Made by a program: the position numbers and the translations under genes
Notes under the pieces: generated by a model
Told to the model about the DNA's origin: nothing
Databases searched by the model: none
What the model saw: only the letters and a program-made list of their open reading frames with translations
Shown here: in pieces, positions 1 to 64,000 of the stretch
How the letters are laid out: the number at the start of each line of letters is the position of its first letter
Position numbering within the stretch: the first letter of the stretch is position 1
Source of the DNA: an uncultured Bacteroidota bacterium
Lineage (GTDB): Bacteria; Bacteroidota; Ignavibacteria; UBA10030; UBA6906
NCBI GenBank assembly: GCA_963700635.1
Contig: CAVOYH010000003.1
Location: forward strand, 192,001-256,000
Direction of reading: 5' to 3'
DNA length: 64,000 nucleotides

Positions 1-1174
1 AGAATCCGATATCTGCATCAAGTATCTCGCCGGACCGGGGATCGGAGATATGCGGACCGTATGCGTTCTGGATTTCCGAGGGGAGCCACCGAATGGTCGC
101 GTACCGCGCGTCTTCGGAGCTCCAATCCGGGTCTTCGGTTACGGAGGGAGGGTCCTTTGCGAGAATGGCGTTCTTGAATCCTGCCTTTTCGAATGCGGCC
201 TGCCAGGATTCAACGCCTCGTTTCAGGTACGGCCTCCATTTGTCGGGTACACCGCGGTCAATATAGAAGACAATGGGCTTCACCGGGTCGACGACATCAC
301 CCCTCAGAAATGCCGCGGTGTCTTGAGGTTCGAGGCGCCACCGCGCAATATACCGCCGCCGTTCCGCGCGATGACCGTCATACCCGTAGTCATAGACTTG
401 ATGTGAAAAGAAGCTGACGCGTTCATCATACAGGCGCGGCATCATGGGTTTGTCGGGGAGCCGGACCATGGAATGATGCATCAACAGACTGATGGTGCTG
501 AGCGCGTTGTCCATGGGTACCTGTCCCGCATCATAGGTGACCGTCACCCGCGTTTCAATATTGTCCGGAAATGACCGTACGCTTTCAATGAAGGTCCGTT
601 TCGGGTCAACCCTGCGAATTTTGAACTGCTCGCGAGTCCTGCGATCCATGCCCAGTTCGGTCATGTCCGCGACGTACAAATCTGTTGCGTCAACAACCAC
701 CGCGCTGGAGTCCTTGTTGAAGGCCTGAATATCAAAGACCATGAGAATCGGCGCAAAGTTGGCCTTCTCCACCGCATACGAAACCGGCAGGGAATCCGGC
801 GCGATAGATGCGTAGAGAACGCTGCGCAGAATAACACGGTCAGCCGATCGGTCCCACCGGACAACCTGAGTGTTAATGTTGTCACCTCCGTATCCGATAC
901 CGGGCTGGGTTTTTTCCTGTGATGTCACGAGCAGGTACTCTCTGCCAAATTCGCGTGCGGGAATCTCATAGTAGAGTTTTTGCTTGATCCGGTGTGCAAT
1001 GAACATCCCCGAATCCGACTTCGCCTCCTTCGTAATAACCTCGGCATACGGTTTCGGACCATCTTTTTTCTCGGGAGGTTTTGGTGATGCCCCGCCCGCC
1101 ACATCCGGTGGTTTTGTGGCTGCACAGCCAAGCATGAGCAATGCAGCCATGATGGGTATAGACAGGTGTTTCAT
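1..1174 (-). CDS. Zinc-dependent metalloprotease lipoprotein (DUF5118/DUF5117/DUF4953-type), 3' end outside the window
   Basis: Not in the ORF track. Manual translation from ATG 1174 gives MKHLSIPIMAALLMLGC (lipobox)...HHSMVRLPDKPMMPRLYDERVSFF...KPIVFYID...WQAAFEKAGFKNAI...EDARYATIRWLPSEIQNAYGPHISDPRSGEILDADI, open to the window edge. Confidence 0.85.
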   Translation of the reverse strand, partial: MKHLSIPIMAALLMLGCAATKPPDVAGGASPKPPEKKDGPKPYAEVITKEAKSDSGMFIAHRIKQKLYYEIPAREFGREYLLVTSQEKTQPGIGYGGDNINTQVVRWDRSADRVILRSVLYASIAPDSLPVSYAVEKANFAPILMVFDIQAFNKDSSAVVVDATDLYVADMTELGMDRRTREQFKIRRVDPKRTFIESVRSFPDNIETRVTVTYDAGQVPMDNALSTISLLMHHSMVRLPDKPMMPRLYDERVSFFSHQVYDYGYDGHRAERRRYIARWRLEPQDTAAFLRGDVVDPVKPIVFYIDRGVPDKWRPYLKRGVESWQAAFEKAGFKNAILAKDPPSVTEDPDWSSEDARYATIRWLPSEIQNAYGPHISDPRSGEILDADIGF

Positions 1175-1206
1175 TCGGCCGTACTCCCGGATAATAGGTG
1201 TGTGGA

Positions 1207-2073
1207 TTATTCTTCTCCCGTCAACATCTCTTTGGCCCTGACGAGCTCCTCCTTCTGCGCTTCCGTAAGCTCGGGATAGCGCAGATCCAGCGACTCCAGG
1301 GTCGAGTTGATGATCTGTGCGACGAGCGCGCGGGTGAACCATTTACGATCCGCAGGAATCACGTACCAGGGCGCCCACTCGGTGCTGGTATGTTCCAGCA
1401 TCTCCTCGTAGGCTTCCATATACTGCTTCCAGTATCCCCGTTCGCTGACATCGCTGATCGAGAATTTCCAGTTCTTTTCCGGCCTGTCAATCCGTTCCAG
1501 AAAGCGCTCTTTTTGTTCTTTCCTGGAGACATGGAGAAAAAACTTGAGAATCGTCACCCCCTGCCGGTCAAGGTAACGCTCGACAGCATTAATATCTTCA
1601 TACCGACTCTCCCAGAGTGACTCCAGGTTTGTCTGTTCGGGTAATCGTTGACGGAGGAGGTATTCCGGATGGACACGCACCACCAGCACCTCCTCATAGT
1701 GTGACCGGTTGAAGATGCCGATCCTTCCGCGTTCGGGGAGCGCCTTCATACATCGCCAGAGAAAATCGTGATCCAGTTCTTCCGTGGACGGCGCTTTGAA
1801 GCTGAACACCTGACAACCCTGGGGGTTCACGCCGGACATGACGTGTTTGATAACACTGTCCTTCCCCGCGGCATCCATCGCCTGAAAAATCAGGAGCAGG
1901 GCTCTGGTGTTCTGTGCATAAAGCACATTCTGGAGCTCCGCCAGGCGTTCAACATCCTTGCGGAGATCTTCGGCCGCATCATCCTTGTCCGTATACGATC
2001 CGGTGTCCCGGGTGTCGTACTCCTTGAGCGACACTTTTTTTCCGCCGCGCACCCGATAGTTGTCTGTCTTCAT
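1207..2073 (-). CDS. ppk2: Polyphosphate kinase 2 family (polyphosphate:nucleotide phosphotransferase, class III-like)
   Basis: QAMDAAGKD Walker A, GVNPQGC, FNRSHYEEVLVVRVH, WYVIPADRKW. Start moved to ATG 2073, which has GGAGGT upstream. Confidence 0.9.
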   Translation of the reverse strand: MKTDNYRVRGGKKVSLKEYDTRDTGSYTDKDDAAEDLRKDVERLAELQNVLYAQNTRALLLIFQAMDAAGKDSVIKHVMSGVNPQGCQVFSFKAPSTEELDHDFLWRCMKALPERGRIGIFNRSHYEEVLVVRVHPEYLLRQRLPEQTNLESLWESRYEDINAVERYLDRQGVTILKFFLHVSRKEQKERFLERIDRPEKNWKFSISDVSERGYWKQYMEAYEEMLEHTSTEWAPWYVIPADRKWFTRALVAQIINSTLESLDLRYPELTEAQKEELVRAKEMLTGEE

Positions 2074-2148
2074 GATACCTCCCGGTTCAGTTCTTCGTGC
2101 CGTGTGTTTCCTGTTCCGCGTCATTCCACTCGGACGTCTTCCGACCCC

Positions 2149-2787
2149 TCATTGCTCCCCTGACTCCCGATTCTTTCTCAGCATCATCACGATTTTGCTT
2201 ACCACCATGTCGATCGCCACGATGTTCTCAGATCCGCGGGGGATGATCACGTCCGCCCAGTGTTTGCTCGGCTCCACGAATTCCAGATGCATCGGTTTAA
2301 CTGTGGACATGTATTGCTGCATCACAGATTCAACGGACCGGCCACGCTCAAGGATGTCCCGACGAATACGCCGGATAAGACGTTCGTCGGCATCGGTATC
2401 CACGAAGATCTTGATATCCATCAACTCGCGCAGCTCTTTGTCCACGAAAATCAGGATCCCATCAATGATAATAATCTCACGCGGCTCCAGCCTGCGGGTT
2501 GAATCGAGTCGCCGGTGCGTGGTAAAATTGTAGATTGGCTCTTCGATCGGGAGTCCGGCCTTAAGATCCTTGATCTGCTGTATCAGCAAAGGGGTTTCGA
2601 GGGAGTCGGGATGATCAAAGTTCACCAGGTCCGGAGTGACTCCCCCGTACACGCTCAGGTCGCGGTAATACGAGTCGTGCTGGATGACGACAACCCTGGT
2701 GGTGTCGAGTCGTTTGAGAATTGCATGGGTGACGGTTGTCTTGCCGGACCCGGTGCCGCCGGCCAGTCCGATAACGAGGGGCTCCAT
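2149..2787 (-). CDS. udk: Uridine kinase
   Basis: IGLAGGTGSGKTT, DSYY, NFDHPDS, RRIRRDILERGR, VKPMHLEFVEPSK. Start at MEPLVIG. Confidence 0.95.
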   Translation of the reverse strand: MEPLVIGLAGGTGSGKTTVTHAILKRLDTTRVVVIQHDSYYRDLSVYGGVTPDLVNFDHPDSLETPLLIQQIKDLKAGLPIEEPIYNFTTHRRLDSTRRLEPREIIIIDGILIFVDKELRELMDIKIFVDTDADERLIRRIRRDILERGRSVESVMQQYMSTVKPMHLEFVEPSKHWADVIIPRGSENIVAIDMVVSKIVMMLRKNRESGEQ

Positions 2788-2874
2788 GATACAACACACG
2801 TTGTGAGAGGGGCGTGAAGTAGGACAAGATACAAGAAAAGGGGGAAAGGTCAAAAAGCGATGTGGCGCACGGTT

Positions 2875-4272
2875 TTAGAGATCCAGGCGCTTTTTCCACC
2901 GACGCAACGCGCGAGACACTTCTGCAGGGGAAGTGGATCCGGCAGACTTCTTCCGGAGCAGGGAAGCTCGTGGATCCAGCACAGTATACACGTCGGCCTC
3001 AAAGAGAACACTGAACGCTCGATACCGGTCCAGGGGGAGGTCCCCGAGCGCAGACCCGCTGTCAGCACACTCCTTCACAATGGAACCTGCGACGGTGTAT
3101 GCCGTGCGGAAGGGCAGACCCTTACGCGCAAGATAATCGGCCAGTTCGGTCGCAAGGAGAAAATCCGAACGGAGTTCATCTTCGAACCGTGCAGAATCAA
3201 AGCGAATGGTGTCAAACATACGCGCCATGATCGAGAGCGAACCGGTGGTCGTGTCCAGCGCGTCAAAGAGAGGTTCCTTATCCTCCTGCATGTCGCGGTT
3301 GTACGAGAGCGGCAGCCCCTTCATAAGGGTCAGCAGGGCCACAAGGTCCCCGTACACTCGCCCGGTCTTCCCCCGGACCAGTTCCGCCATATCGGGGTTC
3401 TGCTTCTGGGGCATGATGCTGCTGCCGGTGGTGAAGGCTTCACCGATCACGGCAAAATGCCATTCCCGGGAGACCCACATCACCAGTTCTTCCGACAACC
3501 GGCTGAGATGCATCATGGTGAGGGCGCAGCAGGAAACACACTCCAGAAGCGCATCACGATCGCTGACGGCATCGATGCTGTTTTCCACGATGCCGGACAG
3601 GCCCAGCCGCCGTGCTGTGGATGACCGGTCAATGGGAAACGGTGTTCCGCCCAGCGCCGCGGCCCCGAGGGGCGAACGTGCAGCCCGCTTCAGAGCGTCG
3701 CCAAACCGGCCACGGTCACGTTCAAACATCTCAACGTAGGCCAGCAGATGATGTGCCAGAAGTATCGGCTGGGCCCGCTGGAGATGTGTATAGCCGGGCA
3801 TCATCAGATCGTTGTACGCGTGAGCTTTTTGCACAAGGACACGCTGCAGATTGCGGAGGAGATCCTGCACCCTGGGTATTTCCCGCCGGAGATAAAGACG
3901 TTCGTCAAGCGCGACCTGATCATTCCGGCTCCGGGCGGTATGCAGCATCTTTCCAATCGCGCCGACCTTCCGAACGAGGCGATACTCGATCGCCATGTGG
4001 ATGTCATCTGTGGCAAGCCGTGCGGGGGTGCCGCCGCCGGGGTGCCCGGGCAGGCGTCCCGCCTCGATCTCCTTGCGGATCTCCATCAGCGCGGTCCGGA
4101 TTTTTCTGGCCGCCGCAGCGGGTATGATCTTCTGCTTCGCAAGCATGGTGACGTGGGCAATGCTGCCATCAATGTCTTCGCGGTAGAGACGCTGATCAAC
4201 TGCCAGCGACGACGAGAATTTCTGTGCCTCGTCGTCCAGAGGAGTCCGGAACCGGCCACGGGGTGGTGTCAT
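2875..4272 (-). CDS. argH: Argininosuccinate lyase
   Basis: [47 protein letters not shown]. Confidence 0.97.
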
Positions 4273-5522
4273 GAGCCGGACTCAGCCAACGCGATCAGTT
4301 TGGACGGGGTATGCAGAGTCACTCCGCTGCCGTTCACCTCGTTGTACGTCTTCACAGGAAGCCCGTAGATGGCAATAAAACCCTGCGAGGCTTTGTGGTC
4401 AAACGTATCTTCCTCGGTGTACGTCGCCAGCTTGGTGTTGTACAGAGAATGAACCGAGGACCGCCCTGCGATAGTGACGTTACCGCGGTAGAGCTTGACG
4501 CGCACAAGGCCGCTCACGGTTTTTTGTGTTTCATTGACAAAGGCGTCCATGGGAGCGCGGAGCGGAGAAAACCACAGGCCGTTGTACACCATGTTTGCAT
4601 AGTCGGCGGAAAGTTGGTTCTTCATGTGAAAAACCGCCCTGTCCAGGGTGAGCCGCTCGAGTTCGGTATGAGCGAAGTGCAGGATCGTGGCGCCAGGCGC
4701 TTCATAGACCTCACGTGACTTGATCCCGACAAGCCGGTTTTCCACGAGATCAAGGCGTCCGACACCATGGGCACTCCCGATCTTGTTGAGGGTTTGCACA
4801 AGCGTCACGGAGTCAAGCGGTGTTCCGTTCAGCGCAACGGGTATCCCCTGTTCGAACACGATATCAACATACTCGGGTTTTGCCGGAGCGAGTTCGGGCG
4901 CCACGGTGCGCTGAAACGCATCGGCGGGCGGCTCGACCATAGGATCTTCCAGCACCCCGCACTCCACACTCGTTCCCCAGATGTTCTCGTCGATCGAATA
5001 CGGGTTCTTTATCGTCGCGGAGACAGGAATGTTGTGCTTCTGGGCATAGGCGATCTCTTCTTCGCGTGATTTGAATTCCCATTCCCGGAGCGGGGCGACC
5101 GACAGCAGGTCGGGCGCCAGGGCCGCTACCGAGACCTCAAACCGGACCTGATCGTTCCCTTTTCCCGTACATCCGTGGGCGACCATGGTCGCACCCTCTT
5201 TCCGCGCGATTTCCACAAGACCTTTGGCGAGAAGGGGGCGGCCCAGGGACGTGGCCATCGGATACGTCTTTTCGTACAGTGCACCCGCTTTGAGCGCCGG
5301 GAACACATACTCCTCCAGAAATTCCTTTTTCATGTCACAGACGTAGGCCTTTACGGCGCCTGTCTGAATGGCCTTTTCTTTTACCCCCTCGAGTTCACGG
5401 CTGTAGCCAAGATCGCCGGTGAAGGTGATAACTTCGGCATTCTTTTCCTCGATCAACCAGCGCACCATCACCGATGTATCCAGTCCGCCGGAATACGCAA
5501 CCACGACTCGTTCTTTCTTCAT
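4269..5522 (-). CDS. argG: Argininosuccinate synthase
   Basis: [40 protein letters not shown]. Confidence 0.97.
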
Positions 5523-5971
5523 GTAGCTTCCTCAATCAATATGTGTTTTAGATAGTTCAATACCTGTTGTGTTTTTGTCGTTGAAACGGGGATCACGAGC
5601 AGGGTGTTATCCCCCGCCACGGTGCCCAGGATGTGCGGGGAGTTCTGAATATCCACATACTCTCCGACCGTGTGTGCGGCGCCCGGAAGTGTATGGATCA
5701 CGATCACGAGCTCGTTGGCATCCATTCCCAGAACTTCGGCGCCCACGATCGGACGGAGGGCGGAGGATCCGTCTTGCGCGGGAATTGCATACTGGGGGAC
5801 TCCTCCGCGCACGATGCGGCTCACGCCGATTTCTTTCATATCGCGGGAAAGCGTGGCCTGCGTAACACGGAATGATCGTTTAGCCAGTTCCCGGCGAAGA
5901 GACTCCTGCGACGTAACCGTCCGCGTCGCCAGGATCTCCCGCACCGCGTACTGCCGCGCTGTTTTTGTCAT
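5519..5971 (-). CDS. argR: Arginine repressor
   Basis: VTQATLSRD winged-HTH motif, [14 protein letters not shown]. Confidence 0.95.
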
Positions 5972-5995
5972 ATACCGTCTCCTTCCGGAAGGATC

Positions 5996-6844
5996 TCAGT
6001 GGACCACTTCGGTGCCGACCCCTTCCTTCGTAAAGATCTCCAACAACAGGGAGTGTTTCACCCGTCCATCGATAATATGCACCTTGTTCACCCCCGCGTC
6101 GAGCGCGCCAAAGGCCGACCTGATTTTCGGAACCATCCCGCTGCTGACGGTCCCTGCATCCACAAGGGACGCCGCCTGCACCCGACCCAGCGAGTGCAAC
6201 AGTTCGCCGTCCACCAGCACACCCGGCACGTCACTGAGATACACAAGCTTTTCCGACTGGAGGGCTGCGGCGAGGCACCCCGCGGCAATGTCGGCATTTA
6301 TGTTGTACACCTGCCCCTCTGTGTCAACACCGATGGGAGCGATCACCGGCATCACGTCGTGCGTGAACAGGAGTTCCAGAAACGTTGTGTTGACACGGAC
6401 AATATCGCCCACAAGGCCGAGGTCGGCTCCCTCCTCGGCGTGTTTGCGGACGAGAAAAAGTCCGTTATCGACGCCACTCAGCCCTACTGCCCCGCCATCG
6501 TGCTGGTTGATCCGTGCGACAATATCCTGGTTGGTTTTGCCCCCCAGCACCATCTGCACAACGTTCATCATGCCGGAGTCGGTGTACCGTTGGCCCTGCA
6601 CGAAGCGCGTCTGGACACCCAGCTTGCCGGCAAGGTCGGTGATGTCTTTCCCTCCACCGTGCACGATGACTATCCGGATTCCGATTTTCTTGAGGAGGGT
6701 CACATCCTGTGCGAATGTCTCCGTAAGATCCTCATCCACCATGGCCGCACCGCCATATTTGATCACGAACGTTTTTTGTTCGTACTGCTGAATGTACGGC
6801 AGGGCCTCAATCAGGATTTCGGTTTTGTCAGCAATCGTGGTCAA
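5996..6844 (-). CDS. argB: Acetylglutamate kinase
   Basis: EALPYI, VIKYGGAAM, VHGGG, NINAD, GMVPKI, HIIDGR. Probable TTG start at 6844; the ORF is open to 6901. Confidence 0.95.
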   Translation of the reverse strand: MTTIADKTEILIEALPYIQQYEQKTFVIKYGGAAMVDEDLTETFAQDVTLLKKIGIRIVIVHGGGKDITDLAGKLGVQTRFVQGQRYTDSGMMNVVQMVLGGKTNQDIVARINQHDGGAVGLSGVDNGLFLVRKHAEEGADLGLVGDIVRVNTTFLELLFTHDVMPVIAPIGVDTEGQVYNINADIAAGCLAAALQSEKLVYLSDVPGVLVDGELLHSLGRVQAASLVDAGTVSSGMVPKIRSAFGALDAGVNKVHIIDGRVKHSLLLEIFTKEGVGTEVVH

Positions 6845-6851
6845 TGCGGCC

Positions 6852-8054
6852 TCATGTCCGGTAGTTCGCATTAATGGTGACGTATTCCCGCGAGAGATCA
6901 CAGGTCCAGAACAACGCTGACGCCGTGCCGCGATGGAGGCGGATCGTAATCAGGATATCCTTGCGGGAGAGTATTTCTTTGGCCTCTTCTTCTGAAAAAT
7001 CAATCACGTAGTTCGACCGGAGGATAGGCAGGGTGCCGAAGCTGATTTCCACCCTGGCCGGGTCAAACGTAATTCCTGCGTTGCCGAGCGCAGCCAGGAT
7101 CCGGCCCCAGTTGGCATCTTCTCCGTTGAGTGCGGTCTTGACAAGGTTGGAGTTCGCCACAGCCCGTGCGGCTTTTGCGGCCTCCGCTTCGGTGTCCGCT
7201 TCCGTAACACGTATCTCGACAAACTTCGTCGCTCCTTCTCCGTCCATCACGACCATTTTCGCCAGGGCGATAAGCACATGCTCGAGCGCCTGATAGAAGG
7301 GCGTGTACCCCGGGTTCTGCTCGCTGTCAATGATAGGATTGCCGGCGCGTCCGTTGGCAAGAACGGCAACCATATCATTGGTGCTCGTATCTCCGTCAAC
7401 AGAAATACGGTGAAACGAACGATCCACAGCCTGACGTGTCGCCGTGCGCAGCACTTCGGGGGTGATCAGGGCATCGGTGGTCACCACGGCAAGCATGGTG
7501 GCCATGTTGGGTGCAATCATGCCCGAACCTTTGGCCATTCCGCCGACCGTGACCCTGCTCTCGCCCACCATACAGCGGACGGCAGCCTCCTTGGAAAACG
7601 TGTCCGTCGTCCGGATCGCTTCGGCCGCGCCGGTCCCGTCGGCTCCCAGATGCTCCACCGCCACCTGAATGCCGGAGAGGATAACGCTGATCGGAAGATA
7701 CTGGCCGATAACACCGGTGGACGATATGAGCACTTCGCTGTCGCTGATACCGAGAGCGGCGGCCGTCGTGTTGACCATGGACCACGCATCGTCAAGTCCC
7801 CGCGCCCCCGTGCAGGCGTTGGCGTTGCCACTGTTGATCAGCACGGCGCGGATGACGGACGACCGGTCGAGCTGTGCGCGATCCACAACCACCGGCGCCG
7901 CCACAACGGTATTGGTCGTGAATACCCCCGCTGCAACAGCCGGTGTCTCAGTGTACACCAGCGCCAGATCCTTCCGGGCCTTCTTTACACCACAATGAAT
8001 CCCTGCCGCCTGAAAACCAATCGGCGCGGTCACACCCTCCTGAACAACCTCCAT
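6852..8054 (-). CDS. argJ: Glutamate N-acetyltransferase / N-acetylglutamate synthase ArgJ
   Basis: NSGNANACTG, STGVIG, KGSGMIAPNMATML (autoprocessing Thr), DGDTSTND, DGEGATK, NANYRT. Confidence 0.97.
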   Translation of the reverse strand: MEVVQEGVTAPIGFQAAGIHCGVKKARKDLALVYTETPAVAAGVFTTNTVVAAPVVVDRAQLDRSSVIRAVLINSGNANACTGARGLDDAWSMVNTTAAALGISDSEVLISSTGVIGQYLPISVILSGIQVAVEHLGADGTGAAEAIRTTDTFSKEAAVRCMVGESRVTVGGMAKGSGMIAPNMATMLAVVTTDALITPEVLRTATRQAVDRSFHRISVDGDTSTNDMVAVLANGRAGNPIIDSEQNPGYTPFYQALEHVLIALAKMVVMDGEGATKFVEIRVTEADTEAEAAKAARAVANSNLVKTALNGEDANWGRILAALGNAGITFDPARVEISFGTLPILRSNYVIDFSEEEAKEILSRKDILITIRLHRGTASALFWTCDLSREYVTINANYRT

Positions 8055-8069
8055 GGTCAACTCCTGGTT

Positions 8070-9107
8070 CTACTGCAACAGATGGTGTTCGGGATATCCG
8101 AACATGATGTTCATATTCTGAATCGCCTGTCCCGCCGCGCCCTTGACAAGGTTGTCAATCACTGATGTCACGACGAGTTTTCCGGTATGTGGCTCCACAA
8201 ACGCGGCGATGTCACAATAATTCGTGTAGACCACGGACCTGATTTCAGGAATGCGGGCTCTCCAACGCACAAAGGGTTCATCCTTGTAGTACTTCGCGTA
8301 CGTCTCATCCACATGCCCGGGCGAAACATCCGGCTTAAGATCGGCGTGTACGGTCGTGTAGATGCCCCGCGTAATCGGGATCAGGTGTGGAACAAAGGAA
8401 AGCGTCACGGGCATGTCCGAGACTCTCTCCAGAGTGGTTCTGATTTCCGGGATGTGCTGGTGGGTGCCGATCTTGTAGGCCCGCACGCTTTCATTCACCT
8501 CGGAAAAGCTCAACTCCACCGCACTGCTCCGTCCGGCGCCTGACACGCCGGACAGCGAGTTAATCACGATGCCCCTGGTGTCGATCAGACCGGCGGCAAC
8601 CGCCGGCAGGAGTGCGAGTAGAGCGCCGGTCGGGTAACATCCGGGGTTTGCGACAAGGTTTGCTGATCGGATATGATCGCGATTCAGCTCGGGGAGGCCG
8701 TACACTGCCTGCCCGAGCAGGGCCGGGGCGCTGTGCGGCTTCTTGTAGTAACGTTCGTACATTTCCGCGGAGGGGAGCCGGAGATCACCCCCGAGGTCAA
8801 TGATCCGGGCTCCCAGAGGCTGTAACAACGGAACGATTTCCATCGCCTCACCCGACGGGAGGGCCAGAAACACACAGTCCAGGCCGGCACACGCCTCCGG
8901 CCTGAATGCTGTGAACGTCAACGGTACAACGCCGGAGAGAAAGGGATGGACATCTTCCACCAGTCTGCCGGCGTGCGTATGCGCCGTCACGAGTTCGATC
9001 TGTATCGAGGGAGCCGGCGCCAGCAGTCGCAGCAACTCACCGCCGGAGTAGCCGGACGCGCCGACAATGCCGACGCGGAGAGGATCGGGGATTGATTTTG
9101 TCTTCAT
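8070..9107 (-). CDS. argC: N-acetyl-gamma-glutamyl-phosphate reductase
   Basis: GASGYSG, ANPGCYPT, SGVSGAGR, DNLVKGAAGQAIQNMN. Confidence 0.97.
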   Translation of the reverse strand: MKTKSIPDPLRVGIVGASGYSGGELLRLLAPAPSIQIELVTAHTHAGRLVEDVHPFLSGVVPLTFTAFRPEACAGLDCVFLALPSGEAMEIVPLLQPLGARIIDLGGDLRLPSAEMYERYYKKPHSAPALLGQAVYGLPELNRDHIRSANLVANPGCYPTGALLALLPAVAAGLIDTRGIVINSLSGVSGAGRSSAVELSFSEVNESVRAYKIGTHQHIPEIRTTLERVSDMPVTLSFVPHLIPITRGIYTTVHADLKPDVSPGHVDETYAKYYKDEPFVRWRARIPEIRSVVYTNYCDIAAFVEPHTGKLVVTSVIDNLVKGAAGQAIQNMNIMFGYPEHHLLQ

Positions 9108-9111
9108 GGGT

Positions 9112-9149
9112 ATTGCATAAATATACAAGAAGTTGTATCTTTATGCAAG
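9112..9149. promoter_or_regulatory. Tandem ARG boxes overlapping divergent sigma70-type promoters for argC and argD
   Basis: ATTGCATAAATATACAAG (9112-9129), 2 bp, GTTGTATCTTTATGCAAG (9132-9149), matching the TGMAT-W4-ATKCA ARG-box pattern. TTGCAT-N17-TATCTT on + and TTGCAT-N17-TATATT on -. argR is in the operon. Confidence 0.85.
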
Positions 9150-9171
9150 AACAATTTTCGGGAGGCTGTCC

Positions 9172-10356
9172 ATGTCGCTCTTCGTCCGCGAAACCACGTC
9201 CCTCTTCCATACCTACAAGCGGCTCCCCCTCCATATTGTCCGGGGGGAGGGGATGTACATCTATACCGCGGATGGAACCCGTTATCTGGACATGTTCGCC
9301 GGCATCGCCGTGAATGCGCTCGGGCATGCACATCCGAGGATTGTTGCTGCCATTACGGACCAGGCCGCCCGCTACATCCATGTCTCCAATTATTTCGCCC
9401 AGGAACCTCAGATACACCTTGCAGAACTCCTTCTCCAGTACACCGGCGCGGCACGCGTGTTCTTCACAAACAGCGGGACGGAAGCTATGGAGGGTGCAAT
9501 AAAAATCGTGCGACAGTGGGGAAGCACCCGCGGCAAGACGCACATTGTTGGATTCAGTAACGCGTTCCACGGCAGAACGTTCGGCCCGCTGTCTCTTATG
9601 GACCGCCCCTCCTACCGTGATGGGTTCGGGCCGTTTCTGGCCGGCTGTACATCACTCCCCTTTAATGATAACGATGCTCTGAGGGCCGGGGTTGGTCCGG
9701 AGACAGCCGCCGTTGTCATCGAGTGTATTCAGGGCGAGGGAGGCATCAGGCCCGTCACATCGTCCTTCGTGGATACCCTCCAGGAACTCCGCAAGCAGTA
9801 CGGATTCCTTCTGATCGCGGATGAGATACAGAGCGGCGTGGGACGGACTGGGCGATTTCTGGCCTCGGAACATTTTTCCCTGAACGCCGACATTGTCACG
9901 CTTGCAAAACCAATAGGCGGAGGACTCCCTCTCGGAGCCATTCTCGGCACTCAGTCGGTCGGCGATGTCCTGCAACCGGGCATGCATGGCACCACATTCG
10001 GCGGGAATCCTGTCGCGTGCGCAGCAGGTATCGCCGTCATGGAAGAAATCCAGGACCATTCACTCATGCCCCACGCAACATCAATGGGCAATCTGATGCT
10101 CTCCCGGCTGCGCGAGTGTGTGACCGAATATCCGGCGCTCTGCAAGGAGGTCCGCGGGATCGGACTGATGGTTGGACTGGAGCTAACCGTCGACGCCGAA
10201 CCGGTCGTGACCGCCATGCGCGGACATGGGATTCTTATCAACGGAACAGATAAGACTGTCTTGCGCTTTGTTCCCCCCCTCATTGTGACCCCTGAAGAGA
10301 TCCACCGGACCGTGGACACCCTGCGGCAGGTCCTGTCCGGGATTTCCTCTTTTTGA
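9172..10356 (+). CDS. argD: Acetylornithine aminotransferase (class III PLP)
   Basis: FFTNSGTEA, FHGRT, IQGEGG, DEIQSGVGRTG, LAKPIGGG, HGTTFGGNP. GGAGG precedes ATG 9172. Confidence 0.92.
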   Translation: MSLFVRETTSLFHTYKRLPLHIVRGEGMYIYTADGTRYLDMFAGIAVNALGHAHPRIVAAITDQAARYIHVSNYFAQEPQIHLAELLLQYTGAARVFFTNSGTEAMEGAIKIVRQWGSTRGKTHIVGFSNAFHGRTFGPLSLMDRPSYRDGFGPFLAGCTSLPFNDNDALRAGVGPETAAVVIECIQGEGGIRPVTSSFVDTLQELRKQYGFLLIADEIQSGVGRTGRFLASEHFSLNADIVTLAKPIGGGLPLGAILGTQSVGDVLQPGMHGTTFGGNPVACAAGIAVMEEIQDHSLMPHATSMGNLMLSRLRECVTEYPALCKEVRGIGLMVGLELTVDAEPVVTAMRGHGILINGTDKTVLRFVPPLIVTPEEIHRTVDTLRQVLSGISSF

Positions 10357-10439
10357 TAAGTGCTTGTCGAATTTGGCAACACTTGCTCGATCGCCGGGTA
10401 TAAAATCCCCTTCCTGATGCGATTTTCCGTATCTTGTTC

Positions 10440-10455
10440 TGGCACACGCATTGTG
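10440..10455 (+). promoter_or_regulatory. Putative sigma54-type -24/-12 element upstream of nfnA (non-canonical -12)
   Basis: TGGCACA-CGCA-TTGTG, about 50 bp upstream of the start codon. A sigma70-like TTGTGG-N17-TATATA overlaps it. Confidence 0.35.
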
Positions 10456-10506
10456 GTTTAACTCTTTTCAACGTATATATTTCCGCCTTCACGGTACAGG
10501 AGACCC

Positions 10507-11361
10507 ATGTTTCGTATTATCCGCACCGATGTTCTTGCCCCGACCATCACACGATTTGAGATCGAGGCCCCTTTTGTCGCACGGAAACGTAAGGCGGGCA
10601 ATTTTGTCATGATCCGCATCGACAATAATGGCGAACGTATACCCCTCACCATTGCCGACAGCGATCCCGAAAAAGGGACTATCACTATTATAGTGCAGGC
10701 CGTCGGAAAGACCACAAAACAACTCTGCGGTCTGGCCGCAGGCGACACCATTCTTGATGTCGTCGGACCGCTGGGTACCCCGACTCCCATCGCTCACCAC
10801 GGAACGGTCGTGTGTGTCGGCGGCGGCGTGGGAACGGCAGAGCTGTATCCCATTGCCCATGCCCTCAAAGAGGCGGGCAATACCGTGCTGTCGATTGTGG
10901 GAGCGCGATCGCGCGACCTCGTCATTCTGGAACAGGAAATGGTCTCCCTGTCCGATCATCTCTACATCACCACCGACGACGGCTCGTACGGACGGAAAGG
11001 CTTCGTCACCGATCAGCTCAAAGAGCTCCTGGATACCGTCAAGGGAATAGGCGCAGTCTTTGCCATCGGTCCCATCCCCATGATGAAGGCCGTGTCCGCG
11101 CTCACCAAACCGTACAACGTACACACGCTTGTTTCACTAAACACCATTATGGTCGACGGTACGGGCATGTGCGGCGGTTGCCGCGTAACGATAAATGGCG
11201 AGATGAAATTTGCCTGTGTAGACGGCCCGGAGTTTGACGGTCATATGGTGGATTTTGATGAACTGATGATGCGCAATAGAACGTACGGGGATCTCGAACG
11301 GACGGCGGACGAACGGCATGCCTGCAGAATTGCCACCGCAACGCAGGAGAACATCCGATGA
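10507..11361 (+). CDS. nfnA: NADH-dependent reduced ferredoxin:NADP+ oxidoreductase small subunit (NfnA/SudB, PyrK-like)
   Basis: ERIPLTIAD, GPLG, GGGVG, DGTGMCGGCRV...FACVDGPEFD [2Fe-2S] motif. Confidence 0.9.
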   Translation: MFRIIRTDVLAPTITRFEIEAPFVARKRKAGNFVMIRIDNNGERIPLTIADSDPEKGTITIIVQAVGKTTKQLCGLAAGDTILDVVGPLGTPTPIAHHGTVVCVGGGVGTAELYPIAHALKEAGNTVLSIVGARSRDLVILEQEMVSLSDHLYITTDDGSYGRKGFVTDQLKELLDTVKGIGAVFAIGPIPMMKAVSALTKPYNVHTLVSLNTIMVDGTGMCGGCRVTINGEMKFACVDGPEFDGHMVDFDELMMRNRTYGDLERTADERHACRIATATQENIR

Positions 11362-12788
11362 CAATTCCGAACCCGCTCAAGCCATCCGAACGGATGAAGA
11401 TTCCCCGTCAGGAGTCCATCGAGCAGGATCCCGGCGCGCGAAGCACCAATTTTCTTGAAGTATCGTTCGGCTTCGATATGGACCGCACGATCATCGAAGC
11501 CAAACGCTGTCTCGACTGCAAAACGCCGTATTGTATCGACGGATGCCCCGTCGGGATCGACATCCCCAGCTTCATCGGGCTTGTGCTGGAGAAAGATTAT
11601 ATCGGAGCGGTCCGGAAGATTCGCGAGGCCAACTATCTCCCCGCCATTTGCGGACGCGTCTGCCCTCAGGAGACACAGTGCGAAGAGCTCTGCGTTCTCG
11701 GGAAGAAACTGACACCGGTTGCCATCGGAAAACTCGAACGGTTTGTGGCGGATTACGAGATGCGCGAAAACCTGTTTGAGCCGCCTGTCATCAAGGAACG
11801 CCGGGAAGAAAAAATCGCGATCGTGGGATCCGGTCCGGCCGGACTGACCTGCGCGGCCGAGCTCGCACAAATGGGATATCAGGTTACCATCTTCGAAGCC
11901 CTTCACGCGGTCGGGGGGGTGTTACGCTATGGGATCCCCGAATTCCGGCTCCCGAAAGAGATCCTGGACATCGAAACAGACCGGATCAAGGCCCTTGGGG
12001 TCGAAATCTATACGAACTTTGTCGTGGGAAGGACCGCCACCATTGACGAATTTTTCGATGAGTGGAAATTCTCCGCGATCTTTCTGGCGACGGGCGCCGG
12101 GACTCCAACCTTCATGGGGATTCCGGGAGAGAACCTGAGCGGAGTGTATTCCGCGAATGAATTTCTCACACGCGTCAACCTGATGGGCGCCTACAAGTTT
12201 CCGGACGTTGACACACCCATTCGTATCGGCAAACAGGTGGCGGTGATCGGCGGCGGGAATACTGCCATGGATGCCGTGCGAACCGCGAAGCGGCTTGGGG
12301 CTGAAAAGGCGTATCTGATCTACCGCCGGTCGCGCCAGGAAATGCCTGCACGGCAGGAAGAAATTCATCATGCCGAGCAGGAAGGCATCGAACTTTTGCT
12401 TCTGACCAACCCCACCCGCATCATCGGCGACGAGCAGAACTGGGTCTCGGGAATTGAATGTCAGCGGATGGAACTCGGCGAACCCGACGAGTCAGGCAGG
12501 AGGAAACCTGTTGCCGTTCAAGGATCTGAGTTCCGCCTTGCGGTGCAAACGATCGTCGAAGCGATTGGACAGAGACCAAACCCGATCATCCAGTCCACCA
12601 CGCCGGGGCTGACCACCAGCAAACGCGGCACCGTGGTGACGGATGAGACACAAAAGACCAGCAGGCGGGGGATCTTTGCGGGTGGGGATCTGTCGCGCGG
12701 AGGCGCGACGGTCATTCTGGCGATGCGCGATGGAAAGCAGGCATCCGCTGCTATTCACGAATTCCTGACAGGAACATCCGGCGCCTAG
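11358..12788 (+). CDS. nfnB: NfnB/SudA large subunit (GltD-like flavo-iron-sulfur protein)
   Basis: RCLDC-x4-CIDGCPV, CGRVCPQETQCE, GSGPAGL, GGGNTAMD, YRRSRQEMPAR, GGATVILAM. ATGA-coupled to nfnA. Confidence 0.9.
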   Translation: MTIPNPLKPSERMKIPRQESIEQDPGARSTNFLEVSFGFDMDRTIIEAKRCLDCKTPYCIDGCPVGIDIPSFIGLVLEKDYIGAVRKIREANYLPAICGRVCPQETQCEELCVLGKKLTPVAIGKLERFVADYEMRENLFEPPVIKERREEKIAIVGSGPAGLTCAAELAQMGYQVTIFEALHAVGGVLRYGIPEFRLPKEILDIETDRIKALGVEIYTNFVVGRTATIDEFFDEWKFSAIFLATGAGTPTFMGIPGENLSGVYSANEFLTRVNLMGAYKFPDVDTPIRIGKQVAVIGGGNTAMDAVRTAKRLGAEKAYLIYRRSRQEMPARQEEIHHAEQEGIELLLLTNPTRIIGDEQNWVSGIECQRMELGEPDESGRRKPVAVQGSEFRLAVQTIVEAIGQRPNPIIQSTTPGLTTSKRGTVVTDETQKTSRRGIFAGGDLSRGGATVILAMRDGKQASAAIHEFLTGTSGA

Positions 12789-13971
12789 CGGTTCTGAAGC
12801 ACATAGGCCCGCGTAATAATCGGATCCACATTGTGCCGCGAAAGAATCCGGTCGATCATCCCGGTGGTGAGCACAGTATCCGCAGGCAGCAGTTTGATAC
12901 CGCCCGAAGTCACCAGTTCGGTGGCAAGGACCATTCCTGGCTCCAGGGCCTGGACGGCCACTTCCTTTTTCCCTGTATCCAATCCGCATCAACCACAGCC
13001 ATCAGGTATTCCTCGGTAAGTTGCACAAGGCGGGCATCGAACAGCGTACCGCTGCCGGATGTCAGGCGTTGCCGGATGACCCGGGGATCCAGCGACTCAC
13101 CTTCCTCAACAGCGTTGATAATCCGGAGAATCCGTGAACCAAGGGGGATCTGATCTCTGAGCAGGTGGTCCGGCAATCCGGTGCCATCCACGTTCTCCGC
13201 CTGATGCCGTAGCAGATGTCCCACCTCACGAAGCTGGGGTACATTCCCGACGATCATGTGACCGAAGAGGGGAAACTGCGCCATCGTATCTCTGTCTACC
13301 TGCGTCCATGCCGCACGGTCTTTCGTCAGTACTCCGTCTGCCACAACAACTTTTCCGATTTCATGCAGTTTGGCAGCCAGCACGATATTGTGCAGGGACT
13401 CTTCTGGAAAACTCAGGCGGGTACAAATCCAGCGGGCATACGCACCGGCGCGTTGGGAGCGGCCTGCGGCCGCCGGCACACGCAAACTGACAATATTCAC
13501 AAGCAGGGCCGTGAGAGCGTCGAGATGCTCACCCAGCGCTGTATTCAGACGCTTAAGTTCTGTTCCGTCCGCCTTGAGTTGATCCTGCATCTTTTTGATA
13601 CGGAGCAGCGCGCGGATGCGCGACAAAAATTCCACGGGCGGGAATGGCTTCACGATGTAGTCGTCCACCCCGGCCTCATACCCCTTCAGTTTTGTCTGCA
13701 TCTCCCCCGCGCCTGTGAGCATCATGACCATCGCGTCGTGCAGCAGGGTATTCTGGCGGACCCATTCAACGAAGTCGAGTCCGCTCTCTTCTCCGAGCAG
13801 CAGATCGACCACGATCAGTGAGGGTGTGTCCCATTCGGCGAGTCGTTTTGCTTCAGCGATATTCTGGGCGGAAGCGACGTTGTACAGCCCTTCGGCTGTT
13901 AACAGATCCTTTACCATCTTAAGGGCAACAGGATCATCGTCGACCAGGAGTATAACCGGACGGAGCTTCAT
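12785..13971 (-). CDS. Response regulator with degenerate HD-GYP domain and C-terminal PGMVLA module; reading frame broken (-1) at about 12967-12973
   Basis: ORF 12910-13971 encodes REC + HD-GYP-like (LHEIGK, HQAENVDGTGLP). ORF 12785-12982 supplies the natural C-terminus (KKEVAVQALEPGMVLATEL) in the -1 frame after CAG GGA AAA A. Confidence 0.8.
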
Positions 13972-14756
13972 GACCCCTCTCCTGCAATAAACTTCACCAC
14001 AATGCTGACCCGCCGGTTGGTAACGTCGTAGGGATCCCGGGCATTCTTGAGCCGGCTATCCGCATAGCCGCGCACCTCGTCGAACCGCGCCATCGGTACG
14101 CCATTACGCACGAGCACCCGGCGCGCGCTATTCGCGCGATCGGCACTGAGTTCGAAATTCGTGTAGCCATCATTGGTCGAATAGGGCCGGCTGTCCGTAT
14201 GACCTTCGATGATAAGATGGTTGGGTAACTTTGCAATTTCATCCGCGATGATCTTCAGCAGATCGACGGCTTCCCGTTTCATGCTTGCGGTACCAACATC
14301 AAAAAAGAATGACTCCGACCTGTCCAGCAATTCGATCCGCAACCCTTCACGGATAATCTCTATATTCACCTGGTCGGCGAGTTTACTGAGCCCCGGTTTG
14401 CCGCTTAGTTCCTGGAGAATCTGTTGTGCCATCGCCTGCAGATGGAGCGAATCTTGCTGGCGTTTGAGTCGGTCCTCCATAATTTTTTGTTCACCCAGGG
14501 GCAATTGTTTCGACTCAAAGACTCCCCCTCCCTTTGTATTCTCCATAAACGCCCCGGGGTCTTTGAAGTACTCTGCGACGTAGGATTTCACCTGCTGGCT
14601 TTGGCCGACGATCCAGAGCACGATGAAGAGTGCCATCATGGCGGTCACAAAATCAGCATAGGCCACCTTCCACGCACCCCCGTGGTGCCCGCCGTGGCGG
14701 ACCTTCTTTTTGATGATGCGTATGGGAGGGTTTTGCGATTGATCAAACGGATCCAT
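13968..14756 (-). CDS. motB: Flagellar stator MotB (E. coli-like type)
   Basis: HHGGAWKVAYADFVTAMMALF, OmpA-like EGHTD...NFELSADRA...NRRV. Confidence 0.93.
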   Translation of the reverse strand: MDPFDQSQNPPIRIIKKKVRHGGHHGGAWKVAYADFVTAMMALFIVLWIVGQSQQVKSYVAEYFKDPGAFMENTKGGGVFESKQLPLGEQKIMEDRLKRQQDSLHLQAMAQQILQELSGKPGLSKLADQVNIEIIREGLRIELLDRSESFFFDVGTASMKREAVDLLKIIADEIAKLPNHLIIEGHTDSRPYSTNDGYTNFELSADRANSARRVLVRNGVPMARFDEVRGYADSRLKNARDPYDVTNRRVSIVVKFIAGEGS

Positions 14757-14765
14757 GGAATCGGC

Positions 14766-15632
14766 CTATGCTTGCTGAGCTTTGGCGCTGCGGACCGCAT
14801 CTTCGAGTTCTGCGAACGATGGCCGCACGCTATGAAAAATGACTCGTCGGGAGAATTCCACCACAATAATCGGGGCATTCCCCTTGGCATAGGCGACGAT
14901 GCCGGCTTTGATACACTCCAGGAACCGTGCTTCCGACGCCTGGAGCAGCTCGATATGTGTTGCGAGGGGCTGCACAAAACCATACGATGCCAGAATACCG
15001 ATGAAGGTGCCCACCAAAGCCACTGCGACTTTATGCCCGATCTCCTCGGGAGGTCCGCTGATGGCCTGCATGGTAATCACGATACCCAGAACAGCAGCCA
15101 CAATTCCAAGTCCCGGAAGCGCATCTCCGATTTTCTGAATCAGAGCCGGTGCCGAAGCGCCCTCGGCATGGTGGCTGTCCAGGTCCGCATCCAGCAATGC
15201 TTCCACATCATACGGCGGCACACCCCCACCGAGAAGAAGCTTCATGGTATCGCACAGATAAAACAGCGCATGGTGATGCTGGAGAAGAAATGCATTCTTT
15301 GAGAATACCGTGCTCTTTTCAGGATCCATCACGTGCGGCTCGAGCGCGATCAAGCCATCCCGCTTGGCCACCGTAAACAGATCAAAAAGCGTCAGAAGAA
15401 GCTCGAGATAACGCTTTTTTGTGAACGGGTCGCCTTTAAACACTCCGAGCGTCTGGGCAAGCACCATTTTCAGTTGCACCAGCGGGGTCATAACCATCAG
15501 AGACCCTATCGCCGCGCCGCCGATGATCAGGAACTCGACGGGTTGGATGAGAACCATGAGTGGTCCACCTTCCAGCACAAAGCCCCCGAGGACTCCTATG
15601 AGTACGATTGCAGCGCCTATAATGACAAACAT
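14766..15632 (-). CDS. motA: Flagellar stator MotA (E. coli-like type)
   Basis: QPVEFLIIGGAAIG, DALPGLGIVAAVLGIV, ALVGTFIGILASYG, RPSFAELE. Confidence 0.93.
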   Translation of the reverse strand: MFVIIGAAIVLIGVLGGFVLEGGPLMVLIQPVEFLIIGGAAIGSLMVMTPLVQLKMVLAQTLGVFKGDPFTKKRYLELLLTLFDLFTVAKRDGLIALEPHVMDPEKSTVFSKNAFLLQHHHALFYLCDTMKLLLGGGVPPYDVEALLDADLDSHHAEGASAPALIQKIGDALPGLGIVAAVLGIVITMQAISGPPEEIGHKVAVALVGTFIGILASYGFVQPLATHIELLQASEARFLECIKAGIVAYAKGNAPIIVVEFSRRVIFHSVRPSFAELEDAVRSAKAQQA

Positions 15633-15653
15633 GGTAGTCCTGTCTCTTCTGCG

Positions 15654-15884
15654 TTAATCTTTCGTGTCCTTTGCTCCGGCCACCACGGCACTGCTGCCCG
15701 ACCGATCCGGAGAATGGGGTCCATGTGTTTCCGCAGCGCCGTGCGGCTCTGTACGAATCACGCGCACGCCTGGAGGTGCATCAATCCCGAGCTTTACCTG
15801 TCCACCCCGTATGGCAATCACTTTCACGACGATATTATCGCCGATCTTGATTGCTTCCGAGATTTTTCGTGAAAGCACCAGCAT
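15654..15884 (-). CDS. csrA: Carbon storage regulator CsrA
   Basis: MLVLSRK...IKIGDNI...QVKLGIDAP...VIRTE, adjacent to fliW. Confidence 0.9.
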
Positions 15885-15886
15885 GC

Positions 15887-16300
15887 TCACGTCCCTTCAA
15901 TGACGGCGTGTACTTCTATCGGAAACCTTTCCGGTAACGCCGCATCATCAAGCGTTACCTGTTCGCCCGTGCGGGGCCCGTTACGGATAATGATGGGATG
16001 GCGGAGATCGAGCCACCATGCCACGTCACCCTCTCCTGTCGTCACAATCACGAATGTGGTGGTCCCTTCGGCCAGGTTCTCGCAACTTGTGTTACCGTTC
16101 AGGACCACGGTCGGATCGAGCACGGTCAGCGCAAGATCCGGATCGTCAACACTTACCAGCCACTGAAACGGAGATGTCCGTTCATCATTAACGATAACAA
16201 GCCGTGTACAATCTTTCCGCTCCAGAAGTCCGTCTGGAAACCGTATCATCTGCTCTTCCGAGCAGGAGATCTCGCCGAAAAGTGTGCTCACAAACTTCAT
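15887..16300 (-). CDS. fliW: Flagellar assembly factor FliW (divergent)
   Basis: TLFGEI, IRFPDGL, FQWLVS, PIII, GEQV motifs; position next to csrA. Confidence 0.8.
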
Positions 16301-17055
16301 AGGCGTTTCCTCCGGGGAGTCCCTGGCGCAAGGGCTTCCGCCGTGTGTATGGATGGTTGATGTTGTACCTCGCCCGTGGCGATGATAACAATATCCACCC
16401 TTCTGTTCTTCGATCGATCCCCGGGCGTCTCGTTGGAAGCGATGGGAAAGAACTCCGAATACCCGACCACCGATACTCGCTCCTGAATCAGGCCGTGACG
16501 CTGTATAAGATAGTAGGCCACGTTGAGTGCGCGGGCAACGGAGAGATGCCAGTTCGACGGAAATTGTATGGTGCTGATGGGGACATTGTCGGTATGTCCC
16601 TCCACACGCAAGTCGTTCGGGAGTGTGCGCAGCACGCCTGCGAGAGTGTCGAGGGCGGTCAGGGACGTCTGTTTGATCTCCGCGCTCCCCGATGCAAAGA
16701 GGAGTTCTTCCAGGATATGGATGGTGACGCCGCGTTCATTTTCCGTGACGGTGATCGGGAGGTTCTGTGAATCCAGCTGCAGGGCGTTCCTTACGTCCTG
16801 CACAATCTGCTGGCGCTCGGACTTCAGCGCTGACCCCGGCTGTTCAATCATCGAGGCATTTCCCACCAGAATCCCCCGGGGGGAACCAAAAACGCCGTTG
16901 AGTGCTGATGCTATTTCTGCATACTTGCCTGCGTCAACTTTTGAAATTGCATACAGGATGACGAACAGTCCGAGCAGCAAGGTGATAAGATCGGCGTAGG
17001 TCAGAAGCCATCGATCTTCGTTGCCGTGATGCTGTTGTCTGCGCGTGCGTCTCAT
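16297..17055 (-). CDS. motB: Flagellar stator MotB (second type)
   Basis: DRWLLTYADLITLLLGLF, VEGHTDNVPI, FPSNWHLSVARA, NRRVDI. Confidence 0.93.
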   Translation of the reverse strand: MRRTRRQQHHGNEDRWLLTYADLITLLLGLFVILYAISKVDAGKYAEIASALNGVFGSPRGILVGNASMIEQPGSALKSERQQIVQDVRNALQLDSQNLPITVTENERGVTIHILEELLFASGSAEIKQTSLTALDTLAGVLRTLPNDLRVEGHTDNVPISTIQFPSNWHLSVARALNVAYYLIQRHGLIQERVSVVGYSEFFPIASNETPGDRSKNRRVDIVIIATGEVQHQPSIHTAEALAPGTPRRKRL

Positions 17056-17834
17056 CGTTTTTCCGGCTCCTGTTCACCCGCAGGAAGCATGCTGTTCAGT
17101 TTGGCTTTGATGACCGAAGGGATTTCCCCCGCCTGAATCGCCAGAATCCCCTCGACAATCATGTCCATAAAAAGGTATTCTTCGTTGTGGATGTACTTCA
17201 GCTTGTCCGCGATGGGCAGCCAGACGATATTCGCCATAAACACCCCCCAGAGTGTCGCGACGAAGGCACTTGCGATGTGCCGGATCAGCGTATCCGGATC
17301 CTCGCCCGCAGACGCCAGTGTCGCGATGAGCCCCATCACCGTTCCGATGATGCCCATTGTCGGGGAGTACCCGCCCATCTTCTGGAAGAGCGAGGCGCTT
17401 TGTGTATGCCGTTCAGTCACATAATCCACTTCCGTTTCAGCGAGCGATCGGAGGATTTCCGGTTCGGTGCCATCAATTGCAAAGCGAAGAATCTTGCGCA
17501 TAAACAGATTCTCCACTTTGCCGAGTTCTTTTTCCAGTGCGAGAAGGCCGTCCTTACGCGCGATGGTGGAAAACCGCACCAGCGTGTTAATCGCGTCCTG
17601 CATTGCGTACGTCGGAGGATAGACGACCAGTTTGATCATCTTCCCCATGCGCAGAAACGTCTTGAGCGACGTGCCGACAAGGGCGGCGGCAAACGTACCG
17701 CCAAAAACAATAAGCATGGCGGGGGGGAGCAACAGTCCCTCCATATTCCCGCCTTCCCAGAGGAAGGAACCGAATACGGCAGCCATGCCGAGAAAGAGAC
17801 CCAGGGTAGTTGCTATGTCAAGGGAACGTCTCAT
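17052..17834 (-). CDS. motA: Flagellar stator MotA (Firmicute/PomA-like type)
   Basis: IVFGGTFAA, ARKDGLLALE, YSPTMGIIGTVMGL, AFVATLWGV, EGILAIQAGE. Confidence 0.93.
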   Translation of the reverse strand: MRRSLDIATTLGLFLGMAAVFGSFLWEGGNMEGLLLPPAMLIVFGGTFAAALVGTSLKTFLRMGKMIKLVVYPPTYAMQDAINTLVRFSTIARKDGLLALEKELGKVENLFMRKILRFAIDGTEPEILRSLAETEVDYVTERHTQSASLFQKMGGYSPTMGIIGTVMGLIATLASAGEDPDTLIRHIASAFVATLWGVFMANIVWLPIADKLKYIHNEEYLFMDMIVEGILAIQAGEIPSVIKAKLNSMLPAGEQEPEKR

Positions 17835-17837
17835 TAC

Positions 17838-19112
17838 CTATTTCAGAAAGTTGAGAAGCGACTTGGGTATTATTGCCGCCGCGGCACTGAGCGCCGCATC
17901 CAGCATCAGCTGTTCCTGCTTTAACTTCATGCCTATCTCGGCAAGGTCAATGTCCTGGGTCGCAGAACGCAGATCCAGAAGGTGTTCACGCTGTGCGGTC
18001 AGATAATCGTTGGCGTTCGTCAGACTCGAGGAATACGAAGCTGCCCGCGACTGTTCGCGCATCACCACATTCTGCATCATGTCGAGCATGGCCATGTCAT
18101 CGGCGGTCGGACGTTGTCCGCTTCTGAGATGATCTCTCATTTCCAGAAGTTTGTTGAACACGGAGATATTCTGATGGGTGCCGCTCAGTGTTGATGGCGC
18201 GCCGCCGGTGTCACCTTCGGTCATCGTCCCGGCACGAAACATCATGGTCAGAGGAGGCGCCGCCCCACCGGGCACTGCTCCGGCCGGGGACAACATCAGG
18301 GGCGTTCCGCGCACGATGTCGTTTACCTGTCCGGTCACAGGGTCAAAGCTCACCGTCGCTGATCCGCCCGTCAGCGTGGTTCCGGTGGTTCCTGGAGGAA
18401 GCGCTGCCGACAGAGCCCACGTAGTGGCTGCTGTCTTCTTCATGGTGATCTCAATATCGTGCACCACTCCCGTCCCATCGGTGATCTGCATGGTGCTCGT
18501 GACGGTCGCGTTCAGCGGCGCATTCCGGTCAAGCATGCCCCCGAGAGAAATCTCGCCGGTTGATGTGAATGCCGCCATGCCGTTCACGTTTACCACCTGC
18601 GAAACACCTTCGCCCACCTGATACTGTATGGTCCGTGCGTCACCCTGATAGGTTATCTGTGCCGGACTGCCGGTGCGGACAAACGGAGGGGAACCGGTTC
18701 TTGTCCCGCCAAAAATGTACTTCTGATCAAACTGGGTGTTTGCGATTTCGGTCCCGATCGCGAGATACTGGTCCACCTGATTGGCGAATTGATTCAGCAG
18801 AGCCAGATCGCCGGTGCCCACGGCACCGTTGAGTAAGGACTTTACGTCACCCAGCAGATCTGACACACGACCGAGGCTGTCTGCCGTCACCTTCACAAGA
18901 CTCTGCCCCTGAACAACGTTGTTTTTGAACGTCCCTAGGCGGTCCAGGTCTGCATTGAGCCGCAGGATGGTACTCGCCGCGGCGGGGTCATCGGAAACGC
19001 GAAGGATGCGTTTCTGAGTTGCCAGCTGGGTATTCAGGCGGTTTATCCGGCCCTTGCTGCGATTGATGCTGGACAGGAAGTCCCCGATAATCGACGTATC
19101 TGCTATGCGCAT
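17838..19112 (-). CDS. flgL: Hook-filament junction protein FlgL (HAP3) with inserted FlgE-D2-like domain
   Basis: MRI start, LATQKRILRVSDDP, KYIFGG, PF, C-terminal SLLNFLK; directly after flgK. Confidence 0.9.
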   Translation of the reverse strand: MRIADTSIIGDFLSSINRSKGRINRLNTQLATQKRILRVSDDPAAASTILRLNADLDRLGTFKNNVVQGQSLVKVTADSLGRVSDLLGDVKSLLNGAVGTGDLALLNQFANQVDQYLAIGTEIANTQFDQKYIFGGTRTGSPPFVRTGSPAQITYQGDARTIQYQVGEGVSQVVNVNGMAAFTSTGEISLGGMLDRNAPLNATVTSTMQITDGTGVVHDIEITMKKTAATTWALSAALPPGTTGTTLTGGSATVSFDPVTGQVNDIVRGTPLMLSPAGAVPGGAAPPLTMMFRAGTMTEGDTGGAPSTLSGTHQNISVFNKLLEMRDHLRSGQRPTADDMAMLDMMQNVVMREQSRAASYSSSLTNANDYLTAQREHLLDLRSATQDIDLAEIGMKLKQEQLMLDAALSAAAAIIPKSLLNFLK

Positions 19113-19114
19113 GG

Positions 19115-20557
19115 CTACACCATACTCAGTAGTGTCTGGAACATTTCGTCTGCAGTATTCACCAATCGCGCCGCCGCATCAAAGGCACGCTGAAACCTGA
19201 TCATGTTCGTCATTTCCTCATCCAGGGACACACCGGAGACCGCATCGCGCTGGCCGGCCAGCTGACCGATGACCAATTCCTGCGATTCGATCAACACGTC
19301 TGCCGCGTTCACTTGCGATCCGATCTGCGTCACACTCTGATTGTAGTATTGCGAAAGGGAAAGACCATCAAACAGTGTAGCCCCGCCGGAATCGGTGATC
19401 GGCTTACGATTGAATGCTTCAGCAATAAGCAGGGCAATATCATTGTTGCCTGAAGCGGTTGTGGATGAAGAGGCTGCAATGTTGGCGATGCTCGGACCTG
19501 ATCCTGCAGCTGCGCCCCCTGAGGTATCCGTCAGGTCTAAACCTATCGTCGCAGCGCTGGTGCCCATAAAGAAGTTGATGCCGTTGAGCGGTGGGTTCTG
19601 AATACCGTAGCCCGCGGCATGGTGGCGGTTTACCTCGGCGATAAGCCCTTCGGCCAGGCGATCCAGTCGGCCGAGAGCATTGGGAATAGTCGTGTTGTAC
19701 GATTTCAGGAGTCCGCCTGATTTCCCGCCGGTCAGATTGAGTTCGTTTCCCAGCTCGGTCACAACCCGTAGTTGCTCAAAGGATGATCCGGATGCCGTGG
19801 TGGTGGTTCCCGGAACCACACGCAGCCGCAACGAAGCGCCGTTGTCGGCTATGACGCTGCCACCGAGCACGACCATGACGGATCCGCGGTCGTCTTCATT
19901 CACCTGGATATTGGCAAGCGTCGACAGTTCTTCCAGTTTTGTATCGCGGAGGTCTTTCATGTCGCCCGTATTCATCCCACCGACGGCTGCCGCGGTGATC
20001 TGAACGTTGAGCTTGCTGATCTCGTCCGTCAGGGTATTAATCCGGTCAATCGTGGACCCGACCTCATCGCGTATCGAGTTACGAAGGGAGGTCATGTCGG
20101 TGCTCAAACGGCGGAACGTATCCGTGACCTTCTTGCCTTCCACCATCAGGGCATTACGCAAAACAGAGTCTTCGGGGTTTGTCGAAAGGTCGTGCCATGA
20201 ACGGAAAAAACCGTTCAGCACGCCGCTCAGCCCCGAGCTTGAAGGTTCGTTAAATGTTGCCTCGATCTGGCTCAGGATCTGATATTCCGATCCGGCCATG
20301 CTGAGCGAGGAGCTTGATGAGCGTATCTGCTGGTCTACAAACTGGTTTCGCAGCCGCGACACACTCTGCACCATCACGCCGGTCCCCAGCAGTCCTGACT
20401 GTGTTTGTGTTGGAGAGGTCGTGACGAAGTCAGCGCGCTGGCGTGAATAACCCGGCGTGCTCGCGTTTGCAATGTTGTGTCCGGTCACGCTCATGCCATA
20501 CTGCTGGGCGAGCAATGCGCGGCGTGCAGTTTCCAGTACTTGTGATATTCCAGACAT
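19115..20557 (-). CDS. flgK: Hook-associated protein FlgK (HAP1)
   Basis: GHNIANASTPGYSRQ, GTGV, SGVSLDEEMTNMIRFQRAFDAAAR. Confidence 0.95.
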   Translation of the reverse strand: MSGISQVLETARRALLAQQYGMSVTGHNIANASTPGYSRQRADFVTTSPTQTQSGLLGTGVMVQSVSRLRNQFVDQQIRSSSSSLSMAGSEYQILSQIEATFNEPSSSGLSGVLNGFFRSWHDLSTNPEDSVLRNALMVEGKKVTDTFRRLSTDMTSLRNSIRDEVGSTIDRINTLTDEISKLNVQITAAAVGGMNTGDMKDLRDTKLEELSTLANIQVNEDDRGSVMVVLGGSVIADNGASLRLRVVPGTTTTASGSSFEQLRVVTELGNELNLTGGKSGGLLKSYNTTIPNALGRLDRLAEGLIAEVNRHHAAGYGIQNPPLNGINFFMGTSAATIGLDLTDTSGGAAAGSGPSIANIAASSSTTASGNNDIALLIAEAFNRKPITDSGGATLFDGLSLSQYYNQSVTQIGSQVNAADVLIESQELVIGQLAGQRDAVSGVSLDEEMTNMIRFQRAFDAAARLVNTADEMFQTLLSMV

Positions 20558-20578
20558 CAGGGTCTCTCCTCTTAATCG

Positions 20579-21037
20579 TTACACACGGTGATCGACAAGT
20601 TGTCGCGTGTGATCGTCGGTCACGAGACGTAACGTGTCTTGCACAAATCGAAGTGACCGCTGGAGCAGCATCCGGTTCTGGTCGTTCATGTGCAGGATCC
20701 GTTCGACCACCGTCCGGAGCCGTTTCGCCATTGTGGAGATCCGTACGGCGTCTCCCGCTGCGAGAAAGTCCAGCAGTTCAACGACAGTAATATCACGCTG
20801 TTTACCGACGGGGAGAGATGAGGTATCACCCACCAGTTCGGCCGTCAGCCGCGCGCGTTCCGCTTCCAATTCCCGGAAGGGTGTAAGGAGTTTGTCCTCC
20901 TCGACTACCAACGACGAGAGGATATCACTCTGGAGCCCTACAATGGACCGTTGTTTACGGCTGAGCAGAAGAAGCAACGCCTCGCCAACCTCCACTTCGG
21001 TCTCCATGACCCGTTCGAGTTCTTCAATTTTCGTCAT
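20579..21037 (-). CDS. flgN: Flagellar export chaperone FlgN
   Basis: Helical 152-aa protein with N-x2-N-x2-LL-x2-SL and C-terminal LVDHRV, immediately upstream of flgK. Start set at MTKIEE. Confidence 0.8.
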   Translation of the reverse strand: MTKIEELERVMETEVEVGEALLLLLSRKQRSIVGLQSDILSSLVVEEDKLLTPFRELEAERARLTAELVGDTSSLPVGKQRDITVVELLDFLAAGDAVRISTMAKRLRTVVERILHMNDQNRMLLQRSLRFVQDTLRLVTDDHTRQLVDHRV

Positions 21038-21971
21038 TGGTGCCTGACTCCTGTTGTTCAAAGTGGCGCAGATACTGGAGCACTTTACCGACATATGCCT
21101 GTGTTTCTTTGTAGGGAGGAATCCCCTTGTGCTTTTCAACGGCACCCGGACCCGCATTATAGGACGCAAGCGCGTGTTCCACGTTTCCCCGGAACCGATT
21201 CAGTAGTTGACTCAAATACTTGGCGCCACCGTTCACGTTCTGCTGTGGATCCCAGACGTTTCGCACACCCATGGCGGCTGCCGTGGAGTCAATAAGTTGC
21301 ATCAATCCCTTCGCCTGCTTTGATGATTGGGCGGTCGTACGTCCGGCGGACTCCGTAGCAATCACGGCTTTCAGCAAACTGGCATCCACGCCGTGCATTT
21401 CTGCAGCATCGCGGATAATCGGGGAAAGCGCTTCCATACGGCGGCGGACCGTATCGGGAGGCGCTGCGGACGTTGTGCTTATCGTACCCATTCCACTTAC
21501 CGCTGACTTCGGGAGCGTTTCATGCCGCGCCGGAACCGGGGCCGACCCGGGTGTTCCTGCACCATCGGACCGGGCAGCAGGTTTTGCTGCGACACCAGCC
21601 CGGGCAGAAGCAGGGACGGCCGCGGACACCGACCCGGCCCGGGTGACCGGATGTGACGTCGGGGTCATTGTGCGCGGCATTTCTTCTCCTGTGATTTCCT
21701 TGTACAACATCTCCCCCAGGCCAAGATTGCTCCCGCGGGATACATGGCGGGCCAGTTCGACGTCAAACATTCCCTCCAGCATATCCCCGCCATAACTCTC
21801 ACCGAACATCTCATCTTTGGGAATGCTCGAACGCATGCTCTTGAGCATGTAGCCCACCAGCACGGCCTCAAACTCCTTCACCGCGTGCTGTAGGCGGAGT
21901 TTCTGCTTTGCATCCAGCGGTTGCTGGGTCTGCGCAGCCTGCGTCTGTTGTGTGGAACTCACCGGTGCCAT
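21024..21971 (-). CDS. flgJ: FlgJ-like rod-binding domain fused to an SLT (GH23) lytic transglycosylase
   Basis: N-terminal EFEAVLVGYMLKSMR...GLGEMLY. C-terminal AVIATES, AKGLMQL, GGAKYL, ALASYNAGPGAV, ETQAYV. Confidence 0.85.
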   Translation of the reverse strand: MAPVSSTQQTQAAQTQQPLDAKQKLRLQHAVKEFEAVLVGYMLKSMRSSIPKDEMFGESYGGDMLEGMFDVELARHVSRGSNLGLGEMLYKEITGEEMPRTMTPTSHPVTRAGSVSAAVPASARAGVAAKPAARSDGAGTPGSAPVPARHETLPKSAVSGMGTISTTSAAPPDTVRRRMEALSPIIRDAAEMHGVDASLLKAVIATESAGRTTAQSSKQAKGLMQLIDSTAAAMGVRNVWDPQQNVNGGAKYLSQLLNRFRGNVEHALASYNAGPGAVEKHKGIPPYKETQAYVGKVLQYLRHFEQQESGTNDEN

Positions 21972-23071
21972 TAGATTATTACCAGCTCCGCGTTAAGTGC
22001 GCCCGATCGTTTGAGAGCCTGAAAGATCGCGATGATGTCTCGCGGTGTCACCTTCAGCGCATTCAGTGTCTTCGCCACATCCTGCACCGTCGCAGCACCG
22101 TCGAATGCCATCACGGTTGCGGAATCCTCCGAGGCATACACGGCGGTGAGCTGCGTCGAGACTGTTTGTCCCTGCGAAAATGGACTCGGCTGGGAGATTA
22201 CCGGCATCGATTCAATTTCAATGTTCAACCCGCCGTGTGAAATCGCAGCAGGCAAGATACTCACCGCTCCCCCGACGACGATCGTACCCGTACGCTCGTT
22301 GATGATAACCTTCGCGGTGACATCCGGCGTCACTTCCAGCAGTTCCACGAGGGAGATAAACTCCACCAGACGCCCGTCGGTACGGTACGCCTGCGGAACG
22401 AGGATGGCGATCCGTGAAGCGTCTTCGGGAATGGCGATCCGTTCCCCGATCTTCGTGTTGATGGCTCCCGCAATCCTCGTTGCCGTGGTAAAATCCGCTT
22501 CCATCAGGACGACAGCAATGGTTGAATCCTGTGTGATGGTTGCCTGCACGGCACGCTCCAGAATTGCCCCGCCGGGAATCCTGCCTGTTGCGGTGTGATT
22601 CCGGCGCACTTCGTTTCCGTTCGCCCGGACACTCATGCCCCCGACCGAGAGCGGGCCCTGTGCCATGGCATAGACAACACCGTCGATCCCGGACAGCGGG
22701 GTCAGCAACAACGTTCCTCCCTGCAGACTCGTCCCATCACCCAGAGACGACACGACGACGTCCGCGGTTCCTCCCTCTTTTGCGAATCCCGACACGGTCG
22801 CCGTGATCATGACAGCCGCGACATTCCGCAGACGAAGATCACTCTGCGGCACGGTGATCCCGAACCGTTTTAGCATGCTGGAAACGGACTGGAGGGTGAA
22901 CGTCGAGCGTTGGGTGTCACCCGTCCCATTCAGCCCGACGACCAATCCATACCCGATCATCTGTTGGCTCCTGACACCGTGGACGTAGGCGATATCTTTG
23001 ATCCGGATCGCTCCCGTCGCCTCTGCACAGAGAAGCACAACACCGATAACAATCACATGTATCCTGTTCAT
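21971..23071 (-). CDS. flgI: Flagellar P-ring protein
   Basis: RIKDI, GYGLVVGLNGTGD, NVAAVMIT, SLQGGTLL, INERTGTIV. Confidence 0.95.
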   Translation of the reverse strand: MNRIHVIVIGVVLLCAEATGAIRIKDIAYVHGVRSQQMIGYGLVVGLNGTGDTQRSTFTLQSVSSMLKRFGITVPQSDLRLRNVAAVMITATVSGFAKEGGTADVVVSSLGDGTSLQGGTLLLTPLSGIDGVVYAMAQGPLSVGGMSVRANGNEVRRNHTATGRIPGGAILERAVQATITQDSTIAVVLMEADFTTATRIAGAINTKIGERIAIPEDASRIAILVPQAYRTDGRLVEFISLVELLEVTPDVTAKVIINERTGTIVVGGAVSILPAAISHGGLNIEIESMPVISQPSPFSQGQTVSTQLTAVYASEDSATVMAFDGAATVQDVAKTLNALKVTPRDIIAIFQALKRSGALNAELVII

Positions 23072-23082
23072 GTCACCCTCTC

Positions 23083-23658
23083 TCAAAAGAGCCAGTGTAA
23101 CAACTTCGTGATCCAGCCCGGTCCCTGCGCCCGCGCCACAATACCCCCTCCTTCAAACGCTATCCGCGCGTCTGAGATGTTATAGGAGTAGATGCTGTTG
23201 TCGGCCTGAATGTCGGAGGGACGTACGATGCCCGTGATCGAAATGATCTGTTCTTCGCCGTTGATGATGATCGTACGGTTTCCGGTGATGACCAGGTTGC
23301 CGTTCGACAGGACCGAGTCTACCCGGGCACTGATGCGGGCCCGGATCGATCCGCGGGAAGACGTTGCGCCTTCGCCCTTGAAGGAGTTTCCCGAGCCGAC
23401 ACCGAGCGATACATCGGGGAGGGCCGTTGATCCTGTTTTTCCCGCCGCCGAAAGCGAGAGATTGCTCGCCCGTTCGGCAGAGGTGCTTGCGTCATTGGAT
23501 GCGCTTGAGACCTCCACCACGAGTACGGTGACGGCGTCACCGCTCTGCGTCGCCTTCTGATCGGCAAAGAGTGATCGTCCGATATTGCTGCGCATATCCT
23601 GTGCCGTGAGAGAAACGGCACCCGCCAGAAGTAATGCCGCACACAACCGCGTTTTCAT
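23083..23658 (-). CDS. flgH: Flagellar L-ring protein
   Basis: SLFADQKA..GD.VTV, NGNLVITG, GIVRPSDI, PGWITKLLHWLF. Confidence 0.92.
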   Translation of the reverse strand: MKTRLCAALLLAGAVSLTAQDMRSNIGRSLFADQKATQSGDAVTVLVVEVSSASNDASTSAERASNLSLSAAGKTGSTALPDVSLGVGSGNSFKGEGATSSRGSIRARISARVDSVLSNGNLVITGNRTIIINGEEQIISITGIVRPSDIQADNSIYSYNISDARIAFEGGGIVARAQGPGWITKLLHWLF

Positions 23659-23671
23659 ATTCCTTTCCTTC

Positions 23672-24397
23672 CTAATCGGCCAGAACGGCTACGGTGCGTT
23701 CGTTATGAACTCGGGCCTTTAACCGTTCACCACGTCCGCGTACTGATACGTCAATCACATCACCCCGATGGCCGTCTTCCCGTGCCACCCCCTCGGCCGT
23801 CACGGTCACCGCCCCCGCCTGCACGCGCACATTCACCCGGTCGCCCGCCTGTACTATCGGGACAGACTCGAACAGATCTTCATAGAGGATGCTCCCCTGA
23901 GAAACGATCCGCCGCGTCCGTTTCTCCGCAAGGGAAGCCGGATCCACAGCGAACGGACGATCAATGGACGTCGTTTCCATCCGGAGCACGGCTACATGAT
24001 CTGCCGACGGCGTAGTCCGCCTGGGAATCATCCGGGCTGCAACAAGAACGTCGGCGTAGGTGCGGACCACCGCCGTTATCATACACCGCTGCGCTGATCT
24101 GGCTCCACATTCAATCACAACCACGAACGACACGGCGCCTTTGAACCGCGTGGACCGGCCTGATTCGACGTGCAGTGTGTAGTCGGAGCTTTCCACGCGG
24201 ATACTCTCGGGAACGGAACGGAAGGTGAGTTCGGTATCTCCGTCCACTTCCATTGATCTCTCCGCGATGAATGCACGAACAGCATCCTTCAGCTCTCCTG
24301 CACGGACAACCGGCCGGTCTCCCGCCACAGCCTGCGGGAGAGACAGCAGCAAGAACCCGATCATGAGGGTCGCCGTTATGTGGTGACGCTTATCCAC
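23672..24397 (-). CDS. flgA: P-ring formation chaperone FlgA
   Basis: Signal peptide, SAF-like region, VQAGDRV...GVAREDG..GDVI; lies between flgG and flgH. Confidence 0.85.
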   Translation of the reverse strand: MDKRHHITATLMIGFLLLSLPQAVAGDRPVVRAGELKDAVRAFIAERSMEVDGDTELTFRSVPESIRVESSDYTLHVESGRSTRFKGAVSFVVVIECGARSAQRCMITAVVRTYADVLVAARMIPRRTTPSADHVAVLRMETTSIDRPFAVDPASLAEKRTRRIVSQGSILYEDLFESVPIVQAGDRVNVRVQAGAVTVTAEGVAREDGHRGDVIDVSVRGRGERLKARVHNERTVAVLAD

Positions 24398-25181
24398 GTT
24401 TGATGTTATTTGCGATGTTCAACATGTCTTCGACGGTTTTGATCGTCTTGGCATTGATTTCGTAGGCGCGTTGTGCCGTGATCATTCCCACCATTTCTTC
24501 CACAACGTCCACATTGGAAGACTCCAACATCCCCTGGAGAAGTTCGCCGAACCCTTCGCTCCCGGCGGAGCCCACAATCGGCGCACCCGAGGCCGTCGTT
24601 TCAACAAACAGATTCCCTCCGATTGATCTGAGACCGGCCGGATTGATGAACTTTGCCAATTCAAACTGTCCGACCTTTGTGGATTCTCCCCCGCCCGAGG
24701 AGGTGGCCTCGATGGTCCCGTCACGGCCTATCGAGATCGTCATGGTATCATCGGAAAACGTCATCGAGGGCTCCACAAGGTATCCCTGGGCGGTCACCAT
24801 TGACCCTTCGCCCGAGATCTTGAAAGCTCCGTCACGCGTATACGCGAGCGTCCCGTCGGGACGCCGGACCTGGAGGAAGCCTTCACCTTCAATCGCAACA
24901 TCCAGCTGATTCTGGGTGGGTTGGATGTCACCCTGGAGGAAACTTTTCATGGTGGACACAGGAACCGCACCGGTACCGACCTGCAGTTCCATCGGCTGCT
25001 GTACATTCGGATTCTGCGACGTCCCCGTGCTTTTGAGGGTCTGGTACATCAGATCCTGGAATTCCGGCCGGCTTTTCTTGAAGCCTGTCGTGTTTACGTT
25101 CGCCAGGTTATGGGCGATCGTATCGATATTGAGCTGTTGGGCAAACATTCCGGTTGCCGCAGTACGCAATGCTCTGTTCAT
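24390..25181 (-). CDS. flgG: Distal rod protein FlgG
   Basis: AATGM.AQQ, ANVNTTGFKK, FQDLMYQ, YTRDGAF, LESSNVDVVEEMV. Confidence 0.95.
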   Translation of the reverse strand: MNRALRTAATGMFAQQLNIDTIAHNLANVNTTGFKKSRPEFQDLMYQTLKSTGTSQNPNVQQPMELQVGTGAVPVSTMKSFLQGDIQPTQNQLDVAIEGEGFLQVRRPDGTLAYTRDGAFKISGEGSMVTAQGYLVEPSMTFSDDTMTISIGRDGTIEATSSGGGESTKVGQFELAKFINPAGLRSIGGNLFVETTASGAPIVGSAGSEGFGELLQGMLESSNVDVVEEMVGMITAQRAYEINAKTIKTVEDMLNIANNIKRG

Positions 25182-25207
25182 CTGGTGTGCCTCTCTCCTT
25201 GTGGTTG

Positions 25208-25951
25208 CTACATCCGGCCGATATCCATCGTCCGGTCCAGAGTCGCGTCCTGCGACTGAATCATCCTTTGATCTGCTTCAAAAGCCCTGCTGAGCTCAAT
25301 CATGGCTATCATTTCTTCGATTCCTTCTACATTCGATTCTTCAAGGAATCCCTGACGTATGGAGACAGAATCCGATGGAACATCGCGCAGCATTTCACCC
25401 TGGTTCAGGAACAGAAGTGATTCATGATCCTTCTGGAGTGCCGTGGGGTTTTCCGCTGCAACGACCCGCAGGGTCCCGAGGGGCTCATTGTTATGCACGA
25501 CCTCTCCCGTCACATTAATCGCGATCGTATCCTGCTTGATTTTGTCCGTCTGCGGCATCTGAATCCGGCCTTTTGTTCCCAGCACAGGATATCCTTCCGC
25601 GGTAACGAGCGTGCCATCGGTGCTCAAGGAAAAGTTCCCGTTCCGTGTCAGCCGCATGCCACGAGGGGTCTCCACGGCGAAGAAGCCGTCACCCGCCAGC
25701 GCGAGGTCAAACGGATTCCCTGTCTGACGCAGTGCCCCGGCCGAGAGGTCGATATACCGCTGGGTCTCCACGCCGCTGAGATCTGAGCGCCCGTCTGGAC
25801 GGGCATTGGAAGACTCCTCCAGCATCCGGACAAACACTCGATCCCGTTTGAAGCCCGTGGTGTTGATGTTGGCCAGGTTGTTGGCGAGCACTTCCATGCG
25901 TGTCATTTTGGGCCGCATGGCCGCCTCTGACGAGTAGATGCCTTTGATCAT
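25208..25951 (-). CDS. flgF: Proximal rod protein FlgF
   Basis: ANNLANINTTGFKRD, TGNPFDLAL.GDGFF, TRNGNF, QGFLEESNV. Confidence 0.9.
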   Translation of the reverse strand: MIKGIYSSEAAMRPKMTRMEVLANNLANINTTGFKRDRVFVRMLEESSNARPDGRSDLSGVETQRYIDLSAGALRQTGNPFDLALAGDGFFAVETPRGMRLTRNGNFSLSTDGTLVTAEGYPVLGTKGRIQMPQTDKIKQDTIAINVTGEVVHNNEPLGTLRVVAAENPTALQKDHESLLFLNQGEMLRDVPSDSVSIRQGFLEESNVEGIEEMIAMIELSRAFEADQRMIQSQDATLDRTMDIGRM

Positions 25952-27117
25952 TGGTGATCCTCCTTCTTCTCCACCACCTGTCCCATGGATTTCAATTTCA
26001 CCGCGAGATCGAATTCCCCTCTTCCCACGCCCAGTTTCCGGGCTGCATGAAGTTGTTGGGTCTTCGTCGTGGCACGGGAAAGAACGGTTTCCATCCGGCC
26101 GGACGTGAGCGTTGGTTCTGTCTGTTCGTGAAAGCGCCGTGCAAGTGTAATCTCTTCGCTCCCCCGCTTGAACGTGCGCGCAAGCTGCAGCGAAGTCTCC
26201 CGGCCATTATCATGCTCTTGTGACTCATCTTCGATCAGGGCGCTGGAAAATGTGTTTCTTCGCGTCGTGCCCGTTTCTTCGTACGCATCGCCGGCAGCAA
26301 TCCCTTCAGGATTCGCCGGGAGTTCAGCGAAGGCAGTGGCGGCCCGGGGGAGCCTTGATTTCCCTGAACGGTGAGCTTTCCGCTGACGCGCCAGATACCA
26401 GGCGCCGAGCATGAGCCCTGTTGAAACCGAGCTTAGCCCCACACTCAGGAGTATGACAAACCCTGTTGAGAATCCGGACACCTGCGTATCCGCCGTCGAA
26501 GGGCCATTGGGAGAATACTCATGCGGGCTATCAGGCTCCATCTGGCGTCGGGCGACAGCCGGGATATCGACAAGAGGGCTCGTGGATGCCTGTCCGGGCG
26601 GTTCCTCTGCCGACGTGCGTGCAGGCTGAGTGCCGGCCGTGGGTCGCGCGGCTGTTCCGGCTTTTGTCGCTGTCGGAGCTGCAGGAGGTGGTGACGTGAT
26701 GCGCTCCGGCGTGCGCCGGACGATGTCACGTCCGTCAACCTCAACAAAGAGTTCGTTTCCGCTGGATGGCCGTACACAGCGGTACGTACTCCCCTCAACG
26801 ATCATCATGCTTACCACAAGGCTGTCGGATGCCGGGCTTGCAAAGGAGATACTCTCCAGCGGACCTGACGGGATGAGCCTCCGCTGGATTGTTCCCGGCG
26901 TTGCGGGCCGTGTACGCGAGAAGATCAGCCGTACGGCTCCTTTTCCCTGTTCTGTTGAAAAGCGCACGTCACCGGAAAACGCGAAGGTCACCTTGGTCCG
27001 ACCACTGTGTGTGGTGTAACGAACGTCTTTGAGGAGTGTTGTCTGGTCCGCACACAGGTGTCCCTGCGCAAGCACCAGAACAGCAACGACCAGAACGACA
27101 CTTGGCAGGCGCATCAT
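25948..27117 (-). CDS. Signal peptide + AMIN-like domain + Pro-rich linker + TM + C-terminal small HTH-like module (DUF6115/DUF2802-like)
   Basis: N-terminal beta-rich LKDVRYTTHSGRTKVTFAFSG region, TM GFVILLSVGLSSVSTGLMLGAWYL, C-terminal AARKLGVGRGEFDLAVKL. Confidence 0.6.
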   Translation of the reverse strand: MMRLPSVVLVVAVLVLAQGHLCADQTTLLKDVRYTTHSGRTKVTFAFSGDVRFSTEQGKGAVRLIFSRTRPATPGTIQRRLIPSGPLESISFASPASDSLVVSMMIVEGSTYRCVRPSSGNELFVEVDGRDIVRRTPERITSPPPAAPTATKAGTAARPTAGTQPARTSAEEPPGQASTSPLVDIPAVARRQMEPDSPHEYSPNGPSTADTQVSGFSTGFVILLSVGLSSVSTGLMLGAWYLARQRKAHRSGKSRLPRAATAFAELPANPEGIAAGDAYEETGTTRRNTFSSALIEDESQEHDNGRETSLQLARTFKRGSEEITLARRFHEQTEPTLTSGRMETVLSRATTKTQQLHAARKLGVGRGEFDLAVKLKSMGQVVEKKEDHQ

Positions 27118-28478
27118 CGTGGTGCCCTCCAGACCGGCAAGAATATCGTGAATGTTGTCCCCTTCGCCTCTTCACTTTCGACCCGGATTTCGCCTTTATG
27201 CTGGGCGATGATTTTGCTGCAGATCGCAAGGCCCAGTCCGGTTCCCTTTTCCCCTTTTGTGCTGAAAAACGGTTTGAATATTTTTTCCTGAAGATCTTTC
27301 GCAATGCCGTGTCCGGTGTCGGAGAAACTGACACACACATGGAATCCCGTCAGTGTTGAGGACACGCCGATCGTTCCTCCTCCAGGCATCGCGTCGCGCG
27401 CATTGATGAGCAAATTAAGAAACACCTGCTGGAGATAGTTGGCATTCCCCCCGACGGCAGGAAGATCCTGTGCAAGTTTTTGTTCGATGGTGATCCCGTT
27501 TCCCTCGAATTCATGCTGCACCATCATCACAATGTCTTCGATCGCTCTATTGACGTCAATCGGCTCCGTGACGACCTCCTCGGATGCGTTCCGGGAGAAG
27601 TTCATGAGGCGGAGAGTGATGTCGGAAAGCCGTTTTACCTGTTTGCTGAACATCTCGATCCAATTGGGCAGGGGTCGGCCGGCCTGTACAAGTTCGAGAT
27701 GGAGCATCAGCACCTGCAGGGGATTTTTGATTTCATGGGCGATCCCCGCGGCCAGCTCGCCGATAGCGGCCAGTTTTGCTGCCTGTACCATTTGCGCCTG
27801 CGACGCCTTGAGTTCGTCGTTTGCCTTCAGGAGCTGCTGATATGTTCTCCAGTTTTCCACGCCCACCGCGGCCTGGTTGGCAAGCACCGACAGGAGCTGG
27901 ATGTCCTGATTCGAAAACTCCTGCTGGGGTTTTTCGGTGTGGATGATGAAGACCCCGATGCCCTGGCTTCGCAGGATCAGGGGCACGATCACAAAATTTC
28001 GCGCGCTGCTCTTCGCCAGCATATGTTCCAGGTCCGGGATGATGACCGTCTTCTTTTCCGAGATCACCCAATCCACGATCCCTGCCTCCAGCTGGTGTTC
28101 CGCCTCGGCCTGAAGCCGGGGTGCGCTTTTTGACGAAAGAGGCAGCAGGTGTCTGGAAGTTGACTGGAACAGGAAGATGTTACTGTCAAGCACCTGAATC
28201 ACCTGTCGCGCAAGCTCGAGCAACGCACTGACGATGAGTTCCGGCTCGGTTGCCGTGCTGATGATATTTGACAATCGTTGTGTGGCGACCAGTTCATCGA
28301 TGGAACTACGGATGGCCAGATTGTTCTGGTTAAACTGCACGTTATCCTGCCGCAGGATATCAATTGTTTTTTCGAGCGCCTTGATGTACGTCTCACGGCT
28401 CTCGATGAACTGCTCGAATTGGGGTAGACCCTCTTCAAGGAGCTGCATCCGGTTTTTTTTCTTCGGGACAGATTCCAT
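27114..28478 (-). CDS. Cytoplasmic GAF-domain sensor histidine kinase (NtrB-like)
   Basis: GELAAGIAHEIKNPL H-box, QVFLNLLINARDAM, DTGHGI, FKPFFSTK, GTGLGL. Confidence 0.9.
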   Translation of the reverse strand: MESVPKKKNRMQLLEEGLPQFEQFIESRETYIKALEKTIDILRQDNVQFNQNNLAIRSSIDELVATQRLSNIISTATEPELIVSALLELARQVIQVLDSNIFLFQSTSRHLLPLSSKSAPRLQAEAEHQLEAGIVDWVISEKKTVIIPDLEHMLAKSSARNFVIVPLILRSQGIGVFIIHTEKPQQEFSNQDIQLLSVLANQAAVGVENWRTYQQLLKANDELKASQAQMVQAAKLAAIGELAAGIAHEIKNPLQVLMLHLELVQAGRPLPNWIEMFSKQVKRLSDITLRLMNFSRNASEEVVTEPIDVNRAIEDIVMMVQHEFEGNGITIEQKLAQDLPAVGGNANYLQQVFLNLLINARDAMPGGGTIGVSSTLTGFHVCVSFSDTGHGIAKDLQEKIFKPFFSTKGEKGTGLGLAICSKIIAQHKGEIRVESEEAKGTTFTIFLPVWRAPR

Positions 28479-28492
28479 GGTCGTCGTAATGA

Positions 28493-29368
28493 CTACCCCC
28501 CTCCTGATTGGCCAAACTGGGTAACCGCTGCCAGGTCCGTTTTGACCAGCGCATGGTAGTTTTCTACGTATTCCTGAAGCACCTTGGGATCGTTGAGCTG
28601 GAGGTGTTCCAGCGCCCAGGGACTAAAGTCAGCGCCTTTGTCAAATTCCATAGGTTGTACATCCATGCGCCAGGAGAAGATATCAGCACAGTGAATGATC
28701 GCGACCAGGTCCTTGTTCTTTTCGGCCCGGTCGGGAGTATGATGCATGTTGATTGCCTCCACCAGATGGTCGGGAAGATTCCATCGCTCGGCCAGCCATC
28801 CCCCGACTTCCGCGTGTGTCACTCCCAGAACACTCTCTTCGGCTTCCAGCGCCGTCAGGTCCGTCTCATGAATGATTTCCGTGATCCGTTTGTATTCATT
28901 CTTAAAGTACCGGTGGAGCACGGAGATCCCCATATCGTGCAGGAGCCCTCCCACAAACACTTCGCCGGACACCCGGTATCCCAGATCGCGGGCCAGGCGC
29001 CGGGCCAGCACACCGCACATGATGGCATGGTCCCAGAACCCTTTGGCGTTGAACATTGCATCCGACTTCCTCTGTAACGAACTCACGAGGGAGATGCTGA
29101 TCACGATCTCCTTCAACGCATCATACCCAAGCACAATAATGGCAAAGTCGATCGTCGAGATCTTCCTGGGAAATCCATAGAATGGCGAATTGGCAATTTT
29201 AAGTACTTTTGCCGTTAACGCCTGATCCGTCGAAATGAGTTTCCCCAACCTGGACGCACTGGTTTTGGGATTATCGACAAGCTCGACGAGTTCCATTGCA
29301 ATCGTAGGCAGAGCAGGGAGTTGAATAATGCTCTGCACTCTTTCTTTGATGATTTCCGATGACATCAT
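28493..29368 (-). CDS. HDOD domain protein
   Basis: LPALP, DQALTAKVLKIANSPFYG, FWDHAI, GLLHDMG, HAEVGGWLAERWNLP. Confidence 0.92.
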   Translation of the reverse strand: MMSSEIIKERVQSIIQLPALPTIAMELVELVDNPKTSASRLGKLISTDQALTAKVLKIANSPFYGFPRKISTIDFAIIVLGYDALKEIVISISLVSSLQRKSDAMFNAKGFWDHAIMCGVLARRLARDLGYRVSGEVFVGGLLHDMGISVLHRYFKNEYKRITEIIHETDLTALEAEESVLGVTHAEVGGWLAERWNLPDHLVEAINMHHTPDRAEKNKDLVAIIHCADIFSWRMDVQPMEFDKGADFSPWALEHLQLNDPKVLQEYVENYHALVKTDLAAVTQFGQSGGG

Positions 29369-29386
29369 GTCGTCATTGTTCTCCCG

Positions 29387-30433
29387 TTACAGACAATCAT
29401 GGATAGTGGCCGCCAGGGTTGACAGAGCGACGTCATGCAACCGGTACACGTCTTCCTCCGTGGTCCCCATAAGGTGCGCGACTTCGCCGATGGCCAGCCC
29501 TTCCTGGTAGCAAAGGGCAAGTGTAAGACGTTCCTTGTATGGCAGCGCGCCGATTGCTTCCACCAGCGATTGTTTCAGCGCCGCGACCAGCCGGTCGAAT
29601 GCCGGGGCCTCCGCCATCCCTTCCTGAATACGTATCGTATCATCCTGCAGCCGGGGGGGCGTCAGATCGTCCTCGGTTAACCCCAGGAGCGTCAACGCAG
29701 TCTGGTCATACGCCTGTTCGGCGTCGGCCTCATACCTGCCGACATCCATACGGCGGCAGAGGATATCCGCAATGTGCACCGTCGCGACAAGGTATGGATC
29801 ATACACGGCGTTGGCCGGATGATGGTGATACCGGACCGCTTCCACGATGCGATCTCCCAGACCCCATTGTTCCGCAAGCCAGGAGCCGATTTCTCCGTGA
29901 TGTTCCACCACGGTTTGCGGGTCTTCCGGCGCGAGGTTCCAACGGATATGACCTTCACGCTGTTCTGCAGGGGAGATCATGCCGATATCGTGGAAGAGTC
30001 CCGCCACAAAAGCGTCATTCTCATGCACAGGCGGATACTTCCGGGCCAGGACTCGCGCCACAAGGCCGCAGGCGATAGAGTGGTTCCAGAACTCTCCATA
30101 CTGCGTGAACAAATCAACGATTGTACGGAATGCTCCTGTCACCACCATACGCATGACCGTATCCCGTAACGCATCAAATCCCAGCATGGTGACGGCATGT
30201 GGCACTGTTTCCACACGCGCCGGGATACCAAGGGAGGGCGAATTGGCAATCCGCAGCACGCGTTCGCTCAGTCCGCGATCGGATGACACGATGGCTCCAA
30301 GTTGCGCCACGCTTGATGCGGGATTCCGCATCACCCCGAGCAGTTCCGTCACCAGCGCTGAACGATCACGGTGCGGCGCTACAGACGTGAGCGAGGACTG
30401 CTCTAATACCGCCAGGCGTGTCTGACGAGTCAT
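29387..30433 (-). CDS. HDOD domain fused to C-terminal sigma70 region-4-like HTH
   Basis: DRGLSERVLRIANS, FWNHSIACG, AGLFHDIG, HGEIGSWLAEQWGL. C-terminal LVEAIGALPYKERLTLALCYQEGLAIGEVAHLMG. ATGA overlap with the upstream gene. Confidence 0.85.
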   Translation of the reverse strand: MTRQTRLAVLEQSSLTSVAPHRDRSALVTELLGVMRNPASSVAQLGAIVSSDRGLSERVLRIANSPSLGIPARVETVPHAVTMLGFDALRDTVMRMVVTGAFRTIVDLFTQYGEFWNHSIACGLVARVLARKYPPVHENDAFVAGLFHDIGMISPAEQREGHIRWNLAPEDPQTVVEHHGEIGSWLAEQWGLGDRIVEAVRYHHHPANAVYDPYLVATVHIADILCRRMDVGRYEADAEQAYDQTALTLLGLTEDDLTPPRLQDDTIRIQEGMAEAPAFDRLVAALKQSLVEAIGALPYKERLTLALCYQEGLAIGEVAHLMGTTEEDVYRLHDVALSTLAATIHDCL

Positions 30434-31509
30434 GACCACTCTCCGAATTCCGCGAGCATCGTTGTAAACCTCTGGAGTGCGTGCCCATGCATAAGTACAA
30501 CATGGTCCCGCGTTGTCCCCAGGACGCCCGCAATGCCTGCCAGCGAAAGGCCTTCAAAGTAGTGCAACGCCAACAAAAAACGCTCCTGCTCTTCCAGGTC
30601 TTCAAATGTATTGATCAGATTTTCCTTGACCACACTGACTTTTAATTGTAGTGCCGGTGCGCGATGCAGGACTCGTTCCTCCAGCGAGCACATCCGATGC
30701 TCCATCGATTCTGATGCGCATCCCGACAGTAACCCGAGTGTGTCACAGGCGCTCCGGGAGAAGGCCATTTCCGGCTCTTGCCCCATGGGGCCTCCGAACA
30801 GACGATGGCAGATGACATCGGCAACATGGACCACGGCGGCAAGCACAGGATTCTGCTCGGTGCCGGTCGGCCCGTGGTGATGACGTACTGCATCACGTAA
30901 GTCCGCATCAAGAGTCTCCCAGCGATCCAGCATCCATGATCCGGCTTCTTCATGCATTCCTTCAGGGGTCAGGAGATTCGGACGGCGATGATCGTATTCG
31001 GGTCTCCAATCCAGAAGCCCCTCCACTTCGGGAGAAGGCAGATCGTCACCCAGGAACAGGAATCCGATATCATGAACGAGCCCGGCGACAAATGCCCGGT
31101 CTCTCTCCCGGCAGCCTGTCTCTGCGGCAACAGCCCGTGCAACAAGCCCGCACATCAGCGAATGATCCCAAAGGTCTTCGCAGTAGTGGAAGCTGTTGAC
31201 AATATGCCGCGTTGCCCTGCTGGCAACCGCCCACTTCACGGTGTCCCGGATGGACTGCGAGCCGAGCAGGCCGAGGGCAAGGTTGACATCCCGTACCTGA
31301 CCCGGGAGGCCGAACGCGGTATTTGCCGACAGAGAGAGCGAACGCATAAGAATCGGATTCCATCCAATCACCGCTGCCAGGCGCGAGACGGGTGTCAGCG
31401 GATCGTTGACAAGCGCGACCACATACTCGAGCACCCTGGCCTTAAACGGAAATGCGGCTCCCGTCTCCAGGGCGCGATGTTCAAACTCATCAACAATGGG
31501 CATCCGCAT
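30430..31509 (-). CDS. HDOD domain fused to C-terminal sigma70 region-4-like HTH
   Basis: LWDHSLMCG, AGLVHDIG, HEEAGSWMLDRW. C-terminal LEEQERFLLALHYFEGLSLAGIAGVLG. GGAGG precedes ATG 31509. Confidence 0.85.
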   Translation of the reverse strand: MRMPIVDEFEHRALETGAAFPFKARVLEYVVALVNDPLTPVSRLAAVIGWNPILMRSLSLSANTAFGLPGQVRDVNLALGLLGSQSIRDTVKWAVASRATRHIVNSFHYCEDLWDHSLMCGLVARAVAAETGCRERDRAFVAGLVHDIGFLFLGDDLPSPEVEGLLDWRPEYDHRRPNLLTPEGMHEEAGSWMLDRWETLDADLRDAVRHHHGPTGTEQNPVLAAVVHVADVICHRLFGGPMGQEPEMAFSRSACDTLGLLSGCASESMEHRMCSLEERVLHRAPALQLKVSVVKENLINTFEDLEEQERFLLALHYFEGLSLAGIAGVLGTTRDHVVLMHGHALQRFTTMLAEFGEWS

Positions 31510-31513
31510 GCTC

Positions 31514-32269
31514 TTATGCCTCCATGGCGACAAGTCTGGTCCGGAGCTGGCGCAACACTTCGGAATGTATCTGCGATATGCGCCCTTCTGAGATATCAAG
31601 AACCTTTGCGATCTCCGTAAATTTTAGACCTTCGTAGTAGTACAGCGCAATGACGGTGCGGTCGCGCTCCGGCAGCCGCTCGACGGCCTCCAGCAGGATG
31701 GCGCGGGTTTCTTGCTCGCTGAGACGGTCGAATGGACTTGGCCCGTCGGATGGTGTCTCATCCAGCGCTTCTGCACTGTCGCTCCCGCCTCCGGCGCCGG
31801 CCTCGCGCGAAGGAGCTACAGACCCGGTGCCGATGAGCTCATAGTATTCCTCCAGGGTGATTTCGAGCTTCCCGGCTATTTCTGCGTCAAGAGGTTCTCT
31901 CCCGTTCTGCTGCATAACCTGATGGGCGGCTTTGCCCACCTTCCGCGATGTCTCACGCACCGACCGGGGGACCCAGTCGAGTTTACGCATCTCGTCGAGA
32001 ATCGCACCCCGAATACGTGGCACGGCGTACGTTTCAAATTTGACGTTCTGAGCCGGCGTGAACCGGTCCACCGCACTCAGGAGTCCCAGGATGCCAAAAT
32101 GCACCACGTCGTCGAATTCCAGACCCTGCGCTCTCCCGTGATGATGCAGCCCGAACTTGCTCACGACATAGCGCACCAGATCGAGATACTGCACGACGAG
32201 TTTCCTCTTCAGTTCCGGGGTGCGGATCCGAAGGAACTCATCCCACAGGTATTGTGTCGATTCGTGCAT
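31514..32269 (-). CDS. fliA: Flagellar sigma factor sigma28 (FliA/WhiG)
   Basis: KFETYAVPRIRGAILDEMRKLDWVPRSVR, LPERDRTVIALYYYEGL..EIAKVLDISEGRISQIHS. Confidence 0.95.
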   Translation of the reverse strand: MHESTQYLWDEFLRIRTPELKRKLVVQYLDLVRYVVSKFGLHHHGRAQGLEFDDVVHFGILGLLSAVDRFTPAQNVKFETYAVPRIRGAILDEMRKLDWVPRSVRETSRKVGKAAHQVMQQNGREPLDAEIAGKLEITLEEYYELIGTGSVAPSREAGAGGGSDSAEALDETPSDGPSPFDRLSEQETRAILLEAVERLPERDRTVIALYYYEGLKFTEIAKVLDISEGRISQIHSEVLRQLRTRLVAMEA

Positions 32270-32289
32270 TGCTCAGATATCCCTGGTTG

Positions 32290-32565
32290 TCATGCTGCCG
32301 TCGCCGGGAATTGGGTTGATGAAGACGTCGTTTGATCCGACGCCAGACTTCCTTCCACGCGCGGAGGTGTTTCTGCCGGCATGGGGTGCGGCTTTCTTCT
32401 CATGCTCGTCGCCACCATCAAAATCACAATTTGTCCTGTCACGACGGCGATAAAGACGATGAACCCGCGCGCAATAATATCGAACAGAGGGAGACCCTGT
32501 GTGCCGAACAGCACGGCCGAGACAAAAAATGCCAGTGCACCGACCTGAATCACCACTTTCGTCAT
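32290..32565 (-). CDS. Small two-TM hypothetical membrane protein between flhG and fliA
   Basis: ATGA overlap with flhG; two hydrophobic helices. Confidence 0.65.
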   Translation of the reverse strand: MTKVVIQVGALAFFVSAVLFGTQGLPLFDIIARGFIVFIAVVTGQIVILMVATSMRRKPHPMPAETPPRVEGSLASDQTTSSSTQFPATAA

Positions 32566-33401
32566 AGCGCCACCATACGATTAAGTGAACCCTTCACGTG
32601 GTCGTTCACGATTGCATGGGCCAGCGATTGCAGGGACAGCGCCGCAGCCGAGCGCGGATACGAAAGGACCAGCGGGTGCTGCCGGCGGATCGCTTCGCTG
32701 ACACGATCATCGCTTGGAACAATTGCGGCACAATGCACTTCGCGACCGAGAAAATGACGCACTGCAGCACGGAGTTTCGTCATGGTTTCCTCTCCCTCCC
32801 GAATCGACCGTGCGTTGTTGATCACGAGTTCCACAACCTGCCCCGGCGCATTGATCCCCATGACCTTGATCATGGCATAGGCATCCATCACTGCTGTCGG
32901 CTCTGTGGTCGTCACAACAAGCACGCTGTCGGCTTCCTCTCCGTACCGGATGATTTCCGGGGTGAGTCCGGCCGCAGTGTCGATAATCAGCACATCACTC
33001 CTCTGCTCGCGGTCGAGCAGATCGTGCAACAGCGCCATCTGCCGTTCGCCCTCCAACAGCGGAAAGTGTGGCTCCCCCGAACTTCCGGGCAGAAGATGCA
33101 ACCCGGGCGCAAGTGCCACAAGAACGCTTTCCAGATCCTGATCTCCCCGCAGCACGTCACCCAACCGGAACCGGGGCACAACACCCGCCATCACGTCAAG
33201 TCCGGCCAGGTTTGCATCAGCGTCAAAGAGGAGCACCTTTTTGCCCACCATGGCGAGCGAGAGGCCGACATTAAGTGCGACGGTGCTCTTGCCGACTCCC
33301 CCTTTGCCGCTCGTAACGGTCAACACGTACGGCCGGGCCGTCCGGGTGCCTACCTGGTAGGCGCGTGCAAAGCCGCGCATCCGTGTCGCCTGATCATGCA
33401 T
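32562..33401 (-). CDS. flhG: MinD-like flagellar number regulator FlhG/FleN
   Basis: DQA N-terminal motif, TSGKGGVGKS, DTAAG, EPTAVMDAYAMIK. Start set at MHDQA (33401). Confidence 0.92.
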   Translation of the reverse strand: MHDQATRMRGFARAYQVGTRTARPYVLTVTSGKGGVGKSTVALNVGLSLAMVGKKVLLFDADANLAGLDVMAGVVPRFRLGDVLRGDQDLESVLVALAPGLHLLPGSSGEPHFPLLEGERQMALLHDLLDREQRSDVLIIDTAAGLTPEIIRYGEEADSVLVVTTTEPTAVMDAYAMIKVMGINAPGQVVELVINNARSIREGEETMTKLRAAVRHFLGREVHCAAIVPSDDRVSEAIRRQHPLVLSYPRSAAALSLQSLAHAIVNDHVKGSLNRMVAL

Positions 33402-34650
33402 GAGCCATTTCTCCCGAATACACCATGGCAGCCAGTTGGGGCGCTTCAACCCGGCGAATATCATCGGGCACGGCCTGTCCCGTCGTCACATATGACAGGG
33501 GGAGGTGGTGCCGGTGAACAATACTCAGCAGCGGTCCATAGGTCGCCGCTTCATCCAGCTTTGAAAAAATGAGCCGGTTGGGTTTTACCACCTTAAACTG
33601 ATCGATAATCTCTTCGCAGGTCTTGACGTTGGTGGATGCGTTGAGCACAAGGTGTGTTTCGTCAGGATCAGCAGCGAGCACAAACTTCGCGAGATCGAGC
33701 AGCTCTTTTTTCGACCGCTGGCTGCGCCCGACGGTATCAACAAACACCACGTCTTTCGTCCGGAATTTTTTTAGTGCCGCGGCCATTTCCACGGGTTTGT
33801 AGACCACATCCATCGGGATGTCGGCAATGCCCGCAAACGTGCGCAACTGCTCGATGGCGCCGATTCTGTAGGTATCGGCGGAGATCAGGCCGACATCCAG
33901 ACCGCTCAACAGTTTGTTGATGGCCGCAAGTTTTGCGATGGTCGTGGTTTTGCCGACTCCCGTCGGTCCGACAAGCGCAATAACCCGCGTCTTTTTCCGT
34001 CTCGCCTTCTCCGTCTGGGCAGTCGGAATGATTCCCGCGATCGCTGCCAGGAGCTGTTTTTCCAGATAGGATTTGTTGGTGATCTGGTCCTGATTCATAC
34101 GGGCATATACCGTCTGAATGATGTCCGCGGCCAGATGTTCATCCACATCGTGCTGCACAAGCCGGCCGTATGCTTTCTGGAGGTTGTCCGGAAGGGCGGG
34201 CATGCGCGAGTATTTCAGATGCTCGACGATGGCCAGTAACGTTCCCTTAACATCTTCCATGTCGCTCCGCAGTTCCACGATTTCTGTGGGTTCCGCCCGC
34301 CGCCTGCCTGAAGATCCGGGCCGTACGTCATCGGACTGCCGTTCGCTGAACTGCTCGGCAACGCGGCGAAGTCCCGCGAGGGCGCTCTCTTCATCGAGTC
34401 CTGCCCGCGACTGCTCCAGGTGTTTGTCGAATCCCGCTGCGCCCGACCGTCGCCGGTAGGTATTCTGTACGGCCGGAGGTGTGTCATCGATAGCGCCGGT
34501 CACTTCGTACGCATCACGACCCAGAAAATTGAAGGGGCCGCCCCGTGTGATTTTCCGGCTGCTGATCACTATCGCTTCAGGGCCGAGGTCGACCTTGATC
34601 TGGTCAGTCGCTTCCTTGATGGAATGGGCGACAAATTTCTTAATCCTCAT
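33394..34650 (-). CDS. flhF: SRP-family GTPase FlhF
   Basis: GPTGVGKTTTIAKLA, DTYRIGAIEQL, DTVGRS, SKLDE, GQAVPDDI. Confidence 0.95.
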   Translation of the reverse strand: MRIKKFVAHSIKEATDQIKVDLGPEAIVISSRKITRGGPFNFLGRDAYEVTGAIDDTPPAVQNTYRRRSGAAGFDKHLEQSRAGLDEESALAGLRRVAEQFSERQSDDVRPGSSGRRRAEPTEIVELRSDMEDVKGTLLAIVEHLKYSRMPALPDNLQKAYGRLVQHDVDEHLAADIIQTVYARMNQDQITNKSYLEKQLLAAIAGIIPTAQTEKARRKKTRVIALVGPTGVGKTTTIAKLAAINKLLSGLDVGLISADTYRIGAIEQLRTFAGIADIPMDVVYKPVEMAAALKKFRTKDVVFVDTVGRSQRSKKELLDLAKFVLAADPDETHLVLNASTNVKTCEEIIDQFKVVKPNRLIFSKLDEAATYGPLLSIVHRHHLPLSYVTTGQAVPDDIRRVEAPQLAAMVYSGEMAHA

Positions 34651-36736
34651 AGTCAGCCTCCAGCTTTCCTAGGAACTCTACTTCCGTGTCCGGCGGTAGT
34701 TCCGTGAACGAAAGCACGGCCACACCGGGGAACGATATGTGAATCAATCTGTAAAAATACGGCCGCACCGTGGCCGCGCACAGGATCACGGGGGGATAAC
34801 CGTGATGCTGGGCCAGTTCGATATTCTCGGTTAAGCTTGTATGAATGGACTGAATCGTGCGGGGCGAAAGCCCCAGACTCGGGCTTGTCTCGCGCTGATT
34901 CTGTAAGGCAGAAGTGATCGTCTGCTCCAGCCGCGGATCCATGGCGATCGCATGAATCATCCCCTTGGGATCGCCGTACAAACGCACGATAGTCTCTGAT
35001 AATGAATGGCGCACATACTCGGTCAGCACATCCACATTTTTCGTCACACGCCCATAATCGGCAAGCGCTTCAAGGATGGTGACGAGATCGCGAACCGGAA
35101 TACCTTCTTTAAGTAGATTCTGGAGGACCTTCTGCACCGATCCGGTGGGAAGAAGTTCAGGCGTAAGCTCTTCGACAACTGCGGGATAATCCTTCTTCAA
35201 ATTCTCGATGAGTTTCTTTGTATCCTGCCGTCCCAGGATCCGGTCGGCATTCTTCCGGAGCACTTCCTGCAGATGGGTTGACAACACGGCCGACGGTTCT
35301 ACCACGGTGTAGCCGCAGAGTTCCGCACGTTCACGATGACTACCGGAAATCCATACTGCATGCAGACCGAACGCCGGTTCCCGGACCTCAAGGCCATCAA
35401 GTGCACCGTCCGCACTGCCCGGATTCATCGCCAGAAATCGATCCATCAGGAGGGCCCCAGTCGCGGCAACATTCCCCCGTATCTTCACGACATAGTCGTT
35501 TGGATCCAATTGCAGGTTGTCGCGTACCCGCACGGGTGGTATCACGATGCCAAGATCAATCGCCAGCTGCCGGCGCATGTTGGTGATGCGGGCGAACAGA
35601 TCGCCGTCCCGTGCTTCATCCACAAGTGAAATCAAGCCGTATCCGATTTCCAGTTCAACCGGATCAACCTGGAGATAATCCTCGACCCGTTCCTCCTTTG
35701 GCGCAGCGGCGGCAGCAGGGATGGTTGCCGCATCAGCAGCCGTTCGGCGGTCCCGTGTTTTTACATAGCCGATTCCGCCGGTGAACATAGCCATGAGGAG
35801 GAAAGGCAGTGTCGGCATTCCTGGGACAATCGCAAAGAGAAAGAGGGCGCCGGAAGCGATGAGCATCGTCTTCGGCCTGCCGAAGATCTGACTCCGGATT
35901 TCCATGTCAAAAGCGTTTCCGGCAGCGCTGCGTGTGACGATCATACCCGAAGCGACCGCGACAATAAGAGCCGGAATCTGGGTTACGAGGCCATCTCCGA
36001 CGGTGAGGAGCGTGTACCTCTGCAGGGCATCGGAAAACGGCATGCCGCGTTGCGCCACCCCTATCACAAATCCGCCCACGATATTGACAATATTGATGAG
36101 GAGTCCCGCGATCGCGTCCCCCTTGACAAACTTACTCGCGCCGTCCATGGCACCGTAGAACTCGGCCTCCCGGGAAATTTCCCGTCTCCGGTCGCGTGCT
36201 TCCTTCTCTGTAATCATCCCTGCATTCAGGTCGGCATCAATAGCCATCTGCTTGCCGGGCATTCCATCCAGCGTGAAGCGGGCTGCGACCTCGGAGATCC
36301 GGCCGGCGCCCTTGACAATGACGATAAACTGTATCAAGACAAGAATCAGGAAGATGATGAACCCGACCACGTAATTCCCCTTCACCACGAACGAACCGAA
36401 TGCCATGATGACTTCTCCGGCATATCCATCGCCCAGGACCAGACGGGTCGAAGCGACGTTCAGGCCAAGCCGGAAAATCGTCAGGATCAGCAAGAGACCG
36501 GGGAACACAGAGATCTCCAGGGGGTTGGTCAGGTACATGGAGACCATAAGGACAAGGATGGCGATCGTAATGTTAGCAGCCAGGAGCACATCCAGCATGA
36601 ATGCGGGGATCGGGATGATCAGCAGCGCGAGGATGAAGATCACGCTGACAGCGAGCAAGACATCGCTGTTCGCACCCATCACCCTGAGCGGGGTGTTCCA
36701 GATCGAGCGTCCCTGTATTGTCGCAAGTGCGTCCAT
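34640..36736 (-). CDS. flhA: Flagellar export gate FlhA
   Basis: RISEVAARFTLDGMPGKQMAIDADL, FYGAMDGASKFVKGDAIAG. Confidence 0.97.
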   Translation of the reverse strand: MDALATIQGRSIWNTPLRVMGANSDVLLAVSVIFILALLIIPIPAFMLDVLLAANITIAILVLMVSMYLTNPLEISVFPGLLLILTIFRLGLNVASTRLVLGDGYAGEVIMAFGSFVVKGNYVVGFIIFLILVLIQFIVIVKGAGRISEVAARFTLDGMPGKQMAIDADLNAGMITEKEARDRRREISREAEFYGAMDGASKFVKGDAIAGLLINIVNIVGGFVIGVAQRGMPFSDALQRYTLLTVGDGLVTQIPALIVAVASGMIVTRSAAGNAFDMEIRSQIFGRPKTMLIASGALFLFAIVPGMPTLPFLLMAMFTGGIGYVKTRDRRTAADAATIPAAAAAPKEERVEDYLQVDPVELEIGYGLISLVDEARDGDLFARITNMRRQLAIDLGIVIPPVRVRDNLQLDPNDYVVKIRGNVAATGALLMDRFLAMNPGSADGALDGLEVREPAFGLHAVWISGSHRERAELCGYTVVEPSAVLSTHLQEVLRKNADRILGRQDTKKLIENLKKDYPAVVEELTPELLPTGSVQKVLQNLLKEGIPVRDLVTILEALADYGRVTKNVDVLTEYVRHSLSETIVRLYGDPKGMIHAIAMDPRLEQTITSALQNQRETSPSLGLSPRTIQSIHTSLTENIELAQHHGYPPVILCAATVRPYFYRLIHISFPGVAVLSFTELPPDTEVEFLGKLEADYED

Positions 36737-36740
36737 GTTG

Positions 36741-37826
36741 TCAGTTCATTGCGTACGTGTTCGACGACTGTTTGACCTTGTAGATATATGCCAGCAACTG
36801 TGCGATCGCCTGGAAGAGTTTTTCCGGGACTTCCTGCCCGATTTCCACGGACCGGTACAACGCCTGGGCCAGCGGGCGGTCTTCCACAATGGGAACGTGG
36901 TGCGCCTTGGCGATTTCCCGGATTTTTAGTGCTATAAGATCTGCTCCTTTTGCCACAACCCTAGGCGCGTTCATTTCTTCCGCGTCATACCGGAGCGCCA
37001 CCGCAAGATGTGTGGGGTTTGTCACGACGACGTCCGCCTTCGGAACATCCTGCATCATGCGTCGATACGCGATCCGGCGCTGGATACTGCGAACCCGGCT
37101 CTTCACCATGGGATCACCTTCCATCGCCTTGTTCTCTTCTTTCACTTCCTCCTTGCTCATACGCAGATCCCGCTCGTGTTCAAACCGCTGAAAGAAAAAG
37201 TCAAGAATCGCCAGAACCAGAAATGCCAGTCCCGCCTTAATACCGAGTCCGAAAGCGGTCTCACCAAGAAAACCGAGAAGGGCGGTTGGATCGCTGCCCA
37301 CCAGGGTCGGGGTCTCCACAATCACCCCCTCCAGAGAAGAGTAGGCCACCGTTCCCACGACGAACACCTTCACGAGGCTCTTCGAGAGTTCCATGAGGGA
37401 TCGGCGAGAGATGAGTATTTTCTTAATCCCGTTCAGCGGGTTAAGTTTGCTGAATTGTGGTTTGAGCACTTCCGGTGAGTACACGAAGCCAACCTGAAGG
37501 TAGGAGGCGGTTAGTCCGACCACCATAATCCCGAAAATAATCGGGGCCAACAACATGCCCAGGCTCACCACACCGGATCCGACGAGATGGTGAAGCGTCT
37601 CCACCGTAACAGGCAAGGACCCTGCCCGGATAAACGTCGCCCGCGCAATTTCGGCCAGGCCGTTGACCAGTGCTCCCCCCGCGAAGTAGAGGATGAGCAG
37701 ACCGAACATGAGAACGAACGCGGAATTCAGCTCCACGCTGCGGGCGATCTTGCCCTTGCGTTTCGCCTCTTCGCGTTTGCGATCACTCGCTGGTTCGGTT
37801 TTTTCCTGGAACGACTCTTCAGCCAT
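36741..37826 (-). CDS. flhB: Flagellar export switch FlhB
   Basis: EKTEPAS, EGDP, VVTNPTH autocleavage motif. Confidence 0.97.
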   Translation of the reverse strand: MAEESFQEKTEPASDRKREEAKRKGKIARSVELNSAFVLMFGLLILYFAGGALVNGLAEIARATFIRAGSLPVTVETLHHLVGSGVVSLGMLLAPIIFGIMVVGLTASYLQVGFVYSPEVLKPQFSKLNPLNGIKKILISRRSLMELSKSLVKVFVVGTVAYSSLEGVIVETPTLVGSDPTALLGFLGETAFGLGIKAGLAFLVLAILDFFFQRFEHERDLRMSKEEVKEENKAMEGDPMVKSRVRSIQRRIAYRRMMQDVPKADVVVTNPTHLAVALRYDAEEMNAPRVVAKGADLIALKIREIAKAHHVPIVEDRPLAQALYRSVEIGQEVPEKLFQAIAQLLAYIYKVKQSSNTYAMN

Positions 37827-37830
37827 GATC

Positions 37831-38595
37831 CTACATCACCCGGATAAGTTGTACCACATCCTCCTCAAACCCGGCAAGGAGGCTCTTAAAAGCATACACC
37901 AGAAACGGCGCGGCGGTCATCAGCACAACGAGTCCGATGCCGATCTTGACAGGGAAGCTCATCATGAACACATTCACTTGTGGAGCCACCCGCGAGAGAA
38001 TTGCCAGAGACACGTTGATAAGAAATGACGCCACAATGATCGGTGCTGCACACTTTAGCGCGACCATAAACAGGATACCCGACAGTGCCACCAGCTGTTC
38101 CGCCACCGCGCCGTGTATAACAAAACCGCTGATCGGCACAGCTTCATAGCTCAGCACCATGGCCTGCAGCACAAAATGATGTCCGTTCATCTGCATGAAC
38201 ACGAGCAGCATGACGAGGTACAGGAATCCACCGATCACATTGTTCGGACCTGTCTCCGGATCAAACGCCGTGGCAATGGAAAGCCCGAGGTCAAAACCGA
38301 TGAGTTCGCCCGCCGCCCGCACTCCCGCGAACACGAGACCGATGGCAAACCCGATAACCAACCCCGTAACCACCTCCTGAACCGCAAGAACAAAAAGGGC
38401 AACAAGGTGCAGATCCATCACCGGCGGTTGGACCGCCAGAACCGGGTAGAGCACGATAGCCATAAAAACACCCAGCGCAATTTTTACCTGGACAGGAACG
38501 CTCAGGTGCCCGAGTACAGGTGCAAGCGCGATCACCGCCGTACACCGGAGGAAAAGAAGCAGATAGAGCACCAGTTGGAGCGCGTAGATTTCCAT
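37831..38595 (-). CDS. fliR: Flagellar export protein FliR
   Basis: AGELIGFDLGL, NGHH, RVAPQVNVF..FP. Confidence 0.93.
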   Translation of the reverse strand: MEIYALQLVLYLLLFLRCTAVIALAPVLGHLSVPVQVKIALGVFMAIVLYPVLAVQPPVMDLHLVALFVLAVQEVVTGLVIGFAIGLVFAGVRAAGELIGFDLGLSIATAFDPETGPNNVIGGFLYLVMLLVFMQMNGHHFVLQAMVLSYEAVPISGFVIHGAVAEQLVALSGILFMVALKCAAPIIVASFLINVSLAILSRVAPQVNVFMMSFPVKIGIGLVVLMTAAPFLVYAFKSLLAGFEEDVVQLIRVM

Positions 38596-38598
38596 GAC

Positions 38599-38868
38599 TT
38601 ATCGGCCCATCAGGGGTATCTGGCTGAACACGTTTATGGTAAAGCTGATCATGATGCCCATCATCCATGGCAGCGTCAGGACAGCCACGATCGCCACAAC
38701 GATGATCTTGGGAACGAATGTCAGCGTGATCTCCTGAATCGAAGTGGCGGCCTGGAATACGGCAATACACAGACCCACGATCAGGGAAATAACAAGCATC
38801 GGCGATGACACCAGGAGCATCGTGTAGAACGCTTCACGAAACAGATACACTACCAATTGTTCAGTCAT
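38599..38868 (-). CDS. fliQ: Flagellar export protein FliQ
   Basis: FQAATSIQEITLTFVPK. Confidence 0.95.
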   Translation of the reverse strand: MTEQLVVYLFREAFYTMLLVSSPMLVISLIVGLCIAVFQAATSIQEITLTFVPKIIVVAIVAVLTLPWMMGIMISFTINVFSQIPLMGR

Positions 38869-38890
38869 CGTCGTCTTTCTTCCTCACCGT

Positions 38891-39640
38891 CTATCGAAAA
38901 CTCTCAAGGAGCGACCGGATCACCAGATGCCATCCATCAACCAGAATGAACAGGAGTATCTTGAACGGCAGCGAGATGAGCACGGGTGGCAGCATCATCA
39001 TTCCCATCGACAACAGGATGCTGGAAATCACCAGATCGATCACTAGAAACGGGATAAACAGGAGGAACCCGATCTGGAAACCAATACGCAGCTCACTGAT
39101 GGCATACGCCGGTATGAGGGCATGCATGGGGACGTCGTCGCGGGACTGGGGTTTGTCCACACTGGCCAGCCTCACAAAAAGCGCCAGGTCCTCCTCACGT
39201 GTCTGCTTGAGCATGAACTCGCGCAGGGGCACGACGCCCCGGTCATATGCCTGCTGCAAGGTAATCGTACTGCTCATGTAGGGTTGAAGAGCTTCCTCGT
39301 TCACGCGCGACCAGGTCGGGCCCATGACAAAGAACGTGAGAAACATCGCCAGACCGATTAGCACCTGGGCAGGTGGCACCTGCTGTGTGCCCATTGCCTG
39401 ACGCAGAAAATGAAGAACGACCACGATTCTTGTAAACGCTGTTGTCAGAATGAGGATCGCCGGAGCCAGGGACAGAATGGTCATCAGGAAGAGAATCTGC
39501 AGCGTCACGGACACATCTTCAGGCTTGGTTGCCTTTCCCAGTTCCACCGATACCTTCGGGAGGGGAATAACTTTGTCCTGGGCATCCACGGCTCCCGCCA
39601 CGACCACCAGCAGCAGCATCACCACGAGCAACCGTTTCAT
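38891..39640 (-). CDS. fliP: Flagellar export protein FliP
   Basis: [41 protein letters not shown]. Confidence 0.97.
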
Positions 39641-40020
39641 ACGTTCTTCTTCTCCAGCTTCCTGTTGACCATGGTATTCAGCGTGGTCTGAAGCTGGGCT
39701 GCGAATCCACCCATCTTCCCCTGATGAAGCGACGTCATTGAGGGCGTTTCGGGCACAGACAGATCTTCGTCTGCAAGTTCCGTCAGCATCTGCATCCCCT
39801 GTTCGCTGATGCCCACGACGAGGATTTTATCCGCGACCTTCAGCACTACAACCGACTTCTTAGGCTGGAGCGATTTTCTGCCGAGGACATGGATGGGGAC
39901 GGAGAGTCCCGCAGGGACTCCGCCGGGAAGCACAAAACGTTTCAGGACGTACACCAACCCGAACATGAGGGCCAGCACAGCCCCGAGCGAAAGCAGCATT
40001 TTCAGGAAGACCCATTCCAT
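39637..40020 (-). CDS. fliO: FliO
   Basis: N-terminal TM then beta-rich [20 protein letters not shown]; lies between fliN and fliP. Confidence 0.85.
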
Positions 40021-40023
40021 GGA

Positions 40024-40431
40024 TTACCGTCCGAGCCCCTTCACACGCTCCGAAGTTTCAACAAGATTGGTGATTCTGATGCCAAAGTGCTTTTCGATCA
40101 CGACCACCTCACCCTCGGCCATTTTTTTGCCGTTGATAAGCACATCAACTGGTTCGCTGGCAAGTTTTTCGAATTCCACTACCGACCCCCGTTGTAGATC
40201 GAGGATATCGCGGATCAGCATGTTGGTCCGACCCAGTTCAATGGCGACAGGAAGTGTCAGATCCATCAACAGGTCGAGTTTCCGGTCCCTATCGACTTCC
40301 TGGGTTGCCGTCGCTTCCACTGACTGAAACTGCGCGCTCCGCACTTCCAGGGCGGGCTCGCTTCCCGTGTCCAGCGCTTCTCCCGCCACGGGGGAGGGGT
40401 TTTCACTCTCTGCTGCCATTGACTCTTGCAT
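40024..40431 (-). CDS. fliN: C-ring protein FliN
   Basis: ELGRT, GEVVV...FGIRIT SpoA domain. Confidence 0.95.
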   Translation of the reverse strand: MQESMAAESENPSPVAGEALDTGSEPALEVRSAQFQSVEATATQEVDRDRKLDLLMDLTLPVAIELGRTNMLIRDILDLQRGSVVEFEKLASEPVDVLINGKKMAEGEVVVIEKHFGIRITNLVETSERVKGLGR

Positions 40432-40437
40432 ACCCGT

Positions 40438-41436
40438 CTATGCTCCTGATGACTGATCCCGTAGTACTTTTGAAACCTTGATAGCCATTTTGCCTTTGGA
40501 AATTCCCGGCCGGCCCAATGCCCTGGTTGTTCCTCCGATTTGCAGCTGCAGCTCGCCGGTGAGAGGGATGTTCGTGCGCAGGATATCACCCGGTTCGAGA
40601 TGGAGCAGCTCGCGCAATGTCAGTCCGGTCTCACCCAGGACCGCCACCGCTTCCACCTGCGTGGTTCCGATCTGCCGGAGAATCGGGGCACGCCATTCAT
40701 TGTTTCCCTTCACCGTGTTGATGCCGCTAAAATGCTGCACGTTCAGTTTTGCGAGAACATCTTCGAGGGCAAACGTCGGAAAACAGAGATTCATCATATA
40801 CTTCTGCGTGCCGATGATCACTTCAAACGAAACAACCATCACAATTTCACTCGCCGGCGCAATCTGGACAAAATCTCCCTCAATTTCGTAACGTTCGAGC
40901 TTGAACGTAAGCTCGACCACGGTCTTCCACGCACGCTGGATTTCCACCAGGGCGTGCTGGATAATACCCTTCACGATACTTTGTTCAATTTTGGTGATCG
41001 ACCGTGTATTCTTTTCCCCTTCTGCAATTCCGCCCATCAGGTGTTCCACCATCGCGAGCAGAAGTTGTGGGCTCACCTCAAGCACGGCAAGGGCGTCCGA
41101 TTCGACAATGCGGAATACATACAGGGAATTCGGGCTGGCGATCGAGAGAACATATTCCGAGTAGAACAGCTGATCGACTGAGGCGACGTTGATCATCACG
41201 TTGGTTTGCAGGCGGGAGGCGAGATAGGTGCCGAACGTCTCACCAAAACTCTCGTGCACAGCCTGAAATGTCCGGAGCTGGTTCTTGGAAAGGCGGTGCG
41301 GTAACCGGAAATCGAATGTGATCGGCTCCTTCCCGGCTGCCGGGTTTCCAGCCGGCGTTTCAACCGCATCAATCTGCCCGGTGGATATCCCGGATAACAA
41401 GCTGCCAATTTCCTGCTGTGAAAGGATTTCCGGCAC
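40438..41436 (-). CDS. fliM: C-ring protein FliM
   Basis: ILSQQEI N-terminus, FDFR.P, MGG, MNLCFP, C-terminal SpoA domain. Confidence 0.93.
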   Translation of the reverse strand: MPEILSQQEIGSLLSGISTGQIDAVETPAGNPAAGKEPITFDFRLPHRLSKNQLRTFQAVHESFGETFGTYLASRLQTNVMINVASVDQLFYSEYVLSIASPNSLYVFRIVESDALAVLEVSPQLLLAMVEHLMGGIAEGEKNTRSITKIEQSIVKGIIQHALVEIQRAWKTVVELTFKLERYEIEGDFVQIAPASEIVMVVSFEVIIGTQKYMMNLCFPTFALEDVLAKLNVQHFSGINTVKGNNEWRAPILRQIGTTQVEAVAVLGETGLTLRELLHLEPGDILRTNIPLTGELQLQIGGTTRALGRPGISKGKMAIKVSKVLRDQSSGA

Positions 41437-41446
41437 TGGGTGCTCG

Positions 41447-41998
41447 CTACTGAATGATGAATTTGCTGAAATAGACGTTTGTCAAGGTGCCGCTGCGAAG
41501 CAACTCGCCGGCCTTCCGTGCAATTTCCAGACGTAACTCGTCACGCTGTTCGACCATGGATAACGACACAAGATCTTTTGCAGTCAGAACAGTAGTCAAC
41601 ATATCGCGCACCTGAATATCTTTTGATTCAAGTTCTTTTTTGGCTTCCGGAGACGACACTTCAAATCCCACCGTGGTGAGGAGAAATCGTGTGCCGTTGG
41701 TACCTGCAGGATTGACGATGACATCTTTTACGACATAGATGCTCGCCTCCCCGGCTCCACTGCCGAGTCCTCCCGAAACCTCCGCACCGTGTCCCACTGT
41801 CCCTCCGGCACTCGTCTGTTCCGATGCCGAGACAGATGACGGAGCAAAGACTTTCGTGATCAGGAAATAGACCACAACCAGCTGGACAACAAAGACGGGA
41901 ATGCCGAAGAGGAGGAGCTTCTTCATCGGCATACCGCTTTTCTCAGCGGTTTCGGTCGGTGTTTCGGGCTGCGGCGCAGCTTCCGGTGTTTTAGCCAT
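41447..41998 (-). CDS. fliL: FliL
   Basis: N-terminal TM, IVNPAG, QVRD, VYFSKFIIQ. Confidence 0.92.
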   Translation of the reverse strand: MAKTPEAAPQPETPTETAEKSGMPMKKLLLFGIPVFVVQLVVVYFLITKVFAPSSVSASEQTSAGGTVGHGAEVSGGLGSGAGEASIYVVKDVIVNPAGTNGTRFLLTTVGFEVSSPEAKKELESKDIQVRDMLTTVLTAKDLVSLSMVEQRDELRLEIARKAGELLRSGTLTNVYFSKFIIQ

Positions 41999-42036
41999 GG
42001 AATCGCAAGGTAGTTGTGAGACTCATACCAGCATTG

Positions 42037-42149
42037 GTCAAAACACGTGCCACGGACCAGCCCTGCAAGAGGCCAAAACTAAATGAATTCTGGGGAGTAG
42101 GGAGGGAATATCGAGAGAAGTTGGAGGCTAATATTAGCCAGATGGTGGC
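42037..42149 (-). promoter_or_regulatory. Sigma54-type promoter plus palindromic upstream box for the fliL operon
   Basis: TGGCACG-TGTT-TTGAC (42052-42037) and GGCTAATATTAGCC (42126-42139). Confidence 0.65.
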
Positions 42150-42173
42150 AGAAAAAGACCGTACGTGCCAGAA

Positions 42174-42374
42174 TTATCCCCTTTTTCGAGGAGTTGTCAG
42201 GCAACTCCTTCTGTACGCGATTACAAGTTCAACGACTTTCTCCACGCTCTCCTGGACCATCAGTTTCTTCCCCGTGGAGGTCGTTATGAGCGTATCGGGC
42301 GTGCTCTCGACGAACTCGATCATCTCCGCGTTCACCACAATCTTGGCATTCTGAAGCTTTGTAAGTTCAATCAT
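42174..42374 (-). CDS. flbD: Flagellar protein FlbD/SwrD family
   Basis: MIELTKL...VNAEMIEFVESTPDTLIT...GKK..VQES; follows flgE. Confidence 0.88.
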   Translation of the reverse strand: MIELTKLQNAKIVVNAEMIEFVESTPDTLITTSTGKKLMVQESVEKVVELVIAYRRSCLTTPRKRG

Positions 42375-42398
42375 GACTTCCTCCTCGTTCTTCCGATG

Positions 42399-42442
42399 AA
42401 TCCCGGGATTGAGAGATCAACAATCCTCTCAATCCCGGAATT
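42399..42442. other. Strong stem-loop downstream of flgE (13-bp perfect stem, no U-tract on the coding strand)
   Basis: CCGGGATTGAGAG (42403-42415) pairs with CTCTCAATCCCGG (42426-42438). Confidence 0.75.
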
Positions 42443-42481
42443 GTCTATGTCTGGGACCGGGTGAGCATACACCCGTCACCG

Positions 42482-43759
42482 TTACCGTTTCAGATTCACA
42501 ACTTCCTGCAGAAACTCATCGCTTGTGCTGATGACCCTGGCACTTGCCTGGAATCCGCGCTGAGCTGTGATCATCTTGGTAAATTCATCGGCAAGGTCAA
42601 CATTTGATTGCTCAAGCGCCCCGGGCGATAACGCTGATGTTTCACCCGGTTCTACCACGGACGGCGTCCCGGAATTACCCGAAAGAGTGAACATGTTGTT
42701 CCCCAGTCGCATCAGCCCGCTGGAGTTGGTAAATTCCGCCAGCATCACCTGGGCGAGTGTCTGAACCGTCGCATTGCTGAATGTTCCCAGGATCTTTCCC
42801 GAGGAATCGAACTTTGCGTCGATCAACGTACCGGATGTATAACCGTCATAGTTCCGCGGCGTGATTGAGGAGCTACCCGAATTTTGTGTCACTCCTGCGA
42901 AAACGCCGGGTGTGCCAAACCGGAGGTCCAGCGTAAGGGGTTCGGCGCCACTGGTTGATGCAAAGGTAAGCGGGCTCCCGCTCGCCGATTGGAGTGACCC
43001 GTCCGTCGTGTTAAACACCAGCGTTCCGTTCCCCACAACGCTCGACGTTGTGGCGGGCGCAGGGTCGGGCACGGCAGCGGACCAATCCCATGTGTTATCT
43101 CCGGTTTTTGTAAATGTGAGCGTCATGGCAATCCGATTGCCAAGGGAATCATACACACTGGCTGAGGTTGAGGTGATTCCTCCGGTCGCCGGCGGTCCGG
43201 CGTTGTAAACGTCAGCCGATGAATCCAGATTGCCGGTGTATTCCACAAAGGTGGTCGCGCGCGGCGGTGATTTGATGTCTCTGTTGATGATGATATCAGC
43301 CAGTGTTGTTCCCGAAGGAATAACGCCGTTGGCATCAGCCATTTTCCCCTGCAACTTCGCCCCGGTCCCCGTCACGATACTACCATCAGCGTCCTGACCG
43401 AAACTGCCGGCTCTCGTGTACATCGTCTGTCCGCCCTGGTTTACGATAAAAAATCCTTGTCCGAAGATGGCCAGGTCACGTTCATTGTTGGTCTGCTCGA
43501 TATTCCCCTGCATAAACTGCGTATCCAGGGAATTTACCGACATGCCGAGTCCGACCTGCATCGGATTCGTTCCACCGGTTATGCTTGTGGGACGGCTGGC
43601 ACCACGCAGGGTCTGTGAATACAGTTCGCTGAAGGTTGCCCTTCCCGATTTGAACCCAACGGTGTTGACGTTTGCAATATTATTGCCAATGACATCCATC
43701 ATGGTTTGATGGTTCCGCAATGCGGACACGCCGGCGAAGAGTGATCTGAGAAATGCCAT
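42482..43759 (-). CDS. flgE: Flagellar hook protein FlgE
   Basis: GNNIANVNTVGFK, NPMQVGLG, YTRAGSF, YDSLG, LEQSNVDLADEFTKMITAQRGFQA. Confidence 0.97.
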   Translation of the reverse strand: MAFLRSLFAGVSALRNHQTMMDVIGNNIANVNTVGFKSGRATFSELYSQTLRGASRPTSITGGTNPMQVGLGMSVNSLDTQFMQGNIEQTNNERDLAIFGQGFFIVNQGGQTMYTRAGSFGQDADGSIVTGTGAKLQGKMADANGVIPSGTTLADIIINRDIKSPPRATTFVEYTGNLDSSADVYNAGPPATGGITSTSASVYDSLGNRIAMTLTFTKTGDNTWDWSAAVPDPAPATTSSVVGNGTLVFNTTDGSLQSASGSPLTFASTSGAEPLTLDLRFGTPGVFAGVTQNSGSSSITPRNYDGYTSGTLIDAKFDSSGKILGTFSNATVQTLAQVMLAEFTNSSGLMRLGNNMFTLSGNSGTPSVVEPGETSALSPGALEQSNVDLADEFTKMITAQRGFQASARVISTSDEFLQEVVNLKR

Positions 43760-43900
43760 GATACGAACCCTCCTGTATCTCGAATGTGAATGATGTTCAT
43801 TGAAGACCGGGTTTCAGTCGTTCCACCCGATCGGAGGGGCCTCCTCACACTGGAGAGGGCCAGCCCCGGTACAACGGTTTCCGGATAGTCGATCCGGGTA
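43760..43900 (-). ncRNA. Candidate structured cis-regulatory RNA in the flgE leader
   Basis: Four consecutive stems on the - strand: CCGGAT/ATCCGG; GGGGCT..CCTC/GAGG..GGCCCC; GATCGGGT-GGAACGACTGAA-ACCCGGTC; GATAC-AGGAGGGTTC-GTATC around the RBS. Confidence 0.5.
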
Positions 43901-43903
43901 TGA

Positions 43904-44290
43904 CTACGCGATAACGGCACTATCGATGTTGGTGAAGACGTTCTCCTTTAGATGTTCACTGTCCATAGCAGTGACCACTGTGCGGTTACGTACGCTTACG
44001 ATAAACGCCATGTCACGTAACAACACAAGTGAGTCTTTTGCTCCTTTTTCTTCCGCACGGTTGACTGCATGCTGAAGGTTTGTCATGTCAGCCTCGTTGA
44101 GCTGCATATTCCGTGCTTCGAGCCGTTCCCGTGCGTGACGGGAAAATGTCAGGCCGCGAAGCTCTTCCTGCAGTACGTTTTCGAAGGCTGACTCTTTTGC
44201 GCCTCCGGGCTGCGTCCGCTCTTTGAGTCCGTCAACCCCGTGTACGGGCAGAAACGGAATCCTTACGCCATTAACATAGGTATCAGCCAT
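43904..44290 (-). CDS. Flagellar operon protein (TIGR02530 family)
   Basis: FSRHARERLEAR, KGAKDSLVLL..AFIVSV.NRTVVTAMD..ENVFTNIDSAVI; lies between flgD and flgE. Confidence 0.85.
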   Translation of the reverse strand: MADTYVNGVRIPFLPVHGVDGLKERTQPGGAKESAFENVLQEELRGLTFSRHARERLEARNMQLNEADMTNLQHAVNRAEEKGAKDSLVLLRDMAFIVSVRNRTVVTAMDSEHLKENVFTNIDSAVIA

Positions 44291-44972
44291 TGGCGCCACC
44301 ATGGAGGATTTCGATAATCCTTCCGAGCGGAATCTCCGCTCCATCCACTACAAACACGGTGCCCGTGCTCGTAAAACGTACGCCGTTCACCGTGCCGAAG
44401 AGGAATGTGGATGTCGTTACTGCCGCACCGGATGTATCCCCCGCTTCCACCTTGATGGTATAGGAACCCGCCGCCACCGTATTGCCATGGTCGTCTTTCC
44501 CGTCCCACGACAGCATGGTGTCGCCCTTTCCTGTTCCCGTCTCGGCGATCGTACGAACAAGCGAACCGCTCGCATCATAGATCTTTACGGATGCCGTTGC
44601 TGCGGACGCACCGAGCGTGTATCCGAACCGCACATCGTTGTCACCGGTCCATTGTACGGCATCACCCGACGCTTTGACGTCTTTGCCGATCAGCGTTGAA
44701 GCGAGCGCATTCCCGATGGACTGTGCCATGAGTTGATTCGTCGTGACGCTCGCCGAAAGCGTTTCATTCATGTTTGCTAACTGCTCAACGGAGCTGAATT
44801 GGGCCAGCTGTGCCGCAAACTCTGTTCCATCGAGCGGATTCATCGGGTCCTGATACCGCAACTGCGTGATCAGGAGCTTCAGGAAATCGTCCTTCCCGAG
44901 AATGCTGGACGACGTCACCCCCGTTGCAGCGGTTGATGTGCCCAGCAGTGCTTGATTGATTGTCGTTCCCAT
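44283..44972 (-). CDS. flgD: Hook cap protein FlgD
   Basis: LGKDDFLKLLITQLRYQDPMNP, QLAQFSSVEQL, WDGKD. Confidence 0.96.
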   Translation of the reverse strand: MGTTINQALLGTSTAATGVTSSSILGKDDFLKLLITQLRYQDPMNPLDGTEFAAQLAQFSSVEQLANMNETLSASVTTNQLMAQSIGNALASTLIGKDVKASGDAVQWTGDNDVRFGYTLGASAATASVKIYDASGSLVRTIAETGTGKGDTMLSWDGKDDHGNTVAAGSYTIKVEAGDTSGAAVTTSTFLFGTVNGVRFTSTGTVFVVDGAEIPLGRIIEILHGGANG

Positions 44973-44986
44973 GTTAGTCTCCTTTC

Positions 44987-46618
44987 CTACATCACCATTT
45001 CTATGGTGTTGTAACCCAGCAGGCGTCCTGTGAGGTACTGTTCGATACCCTCGGCCCCTGCGTCCCGCCGGAATCCGTGACGTGACTGGCGGTCGGCATT
45101 ACCGCCGGATTCGTTCGCCGGCCGCTCGCCGCCGGTTGACACGTCGAGCCGTTGCACGTCAATGCCGCGCTGACTCAGTGACAACCGCAACTGCGGCAGG
45201 TTATTCTCCAATACAGCCTTCACTCCCGCCTGCGTCACATCAATCTGGGCCTGCATCCTTCCGTTTTCCATCCGCACATGCAGTACGACTTCACCGAGAG
45301 ATTCAGGTTCGAGCTTGACGCGGAACTCGGAACTTTGCCCGTTCACCTGCAATGAGAACCCCTTCATCACCTGGTTCATCACGCTCTGCGCAGTATCCGG
45401 TGGAAGGGGGGAATGAATTGTCGGGATCCTGCCCTGGACTTCCGCCACGCGTGAAAACTCTCCCTTCGGGGTCAACGCTTCCGGAGGTGCGGAAAGGAAA
45501 GAATTACGGTGTCCCGTGTTATCTCCCGGAGCTCCTTCCTGTGAAGAGGGGTTGCCCACGGGAACCGGTTTGATGGTCTGACCGCCGCCTTCCCTCGAAA
45601 CAGCTGGCTGCCCTTCTTCCAGCCGAACCTCGGCCGGAACCTGAATTGGCTTGCCGGCGGCAGTGGCTTTTGCACCTGCGCCACCTTCAGCGGACTGTAC
45701 GTCTGCGTATGGTGTCGCGTGGCGCAGAAGTCGGACCATTCGGTGCACCGGATCATCACCCGGATCCTCCTCCACTGCTGCCGGTGCAGTTTCCTGCACT
45801 CTTGACGGCGGCACATCCCCCTCCTTGAGGGAGACCGGGATGGTTGGAGAGGCCGATTGATTCACCGCTGCAACGGTGGAGCGCCCCGGGGTCTTTCCAT
45901 CTGGCGCAGGGATGGGTGTCTTTCCATCTGCCACAGGGATGGGTATTTTCCCATCTGGCGTCAGCTTGGATAGCTCACCATCATTTCCTCCCTCCTGAGC
46001 GAGCCCCGATGTCAGGCCGGCCCGCAAGACAGCAGGTGTTACGGAATCCGGGAGCGACACTGGCGCAGTCACGGACTTTTCAGAACCGACACGGAGGTGT
46101 TCCACACCCTGTCGTCCTTCGCTGCCTGATGGGAGGCTGTGGCCCGGGACGGGCACCTCAACGTCCAGCCCGGAGGCCAGTGGCGGCACCTGAAGAGGAG
46201 CTGGCGCCGGGGAGGCATTTTCCGCCGGCGGACCGCCGGCCGGGTTGAGACCGGGTGGTTGTTCCACCCCGGAACCGACGGATACAACGGGCTGGGCGGT
46301 TCCACCGGACGCCGGGTTGCGGGGTTGCTCCATCGAGACAGCCATGTCAGGGAGAACTCCAGATACTCCCATCGATACACGTGTCCCGAAAAGAACCGCT
46401 TCACCGGGTTCGTCGGAATCGCCTCCGGCAATCGGGGCATGGGCCATCGAAGGGATCTGCACAGCGCCGCCAAGCAGCATCTGTTGCAGAAGCTCCAGAA
46501 AGGCCTCACCGCCGACCGCCGTTTCGTCAGTGCCGGGTGGCCTGCCACCAGCTCCCAGAACGTCCACCTGCTCCCCCACGGGAAGCAGAAGTACGGGGAA
46601 ACTGTTCATAACAATCAC
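44987..46618 (-). CDS. fliK: Hook-length control protein FliK
   Basis: Long Pro/Ala/Gly-rich N-terminus; C-terminal KLEPESLGEV...LENNLPQLR..L..RGI. Confidence 0.88.
   Translation of the reverse strand: MIVMNSFPVLLLPVGEQVDVLGAGGRPPGTDETAVGGEAFLELLQQMLLGGAVQIPSMAHAPIAGGDSDEPGEAVLFGTRVSMGVSGVLPDMAVSMEQPRNPASGGTAQPVVSVGSGVEQPPGLNPAGGPPAENASPAPAPLQVPPLASGLDVEVPVPGHSLPSGSEGRQGVEHLRVGSEKSVTAPVSLPDSVTPAVLRAGLTSGLAQEGGNDGELSKLTPDGKIPIPVADGKTPIPAPDGKTPGRSTVAAVNQSASPTIPVSLKEGDVPPSRVQETAPAAVEEDPGDDPVHRMVRLLRHATPYADVQSAEGGAGAKATAAGKPIQVPAEVRLEEGQPAVSREGGGQTIKPVPVGNPSSQEGAPGDNTGHRNSFLSAPPEALTPKGEFSRVAEVQGRIPTIHSPLPPDTAQSVMNQVMKGFSLQVNGQSSEFRVKLEPESLGEVVLHVRMENGRMQAQIDVTQAGVKAVLENNLPQLRLSLSQRGIDVQRLDVSTGGERPANESGGNADRQSRHGFRRDAGAEGIEQYLTGRLLGYNTIEMVM
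45888..45960. repeat. In-frame 27-bp tandem repeat (about 2.7 copies) inside fliK
   Basis: GGGGTCTTTCCATCTGGCGCAGGGATG / GGTGTCTTTCCATCTGCCACAGGGATG / GGTATTTTCCCATCTGGCG, encoding PDGKIPIPV-ADGKTPIPA-PDGKTP. Confidence 0.85.
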
Positions 46619-47157
46619 CTCATGATGCGGGCGGCTCGATCCGGATCGAGCGCAGCGAGGATCTTCGCCGCCTGCCTTCTTTTAATTGTTAGAATGATCT
46701 GTTTGACATCACCGTCCGGGAAATCGTTGAGAATCCGCGCTGCGCTCGTCGGATCCATCGCTTCCAGGACCTTTGCCATGGACTTCCGTTGCTCCGCCTG
46801 AACACTGTCCGCGGCAGCGACTGCTTTCAGGGTACTGTCCATGGTATTGCGGAGTGGTTCCGCCGGGAGGGCGGAATTTTTTTGTTCCGGTACAAGAGCC
46901 ACTGTTTTCGCCTCTGCCGTATGAACGACACCCTGCGGCTTCTGAATCACGGTGTCCGCCGGAGCGGCAACCGAGTCACGAGATACCGGTGTTCCCATCG
47001 CGGGTGCCTTCCGGGATGCAGTGAGGAGCGAGTCAGGGGGAGGAGCCGGGGCGACGGGAAGCAGTTCGGGTTTTGCCAGCAGCAAAACAGCCACGATCAC
47101 CGCTGCCGCTCCTGATGCGAGCAGGAAGACAACCAGATACGGAAGCATCTTCTTCAT
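46615..47157 (-). CDS. MotE/FlbB/YlxF-like protein (N-terminal TM, MgtE-N-like C-terminus)
   Basis: AKVLEAMDPTSAARIL...RQAAKILAALDPDRAARI; lies between fliJ and fliK. Confidence 0.8.
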   Translation of the reverse strand: MKKMLPYLVVFLLASGAAAVIVAVLLLAKPELLPVAPAPPPDSLLTASRKAPAMGTPVSRDSVAAPADTVIQKPQGVVHTAEAKTVALVPEQKNSALPAEPLRNTMDSTLKAVAAADSVQAEQRKSMAKVLEAMDPTSAARILNDFPDGDVKQIILTIKRRQAAKILAALDPDRAARIMR

Positions 47158-47161
47158 GTGA

Positions 47162-47596
47162 TCAGTACTCCGACTTTGTGCGCTGGGCGAGGACATCGAT
47201 GACCCGTTGAGATTTCCGTTCGTGCTCTTTTGCCTCTTCGTCCTTCCTGCGTTGATCGATCTTTACGATCATCTCTTTGGATTGTGATTTCTCCACGAGT
47301 TCGCCTCGTTTCCCCTCTTCCTGTGTCGTCGCTTGCGTCACCTTTTCTTCCTGGCGCTCGATCTGCCGCGAAAGACTCTGGAGGAACGCCTGGCTTGTCT
47401 GCAAATCGACAGCCCGGGTCTTCATTTTCCGCACAGCATCCGTCATTGCTGAACTCTGCTGCCCTTCCAGACTCGTCAGCGCGCCTTCTTCCCTTTCCCG
47501 GGCGACCCGGATCACGGCAAGCTCGCGTTGCGCCTTCTTTACCAGGTGTTCTTTGACCCGGATTACTGTTGACAGATTTGATTCTGACACGCGCAT
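47162..47596 (-). CDS. fliJ: Flagellar export protein FliJ
   Basis: 144-aa coiled-coil protein directly after fliI. Confidence 0.8.
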   Translation of the reverse strand: MRVSESNLSTVIRVKEHLVKKAQRELAVIRVAREREEGALTSLEGQQSSAMTDAVRKMKTRAVDLQTSQAFLQSLSRQIERQEEKVTQATTQEEGKRGELVEKSQSKEMIVKIDQRRKDEEAKEHERKSQRVIDVLAQRTKSEY

Positions 47597-47603
47597 ACGT
47601 TCC

Positions 47604-48965
47604 TCAATTGGACATCATCGTGATCAGCTGTTCAATACTCGGGTGGAACTCCTCCCGTTCGTCCGACGCCTGCCGGAGGAACGTGCGGATCCGTTCCCAG
47701 TTCCGCAACGCTTCATCAATGCGCGGGTTACTTCCTTTGACATACGCCCCGATGTTAATCAGATCTTCGGCCTCGCGGTAGGTGGCCATCATATCCATCA
47801 GACGATGGGCCGCTTTCCGATGCTGCTCCGTTGTCACTGCGGGCATAACACGGCTGATACTCTCCAGCACATCCACGGCAGGGTAGTGGCCCGCTGACGC
47901 AAGTCTGCGCGACAGCACGATATGCCCGTCAAGAATGGAACGCACCGCGTCTGCAACCGGATCCGTCATGTCGTCTCCCTCCACGAGGACGGTATACATG
48001 CCGGTAATGCTGCCGCGGCGTGACGTACCGGCCCGTTCAAGCAGTTTTGGAAGCATCGCGAACACTGACGGCGTATATCCTTTTGTTGTCGGCGGTTCTC
48101 CGATGGCCAGACCAATTTCCCGCTGGGCCATGGCAAGACGTGTCACTGAATCCATCAGCAGCATCACGTTCATCCCGCGGTCGCGGAAGTATTCGGCTAT
48201 TGTGGTCGCCAGGAATGCAGCTTTCAGCCGGATGAGCGCCGCCTGATCGCTTGTCGCAACCACGACCACCGAGCGGCGCAGTCCTTCGGCGCCGAGTTCG
48301 CGGTCAAGAAATTCCGCCACCTCGCGTCCGCGTTCCCCGACCAGCGCGATCACATTCACATCTGCGCTTGTATGCCGGGCGATCATACCGAGCGTCACAC
48401 TCTTCCCGACGCCGCTGCCGGCAAAAATGCCCACCCGTTGGCCGACGCCACACGTCAGGAGGGTGTCAATGGACCGGATCCCGGTCACGATCGGCGTGCT
48501 GATACGCTGCCGTTCAAGCGGATTGGGCGGGGCGCTGTAAATGGAACGCACTTCCCGCGTTGCAAGCGGTCCTTTTCCGTCAATGGGTTGTCCGAGACCA
48601 TCCAGGACGCGGCCGAGCAATTCTTCGCCGACATGCGCGGAAAGGACCCGATCGGTCGCCACAATTTCGCTGCCGGGGCCAATGCGCGCCGCATCACCCA
48701 GAATCATCGACAACACCCGGTTGTCCCGGAACCCGACTACCTCGGAGCGGCATACATCCTGGCCGTCCTTCGACTTGATCACGCACACATCACCGAGCGC
48801 GCAGTTTGGTCCGGTGGATTCAATCACCAGACCGATTACCTGTTTTACGCTGCCGTTCACTTTGAACAGGTCCAGATGACGGAGACGGTTGAGATAGTCC
48901 CCCCGCGGGGCACACAGGCCGTCTTCGGGTACAGGGGAAGCGCCGGACATTGCGGGCGAGATCAT
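47604..48965 (-). CDS. fliI: Flagellar export ATPase FliI
   Basis: GIFAGSGVGKS, GERGREV, MDSVTR, GEPPTTKGYTPS, LDGHIVLSR. Confidence 0.97.
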   Translation of the reverse strand: MISPAMSGASPVPEDGLCAPRGDYLNRLRHLDLFKVNGSVKQVIGLVIESTGPNCALGDVCVIKSKDGQDVCRSEVVGFRDNRVLSMILGDAARIGPGSEIVATDRVLSAHVGEELLGRVLDGLGQPIDGKGPLATREVRSIYSAPPNPLERQRISTPIVTGIRSIDTLLTCGVGQRVGIFAGSGVGKSVTLGMIARHTSADVNVIALVGERGREVAEFLDRELGAEGLRRSVVVVATSDQAALIRLKAAFLATTIAEYFRDRGMNVMLLMDSVTRLAMAQREIGLAIGEPPTTKGYTPSVFAMLPKLLERAGTSRRGSITGMYTVLVEGDDMTDPVADAVRSILDGHIVLSRRLASAGHYPAVDVLESISRVMPAVTTEQHRKAAHRLMDMMATYREAEDLINIGAYVKGSNPRIDEALRNWERIRTFLRQASDEREEFHPSIEQLITMMSN

Positions 48966-49726
48966 GACGTACGCTCCTGGGGCACCGCGTCGTGCACAAA
49001 TAATGCGCTGTCAATCTGACGGAGTTGTGTGGTTATACGGGCATCCACATTTCCGGATGAGCTTACGATGATACACCCACCGCGCTCAATGGTATCATCG
49101 GATTCGATCGCGACTTCGCGAACTGTGTCAGCCGACGCAAGGAGTGCGGCCCGGTGAGAACGGATAAGAACTTCGTCTTCGGGGTGAATGCGGAGTGTGA
49201 TGGTTTCCACCCCGACGATGCGGCGTATGGCCTCGTGGACCTGGCGGACCACAACTTCATCATCACGTGCGATTTCACGCTTGATGATCCGCCCGGCGAC
49301 CGCCAGCGAGAACTGGTAGGCATCCTGCTCCAGGGATGCTGTAAACACGCGCACCTGGCGCGCAATTCCTTCCATCAGCGCTCCGATACGGTCATCCGCC
49401 TCCGACCGGGCAAGGGCTAGCCTGCGTTGAATGTCCTGTTCAGCTTCCGCACGCCCCTGGGCGCGTCCCTTTTCATAGGCACGCTGCACGCGCTCTGACA
49501 GTGTACTTTCGTCACCCGTGCGAAATTCTGCCCCCTGCCCGAGACCGGCACCTGACATGGGGTCAGACAGGCAGTTGGCTGACGGCTCCTGGTCTGCCGC
49601 CCGATTCGGCACAATCACAGGGGGAGCGTCAACGCGGACCAGCCGCAGCCGCTTTCCTTGTTGTTTGTGTAACCTCACAACGTTAGACAAAGACCTCCTC
49701 CGAGCCTCCGCGACCGGCGACGACAA
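48962..49726 (-). CDS. fliH: FliH
   Basis: AYEKGRAQG GxxxG-type repeat, IHPED, GGCII...GNVDA. Confidence 0.88.
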   Translation of the reverse strand: MSSPVAEARRRSLSNVVRLHKQQGKRLRLVRVDAPPVIVPNRAADQEPSANCLSDPMSGAGLGQGAEFRTGDESTLSERVQRAYEKGRAQGRAEAEQDIQRRLALARSEADDRIGALMEGIARQVRVFTASLEQDAYQFSLAVAGRIIKREIARDDEVVVRQVHEAIRRIVGVETITLRIHPEDEVLIRSHRAALLASADTVREVAIESDDTIERGGCIIVSSSGNVDARITTQLRQIDSALFVHDAVPQERTS

Positions 49727-50705
49727 TATCGCCCTGGTCTTCGAGCTGCTTCACGATTTCCACAATACGTGTCTGGGCCCCCTCCACTTCCTTGAGTCGG
49801 ACCGGCCCCATATACTGCAGCTCTTCCTTGAGCAGCTCCTGTGCCCGCTCGGACATATTGCGGAACACTTTATCCTTCAATTTCTCATCGACAACTTTGA
49901 GCGCTATCGCGAGCTCGCGCTTGTCCACTTCGCGCAGAATCCGCTGGATACCACGATCATCAACATACAGGAGATCTTCGAACATGAACATCAGCCGTTT
50001 GATCTCACCGGACAGCTGGCTATCGGTCTGTTCAATATGTTCCAGGATCATCTTTGCATTGATGTTATTACACTTGTTCAGCACGGCAGCCATCGCCTTT
50101 GCGCCGCCCATGGAGCTCATACTCTGACTGATTTCTGTTCGCGCAATATCTTCAACAACATCTTCCACTTCTGAGAGGAGCGCGGGCGAGACTTTGCCGA
50201 GCGTCGCCATCCGGTAGCTGACGTTGTTCCGGAGTTCGTCAGAAAATTCCGCCAGCACCTGGGCCGTCTGGTCCGGACTCAAATTCGTGAGAATCAACGC
50301 GATAGTCTGGGGATGTTCCTTTCCAAGGAAGCCTGCCAGCTGCTGCGCATCCGCTTTCTTGAGGATCCCGAAGCCTTTCACATGAGTCATTGCTCGCACT
50401 TTTTCCAGAACGTCCGTCGCCTTTGAGAAGCCCACCGAATGTTCCAGGAGTTTCTGCGCGTAGTCCATTCCCCCCTGGATCACATACTCCTGTGCCGTAA
50501 TCATATGATGGAATTCTTCTGTCACAGCATCAGCAACCGTCGAGGAGATCCCCCTCACATTGGAAATCTCAATCGTCAGCAGTTCGACCTCTTCCTGGCT
50601 CAGTTGACGCATCATCTGAGTGGCCGTCTCGACATCCAGCGACAGGATCAACATTGCGGCTTTCTGCCGCGCGGTCAGACGTTGGGTATTCACCGGTTGT
50701 GACAT
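49683..50705 (-). CDS. fliG: Rotor protein FliG
   Basis: QKAA, GGMDYA, EHPQTIALIL, MFMFEDL, NMSERA, GPVRLKEVE. Confidence 0.97.
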   Translation of the reverse strand: MSQPVNTQRLTARQKAAMLILSLDVETATQMMRQLSQEEVELLTIEISNVRGISSTVADAVTEEFHHMITAQEYVIQGGMDYAQKLLEHSVGFSKATDVLEKVRAMTHVKGFGILKKADAQQLAGFLGKEHPQTIALILTNLSPDQTAQVLAEFSDELRNNVSYRMATLGKVSPALLSEVEDVVEDIARTEISQSMSSMGGAKAMAAVLNKCNNINAKMILEHIEQTDSQLSGEIKRLMFMFEDLLYVDDRGIQRILREVDKRELAIALKVVDEKLKDKVFRNMSERAQELLKEELQYMGPVRLKEVEGAQTRIVEIVKQLEDQGDIVVAGRGGSEEVFV

Positions 50706-50715
50706 GGGATACCTG

Positions 50716-52260
50716 TTACTCCTCTGCTAGCCATACTTTTAACAGCCGTGAGCTTTCCGCGGGTTTTTCGTGCACGTACTGGATCAACCGCTTCCTCCGC
50801 TCGGCGCGCAAGAGCGCTTCGTCGGTCATCTCGTCTTCGGCGGGCGGTAATTCCATTGCCTGCCTTCTTTGCCGTAACCGGCCGGAAAGATCACCGTACT
50901 CGGATTCCACCGTGGTAATATCGATTCCCTTCCTCAGACGATTGAGCAGCGACCGCAACACCACAACCGCCCCGACCATGGCCAGGACAAGGAATATTTC
51001 TTCCAGGTAATCCGTCCAGTCTGAGAGAGGCGACGATTTGTACACAAACTCCTGCTCCGGAACATTCTGCCCGAAGGTGAGATTCGTTACTGATACCTCG
51101 TCATTCCTCAGTGCATCGTACCCTACCGCCTTACGCACAAGGTCTGTCAGTTGACGCATTTCCTCTTCGGAACGCGGAAGGATCTCGGTGACCTGTTGTC
51201 CTTCGCGCGTGACGCTCTTCGGAATACCATTCACGAGGGCGGCTACCGTAAGGCGACGGATCGTTCCCATATCCTCCACGATATGCTCAACCGTTTTGTT
51301 GATTTCGTAGTTGGTGACCGTGCTGGCGCGGGTGGAAGGAGGAACCGAATCGCCCGTTGAAGTTTTTTCCTCGTTGATCTGTTCGCTGCGAATTGCGGTC
51401 TTCTCCGGATCATACTGCTCCAGCGTCCGTTCTACCTGCCGGAAATCCAGGTTGGCGTTCACCTGCACCAGCGCATTGCCGGCGCCGACGACGCTTTCCA
51501 GCAGTTGCTGCGCCTTCTGACCCAGGTACGTTTCGACTTTCTGCTGCAACTCGTGCTGTGAAGACGTAAGCGCGGCGATGGAGTTGGATTTCTGGGCGTC
51601 GGAGAGCAGTTGTCCCTTGGAGTCCACGATGGTCACATTACCAGCTTCCATCCCTTCGATACTGCTCGACACCAGATGAGCGATACCCTGAACGGTTTCC
51701 CGGCGCAGGGGCTTTCCCGATCGCAGTTTCAGCACAACCGAGGCCGTTGCCGGTTTTTCATCTTCCTTAAACAGGACTCTCTCCGGGACCACGAGATGGA
51801 CTCTCGCCCCCTCGACCTCCTCGAGCGTGAGAATGGTCCGGGCAAGCTCGCCTTCCAGCGCGCGTCGGTAGTTCACTTTCTGCACAAAATCCGAAATCCC
51901 GAGATTGGTCCGGTCGAAGATTTCATAGCCAATGACGCTCGATTGCGGGAGTCCCTCACCGGCCAGTGCCAGGCGCAGCTCATAGACCTTCTGCTTAGGC
52001 ACAAGGATCGTTTTTCCCCCGTTTTCAAGAAGATACGGGGTGTCTTTCTCCTTGAGCTTATCCACTATCTTGGAGGCATCCTCAGGATTGAGGTTGGTGA
52101 ACAGGGTTGCATAACTGGGAGCATTGACCACGAAAACCAGCGCGACAATTCCAGCAATGGCACCAAATGTTATTACACCTATCAACAGTTTCTGCGTGCC
52201 GGTGAGTCTGGAGAAAACGGTCGCAAATTGTTGTTGAACAGTTGATCCGGTCGCTGCCAT
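50716..52260 (-). CDS. fliF: MS-ring protein FliF
   Basis: GYEIFD, RALEGELARTI, ARVHL, ASVVL, NYEI; two TMs. Confidence 0.96.
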   Translation of the reverse strand: MAATGSTVQQQFATVFSRLTGTQKLLIGVITFGAIAGIVALVFVVNAPSYATLFTNLNPEDASKIVDKLKEKDTPYLLENGGKTILVPKQKVYELRLALAGEGLPQSSVIGYEIFDRTNLGISDFVQKVNYRRALEGELARTILTLEEVEGARVHLVVPERVLFKEDEKPATASVVLKLRSGKPLRRETVQGIAHLVSSSIEGMEAGNVTIVDSKGQLLSDAQKSNSIAALTSSQHELQQKVETYLGQKAQQLLESVVGAGNALVQVNANLDFRQVERTLEQYDPEKTAIRSEQINEEKTSTGDSVPPSTRASTVTNYEINKTVEHIVEDMGTIRRLTVAALVNGIPKSVTREGQQVTEILPRSEEEMRQLTDLVRKAVGYDALRNDEVSVTNLTFGQNVPEQEFVYKSSPLSDWTDYLEEIFLVLAMVGAVVVLRSLLNRLRKGIDITTVESEYGDLSGRLRQRRQAMELPPAEDEMTDEALLRAERRKRLIQYVHEKPAESSRLLKVWLAEE

Positions 52261-52263
52261 GGA

Positions 52264-52572
52264 TTACACCTGCATTCTCATGATTTCACGGTAAGCTTCG
52301 ATGGTCTTGTTGCGTATCTCCATGAGGAGATCAAAACTTGTTTTTGCCTTCTCGACGGCTATCATCACCTCATGGAGATCAACAGCTTCACCCACAACCA
52401 TCCTCTCCACCGCCTTGCCCGCTTCCGCCTGGAGACTGTTGACATCGGTGATTGCACGTTGAAGTGTATCGCCAAACGATGCGTTTGTTTCTTTGAGCGT
52501 TTTGTCGATGAGGCCGTTCTTGTTGACCTGACCGACGTTTGGCATGAGGGTCAGCGCTTGCCCGATTTTCAT
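52264..52572 (-). CDS. fliE: FliE
   Basis: DLHEVMIAVEKA...EIRNK.IEAYREIMRMQV. Confidence 0.95.
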   Translation of the reverse strand: MKIGQALTLMPNVGQVNKNGLIDKTLKETNASFGDTLQRAITDVNSLQAEAGKAVERMVVGEAVDLHEVMIAVEKAKTSFDLLMEIRNKTIEAYREIMRMQV

Positions 52573-52575
52573 CTC

Positions 52576-52851
52576 CTACACCCTCCGATCGACTATCGTG
52601 CCCGATCGCATCTGTGAACGTGCTCCCCCGTCCGTATACGCCGGCCGTCCCCTGCTGTCAGTCTGGGGATCAGGAAACAGATTTTCGAAATACCGTTGTT
52701 CCTCGACACTCAGAACCGGATGCCGTTGCGGACCCACAGACTTTTCTTCGCGCAACGGGGCGGGTTCTTCTGGAATACCAGCGTTCCGACGCTGGTTCTG
52801 GGCAGGCGCTCCGGTGGTCAGGGGCGGGGTATAAATTGCGCGCACGTCCAT
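52576..52851 (-). CDS. Small hypothetical protein between flgC and fliE
   Basis: Fills the gap with tight spacing at both ends; LSVEEQRYFENLFP...Y...G...GTIVDRRV. Confidence 0.65.
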   Translation of the reverse strand: MDVRAIYTPPLTTGAPAQNQRRNAGIPEEPAPLREEKSVGPQRHPVLSVEEQRYFENLFPDPQTDSRGRPAYTDGGARSQMRSGTIVDRRV

Positions 52852-52853
52852 AA

Positions 52854-53351
52854 TCAAATCTCCAGTGAGTCTTTCGCCATATTCTTGGCGGCATTCACGG
52901 CAACAACATTGGCTTCAAAGGCCCGTGAAGCCGAGATCATATTCACCATTTCGGTCACGATGTTGATGTTCGGCATTGCGACGTATCCGTTTGCATCTGC
53001 ATCCGGGTTTCCGGGATCATACACCATTCGCGGGGGAGTGGTGTCTTCCGTTTCCGTGGCATCTACCACCGCCATTGTCGCCGGATCACTGCCCCATGCC
53101 GGGGCGGCGCCTCTGAGATGTCCTGCCTGCGTCGTTGCCAGAGGAGGAGACGACTGGCGCAACATGCCGGCGAACAATTGTGCTCCTTTTGCCTTGAGCT
53201 GCACAATCTTACGCATGTACGGCCCGCCCTTTTCGGTCCTGGTCGTGTCAGCATTCGCAAGGTTCTCAGCGATGGCATTCATGCGACGTCGTTGCGCGCC
53301 CAGACCGGCGGAGCTGATGTTCATGCCGCCAAACACCTGATCAAGTTTCAT
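52854..53351 (-). CDS. flgC: Rod protein FlgC
   Basis: NLANADTTRT, GPY.RK, YDPGNPDADANGYVAMPN, SASRAFEAN. Confidence 0.96.
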   Translation of the reverse strand: MKLDQVFGGMNISSAGLGAQRRRMNAIAENLANADTTRTEKGGPYMRKIVQLKAKGAQLFAGMLRQSSPPLATTQAGHLRGAAPAWGSDPATMAVVDATETEDTTPPRMVYDPGNPDADANGYVAMPNINIVTEMVNMISASRAFEANVVAVNAAKNMAKDSLEI

Positions 53352-53773
53352 TGGGTACCCCGAATACTTTTTTGAAGGCCGCGGAAGGTGTCGGATAAGA
53401 GCCGTGCAGAGAACTTGAAGCGGATCTGGTTTTTAGCGAGTTCCGCCATTTCCTGATCCAGGTCCACATTGTTCAACCCGCTCGCCATCGGATCTCCGCG
53501 AAGGTTCATGGCTGCGCCGGGCTGTTGGACTGCTGGCTGGACTGTCGCAATGGGGTTTTGTCCGATGGGCATGTGATGCTTGTTCGTCACAGATCCCGAG
53601 AGACCTGCGTTTCCCAACGCGCCGGAAAGTTGTTCTTCGAACGTAACAGCCTTTGCCTGGTACCCGGGGGTCGTGATATTCGCCAGGTTCGTGGCAATGG
53701 CTTTGTGGCGGAGAGTGTACGCATCAAGTGCCCTGCCGAGGACAGGAATTTTCGTCGCATCAAAGAGTTTCAC
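53348..53773 (-). CDS. flgB: Rod protein FlgB
   Basis: NLANITTPGY, NNVDLDQEM; GTG start. Confidence 0.95.
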   Translation of the reverse strand: MKLFDATKIPVLGRALDAYTLRHKAIATNLANITTPGYQAKAVTFEEQLSGALGNAGLSGSVTNKHHMPIGQNPIATVQPAVQQPGAAMNLRGDPMASGLNNVDLDQEMAELAKNQIRFKFSARLLSDTFRGLQKSIRGTQ

Positions 53774-53962
53774 AAGTTTCCCACACGGAGTAGTATGCCG
53801 CCATTTCGCTTTTCGGTCGTTACACGCGTCCTGCGCTCCACTGTTCCGGCCCTTACCTCCGTGTTCGGCCTTCCAGCTCGGGCACCTCCATCACGCCAGA
53901 TCATCCCGGGGAGTGGATCCTGCACACTCCGGGATACCCCTTCTGGAGGGGAACCACCGGCC

Positions 53963-54136
53963 TCAGACTCCAAGCCCTTCTTCCCAGCCGTCGTAGTGAT
54001 CCTGCAGTTTCTGTACAGGAAGGCTCTTCTTATTAGATACCATTGCGTAGGCCGCTACGATCGTAGCAAAGACTCCGGCAAGAAAGGCGATACTGCCAAC
54101 ACCCAGGCTGAGTCCGTTGGTTTGATTGGTGATCAT
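53963..54136 (-). CDS. 57-aa single-TM small protein, first gene downstream of the predicted flgB-operon promoter
   Basis: MITNQTNGLSLGVGSIAFLAGVFATIVAAYAMV...; GAGG upstream of the ATG. Confidence 0.55.
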   Translation of the reverse strand: MITNQTNGLSLGVGSIAFLAGVFATIVAAYAMVSNKKSLPVQKLQDHYDGWEEGLGV

Positions 54137-54184
54137 GGTAAAACCTCTTGGTGTTAGATTTCGTGCGTAGCTCTCTTCCCGTAT

Positions 54185-54297
54185 ATCAAGAGCGGTGCCA
54201 ACCTCTTTACCGGCAATTAGAGCCCCGCTTGGTGGAACTCCACCAGTGTCGCCAAATGAGACCGGGTGAAGGTGGCCAATAATGGCCAGGTGTTGGC
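54185..54297 (-). promoter_or_regulatory. Sigma54-type promoter plus palindromic upstream box for the flgB operon
   Basis: TGGCACC-GCTC-TTGAT (54200-54185) and GGCCAATAATGGCC (54274-54287). Confidence 0.65.
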
Positions 54298-54560
54298 TAT
54301 TCCTCGTCATATTCAAAGCGTAAGCTCGTAGAACGCCCACATTTACACACAAAATCAATGGAAACCAGATTATCCCCGTCCCGATGCACGAAGACCTCGG
54401 GCTGATCAGGGTCCTGCTCGGCCCGATGAACCTCTTCGGTTCCCCGGTGAACAATGTGCATCCCCTTGATAATGTTGGCCTGGGGTTGCACGTTGGGCAT
54501 TGCCAGTTTCCTGTACTCTGAGAGATCCGTAAATCCTTCCTGGTTCTTTGCACTGTCCAT
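54297..54560 (-). CDS. Small hypothetical protein with C-terminal CxCG motif
   Basis: 87 aa starting 5 bp after the upstream stop; PEVFVHRDGDNLVSIDFVCKCGRSTSLRFEY. Confidence 0.65.
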   Translation of the reverse strand: MDSAKNQEGFTDLSEYRKLAMPNVQPQANIIKGMHIVHRGTEEVHRAEQDPDQPEVFVHRDGDNLVSIDFVCKCGRSTSLRFEYDEE

Positions 54561-54565
54561 CGGAA

Positions 54566-55228
54566 CTACCGCTCCTTTTTACCATCTGTCCATATCATGA
54601 TGAGGTCCACCCTGAGTCCGCCCCGCCGCGTGCTTCTGGTTATTTCTCCCCCGAGGAAATACGCTTTCCCCTTCAGGGCGGCAAGCTGTGGCTGGACAAT
54701 GGAAGCATAGCAGTCCGGGCATATCCCGTGGGAAAACTGCGCAACAGACCGCTTCGTGATGTAACTTTCCACTGGTTCCCAGCGGCTCTCTCCTGCCCGA
54801 ATCTGCTTGCACTTCGGACAGATGGGGAGCAATCCCTCCAGTTGCCGGACTTCACGCTGGAGGTGAACGACGCGTTCTGCCACGCGCAACCGCAGATTCA
54901 ACTCGATCATGTCCGCTGGTTTGGTTACAAAGTCATCGGCCCCTGCATTCATCCCCTCCGTGTATCCGGTTTTTCTGTCCAGGGCTGTGAGAATAATGAC
55001 ATAGGTGTAGTCAGGATGCCCCACTTCACGGATTTTCCTGCACAACGATGGCCCGTCCATACGCGGCATCATCCAATCCGTAATAACGACAGGAGGATGG
55101 AGTTCATGGAATCGTTGATACCCCTCATCTCCGTCTTCCGCTTCTGTCACGTCATGTCCGAGTTTGACGAGTTGTGCCGCAAGAACCTGTCGGGTGACGG
55201 AGTCATCTTCTACCACAAGGATCTTCAC
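54566..55228 (-). CDS. Response regulator with C-terminal Cys-rich (CxxC...CxxC) domain
   Basis: VVEDD, DWMMP, TKP; [12 protein letters not shown]...W...FSHGICPDC. Confidence 0.88.
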
Positions 55229-57414
55229 GTACGATTCTCACAGGGTAAATAGATTTCGTGCAATTCCTCTTTCACCTTTTGGAATTCTTCTTCCAGCTCG
55301 TGAACCACGGATTCTGTCCCGGCGAGCTTTTTGTCGTGCCCCGCCACCTGAAGGGTCTGACAGAGTGACATCATGACCATGGCGCCGAGATTCCCGCTGA
55401 TACCCTTCAGCGAATGCGCCGAAGCGAAGAACTTGTCGGTATCGCCAATTTCAAGTGCGTGCCAGAGTGATATAATTCGTTCGGGTGCATCCTCCAGGAA
55501 GGACCGGAGAATACGTTCAAACATCCCCTGATCGTGGCGTACGCCCAGGTCACGTAAGTGATCCAGACGGGTATGGTCCAGGCGAACGGGGCGTGTCTGT
55601 TCCACATCAACCGATGGTGGTGCGCAGAGATCGGGCTGCAGCGTGGCCCACTTGCGCAGCTTGGCCGCCAGTTCACCAAGCATCACAGGTTTTGGAAGAA
55701 AATCATCCATGCCTGCTGCCAGGCAACGTTCCTTTTCCCCCTGCAGGACATTGGCCGTCATGGCGATTATTGTCCGGTGTTTCTGGCTTCCCTCTGTCCG
55801 CCGGATGATGCGGGTAGCCTCAAATCCGTCCATCACCGGCATATGACAGTCCATCAGAATGATATCGTACTCTTGCGCGGCGAGAGCCTGGAGGACATCA
55901 TTCCCTTGCGTAACAATATCGGTTTTGCACCCGAGCTTCCCGAGCATGATACTCGCCACGAGGCGGTTTGCCTCGTTGTCTTCTGCCACGAGCACGCGCA
56001 GGCCCTGAAGCCCGCCGGGTTGCACATCGGTATGCTGTTGTGCCGGGGTAGCCGAAAGTGCAGAGGGAACGGCGATACCAAGGACGACCGTGAACCAGAA
56101 TGTGCTCCCTTTTCCGGCAGTACTCTCCACGCCTATCTCTCCACGCATCATCTCGACGAGTTGACGTGAGATTGCAAGGCCGAGCCCCGTTCCGCCATAC
56201 TTGCGCGTTGCGGAGCCATCGACCTGCGAAAAAGACTGAAACAGTGCGCGCTGCTGATCCGCTGAGATGCCTATGCCGGTATCCTGCACGGCACAGCGAA
56301 CCGTCACGGTCTCACCGGACCTGTGCTCCTGCGTAACACGTACGGTAACATCCCCCGCATCAGTAAATTTTACTGCATTCCCGATCAGGTTTGTGAGAAT
56401 TTGGGTCAGCCGTATGGCATCCCCCGAGACTGCGGGAGGAAGCACGGGGTCGATCGCCACATCCAGGGTGAGTCGTTTTTCAGCCGCCCGCTGCAAAAAC
56501 AGGTGTACGGATTGTTCCACAGTCGAACGCAGATCGAAGGGACGTTTTTCGAGAGTCAGTTTACCCGCTTCGATTTTGGAGAAATCCAGGATATCGTTGA
56601 TTACCGTCAGCAAGGCGCTGCTGCTGCCCTGAACGATACCGACGTATTTTCGCTGTTCGGTGTCGAGGGAAGTGTTTTTCAGGAGATCGATAAGCCCGAT
56701 AATACCGTTCAGCGGCGTCCGTATTTCGTGGCTCATATTTGCCAGGAACTGCCGTTTTGCCACATTGGCGACGTTTGCCTGTTCAAGAGCCACCTGCAAT
56801 TCGCGTGTCCGCTCCTGTATTGCCTGTTCCAACGTCATATTGTAGTCCCGGATCTTCCGGTACAAGGAGGCATTCTCCAGCGCGTTTGCGCAGGTGAAAA
56901 GCAGAATAGAAAGCAGGTTCAGCGGAACGTCTGTAATGAGCTGGTCATTGTTCGGAAGCTCTCCGATGAACATTCCGACCACGCGCGACCGTGTTGACAG
57001 GCCGTGCAGCACAACCGAAGTACTGGTTGTCCGGGCCGGCACGACGAGTGCCCGGTTCTGGTTGATTGCCCATGCAAAGGTTCCCCCTTCGATTTGCTGG
57101 TCGATCTCTTCCTGCATACGATCCCGCTCGTTGGGCGGGTCACAGTCGGTCAGCGTCAGGTTGCCATCTTCGGCATCGTCAGTGAGAAACGCCGTCGTCT
57201 TAAAGGGCAGAATCCTGTGCACATTGGTCCTCGTAGCAGTGAGGATGGCCTGTGCATCACGATCAGCGTTAAGGCTGGTCTGAAAATCACCGAGTGATGC
57301 AACAAAGTCGAGCGCATCAAGGACCCGGTGATTCACATCCTCCAGGTGCCGGACTCTGCTTTCCGCCTGCCGGAGATGTTCGATAATATCTGAGAGCTCT
57401 GTCATGTCAGGCAT
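55225..57414 (-). CDS. Hybrid histidine kinase (GAF-like + HisKA + HATPase + REC + Hpt)
   Basis: [41 protein letters not shown]. Confidence 0.93.
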
Positions 57415-58258
57415 CCGTCAGCATGGTTTGTAATGCATCCTGATATTGGAGGTCAATTTGATCTTCGACGCTGGAGAGCACGCTCGGCGACAGGTTCAGC
57501 CGATTCCACGCTTCCGGATCCAGGGGCGGCACAAACGTCTCTCCGCTGCTCCCCAGTCCCATCGAATGAACGATGATATCTGCGACGTGCACCATCGCGG
57601 CTTCCACCGGGAAGCGGGTCGCCGCCATGGGGCTGTGGTGGTACATAACAGCCTCCTCAAGACTGGTGGGCAGTTTCCAGGTCTGAAGCAGTACGCCGCC
57701 GACTACGGCATGCGTGAATCCGAGGCGTTCGCGTTCAACTTCATGGAGAATCTGATTTTCGGTCCTTGCCGTTGTCAGAATATCGCGCGACGGCTCCGTC
57801 AGTTTTGTGTACATCACCAGCCGCCCGATGTCGTGTAACATGCCGGCCACAAAAAACCGTTCGGCATTCGATTCCCGGCGATGTGTTCCCAGGAGGCGTG
57901 CCGCCAGGCCACAGGCAATGCTGTGCCGCCAGAAAGAATCCATACTCACAAGATCTTCCGGGAGACCCTTGAACATTTTCATCACCGAGGTCGCGAGAGC
58001 AAGCGCGCTCAGCTGCTGAGTTCCGACGATGGTCACCGCCTGTGAAATGGTCTCGACCTTCGAAGGAAAATTGTAAAAGGCGCTATTCACGATCCGGAGC
58101 AGACGTGCGGTGAGTCCGGGGTCTTCGCGGATGATCTTGGCGATGTCCGACATGGACTTCTTCGGGTTATTGATCGCCTCTTCCAGTCTCAGGTGAATCA
58201 TGGGGAGGGACGAGACTTCGACGTACCCTCGCAACAGGTCGCGCGGCGTGCTATCCAT
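57407..58258 (-). CDS. HDOD domain protein
   Basis: [41 protein letters not shown]. Confidence 0.92.
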
Positions 58259-58598
58259 GCTGATCCCCCTTCGTCTCTTGCACGCGCCGCATCGTGGCAA
58301 GCCGTGCCAGTTCTTTCAGGCCGGGATGCGTTGTTCCCGCGTGCCGGAACAGGGCGAGTGTGGCCCGCTCGGCCTCCTGGTACATCGCGGGATCCACTTC
58401 CGCCATATCCTGAACCACCATGTCTTCCTGAGCGGCTCCCTCGATGTCCGCATCTGTTACACCCCACATCTTGAAGATTTTGAGGTGCTTGTCCGAAATC
58501 ACCTGCCCGGCCACCAGAAGCACACGGTTATTCCGGTCTTTGACTTCACCTGCGAGCACCATGCCCGGCCGGATATCACTGATACTGATTAGTCCCAT
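58251..58598 (-). CDS. Small stand-alone PGMVLA-module protein (resembles the N-terminal module of HD-GYP proteins)
   Basis: MGLISISDIRPGMVLAGEVKDRNNRVLLVAG...FKMWGV; start set at ATG 58598. Confidence 0.75.
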   Translation of the reverse strand: MGLISISDIRPGMVLAGEVKDRNNRVLLVAGQVISDKHLKIFKMWGVTDADIEGAAQEDMVVQDMAEVDPAMYQEAERATLALFRHAGTTHPGLKELARLATMRRVQETKGDQHG

Positions 58599-58617
58599 GG
58601 GGTATTGTCCTTTTCTG

Positions 58618-59148
58618 TCACGTCGTTTTACAATTTGGGCAGAGCGTAGGAGAGAACGACGCGTCTGTCTTTTCGCCGACAAAATCTTCGAGCGAGTGCC
58701 AGTGATCTCCTTCATCCCGTATTCGTTTACAGTATGCGCAAATGGGCAAAAGGCCTTCAAGGCGGTTTCGTTCATGCTGGAGACTGAGAATACGTTCAGC
58801 GACACGAAGGCGGATCCGGAGTCCATCCGCCTCCAACGGCTTTATCACAAAATCATCCGCGCCGGCTTCCATCCCTTCCAGAAAATTATTCCGCCCGCTG
58901 AGCGCCGTTAACAGAATCACGTAGGTGTACAGATTGGAGTCCGCCTTCCGGATCCGTCGGGTTAATTCAATCCCGTTCACTTCCGGCATCATCCAATCTG
59001 TAATGACGAGCCGGGGATGGTCCCTTTTGTACGCCTGCCATGCATCACGGCCGTTTTCCGCCGTCAGGACTTCATGTCCCATTTTTCTGATGCGGACTGC
59101 CAGCACATAGCTGGAGACGGGATCGTCTTCTGCAATAAGGACCTTCAT
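58618..59148 (-). CDS. Response regulator with C-terminal Cys-rich domain (paralog of 54566-55228)
   Basis: IAEDD, DWMMP, IKP; [13 protein letters not shown]...W...FSPTLCPNC. Confidence 0.88.
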
Positions 59149-62100
59149 TGCGCCTTCTCATGTGACAGGAGATAGGTGTCCAGTGCGGCTGTGACGGATG
59201 CAAATTCACGTTCGAGTTTTCCAATCAGATCGCCGGCTCCCTCTACCGATCCCGTTTTCCCGATCATCTGGAGGTCCTGGGCAACTGCCGCCATGCCCCG
59301 CGCACCGATGTTACCGCAGCTTCCCTTAAGCGCATGTGCCACCTGCCCGAGCACAACCGGATCACCTGTTTCCGATGCTACAACCAGCTGGACAATCCGT
59401 GATGAAGTGTCCTCTACAAATCGCTGCAGAATCAACGCAAGCCATTGAGGATCTTCTTCATCCCCGAGATCTGCCAGCTCATCCAGGCGTACGATGTCAA
59501 TGGCCAGGTCAGCCGGAGGGTGCACGTCAGGGACAGATAACGACGAATCGTTGTCATTTCTTTTCCCGCTCCATCGTTCAATCATGTTCCCCAGATCCTT
59601 TTGTCCCATCGGTTTCGAGATGTAATCATCCATCCCCGCCGCCAGACATTTTTCTTTTTCACCGTCTAATGCGTTTGCTGTCATGGCAATAATCACCGTA
59701 TGTTTGTGAGTCCCTTCCATTGTCCGTATTGTTGATGTGGCAGCAAACCCATCCAGTTCTGGCATCGTGCAGTCCATAAACACCAGATCATACGGAACCG
59801 TCAGCACGGCATTCACTGCTTCAAGGCCGTTTGCAACAACATCGGCGCGACATCCGATCTTCGTGAGCATACCGACTGCAACCTGCTGGTTCGCAGGATT
59901 ATCCTCGGCGACCAGAACACGAAGGGAACGTGGAACGGTTGTCGATGATATCGCCGCCGGGAGATCGTACCGGTCGGAGGGAGCGTCTCCGGATTCCGTC
60001 CGCTGCTGGAACAAGGGATGAAGCCCTTCACGTAGCGCTCGCTCGTTCACGGGATTTGTCAGAGACAGCATACCACCCGTCGTCTCTGGTTTTTTGCCGG
60101 TCAGCTTGCGAAACGTGGCAGTAAACCAGAATTCGCTTCCCTTTCCGTGCTCGCTGTTCACTCCGATCGTTCCCCCCATCAATTCGGCGAGCTGTTTCGA
60201 AATCATCAGACCCAGACCGGTCCCTCCGTACTTGCGGGTCGTCGACCCGTCCGTCTGTGAAAACGCGCGAAACAGCCGCGTGCGATCTTCCGGCGTAATG
60301 CCGATGCCGGTATCAGCCACCCCGAATCGCAGGTGAACATCCTCTGCGGTCTCAGCTTCCGGCGTTACGGTCACGGATACCTCCCCTGCGTCAGTGAACT
60401 TCACCGCGTTACTGACGAGGTTTACGAGTATCTGGCGCAGCCGGCCGGGATCTCCATGGAGAGTATCAGGCACGGTCTGGTACACGGCACAGGAAAGTTC
60501 GAGGTGCTTTTCGTGCGCGGTGGGGGCAAGCAAACCCACAGCCTCTTCAACAATGGTCCTCAGCTCAAAGTCCACACATTCCAGCGCCATTTTTCCAGCT
60601 TCAATCTTCGAGAAATCGAGAATCTCATTGATGATGGTCAGCAGCGCGCTTCCGGAAGTCCGGATGACCTCCGTAAACTCCCGCTGCTCCGGGGTGAGTG
60701 TCGTATCCAGCAGAAGGCCTGTCATGCCAATGACGCCGTTCATCGGCGTCCGGATTTCATGACTCATGTTTGCTACAAACTCGGATTTGAAGCGGGATGC
60801 CTGGACTGCCTCTTCTTTTGCCTGACGGAGTTCTACTGCCTGGACTTCAAGCAGGCGGGCCTGCTCTTCGGCTTTCGTTTTTGCTTCAAGCAGTCTGGCC
60901 GCATAGACGGCCAGAGCCTGTTCCGCTGTCTTTCGTTCCGTAATATCCCGGAACAGGCTCAAGAGCATGGCATCCTGCCCCTCGATTTCCACAAAAGCGT
61001 TCGAGACAGAAAACCAGACCCGGCGTTGATCCCAGAACGTCATTTCTGATTCAAAAAAGGGCTCCACCGTCCGCGTTTCGAACCGTTGTTTATACCGGTC
61101 TAGGATGTGACCCTCATCCCCTTGACAATAGAACGAGTCAATCATGCTGCCTTCCAATTGATCCCTCGGTTTCCCCACAAGGCGGCAGAAGGCCTCATTG
61201 ACCATCAAGACTTTTCCCTCAGGGTCGGTCAGCCGCATCCCCTCGAGCGAATTCTCCCACACCGATCGAAATTGCGCCTCTGATTGCCGGATATGCTCCT
61301 CAGCCTGCTGTCGCTCCGAGATGTCCCGGGAGACAATCACTGCACCCAGCCCCTGACCATCCCGGACGAGCCTGGATGATGTGAGGGACATCCAGAATTC
61401 AGTTCCTGTCTTGGTACGACCGACAAGATCACCACTCCATCCACCCCGGAGAGTTCCCCGCACGATCCCTCGGACCGTGTCACGAGAGATGCTCTGCGAA
61501 AGTAATTCCGCCACGTTCATTCCCACCGTCTCTTGCAACGAGTATCCGAATCGGTCAAGTGCCGCCCTGTTGACATATGTAATACGTCCACGTGTGTCCG
61601 TGATTACCACGAATTCCCCTATACATCTTGTGACATGCGCGAGGCGCTCAAGCTCCTCCTGAGAATGTGTTGATCCGGAGAATTCGCGAGCGGCATTGAA
61701 GACGTGTACCGACCCCGTTGCAACACCGCGGGCATCCACGACCGGGGTGACCGTTCGTTCGACTGCTGTTCTGCGGCCATCCCGGCCGATAAGGACCGTC
61801 TTCTGGCCGGAGCACGCGACATCATCCAGGTTGTAGAGCTCACTGACGTTCTGTCCCAGCGCCTCGGGTCGTGTCCAGCCGGTCATTCGTTCGGCGACGG
61901 GATTGATCAGGCAGACAACACCATGGACATCCGTCGTGATCACGCCTTCCGTAATGGACCCTAATGTCGCGACCATAAGATGTTCGTTTTGCTTGAGGAG
62001 CCGTTCGGTCGTATTTTTGTACAGTGCCATTTCGATCGTCGTGTGGAGTTCCCGTTCATCAAACGGCTTCAGGACGTAACCGAACGGACCTGTCACTTTC

Positions 62101-62381
62101 GCCCGGTGAAGGGTTATCTCATCCGAGTGTGCAGTCACAAATACAATCGGGACATCCCGGACTTTGAGTATCTCTTCGGCGGCCCTGATGCCATCGATCC
62201 CATCCCCGAGGGTGACATCCATGAGAATAATGTCCGGTCCCTTTTCCATCGCGGCGGTGATTGCTTCTTCACCTGAACTTGCCATGCCGACGACGGTATA
62301 CCCGAACCGTTCCAGACCATGCCGGATGTCGCAGGCGACAATACGTTCATCTTCGACAATAAGTATGTTCACGCTGGGCAT
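59145..62381 (-). CDS. Hybrid histidine kinase (REC + 3 PAS + HisKA + HATPase + REC + Hpt)
   Basis: N-terminal ILIVEDE/GYVLKPF; PAS repeats ending RDISER/RDITER; [15 protein letters not shown]; FMDCTMP; AHALKG. Start set at [12 protein letters not shown]. Confidence 0.93.
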
Positions 62382-62455
62382 GGGCTCTCTGACCAGTAAT
62401 GGGATCAGGGCGGGATCGAGGACCTGTTGATGCGATCTCCGCCACGTGAGTTCTC

Positions 62456-62604
62456 CTCTAATGCCATGCCAAGGGGAAGTCGCCCGGAATTGGTCAGGAG
62501 TGTTGGTTTTTCGCCGATTCAACTGGATCTGAGGGGCAAGGCAACCCCGGAGTGGGCGCATCGGAGGAGTGAAACGTTGTTGGTGGTTAGCTGTAGCCAG
62601 ATGG
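62456..62604 (-). promoter_or_regulatory. Weaker sigma54-type element plus upstream box for the phosphorelay operon
   Basis: TGGCATG-GCAT-TAGAG (62471-62456); GGTTAGCTGTAGCCAGATGG (62585-62604) shares 15/20 positions with the fliL box. Confidence 0.45.
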
Positions 62605-62677
62605 ATGAAACACCGGGGTGGTTCCGTGAATGGGGTTCCCGCCGGGGGCGGTGGATGTGTTTCGGAAGTCGTCCGGA

Positions 62678-62881
62678 TTACGAGGGAGCATATTCAAGGG
62701 GTGGTGAGATTTCCAGCGTCCTCTGATTCTCGATCGGATCTTCATCACGGTCGTCGTCGAGGGAAAAGTACCTGCAATCAGTAAAGTGAGCCGGGCCGTT
62801 ATCGTCCCATACATGGCTGCATTCGGCACATCGTTCGATTTCTTCAAGAGCGGGAAATCGGTGTTCAGTGCGTGGCTTCAT
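62678..62881 (-). CDS. 67-aa small protein with CxxC-x10-H-x3-C putative zinc site and acidic tail
   Basis: [20 protein letters not shown]; GAGGG upstream of the ATG; overlaps the 3' end of the upstream response regulator. Confidence 0.55.
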
Positions 62882-63284
62882 AGTTCCCTCTCTGCTCTGA
62901 TGGGGACATGAGGTGTTGATGGAGCGAGCTCATGTCGTGTGGTTTGCACAGGACATCCTCGATGGAGGCTGCGTGTGCCTGTTCCCGCACGAAGCGGGGA
63001 AGATATCCGGACATAAGGATCATTCGGGCGCGAACGTTACGCGCTTGCAGCATCTGCGCCAACTCTATTCCGTTCATCCCCGGGAGGTAATAGTCTATGA
63101 GCACGACATCCACACTCGACCAGGTAGCTTCCCGCAGCGCGTCTTCTGCTGTTGCGACACCACAGGTCTCAAACCCCAGCGATGAGAGATATGTCATCAG
63201 GGCTTTTCGAAAAAGCTGATCGTCCTCAACAATGAGAATTGTCCGCAGCCGCTCCGGAGATGTCCGATCCTGTAAATTCACCAT
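62865..63284 (-). CDS. Single-domain response regulator
   Basis: ILIVEDD, IDYYLPGMNG, MSG, KP; GGAGGT upstream of ATG 63284. Confidence 0.88.
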   Translation of the reverse strand: MVNLQDRTSPERLRTILIVEDDQLFRKALMTYLSSLGFETCGVATAEDALREATWSSVDVVLIDYYLPGMNGIELAQMLQARNVRARMILMSGYLPRFVREQAHAASIEDVLCKPHDMSSLHQHLMSPSEQRGNYEATH

Positions 63285-63311
63285 ACCTCCCGTATTCTCT
63301 GAACATCGAAT

Positions 63312-63428
63312 TCCAAAAGGCATGCCAGCCCTGGTCGGGGTGGAAAAATGGTGAACCACGTCACTTTCAGCAGGTTCTTGGTGTTCGACAATTGTTAAAA
63401 GGTAACAGGGCGTGCTGAATATCAGCCA
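63312..63428 (-). promoter_or_regulatory. Sigma54-type element plus degenerate upstream box
   Basis: TGGCATG-CCTT-TTGGA (63327-63312); GCTGAATATCAGCC (63414-63427). Confidence 0.45.
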
Positions 63429-63505
63429 CTTGAGCGGAAGGGCCGCGGAAAAGAAGGTGTTATGGAGAGCGGTGAGGCCTGAACAGACCTTTATTTTTTG
63501 GCTGG

Positions 63506-64000
63506 CTATTTATCCCCATCCAGAACATTGCGTACAAGCTGGACAAAGGCCTCGGGATGAAATGGTTTTTGAATGGCCTGCAGTTGTTCCTCTTCGAGTA
63601 AGGCGGAAATTACCTGGTCAGGCATGTACCCCGTGCAGAAGAAAGCCTTTAAGTCAGGCCGGATCTTCTTGAGCTCGATGTACGTCTGGCCGCCGTCCAT
63701 CCCGGGCATCACAAGATCGAGCACAACCAGCCTGACGTCGTCGGGTTGCCGACGGAAAATCTCCACCGCCTCCTGTCCGGTGCTTGCGATGAGCACCGTG
63801 TACCCCTGTTCTTCAAGAAGCTCACGTCCGAGTTCCTGCATGGATTCTTCGTCATCAACAATGAGCACGGTTTCGGTGCTGTCTGAGGTCACCAGAGGCG
63901 CCTTCTGGACCGGGGCACGTTCCGGAGCCCCATCCACGGCCGAGAAGTACACATGAAATGTCGTTCCCTGTCCCTCTTCGCTGTCTACAACAATGATACC
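63506..64000 (-). CDS. Hybrid histidine kinase, C-terminal part (end of HATPase + REC); 5' end outside the window
   Basis: GIIVVDSEEGQGTTFHVYF followed by ETVLIVDDE...LDLVMPGMDG...QKPF. Confidence 0.88.
   Translation of the reverse strand, partial: GIIVVDSEEGQGTTFHVYFSAVDGAPERAPVQKAPLVTSDSTETVLIVDDEESMQELGRELLEEQGYTVLIASTGQEAVEIFRRQPDDVRLVVLDLVMPGMDGGQTYIELKKIRPDLKAFFCTGYMPDQVISALLEEEQLQAIQKPFHPEAFVQLVRNVLDGDK

Follow-up and report, generated by a model that had tools for sequence, protein, structure and literature searches.

HDOD proteins with a FliA-type sigma region 4 encoded directly downstream of fliA in uncultured Bacteroidota-labelled bacteria

In the window analyzed here, a 64,000-nucleotide stretch of DNA from one such bacterium, the sigma-28 gene fliA is followed on the minus strand by three closely spaced HDOD genes, the first two of which encode a C-terminal tail resembling region 4 (r4) of FliA itself. 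This arrangement raises the question of what the tails are, how they came to lie beside the gene for the sigma factor that they resemble and what they might do there. The original prediction, made from the DNA letters alone, had described two tandem HDOD proteins after fliA; both of the reading frames that it picked out do encode r4-tailed proteins, but the HDOD genes number three, the third (H3) being without r4. The features of the locus are as follows.

31514 to 32269, minus strand: fliA (sigma-28), 251 amino acids; TIGR02479, 217 bits (cut-off, 189.6); Pfam r2, r3 and r4
30430 to 31509, minus strand: HDOD-r4 paralogue 1, 359 amino acids; start analysis; Pfam HDOD, 92.9 bits
30868 to 31440, minus strand: HDOD domain of paralogue 1; PF08668, residues 54 to 244 of the 389-amino-acid frame; 3HC1, Z 13.6
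30442 to 30648, minus strand: FliA-derived sigma region 4 of paralogue 1; custom r4 HMM, residues 318 to 386 of the 389-amino-acid frame
29387 to 30433, minus strand: HDOD-r4 paralogue 2, 348 amino acids; start analysis; Pfam HDOD, 138.5 bits
29816 to 30355, minus strand: HDOD domain of paralogue 2, with a complete predicted His/Asp metal-ligand set; Pfam; 3MEM and 3HC1, Z ~14
29393 to 29593, minus strand: FliA-derived sigma region 4 of paralogue 2; sigma-4 superposition; blastp to FliA residues 164 to 242
28493 to 29368, minus strand: third HDOD gene (H3), 291 amino acids, without r4; Pfam HDOD, 221.4 bits
27114 to 28478, minus strand: GAF-HisKA-HATPase histidine kinase, conserved as the gene after H3; Pfam; after H3 in the relatives read

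The fliA locus and the domains of the HDOD-r4 proteins

The likeliest start codon of paralogue 1 is ATG 31509, 4 nucleotides past the fliA stop codon, and not 31599. Paralogue 2 begins with ATG 30433, which overlaps the stop codon of paralogue 1 (ATGA); genes that abut and overlap in this way may be translationally coupled to fliA. The Pfam scan used the open frames 30430 to 31599 (paralogue 1) and 29387 to 30439 (paralogue 2), both on the minus strand. Orthologues fall into 34 clusters for paralogue 1 and about 42 for paralogue 2.

All three HDOD scores listed above exceed the PF08668 cut-off of 22.9 bits, and the N-terminal parts of both paralogues match H3 in blastp comparisons within the window (E 1e-46 and 1e-28). 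AF2 models (pLDDT 82.7 and pTM 0.81 for paralogue 1; pLDDT 82.4 and pTM 0.72 for paralogue 2) matched solved HDOD structures, namely, 3MEM (Z 14.5), 3HC1 (Z 14.2) and SadB (Z 13.6) for paralogue 2 and 3HC1 for paralogue 1, and the two pTM values suggest that r4 is packed onto the HDOD domain in a compact two-domain body. Residues H118, H148, D149, H179, H203 and H204 (paralogue 2 numbering) are invariant across 92 and 75 aligned sequences. In both alignments, these five histidines and one aspartate are the predicted counterpart of the 3HC1 di-iron site, which the available part of PMC12075610 describes as five histidines plus an aspartate.

The tails scored 21.2 and 22.4 bits (paralogue 1) and 21.9 and 20.8 bits (paralogue 2) against the Pfam models Sigma70_r4 and r4_2, slightly below the cut-offs of 24.1 bits (PF04545) and 25.7 bits (PF08281), respectively; PF04545 is assigned to most of the orthologues in precomputed annotation. 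Among the NCBIfam models, FliA/WhiG were the top sigma models for both tails, ahead of the ECF models (E 3.5e-8, the value for paralogue 1, to 1e-7), and TIGR02479 matched only the last 75 to 77 residues, at 31.8 and 33.5 bits, its full-length cut-off of 189.6 not being reached. Within the window, blastp aligned residues 264 to 340 of paralogue 2 with FliA residues 164 to 242 (32% identity, E 1e-8) and residues 284 to 352 of paralogue 1 with FliA residues 178 to 246 (30% identity, E 2e-8). Furthermore, when the PDB was searched with a profile of 13 tails, the first seven matches were all FliA/WhiG (E 1e-14 to 2e-10), followed by BldN (5e-7) and SigF (6e-7).

The modeled tail of paralogue 2 superposed on AlgU sigma-4 (residues 277 to 348; Z 12.4, rmsd 1.1 Å over 72 residues), on sigmaE r4 bound to DNA (Z 12.2, rmsd 1.2 Å over 68) and on WhiG (Z 11.3, 27% identity), with sequence identities of 27 to 35% in the FliA/WhiG structural alignments. 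The structural match list for paralogue 1 was filled with HD-domain chains and is silent on its tail, which the same four-helix pattern and the sequence matches suggest to be a sigma-4 fold as well. These scores and the paralogue 2 model bear out the claim that the C termini are sigma-4 domains, and the Pfam scan, in which neither paralogue matched Sigma70_r2 or r3, agrees with the claim that both lack sigma region 2. A role as sigma factors was ruled out, because regions 2 and 3 are missing.

Origin and distribution of the tails

In a tree of r4 segments, 15 of the 16 extra segments formed a single clade (96/93) within the FliA polytomy, and the 16th, from genome G042, was sister to the FliA of its own genome (91/94); the tails were separated, though weakly (68/91), from nine further r4 segments encoded in the genome of the window. 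Taken with the NCBIfam and PDB searches and with the lack of any GerE (PF00196) match at E ≤ 1 in either paralogue, the tree groups the tails with FliA and not with ECF or LuxR HTHs, as the original prediction had supposed. In a tree of HDOD domains, the HDOD parts of the HDOD-r4 proteins were sister to the clade of the adjacent H3 (99/94). H3, which evolves slowly, is the ancestral neighbor of fliA and supplied the HDOD part.

The G042 protein is a chimera of 230 amino acids, the first part colinear with residues 25 to 139 of its own H3 (43% identity) and the second with residues 156 to 244 of its own FliA (42% identity). An origin of HDOD-r4 by tandem duplication across the junction of the fliA 3′ end and the HDOD 5′ part is well supported by these comparisons and would account for the gene order fliA, HDOD-r4 fusion, HDOD. 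It is likewise well supported that this junction was duplicated at least twice in the taxonomic order and that the fusion was then duplicated again in the lineage of the window.

We searched 61 genomes, 22 of which were FliA positive. The conserved gene order, found within a single taxonomic order of uncultured bacteria labelled Bacteroidota, is fliA, r4-bearing gene(s), HDOD gene and GAF-kinase gene. H3 follows fliA in 21 of the 22, and an r4-bearing gene lies between fliA and the HDOD gene in 10 of them (two full HDOD-r4 genes in six genomes, one in a single genome and short forms of 230, 190 and 134 amino acids in the remaining three). Beyond the 22, four genomes or MAGs (L041, L042, G089 and G352) have fliA followed by an HDOD-r4 gene (357 to 358 amino acids) and, farther on, the kinase gene; an HDOD gene is called between these two in all except G089, and in one MAG, L041, H3 and the kinase are fused as an open reading frame of 760 amino acids. 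Two further genomes have fliA followed by a stand-alone r4 of 88 to 93 amino acids, and stand-alone r4 proteins (88 to 134 amino acids) are conserved in genus g21. The predicted linkage was confirmed in that every homologue whose locus was read adjoins fliA directly downstream. HDOD-r4 genes have also been lost repeatedly, being missing from G004, G022 and others. The host organisms are uncultured.

The best 150 matches to a tail profile among 1.84 billion representatives comprised 17 HDOD+r4 proteins, 47 FliA-like sigma factors with regions 2 and 3 at the N terminus, 8 multi-r4 proteins and 78 that were short and r4-only or of other kinds, many of them probably gene fragments, and no fusion partner besides HDOD was found among these 150. 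Of the 80 loci listed from a search of the genome contigs with HDOD motif patterns, which are a sample and not a census, most were HDOD-only and 3 reached the tail.

Possible targets of region 4

The recognition helix, which had been predicted to have diverged, varies more than any other part of r4 and shows almost no conservation in either HDOD-r4 family, whereas FliA retains SE(G/S)R(I/V)SQIH; an arginine early in the helix is present in most members of the paralogue 1 family. The sigma-4 core is conserved, with R54, A58, Y61, E63, G64 and A71 (tail alignment numbering) invariant. The net charge of r4 is −3.5 in family 1 (r4 kept in 34 of 34 members) and −3.0 in family 2 (42 of 43), compared with −1.0 for FliA and +2.0 for the other sigma factors of the genome, and the HTH half of paralogue 2 carries −3.9 against +0.8 in FliA. 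The r4 part is under purifying selection (dN/dS 0.08 to 0.14) and survives where the HDOD part is shortened or gone (G019, G042, G025, G332 and G340); HDOD-r4 evolves much faster than H3 (dN/dS 0.018 to 0.040).

The activity of sigma-28 is controlled by the anti-sigma factor FlgM, which is exported on completion of the hook and is bound by sigma-28 regions 2, 3 and 4 jointly. The claim that FlgM is absent from this cluster holds for the window, where a FlgM profile found none among 494 open reading frames (best E 2.4), but two FlgM-like genes lie 11 to 14 kb past its right end in the same genome (G000). FlgM-like genes occur in all 22 of the FliA-positive genomes searched, G000 included, and the suggestion that HDOD-r4 replaces FlgM was abandoned when a weak TIGR03824 match in G000 (E 0.33, the only one) proved, after relatives were aligned, to be a true FlgM orthologue. 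PF04316 (cut-off, 25 bits) gave no match at E ≤ 1 in G000, FlgM1 included; it is matched by six of the seven aligned orthologues (25.4 bits for that of G008). A profile built from the orthologues gave 129 bits for G000 FlgM1 and 42 bits for FlgM2.

An intact second FlgM gene (FlgM2) is present in exactly the six genomes that have two HDOD-r4 genes. FlgM2 forms a single clade (83/94), which includes a degenerate copy of 79 amino acids in G022, a 100%-complete genome without HDOD-r4 genes, so that the co-distribution reflects a single clade and a single decay event and counts as no more than two independent observations. For G004, likewise without HDOD-r4, FlgM2 is unscorable because the contig ends 360 bp from FlgM1. 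A second FlgM is not required, because G008, G089 and G352 have one HDOD-r4 gene and one FlgM gene. A motif scan detected no sigma-28-type promoter motif close to the HDOD genes of the window; its two good matches are located beyond the window, upstream of flagellin/FlgM units.

The best reading of these sequence data is that HDOD-r4 would be a sigma-28 modulator acting through its r4 surface. The acidic charge and poor conservation of the recognition helix speak for this indirectly, as does the occurrence of HDOD-r4 together with a second FlgM. More specifically, we tentatively favor the view that the HDOD-r4 proteins are protein-binding mimics of the FliA tail, most likely FlgM sponges. The r4 module would have lost DNA reading, retained the sigma-4 scaffold and come to rival FliA for a ligand of sigma-4, probably FlgM, thereby serving as an anti-anti-sigma factor by mimicry and setting FliA free. 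The HDOD domain, with its complete predicted di-metal His/Asp site and modeled as docked to r4, may gate the exposure of r4 on a signal, and H3 and the downstream GAF kinase would probably be part of the same circuit. Binding of FlgM by r4 in isolation may be weak, since sigma-28 uses regions 2, 3 and 4 jointly for it. A more far-reaching and rather doubtful version is that the duplicated FliA tail gave rise to signal-gated FlgM sponges, with a dedicated FlgM2 in the genus, and hence to a second, home-made sigma-28 partner switch.

Overlapping sigma-4 surfaces serve FlgM and the beta flap of RNAP, so the sequence evidence fails to separate a FlgM decoy from a competitor for the flap. In the latter case, the target of r4 would be the tip helix of the beta flap in core RNAP, and the protein, gated by HDOD, would lower or rebalance the binding of sigma factors, one example being negative feedback on the formation of the FliA holoenzyme. 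The invariant sigma-4 core, the sigma-4 model of the paralogue 2 tail, the relaxed DNA-reading residues and the conserved stand-alone r4 proteins of g21 are all consistent with such a competitor. However, the flap is common to all sigma-70-type factors, which would make a competitor produced at FliA-like amounts costly and leaves the linkage to fliA, the descent from FliA r4 and the co-distribution with FlgM2 unexplained, and we regard flap competition as improbable.

DNA binding by HDOD-r4 is also less likely. As a DNA-binding regulator, with HDOD as the sensor and the HTH on sigma-28 −35-like elements or other sites, HDOD-r4 would resemble the HDOD+GerE (LuxR HTH) proteins of Actinomycetota, which show that HDOD-HTH is a real architecture; in the ESM Atlas, the non-self clusters nearest to HDOD-r4 are HDOD+GerE proteins of 332 to 383 amino acids (score 0.86), which is no more than a lead. 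The superposition on sigmaE r4 bound to −35 DNA and the early arginine of paralogue 1 would fit such a role, but the poor conservation of the recognition helix in both families, the negative charge of r4 and above all of the paralogue 2 HTH half, the lack of a GerE match and the lack of a sigma-28-type promoter motif near these genes within the window leave it with a low probability.

Finally, r4 may have no sigma-related target and be either an appendage of an HDOD protein in the H3/GAF-kinase circuit, for instance, an adaptor for proteolysis like SadB, or a leftover of the duplication that is slowly decaying. The compact body suggested by the high pTM, the repeated gene loss and the fast evolution relative to H3 would accord with this, but purifying selection on r4, its retention throughout both families bar one member, its persistence when HDOD shrinks or disappears and at least two independent origins of the fusion argue against it and make this reading unlikely.

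Meaning and comparison with known systems

To our knowledge, PhyR is essentially the only known case of sigma mimicry, and cytoplasmic override of FlgM is known from only a few cases, such as HsbA. If the FlgM-sponge reading is true, it would be the first sigma mimicry outside ECF/PhyR, with its birth by tandem duplication legible in genomes, and the late flagellar genes would be set both by FlgM export and by a signal inside the cell (metal, redox or nucleotide) that HDOD senses. It would be a candidate new way of gating these genes, concrete and testable, and would give access by association to the function of HDOD, a domain that is poorly understood. The C-terminal domain of a sigma factor appears to have been copied repeatedly onto a signaling domain beside the sigma gene, and the intermediates are extant (the chimera, the truncated forms and the stand-alone r4), which would make this a clean example of a regulatory mimic born through tandem duplication. 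Judged from titles, the openings of abstracts and some passages, the literature contains no description that we could find of HDOD joined to a FliA-type r4.

By sequence, the region 4 closest to the tails is that of the FliA/WhiG sigma factors (sigma-28/FlgM, 1RP3 and 9WSF; WhiG/RsiG/c-di-GMP, 6PFV and 7LQ4), unlike which HDOD-r4 lacks regions 2 and 3 and has a diverged DNA-reading helix. Over their N-terminal 250 residues, the HDOD-r4 proteins have a standard HDOD domain (Z 13 to 14.5), as do 3HC1, 3MEM, SadB (9QZK), Cj0248 (1VQR) and GsmR, none of which has a sigma domain, and HDOD-r4 proteins keep the three His ligands that SadB lacks. Several HDOD proteins affect motility (PMC11004494, available part), and SadB is an HDOD protein-binding adaptor, with AmrZ (PMC12075610, available part). 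The Actinomycetota HDOD+GerE/LuxR-HTH proteins (ESM Atlas clusters, 0.86) match HDOD-r4 in domain order, are of similar length and carry a small HTH from one and the same superfamily, but the HTH of HDOD-r4 is FliA derived, acidic and fliA linked, with no GerE match at E ≤ 1.

HsbA of Pseudomonas aeruginosa, a signal-controlled cytoplasmic protein, sequesters FlgM and frees sigma-28 independently of FlgM export, according to the available passages of PMC5085249. The proposed HDOD-r4 mechanism would share this cytoplasmic sequestration of FlgM, but HsbA is a STAS-type anti-anti-sigma factor under phosphorylation control, is no sigma mimic and is not encoded beside fliA.

PhyR consists of a receiver domain and an ECF module (sigma-2 plus a sigma-4-like part), and its sigma-like part is kept against the sensor domain until the signal comes. 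It imitates a sigma factor to bind NepR (PMC4551977, available part). Like the PhyR/NepR/sigma-EcfG system of the alphaproteobacterial general stress response, HDOD-r4 combines a sensor domain with a sigma-derived domain that has no sigma function, and in the logic proposed here the mimic would likewise remove an anti-sigma factor from the real sigma factor once a signal releases its sigma-like part from the sensor. Unlike in PhyR, the sensor is HDOD, the copied part is only the linker and region 4, the donor is the group 3 sigma factor FliA, encoded next door, and the birth of the mimic by local tandem duplication is still visible.

The genes that follow fliA

A long minus-strand flagellar gene cluster fills most of the window, which spans G000:C3:192001-256000, with arginine-biosynthesis and other genes at the low-coordinate end. 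Within it, fliA is followed by two genes encoding an HDOD domain joined to a FliA-like sigma region 4 (HDOD-r4 paralogues 1 and 2), by a third HDOD gene without region 4, and by a kinase gene.

Genes around fliA in the window
36741-37826, minus strand, flhB, flagellar cluster
34640-36736, minus strand, flhA, flagellar cluster
33394-34650, minus strand, flhF, flagellar cluster
32562-33464, minus strand, flhG, flagellar cluster
32290-32565, minus strand, small membrane ORF (91 aa) between flhG and fliA
31514-32269, minus strand, fliA, upstream of the HDOD genes
30430-31509, minus strand, HDOD-r4 paralogue 1 (Pfam HDOD plus sub-cut-off region 4)
29387-30433, minus strand, HDOD-r4 paralogue 2 (Pfam HDOD plus sub-cut-off region 4)
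28493-29368, minus strand, third HDOD gene (Pfam HDOD)
27114-28478, minus strand, GAF-HisKA-HATPase kinase, after the third HDOD gene
25948-27117, minus strand, 389-aa protein with no assigned function, after the kinase and before flgF

Judged from the sequence, the start codon of paralogue 1 is most likely the ATG at 31509, which lies 4 nt past the fliA stop codon and has a GGAGG ahead of it. The ATG of paralogue 2 (30433) forms an ATGA overlap with the stop codon of paralogue 1, and the third HDOD gene follows 18 nt after paralogue 2. This spacing suggests that fliA and the HDOD genes form one operon with coupled translation.

The 389-aa protein has a signal or transmembrane segment, and its C-terminal part repeats a G-x-G-E-x-x-L-A motif; it is kept between the kinase and flgF in most of the relatives read and has DUF6115 as its sole, weak family match (E 0.17). 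It is followed by flgF, flgG, flgA, and more flagellar genes. The 91-aa membrane ORF matched no family; hydrophobic ORFs resembling it occur at the same place in three other genomes (G004, G008, and G340). At the upstream end of the cluster lies a fourth, HDOD-only protein (57407-58300, minus strand; Pfam, 216.7 bits), flanked at 55225-57414 and 59145-62561 by large hybrid histidine kinases and with several single-domain response regulators nearby. The cluster ends with a response regulator carrying an HD_5 (HD-GYP-like) domain; there, a FliW gene separates two MotA/MotB pairs. These genes lie at 12910-13971 and 13968-17834 (both minus strand).

Homologues proved to be linked to fliA, as predicted, at the loci that we read. 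Among the 22 FliA-positive genomes in a set of 61 from the same order, the order fliA, HDOD-r4, HDOD-r4, HDOD, kinase is found in six (the window's genome, G000, and G001, G002, G003, G005, and G033). G008 has a single HDOD-r4 gene; short region 4 proteins of 230, 190, and 134 aa occupy the HDOD-r4 slot in G042, G019, and G025, respectively; and a region 4 gene is absent from 12 genomes, including G004, which is congeneric with G000. An HDOD gene follows fliA in 21 of the 22, the exception being G041. Among the loci listed, two further MAGs (L041 and L042) have fliA, a single HDOD-r4 gene (357-358 aa), HDOD, and kinase. In L041, a MAG labelled uncultured Bacteroidetes bacterium, that HDOD gene and the GAF histidine kinase form a single 760-aa ORF (3975-6257). 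This Rosetta-stone fusion, for which a stop-codon sequencing error is possible, hints at a joint function of the kinase and the third HDOD protein. Genomes G089 (family f8) and G352 (family f7) have fliA, an HDOD-r4 gene (357 aa), and, further on, the kinase; the 885-nt gap that separates the last two in G089 contains no called HDOD ORF. In G332 and G340 (genus g21), a stand-alone region 4 of 88-93 aa overlaps fliA or lies just after it.

In an even sample (not a census) covering 401 genomes across the phylum, the tail matched sequences other than FliA in eight, all within this order, four of which were checked by ORF reading. Clustering at 90% identity gave about 42 orthologue clusters for paralogue 2 and 34 for paralogue 1, most with a precomputed PF08668+PF04545 annotation. 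Where a source is named, which is seldom, it is a MAG of Bacteroidetes, Bacteroidota, or Ignavibacteriales, or the entry reads "sigma-70 family RNA polymerase sigma factor" or "HDOD domain-containing protein." A search of 1.84 billion representatives with the tail profile gave 12,058 matches; the best 150, which were classified, comprised 17 HDOD plus region 4 proteins, 47 FliA-like sigmas, 78 short region-4-only or other proteins, and 8 multi-region-4 proteins, with no fusion partner of the tail besides HDOD among them. Six multi-region-4 matches from other genomes (P0159, P0172, P0177, P0249, P0160, and P0170) are 340-1000 aa long, lack region 2, and carry at least three Sigma70_r4 domains in tandem; some matches that are far longer (3336-5981 aa) have 8-9 matched stretches.

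Architecture and origin of the HDOD-r4 proteins

The original prediction had assigned both proteins an HDOD domain and a FliA-like region 4 without sigma region 2, and this architecture was borne out by Pfam, NCBIfam, a PDB profile search, an AF2 model, and blastp; by Pfam, region 3 is absent too. HDOD scores well over the Pfam cutoff in all three genes, and Sigma70_r4 and r4_2 reach 21-22 bits in paralogues 1 and 2, just under their cutoffs of 24.1 and 25.7. For both tails, the top NCBIfam sigma models are FliA/WhiG (E 3.5e-8 to 1e-7), with ECF models behind, and a profile of 13 tails matched seven FliA/WhiG entries first in the PDB (E 1e-14 to 2e-10), followed by BldN and SigF (~5e-7). Thus, the C termini score as sigma-4 of the FliA/WhiG type.

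In the AF2 model of paralogue 2 (pLDDT 82.4, pTM 0.72), the HDOD domain resembles 3MEM, 3HC1, and SadB (Z ~14), and residues 277-348 superpose on sigma-4 of AlgU (Z 12.4, rmsd 1.1 Å over 72 residues), on DNA-bound sigmaE region 4 (Z 12.2), and on WhiG (Z 11.3, 27% identity). The model of paralogue 1 (pLDDT 82.7, pTM 0.81) ends in the same four helices; HD domains filled its list of structural matches, so its tail assignment rests on the sequence evidence. The pTM values suggest that region 4 may pack on the HDOD domain.

Within the window, paralogue 2 aligns with the third HDOD gene over residues 27-279 (E 1e-46) and with FliA 164-242 over residues 264-340 (E 1e-8), and paralogue 1 matches the same two genes in the same two parts. 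The homology to FliA reaches into the linker between regions 3 and 4 (SPFDRL in FliA, APAFDRL in paralogue 2), whose AP is invariant in 13 of 13 tails. A single clade (96/93) within the unresolved FliA polytomy contains 15 of the 16 extra segments of the region 4 tree; the segments group with FliA, as foreseen, and are set apart with it weakly (68/91) from nine other region 4 domains of G000. The HDOD tree makes the third-gene clade the sister group of the fusions' HDOD parts (99/94 versus other G000 HDOD genes). It matches the region 4 tree in detail: both put G008 beside paralogue 2 and G019 beside paralogue 1.

The short protein of G042 is a clean chimera: it matches that genome's own HDOD protein (25-139, 43% identity) over residues 30-144 and the genome's own FliA (156-244, 42% identity) over residues 141-229. 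Its region 4 is sister to the FliA of G042 (91/94), and its HDOD fragment falls with the third-gene clade. A tandem duplication running from the region-4-coding part of fliA to the inside of the HDOD gene would yield fliA, an N-terminal HDOD part joined to region 4, and HDOD, in that order. Such a duplication probably occurred at least twice, and the fusion presumably underwent a further duplication in the main lineage, before G008 and G019 split off. The origin of HDOD-r4 is unusually legible.

Conservation of the two domains

Purifying selection acts on both domains: overall values of dN/dS are 0.06-0.15 and those of region 4 are 0.08-0.14, with 0.02-0.04 for the third HDOD gene. In the HDOD domains, H118, H148, D149, H179, H203, and H204 are invariant, a set matching the five-His-plus-Asp di-iron site reported for 3HC1 (PMC12075610). 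The tails conserve the sigma-4 core (R54, A58, Y61, E63, G64, and A71, in tail alignment numbering). Alignments of both families and of FliA confirmed that the recognition helix has diverged: it is nearly invariant in FliA and almost unconserved within either paralogue family. The net charge of region 4 is −3.5 in the paralogue 1 family (34/34 members) and −3.0 in the paralogue 2 family (42/43), compared with −1.0 in FliA (n = 22) and +2.0 in other sigmas (n = 9); that of the helix-turn-helix half is −3.9 in paralogue 2 versus +0.8 in FliA.

The unconserved recognition helix and acidic region 4 argue for a protein-binding role of the tail rather than sequence-specific reading of DNA. They also make it unlikely that HDOD-r4 proteins bind DNA, as an analogy with the HDOD plus GerE proteins of Actinomycetota in the ESM Atlas would have it. 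Those proteins, with a LuxR-type helix-turn-helix, form several clusters (332-383 aa) and are seemingly uncharacterized.

FlgM and the proposed role of HDOD-r4

FlgM had been thought absent from this cluster and hence possibly replaced by the HDOD-r4 proteins. A FlgM profile found none among the window ORFs, and the Pfam model detected none in G000. That model, PF04316, matched six of seven FlgM orthologues of relatives; a profile of orthologues found FlgM in all 22 FliA-positive genomes, G000 included, so the idea of a replacement falls. FlgM1 of G000 (C3:267144-267440, minus strand, 98 aa) is a clear orthologue of the relatives' FlgM. A second copy, FlgM2 (C3:269818-270096, minus strand, 92 aa), is evolving faster.

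Among the 22 genomes searched, FlgM2 is present in exactly the six with two HDOD-r4 genes; G004, whose contig ends 360 bp from FlgM1, was left out of the scoring. G011 has a second FlgM copy as well, on a short separate contig, and three genomes with one HDOD-r4 gene, G008, G089, and G352, have one FlgM. FlgM2 forms a single clade (83/94) that includes a 79-aa copy lacking profile positions 15-51 in G022, a 100% complete genome from which HDOD-r4 genes are absent. This co-occurrence and co-decay of FlgM2 and the HDOD-r4 pair, one clade plus one event, is suggestive.

FlgM2 sits in a duplicated late flagellar unit 11-15 kb past the window's right end (G000:C3:267144-271576, minus strand). The first unit runs from a sigma-28-type promoter motif through a 281-aa flagellin and a FlaF-like gene to FlgM2; the second runs from another promoter motif through a flagellin nearly identical to the first, a 266-aa protein, and genes resembling FlbT and FlaF to FlgM1. 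The motifs ahead of both flagellin genes read TAAA-N15-(G/C)CGATA. FlbT and FlaF are typical of Alphaproteobacteria, and their presence here is unexpected.

Our tentative reading, which we hold to be quite possible, is that HDOD-r4 proteins are mimics of the FliA tail, apparently coexpressed with FliA, that bind a ligand of sigma-4. FlgM and the beta flap reportedly use a common surface of sigma-4, and sigma-28 is said, in the 1RP3 literature, to contact FlgM via regions 2-4. Competition of region 4 for the flap is an improbable alternative, and we doubt that the tail has no sigma-related target at all. What these mimics of the FliA tail bind, how they are gated, and which way they act are matters of inference: FlgM would be the most likely ligand, its capture by region 4 would make HDOD-r4 an anti-anti-sigma factor, and the HDOD domain would gate this action.

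Some members already carry the database label "HD/HDOD/Sigma-70 region 4" or "sigma-70 family sigma factor." A literature search, judged on titles, abstracts, and passages of text, found no description of the HDOD-r4 architecture or of a sigma-28 mimic. HDOD-r4 would fall under sigma mimicry or anti-anti-sigma control, which is known in kind. Our reading has three precedents: PhyR/NepR (PMC4551977), HsbA/FlgM (PMC5085249), and the HDOD proteins that serve as adaptors for other proteins or regulate motility (PMC12075610 and PMC11004494).
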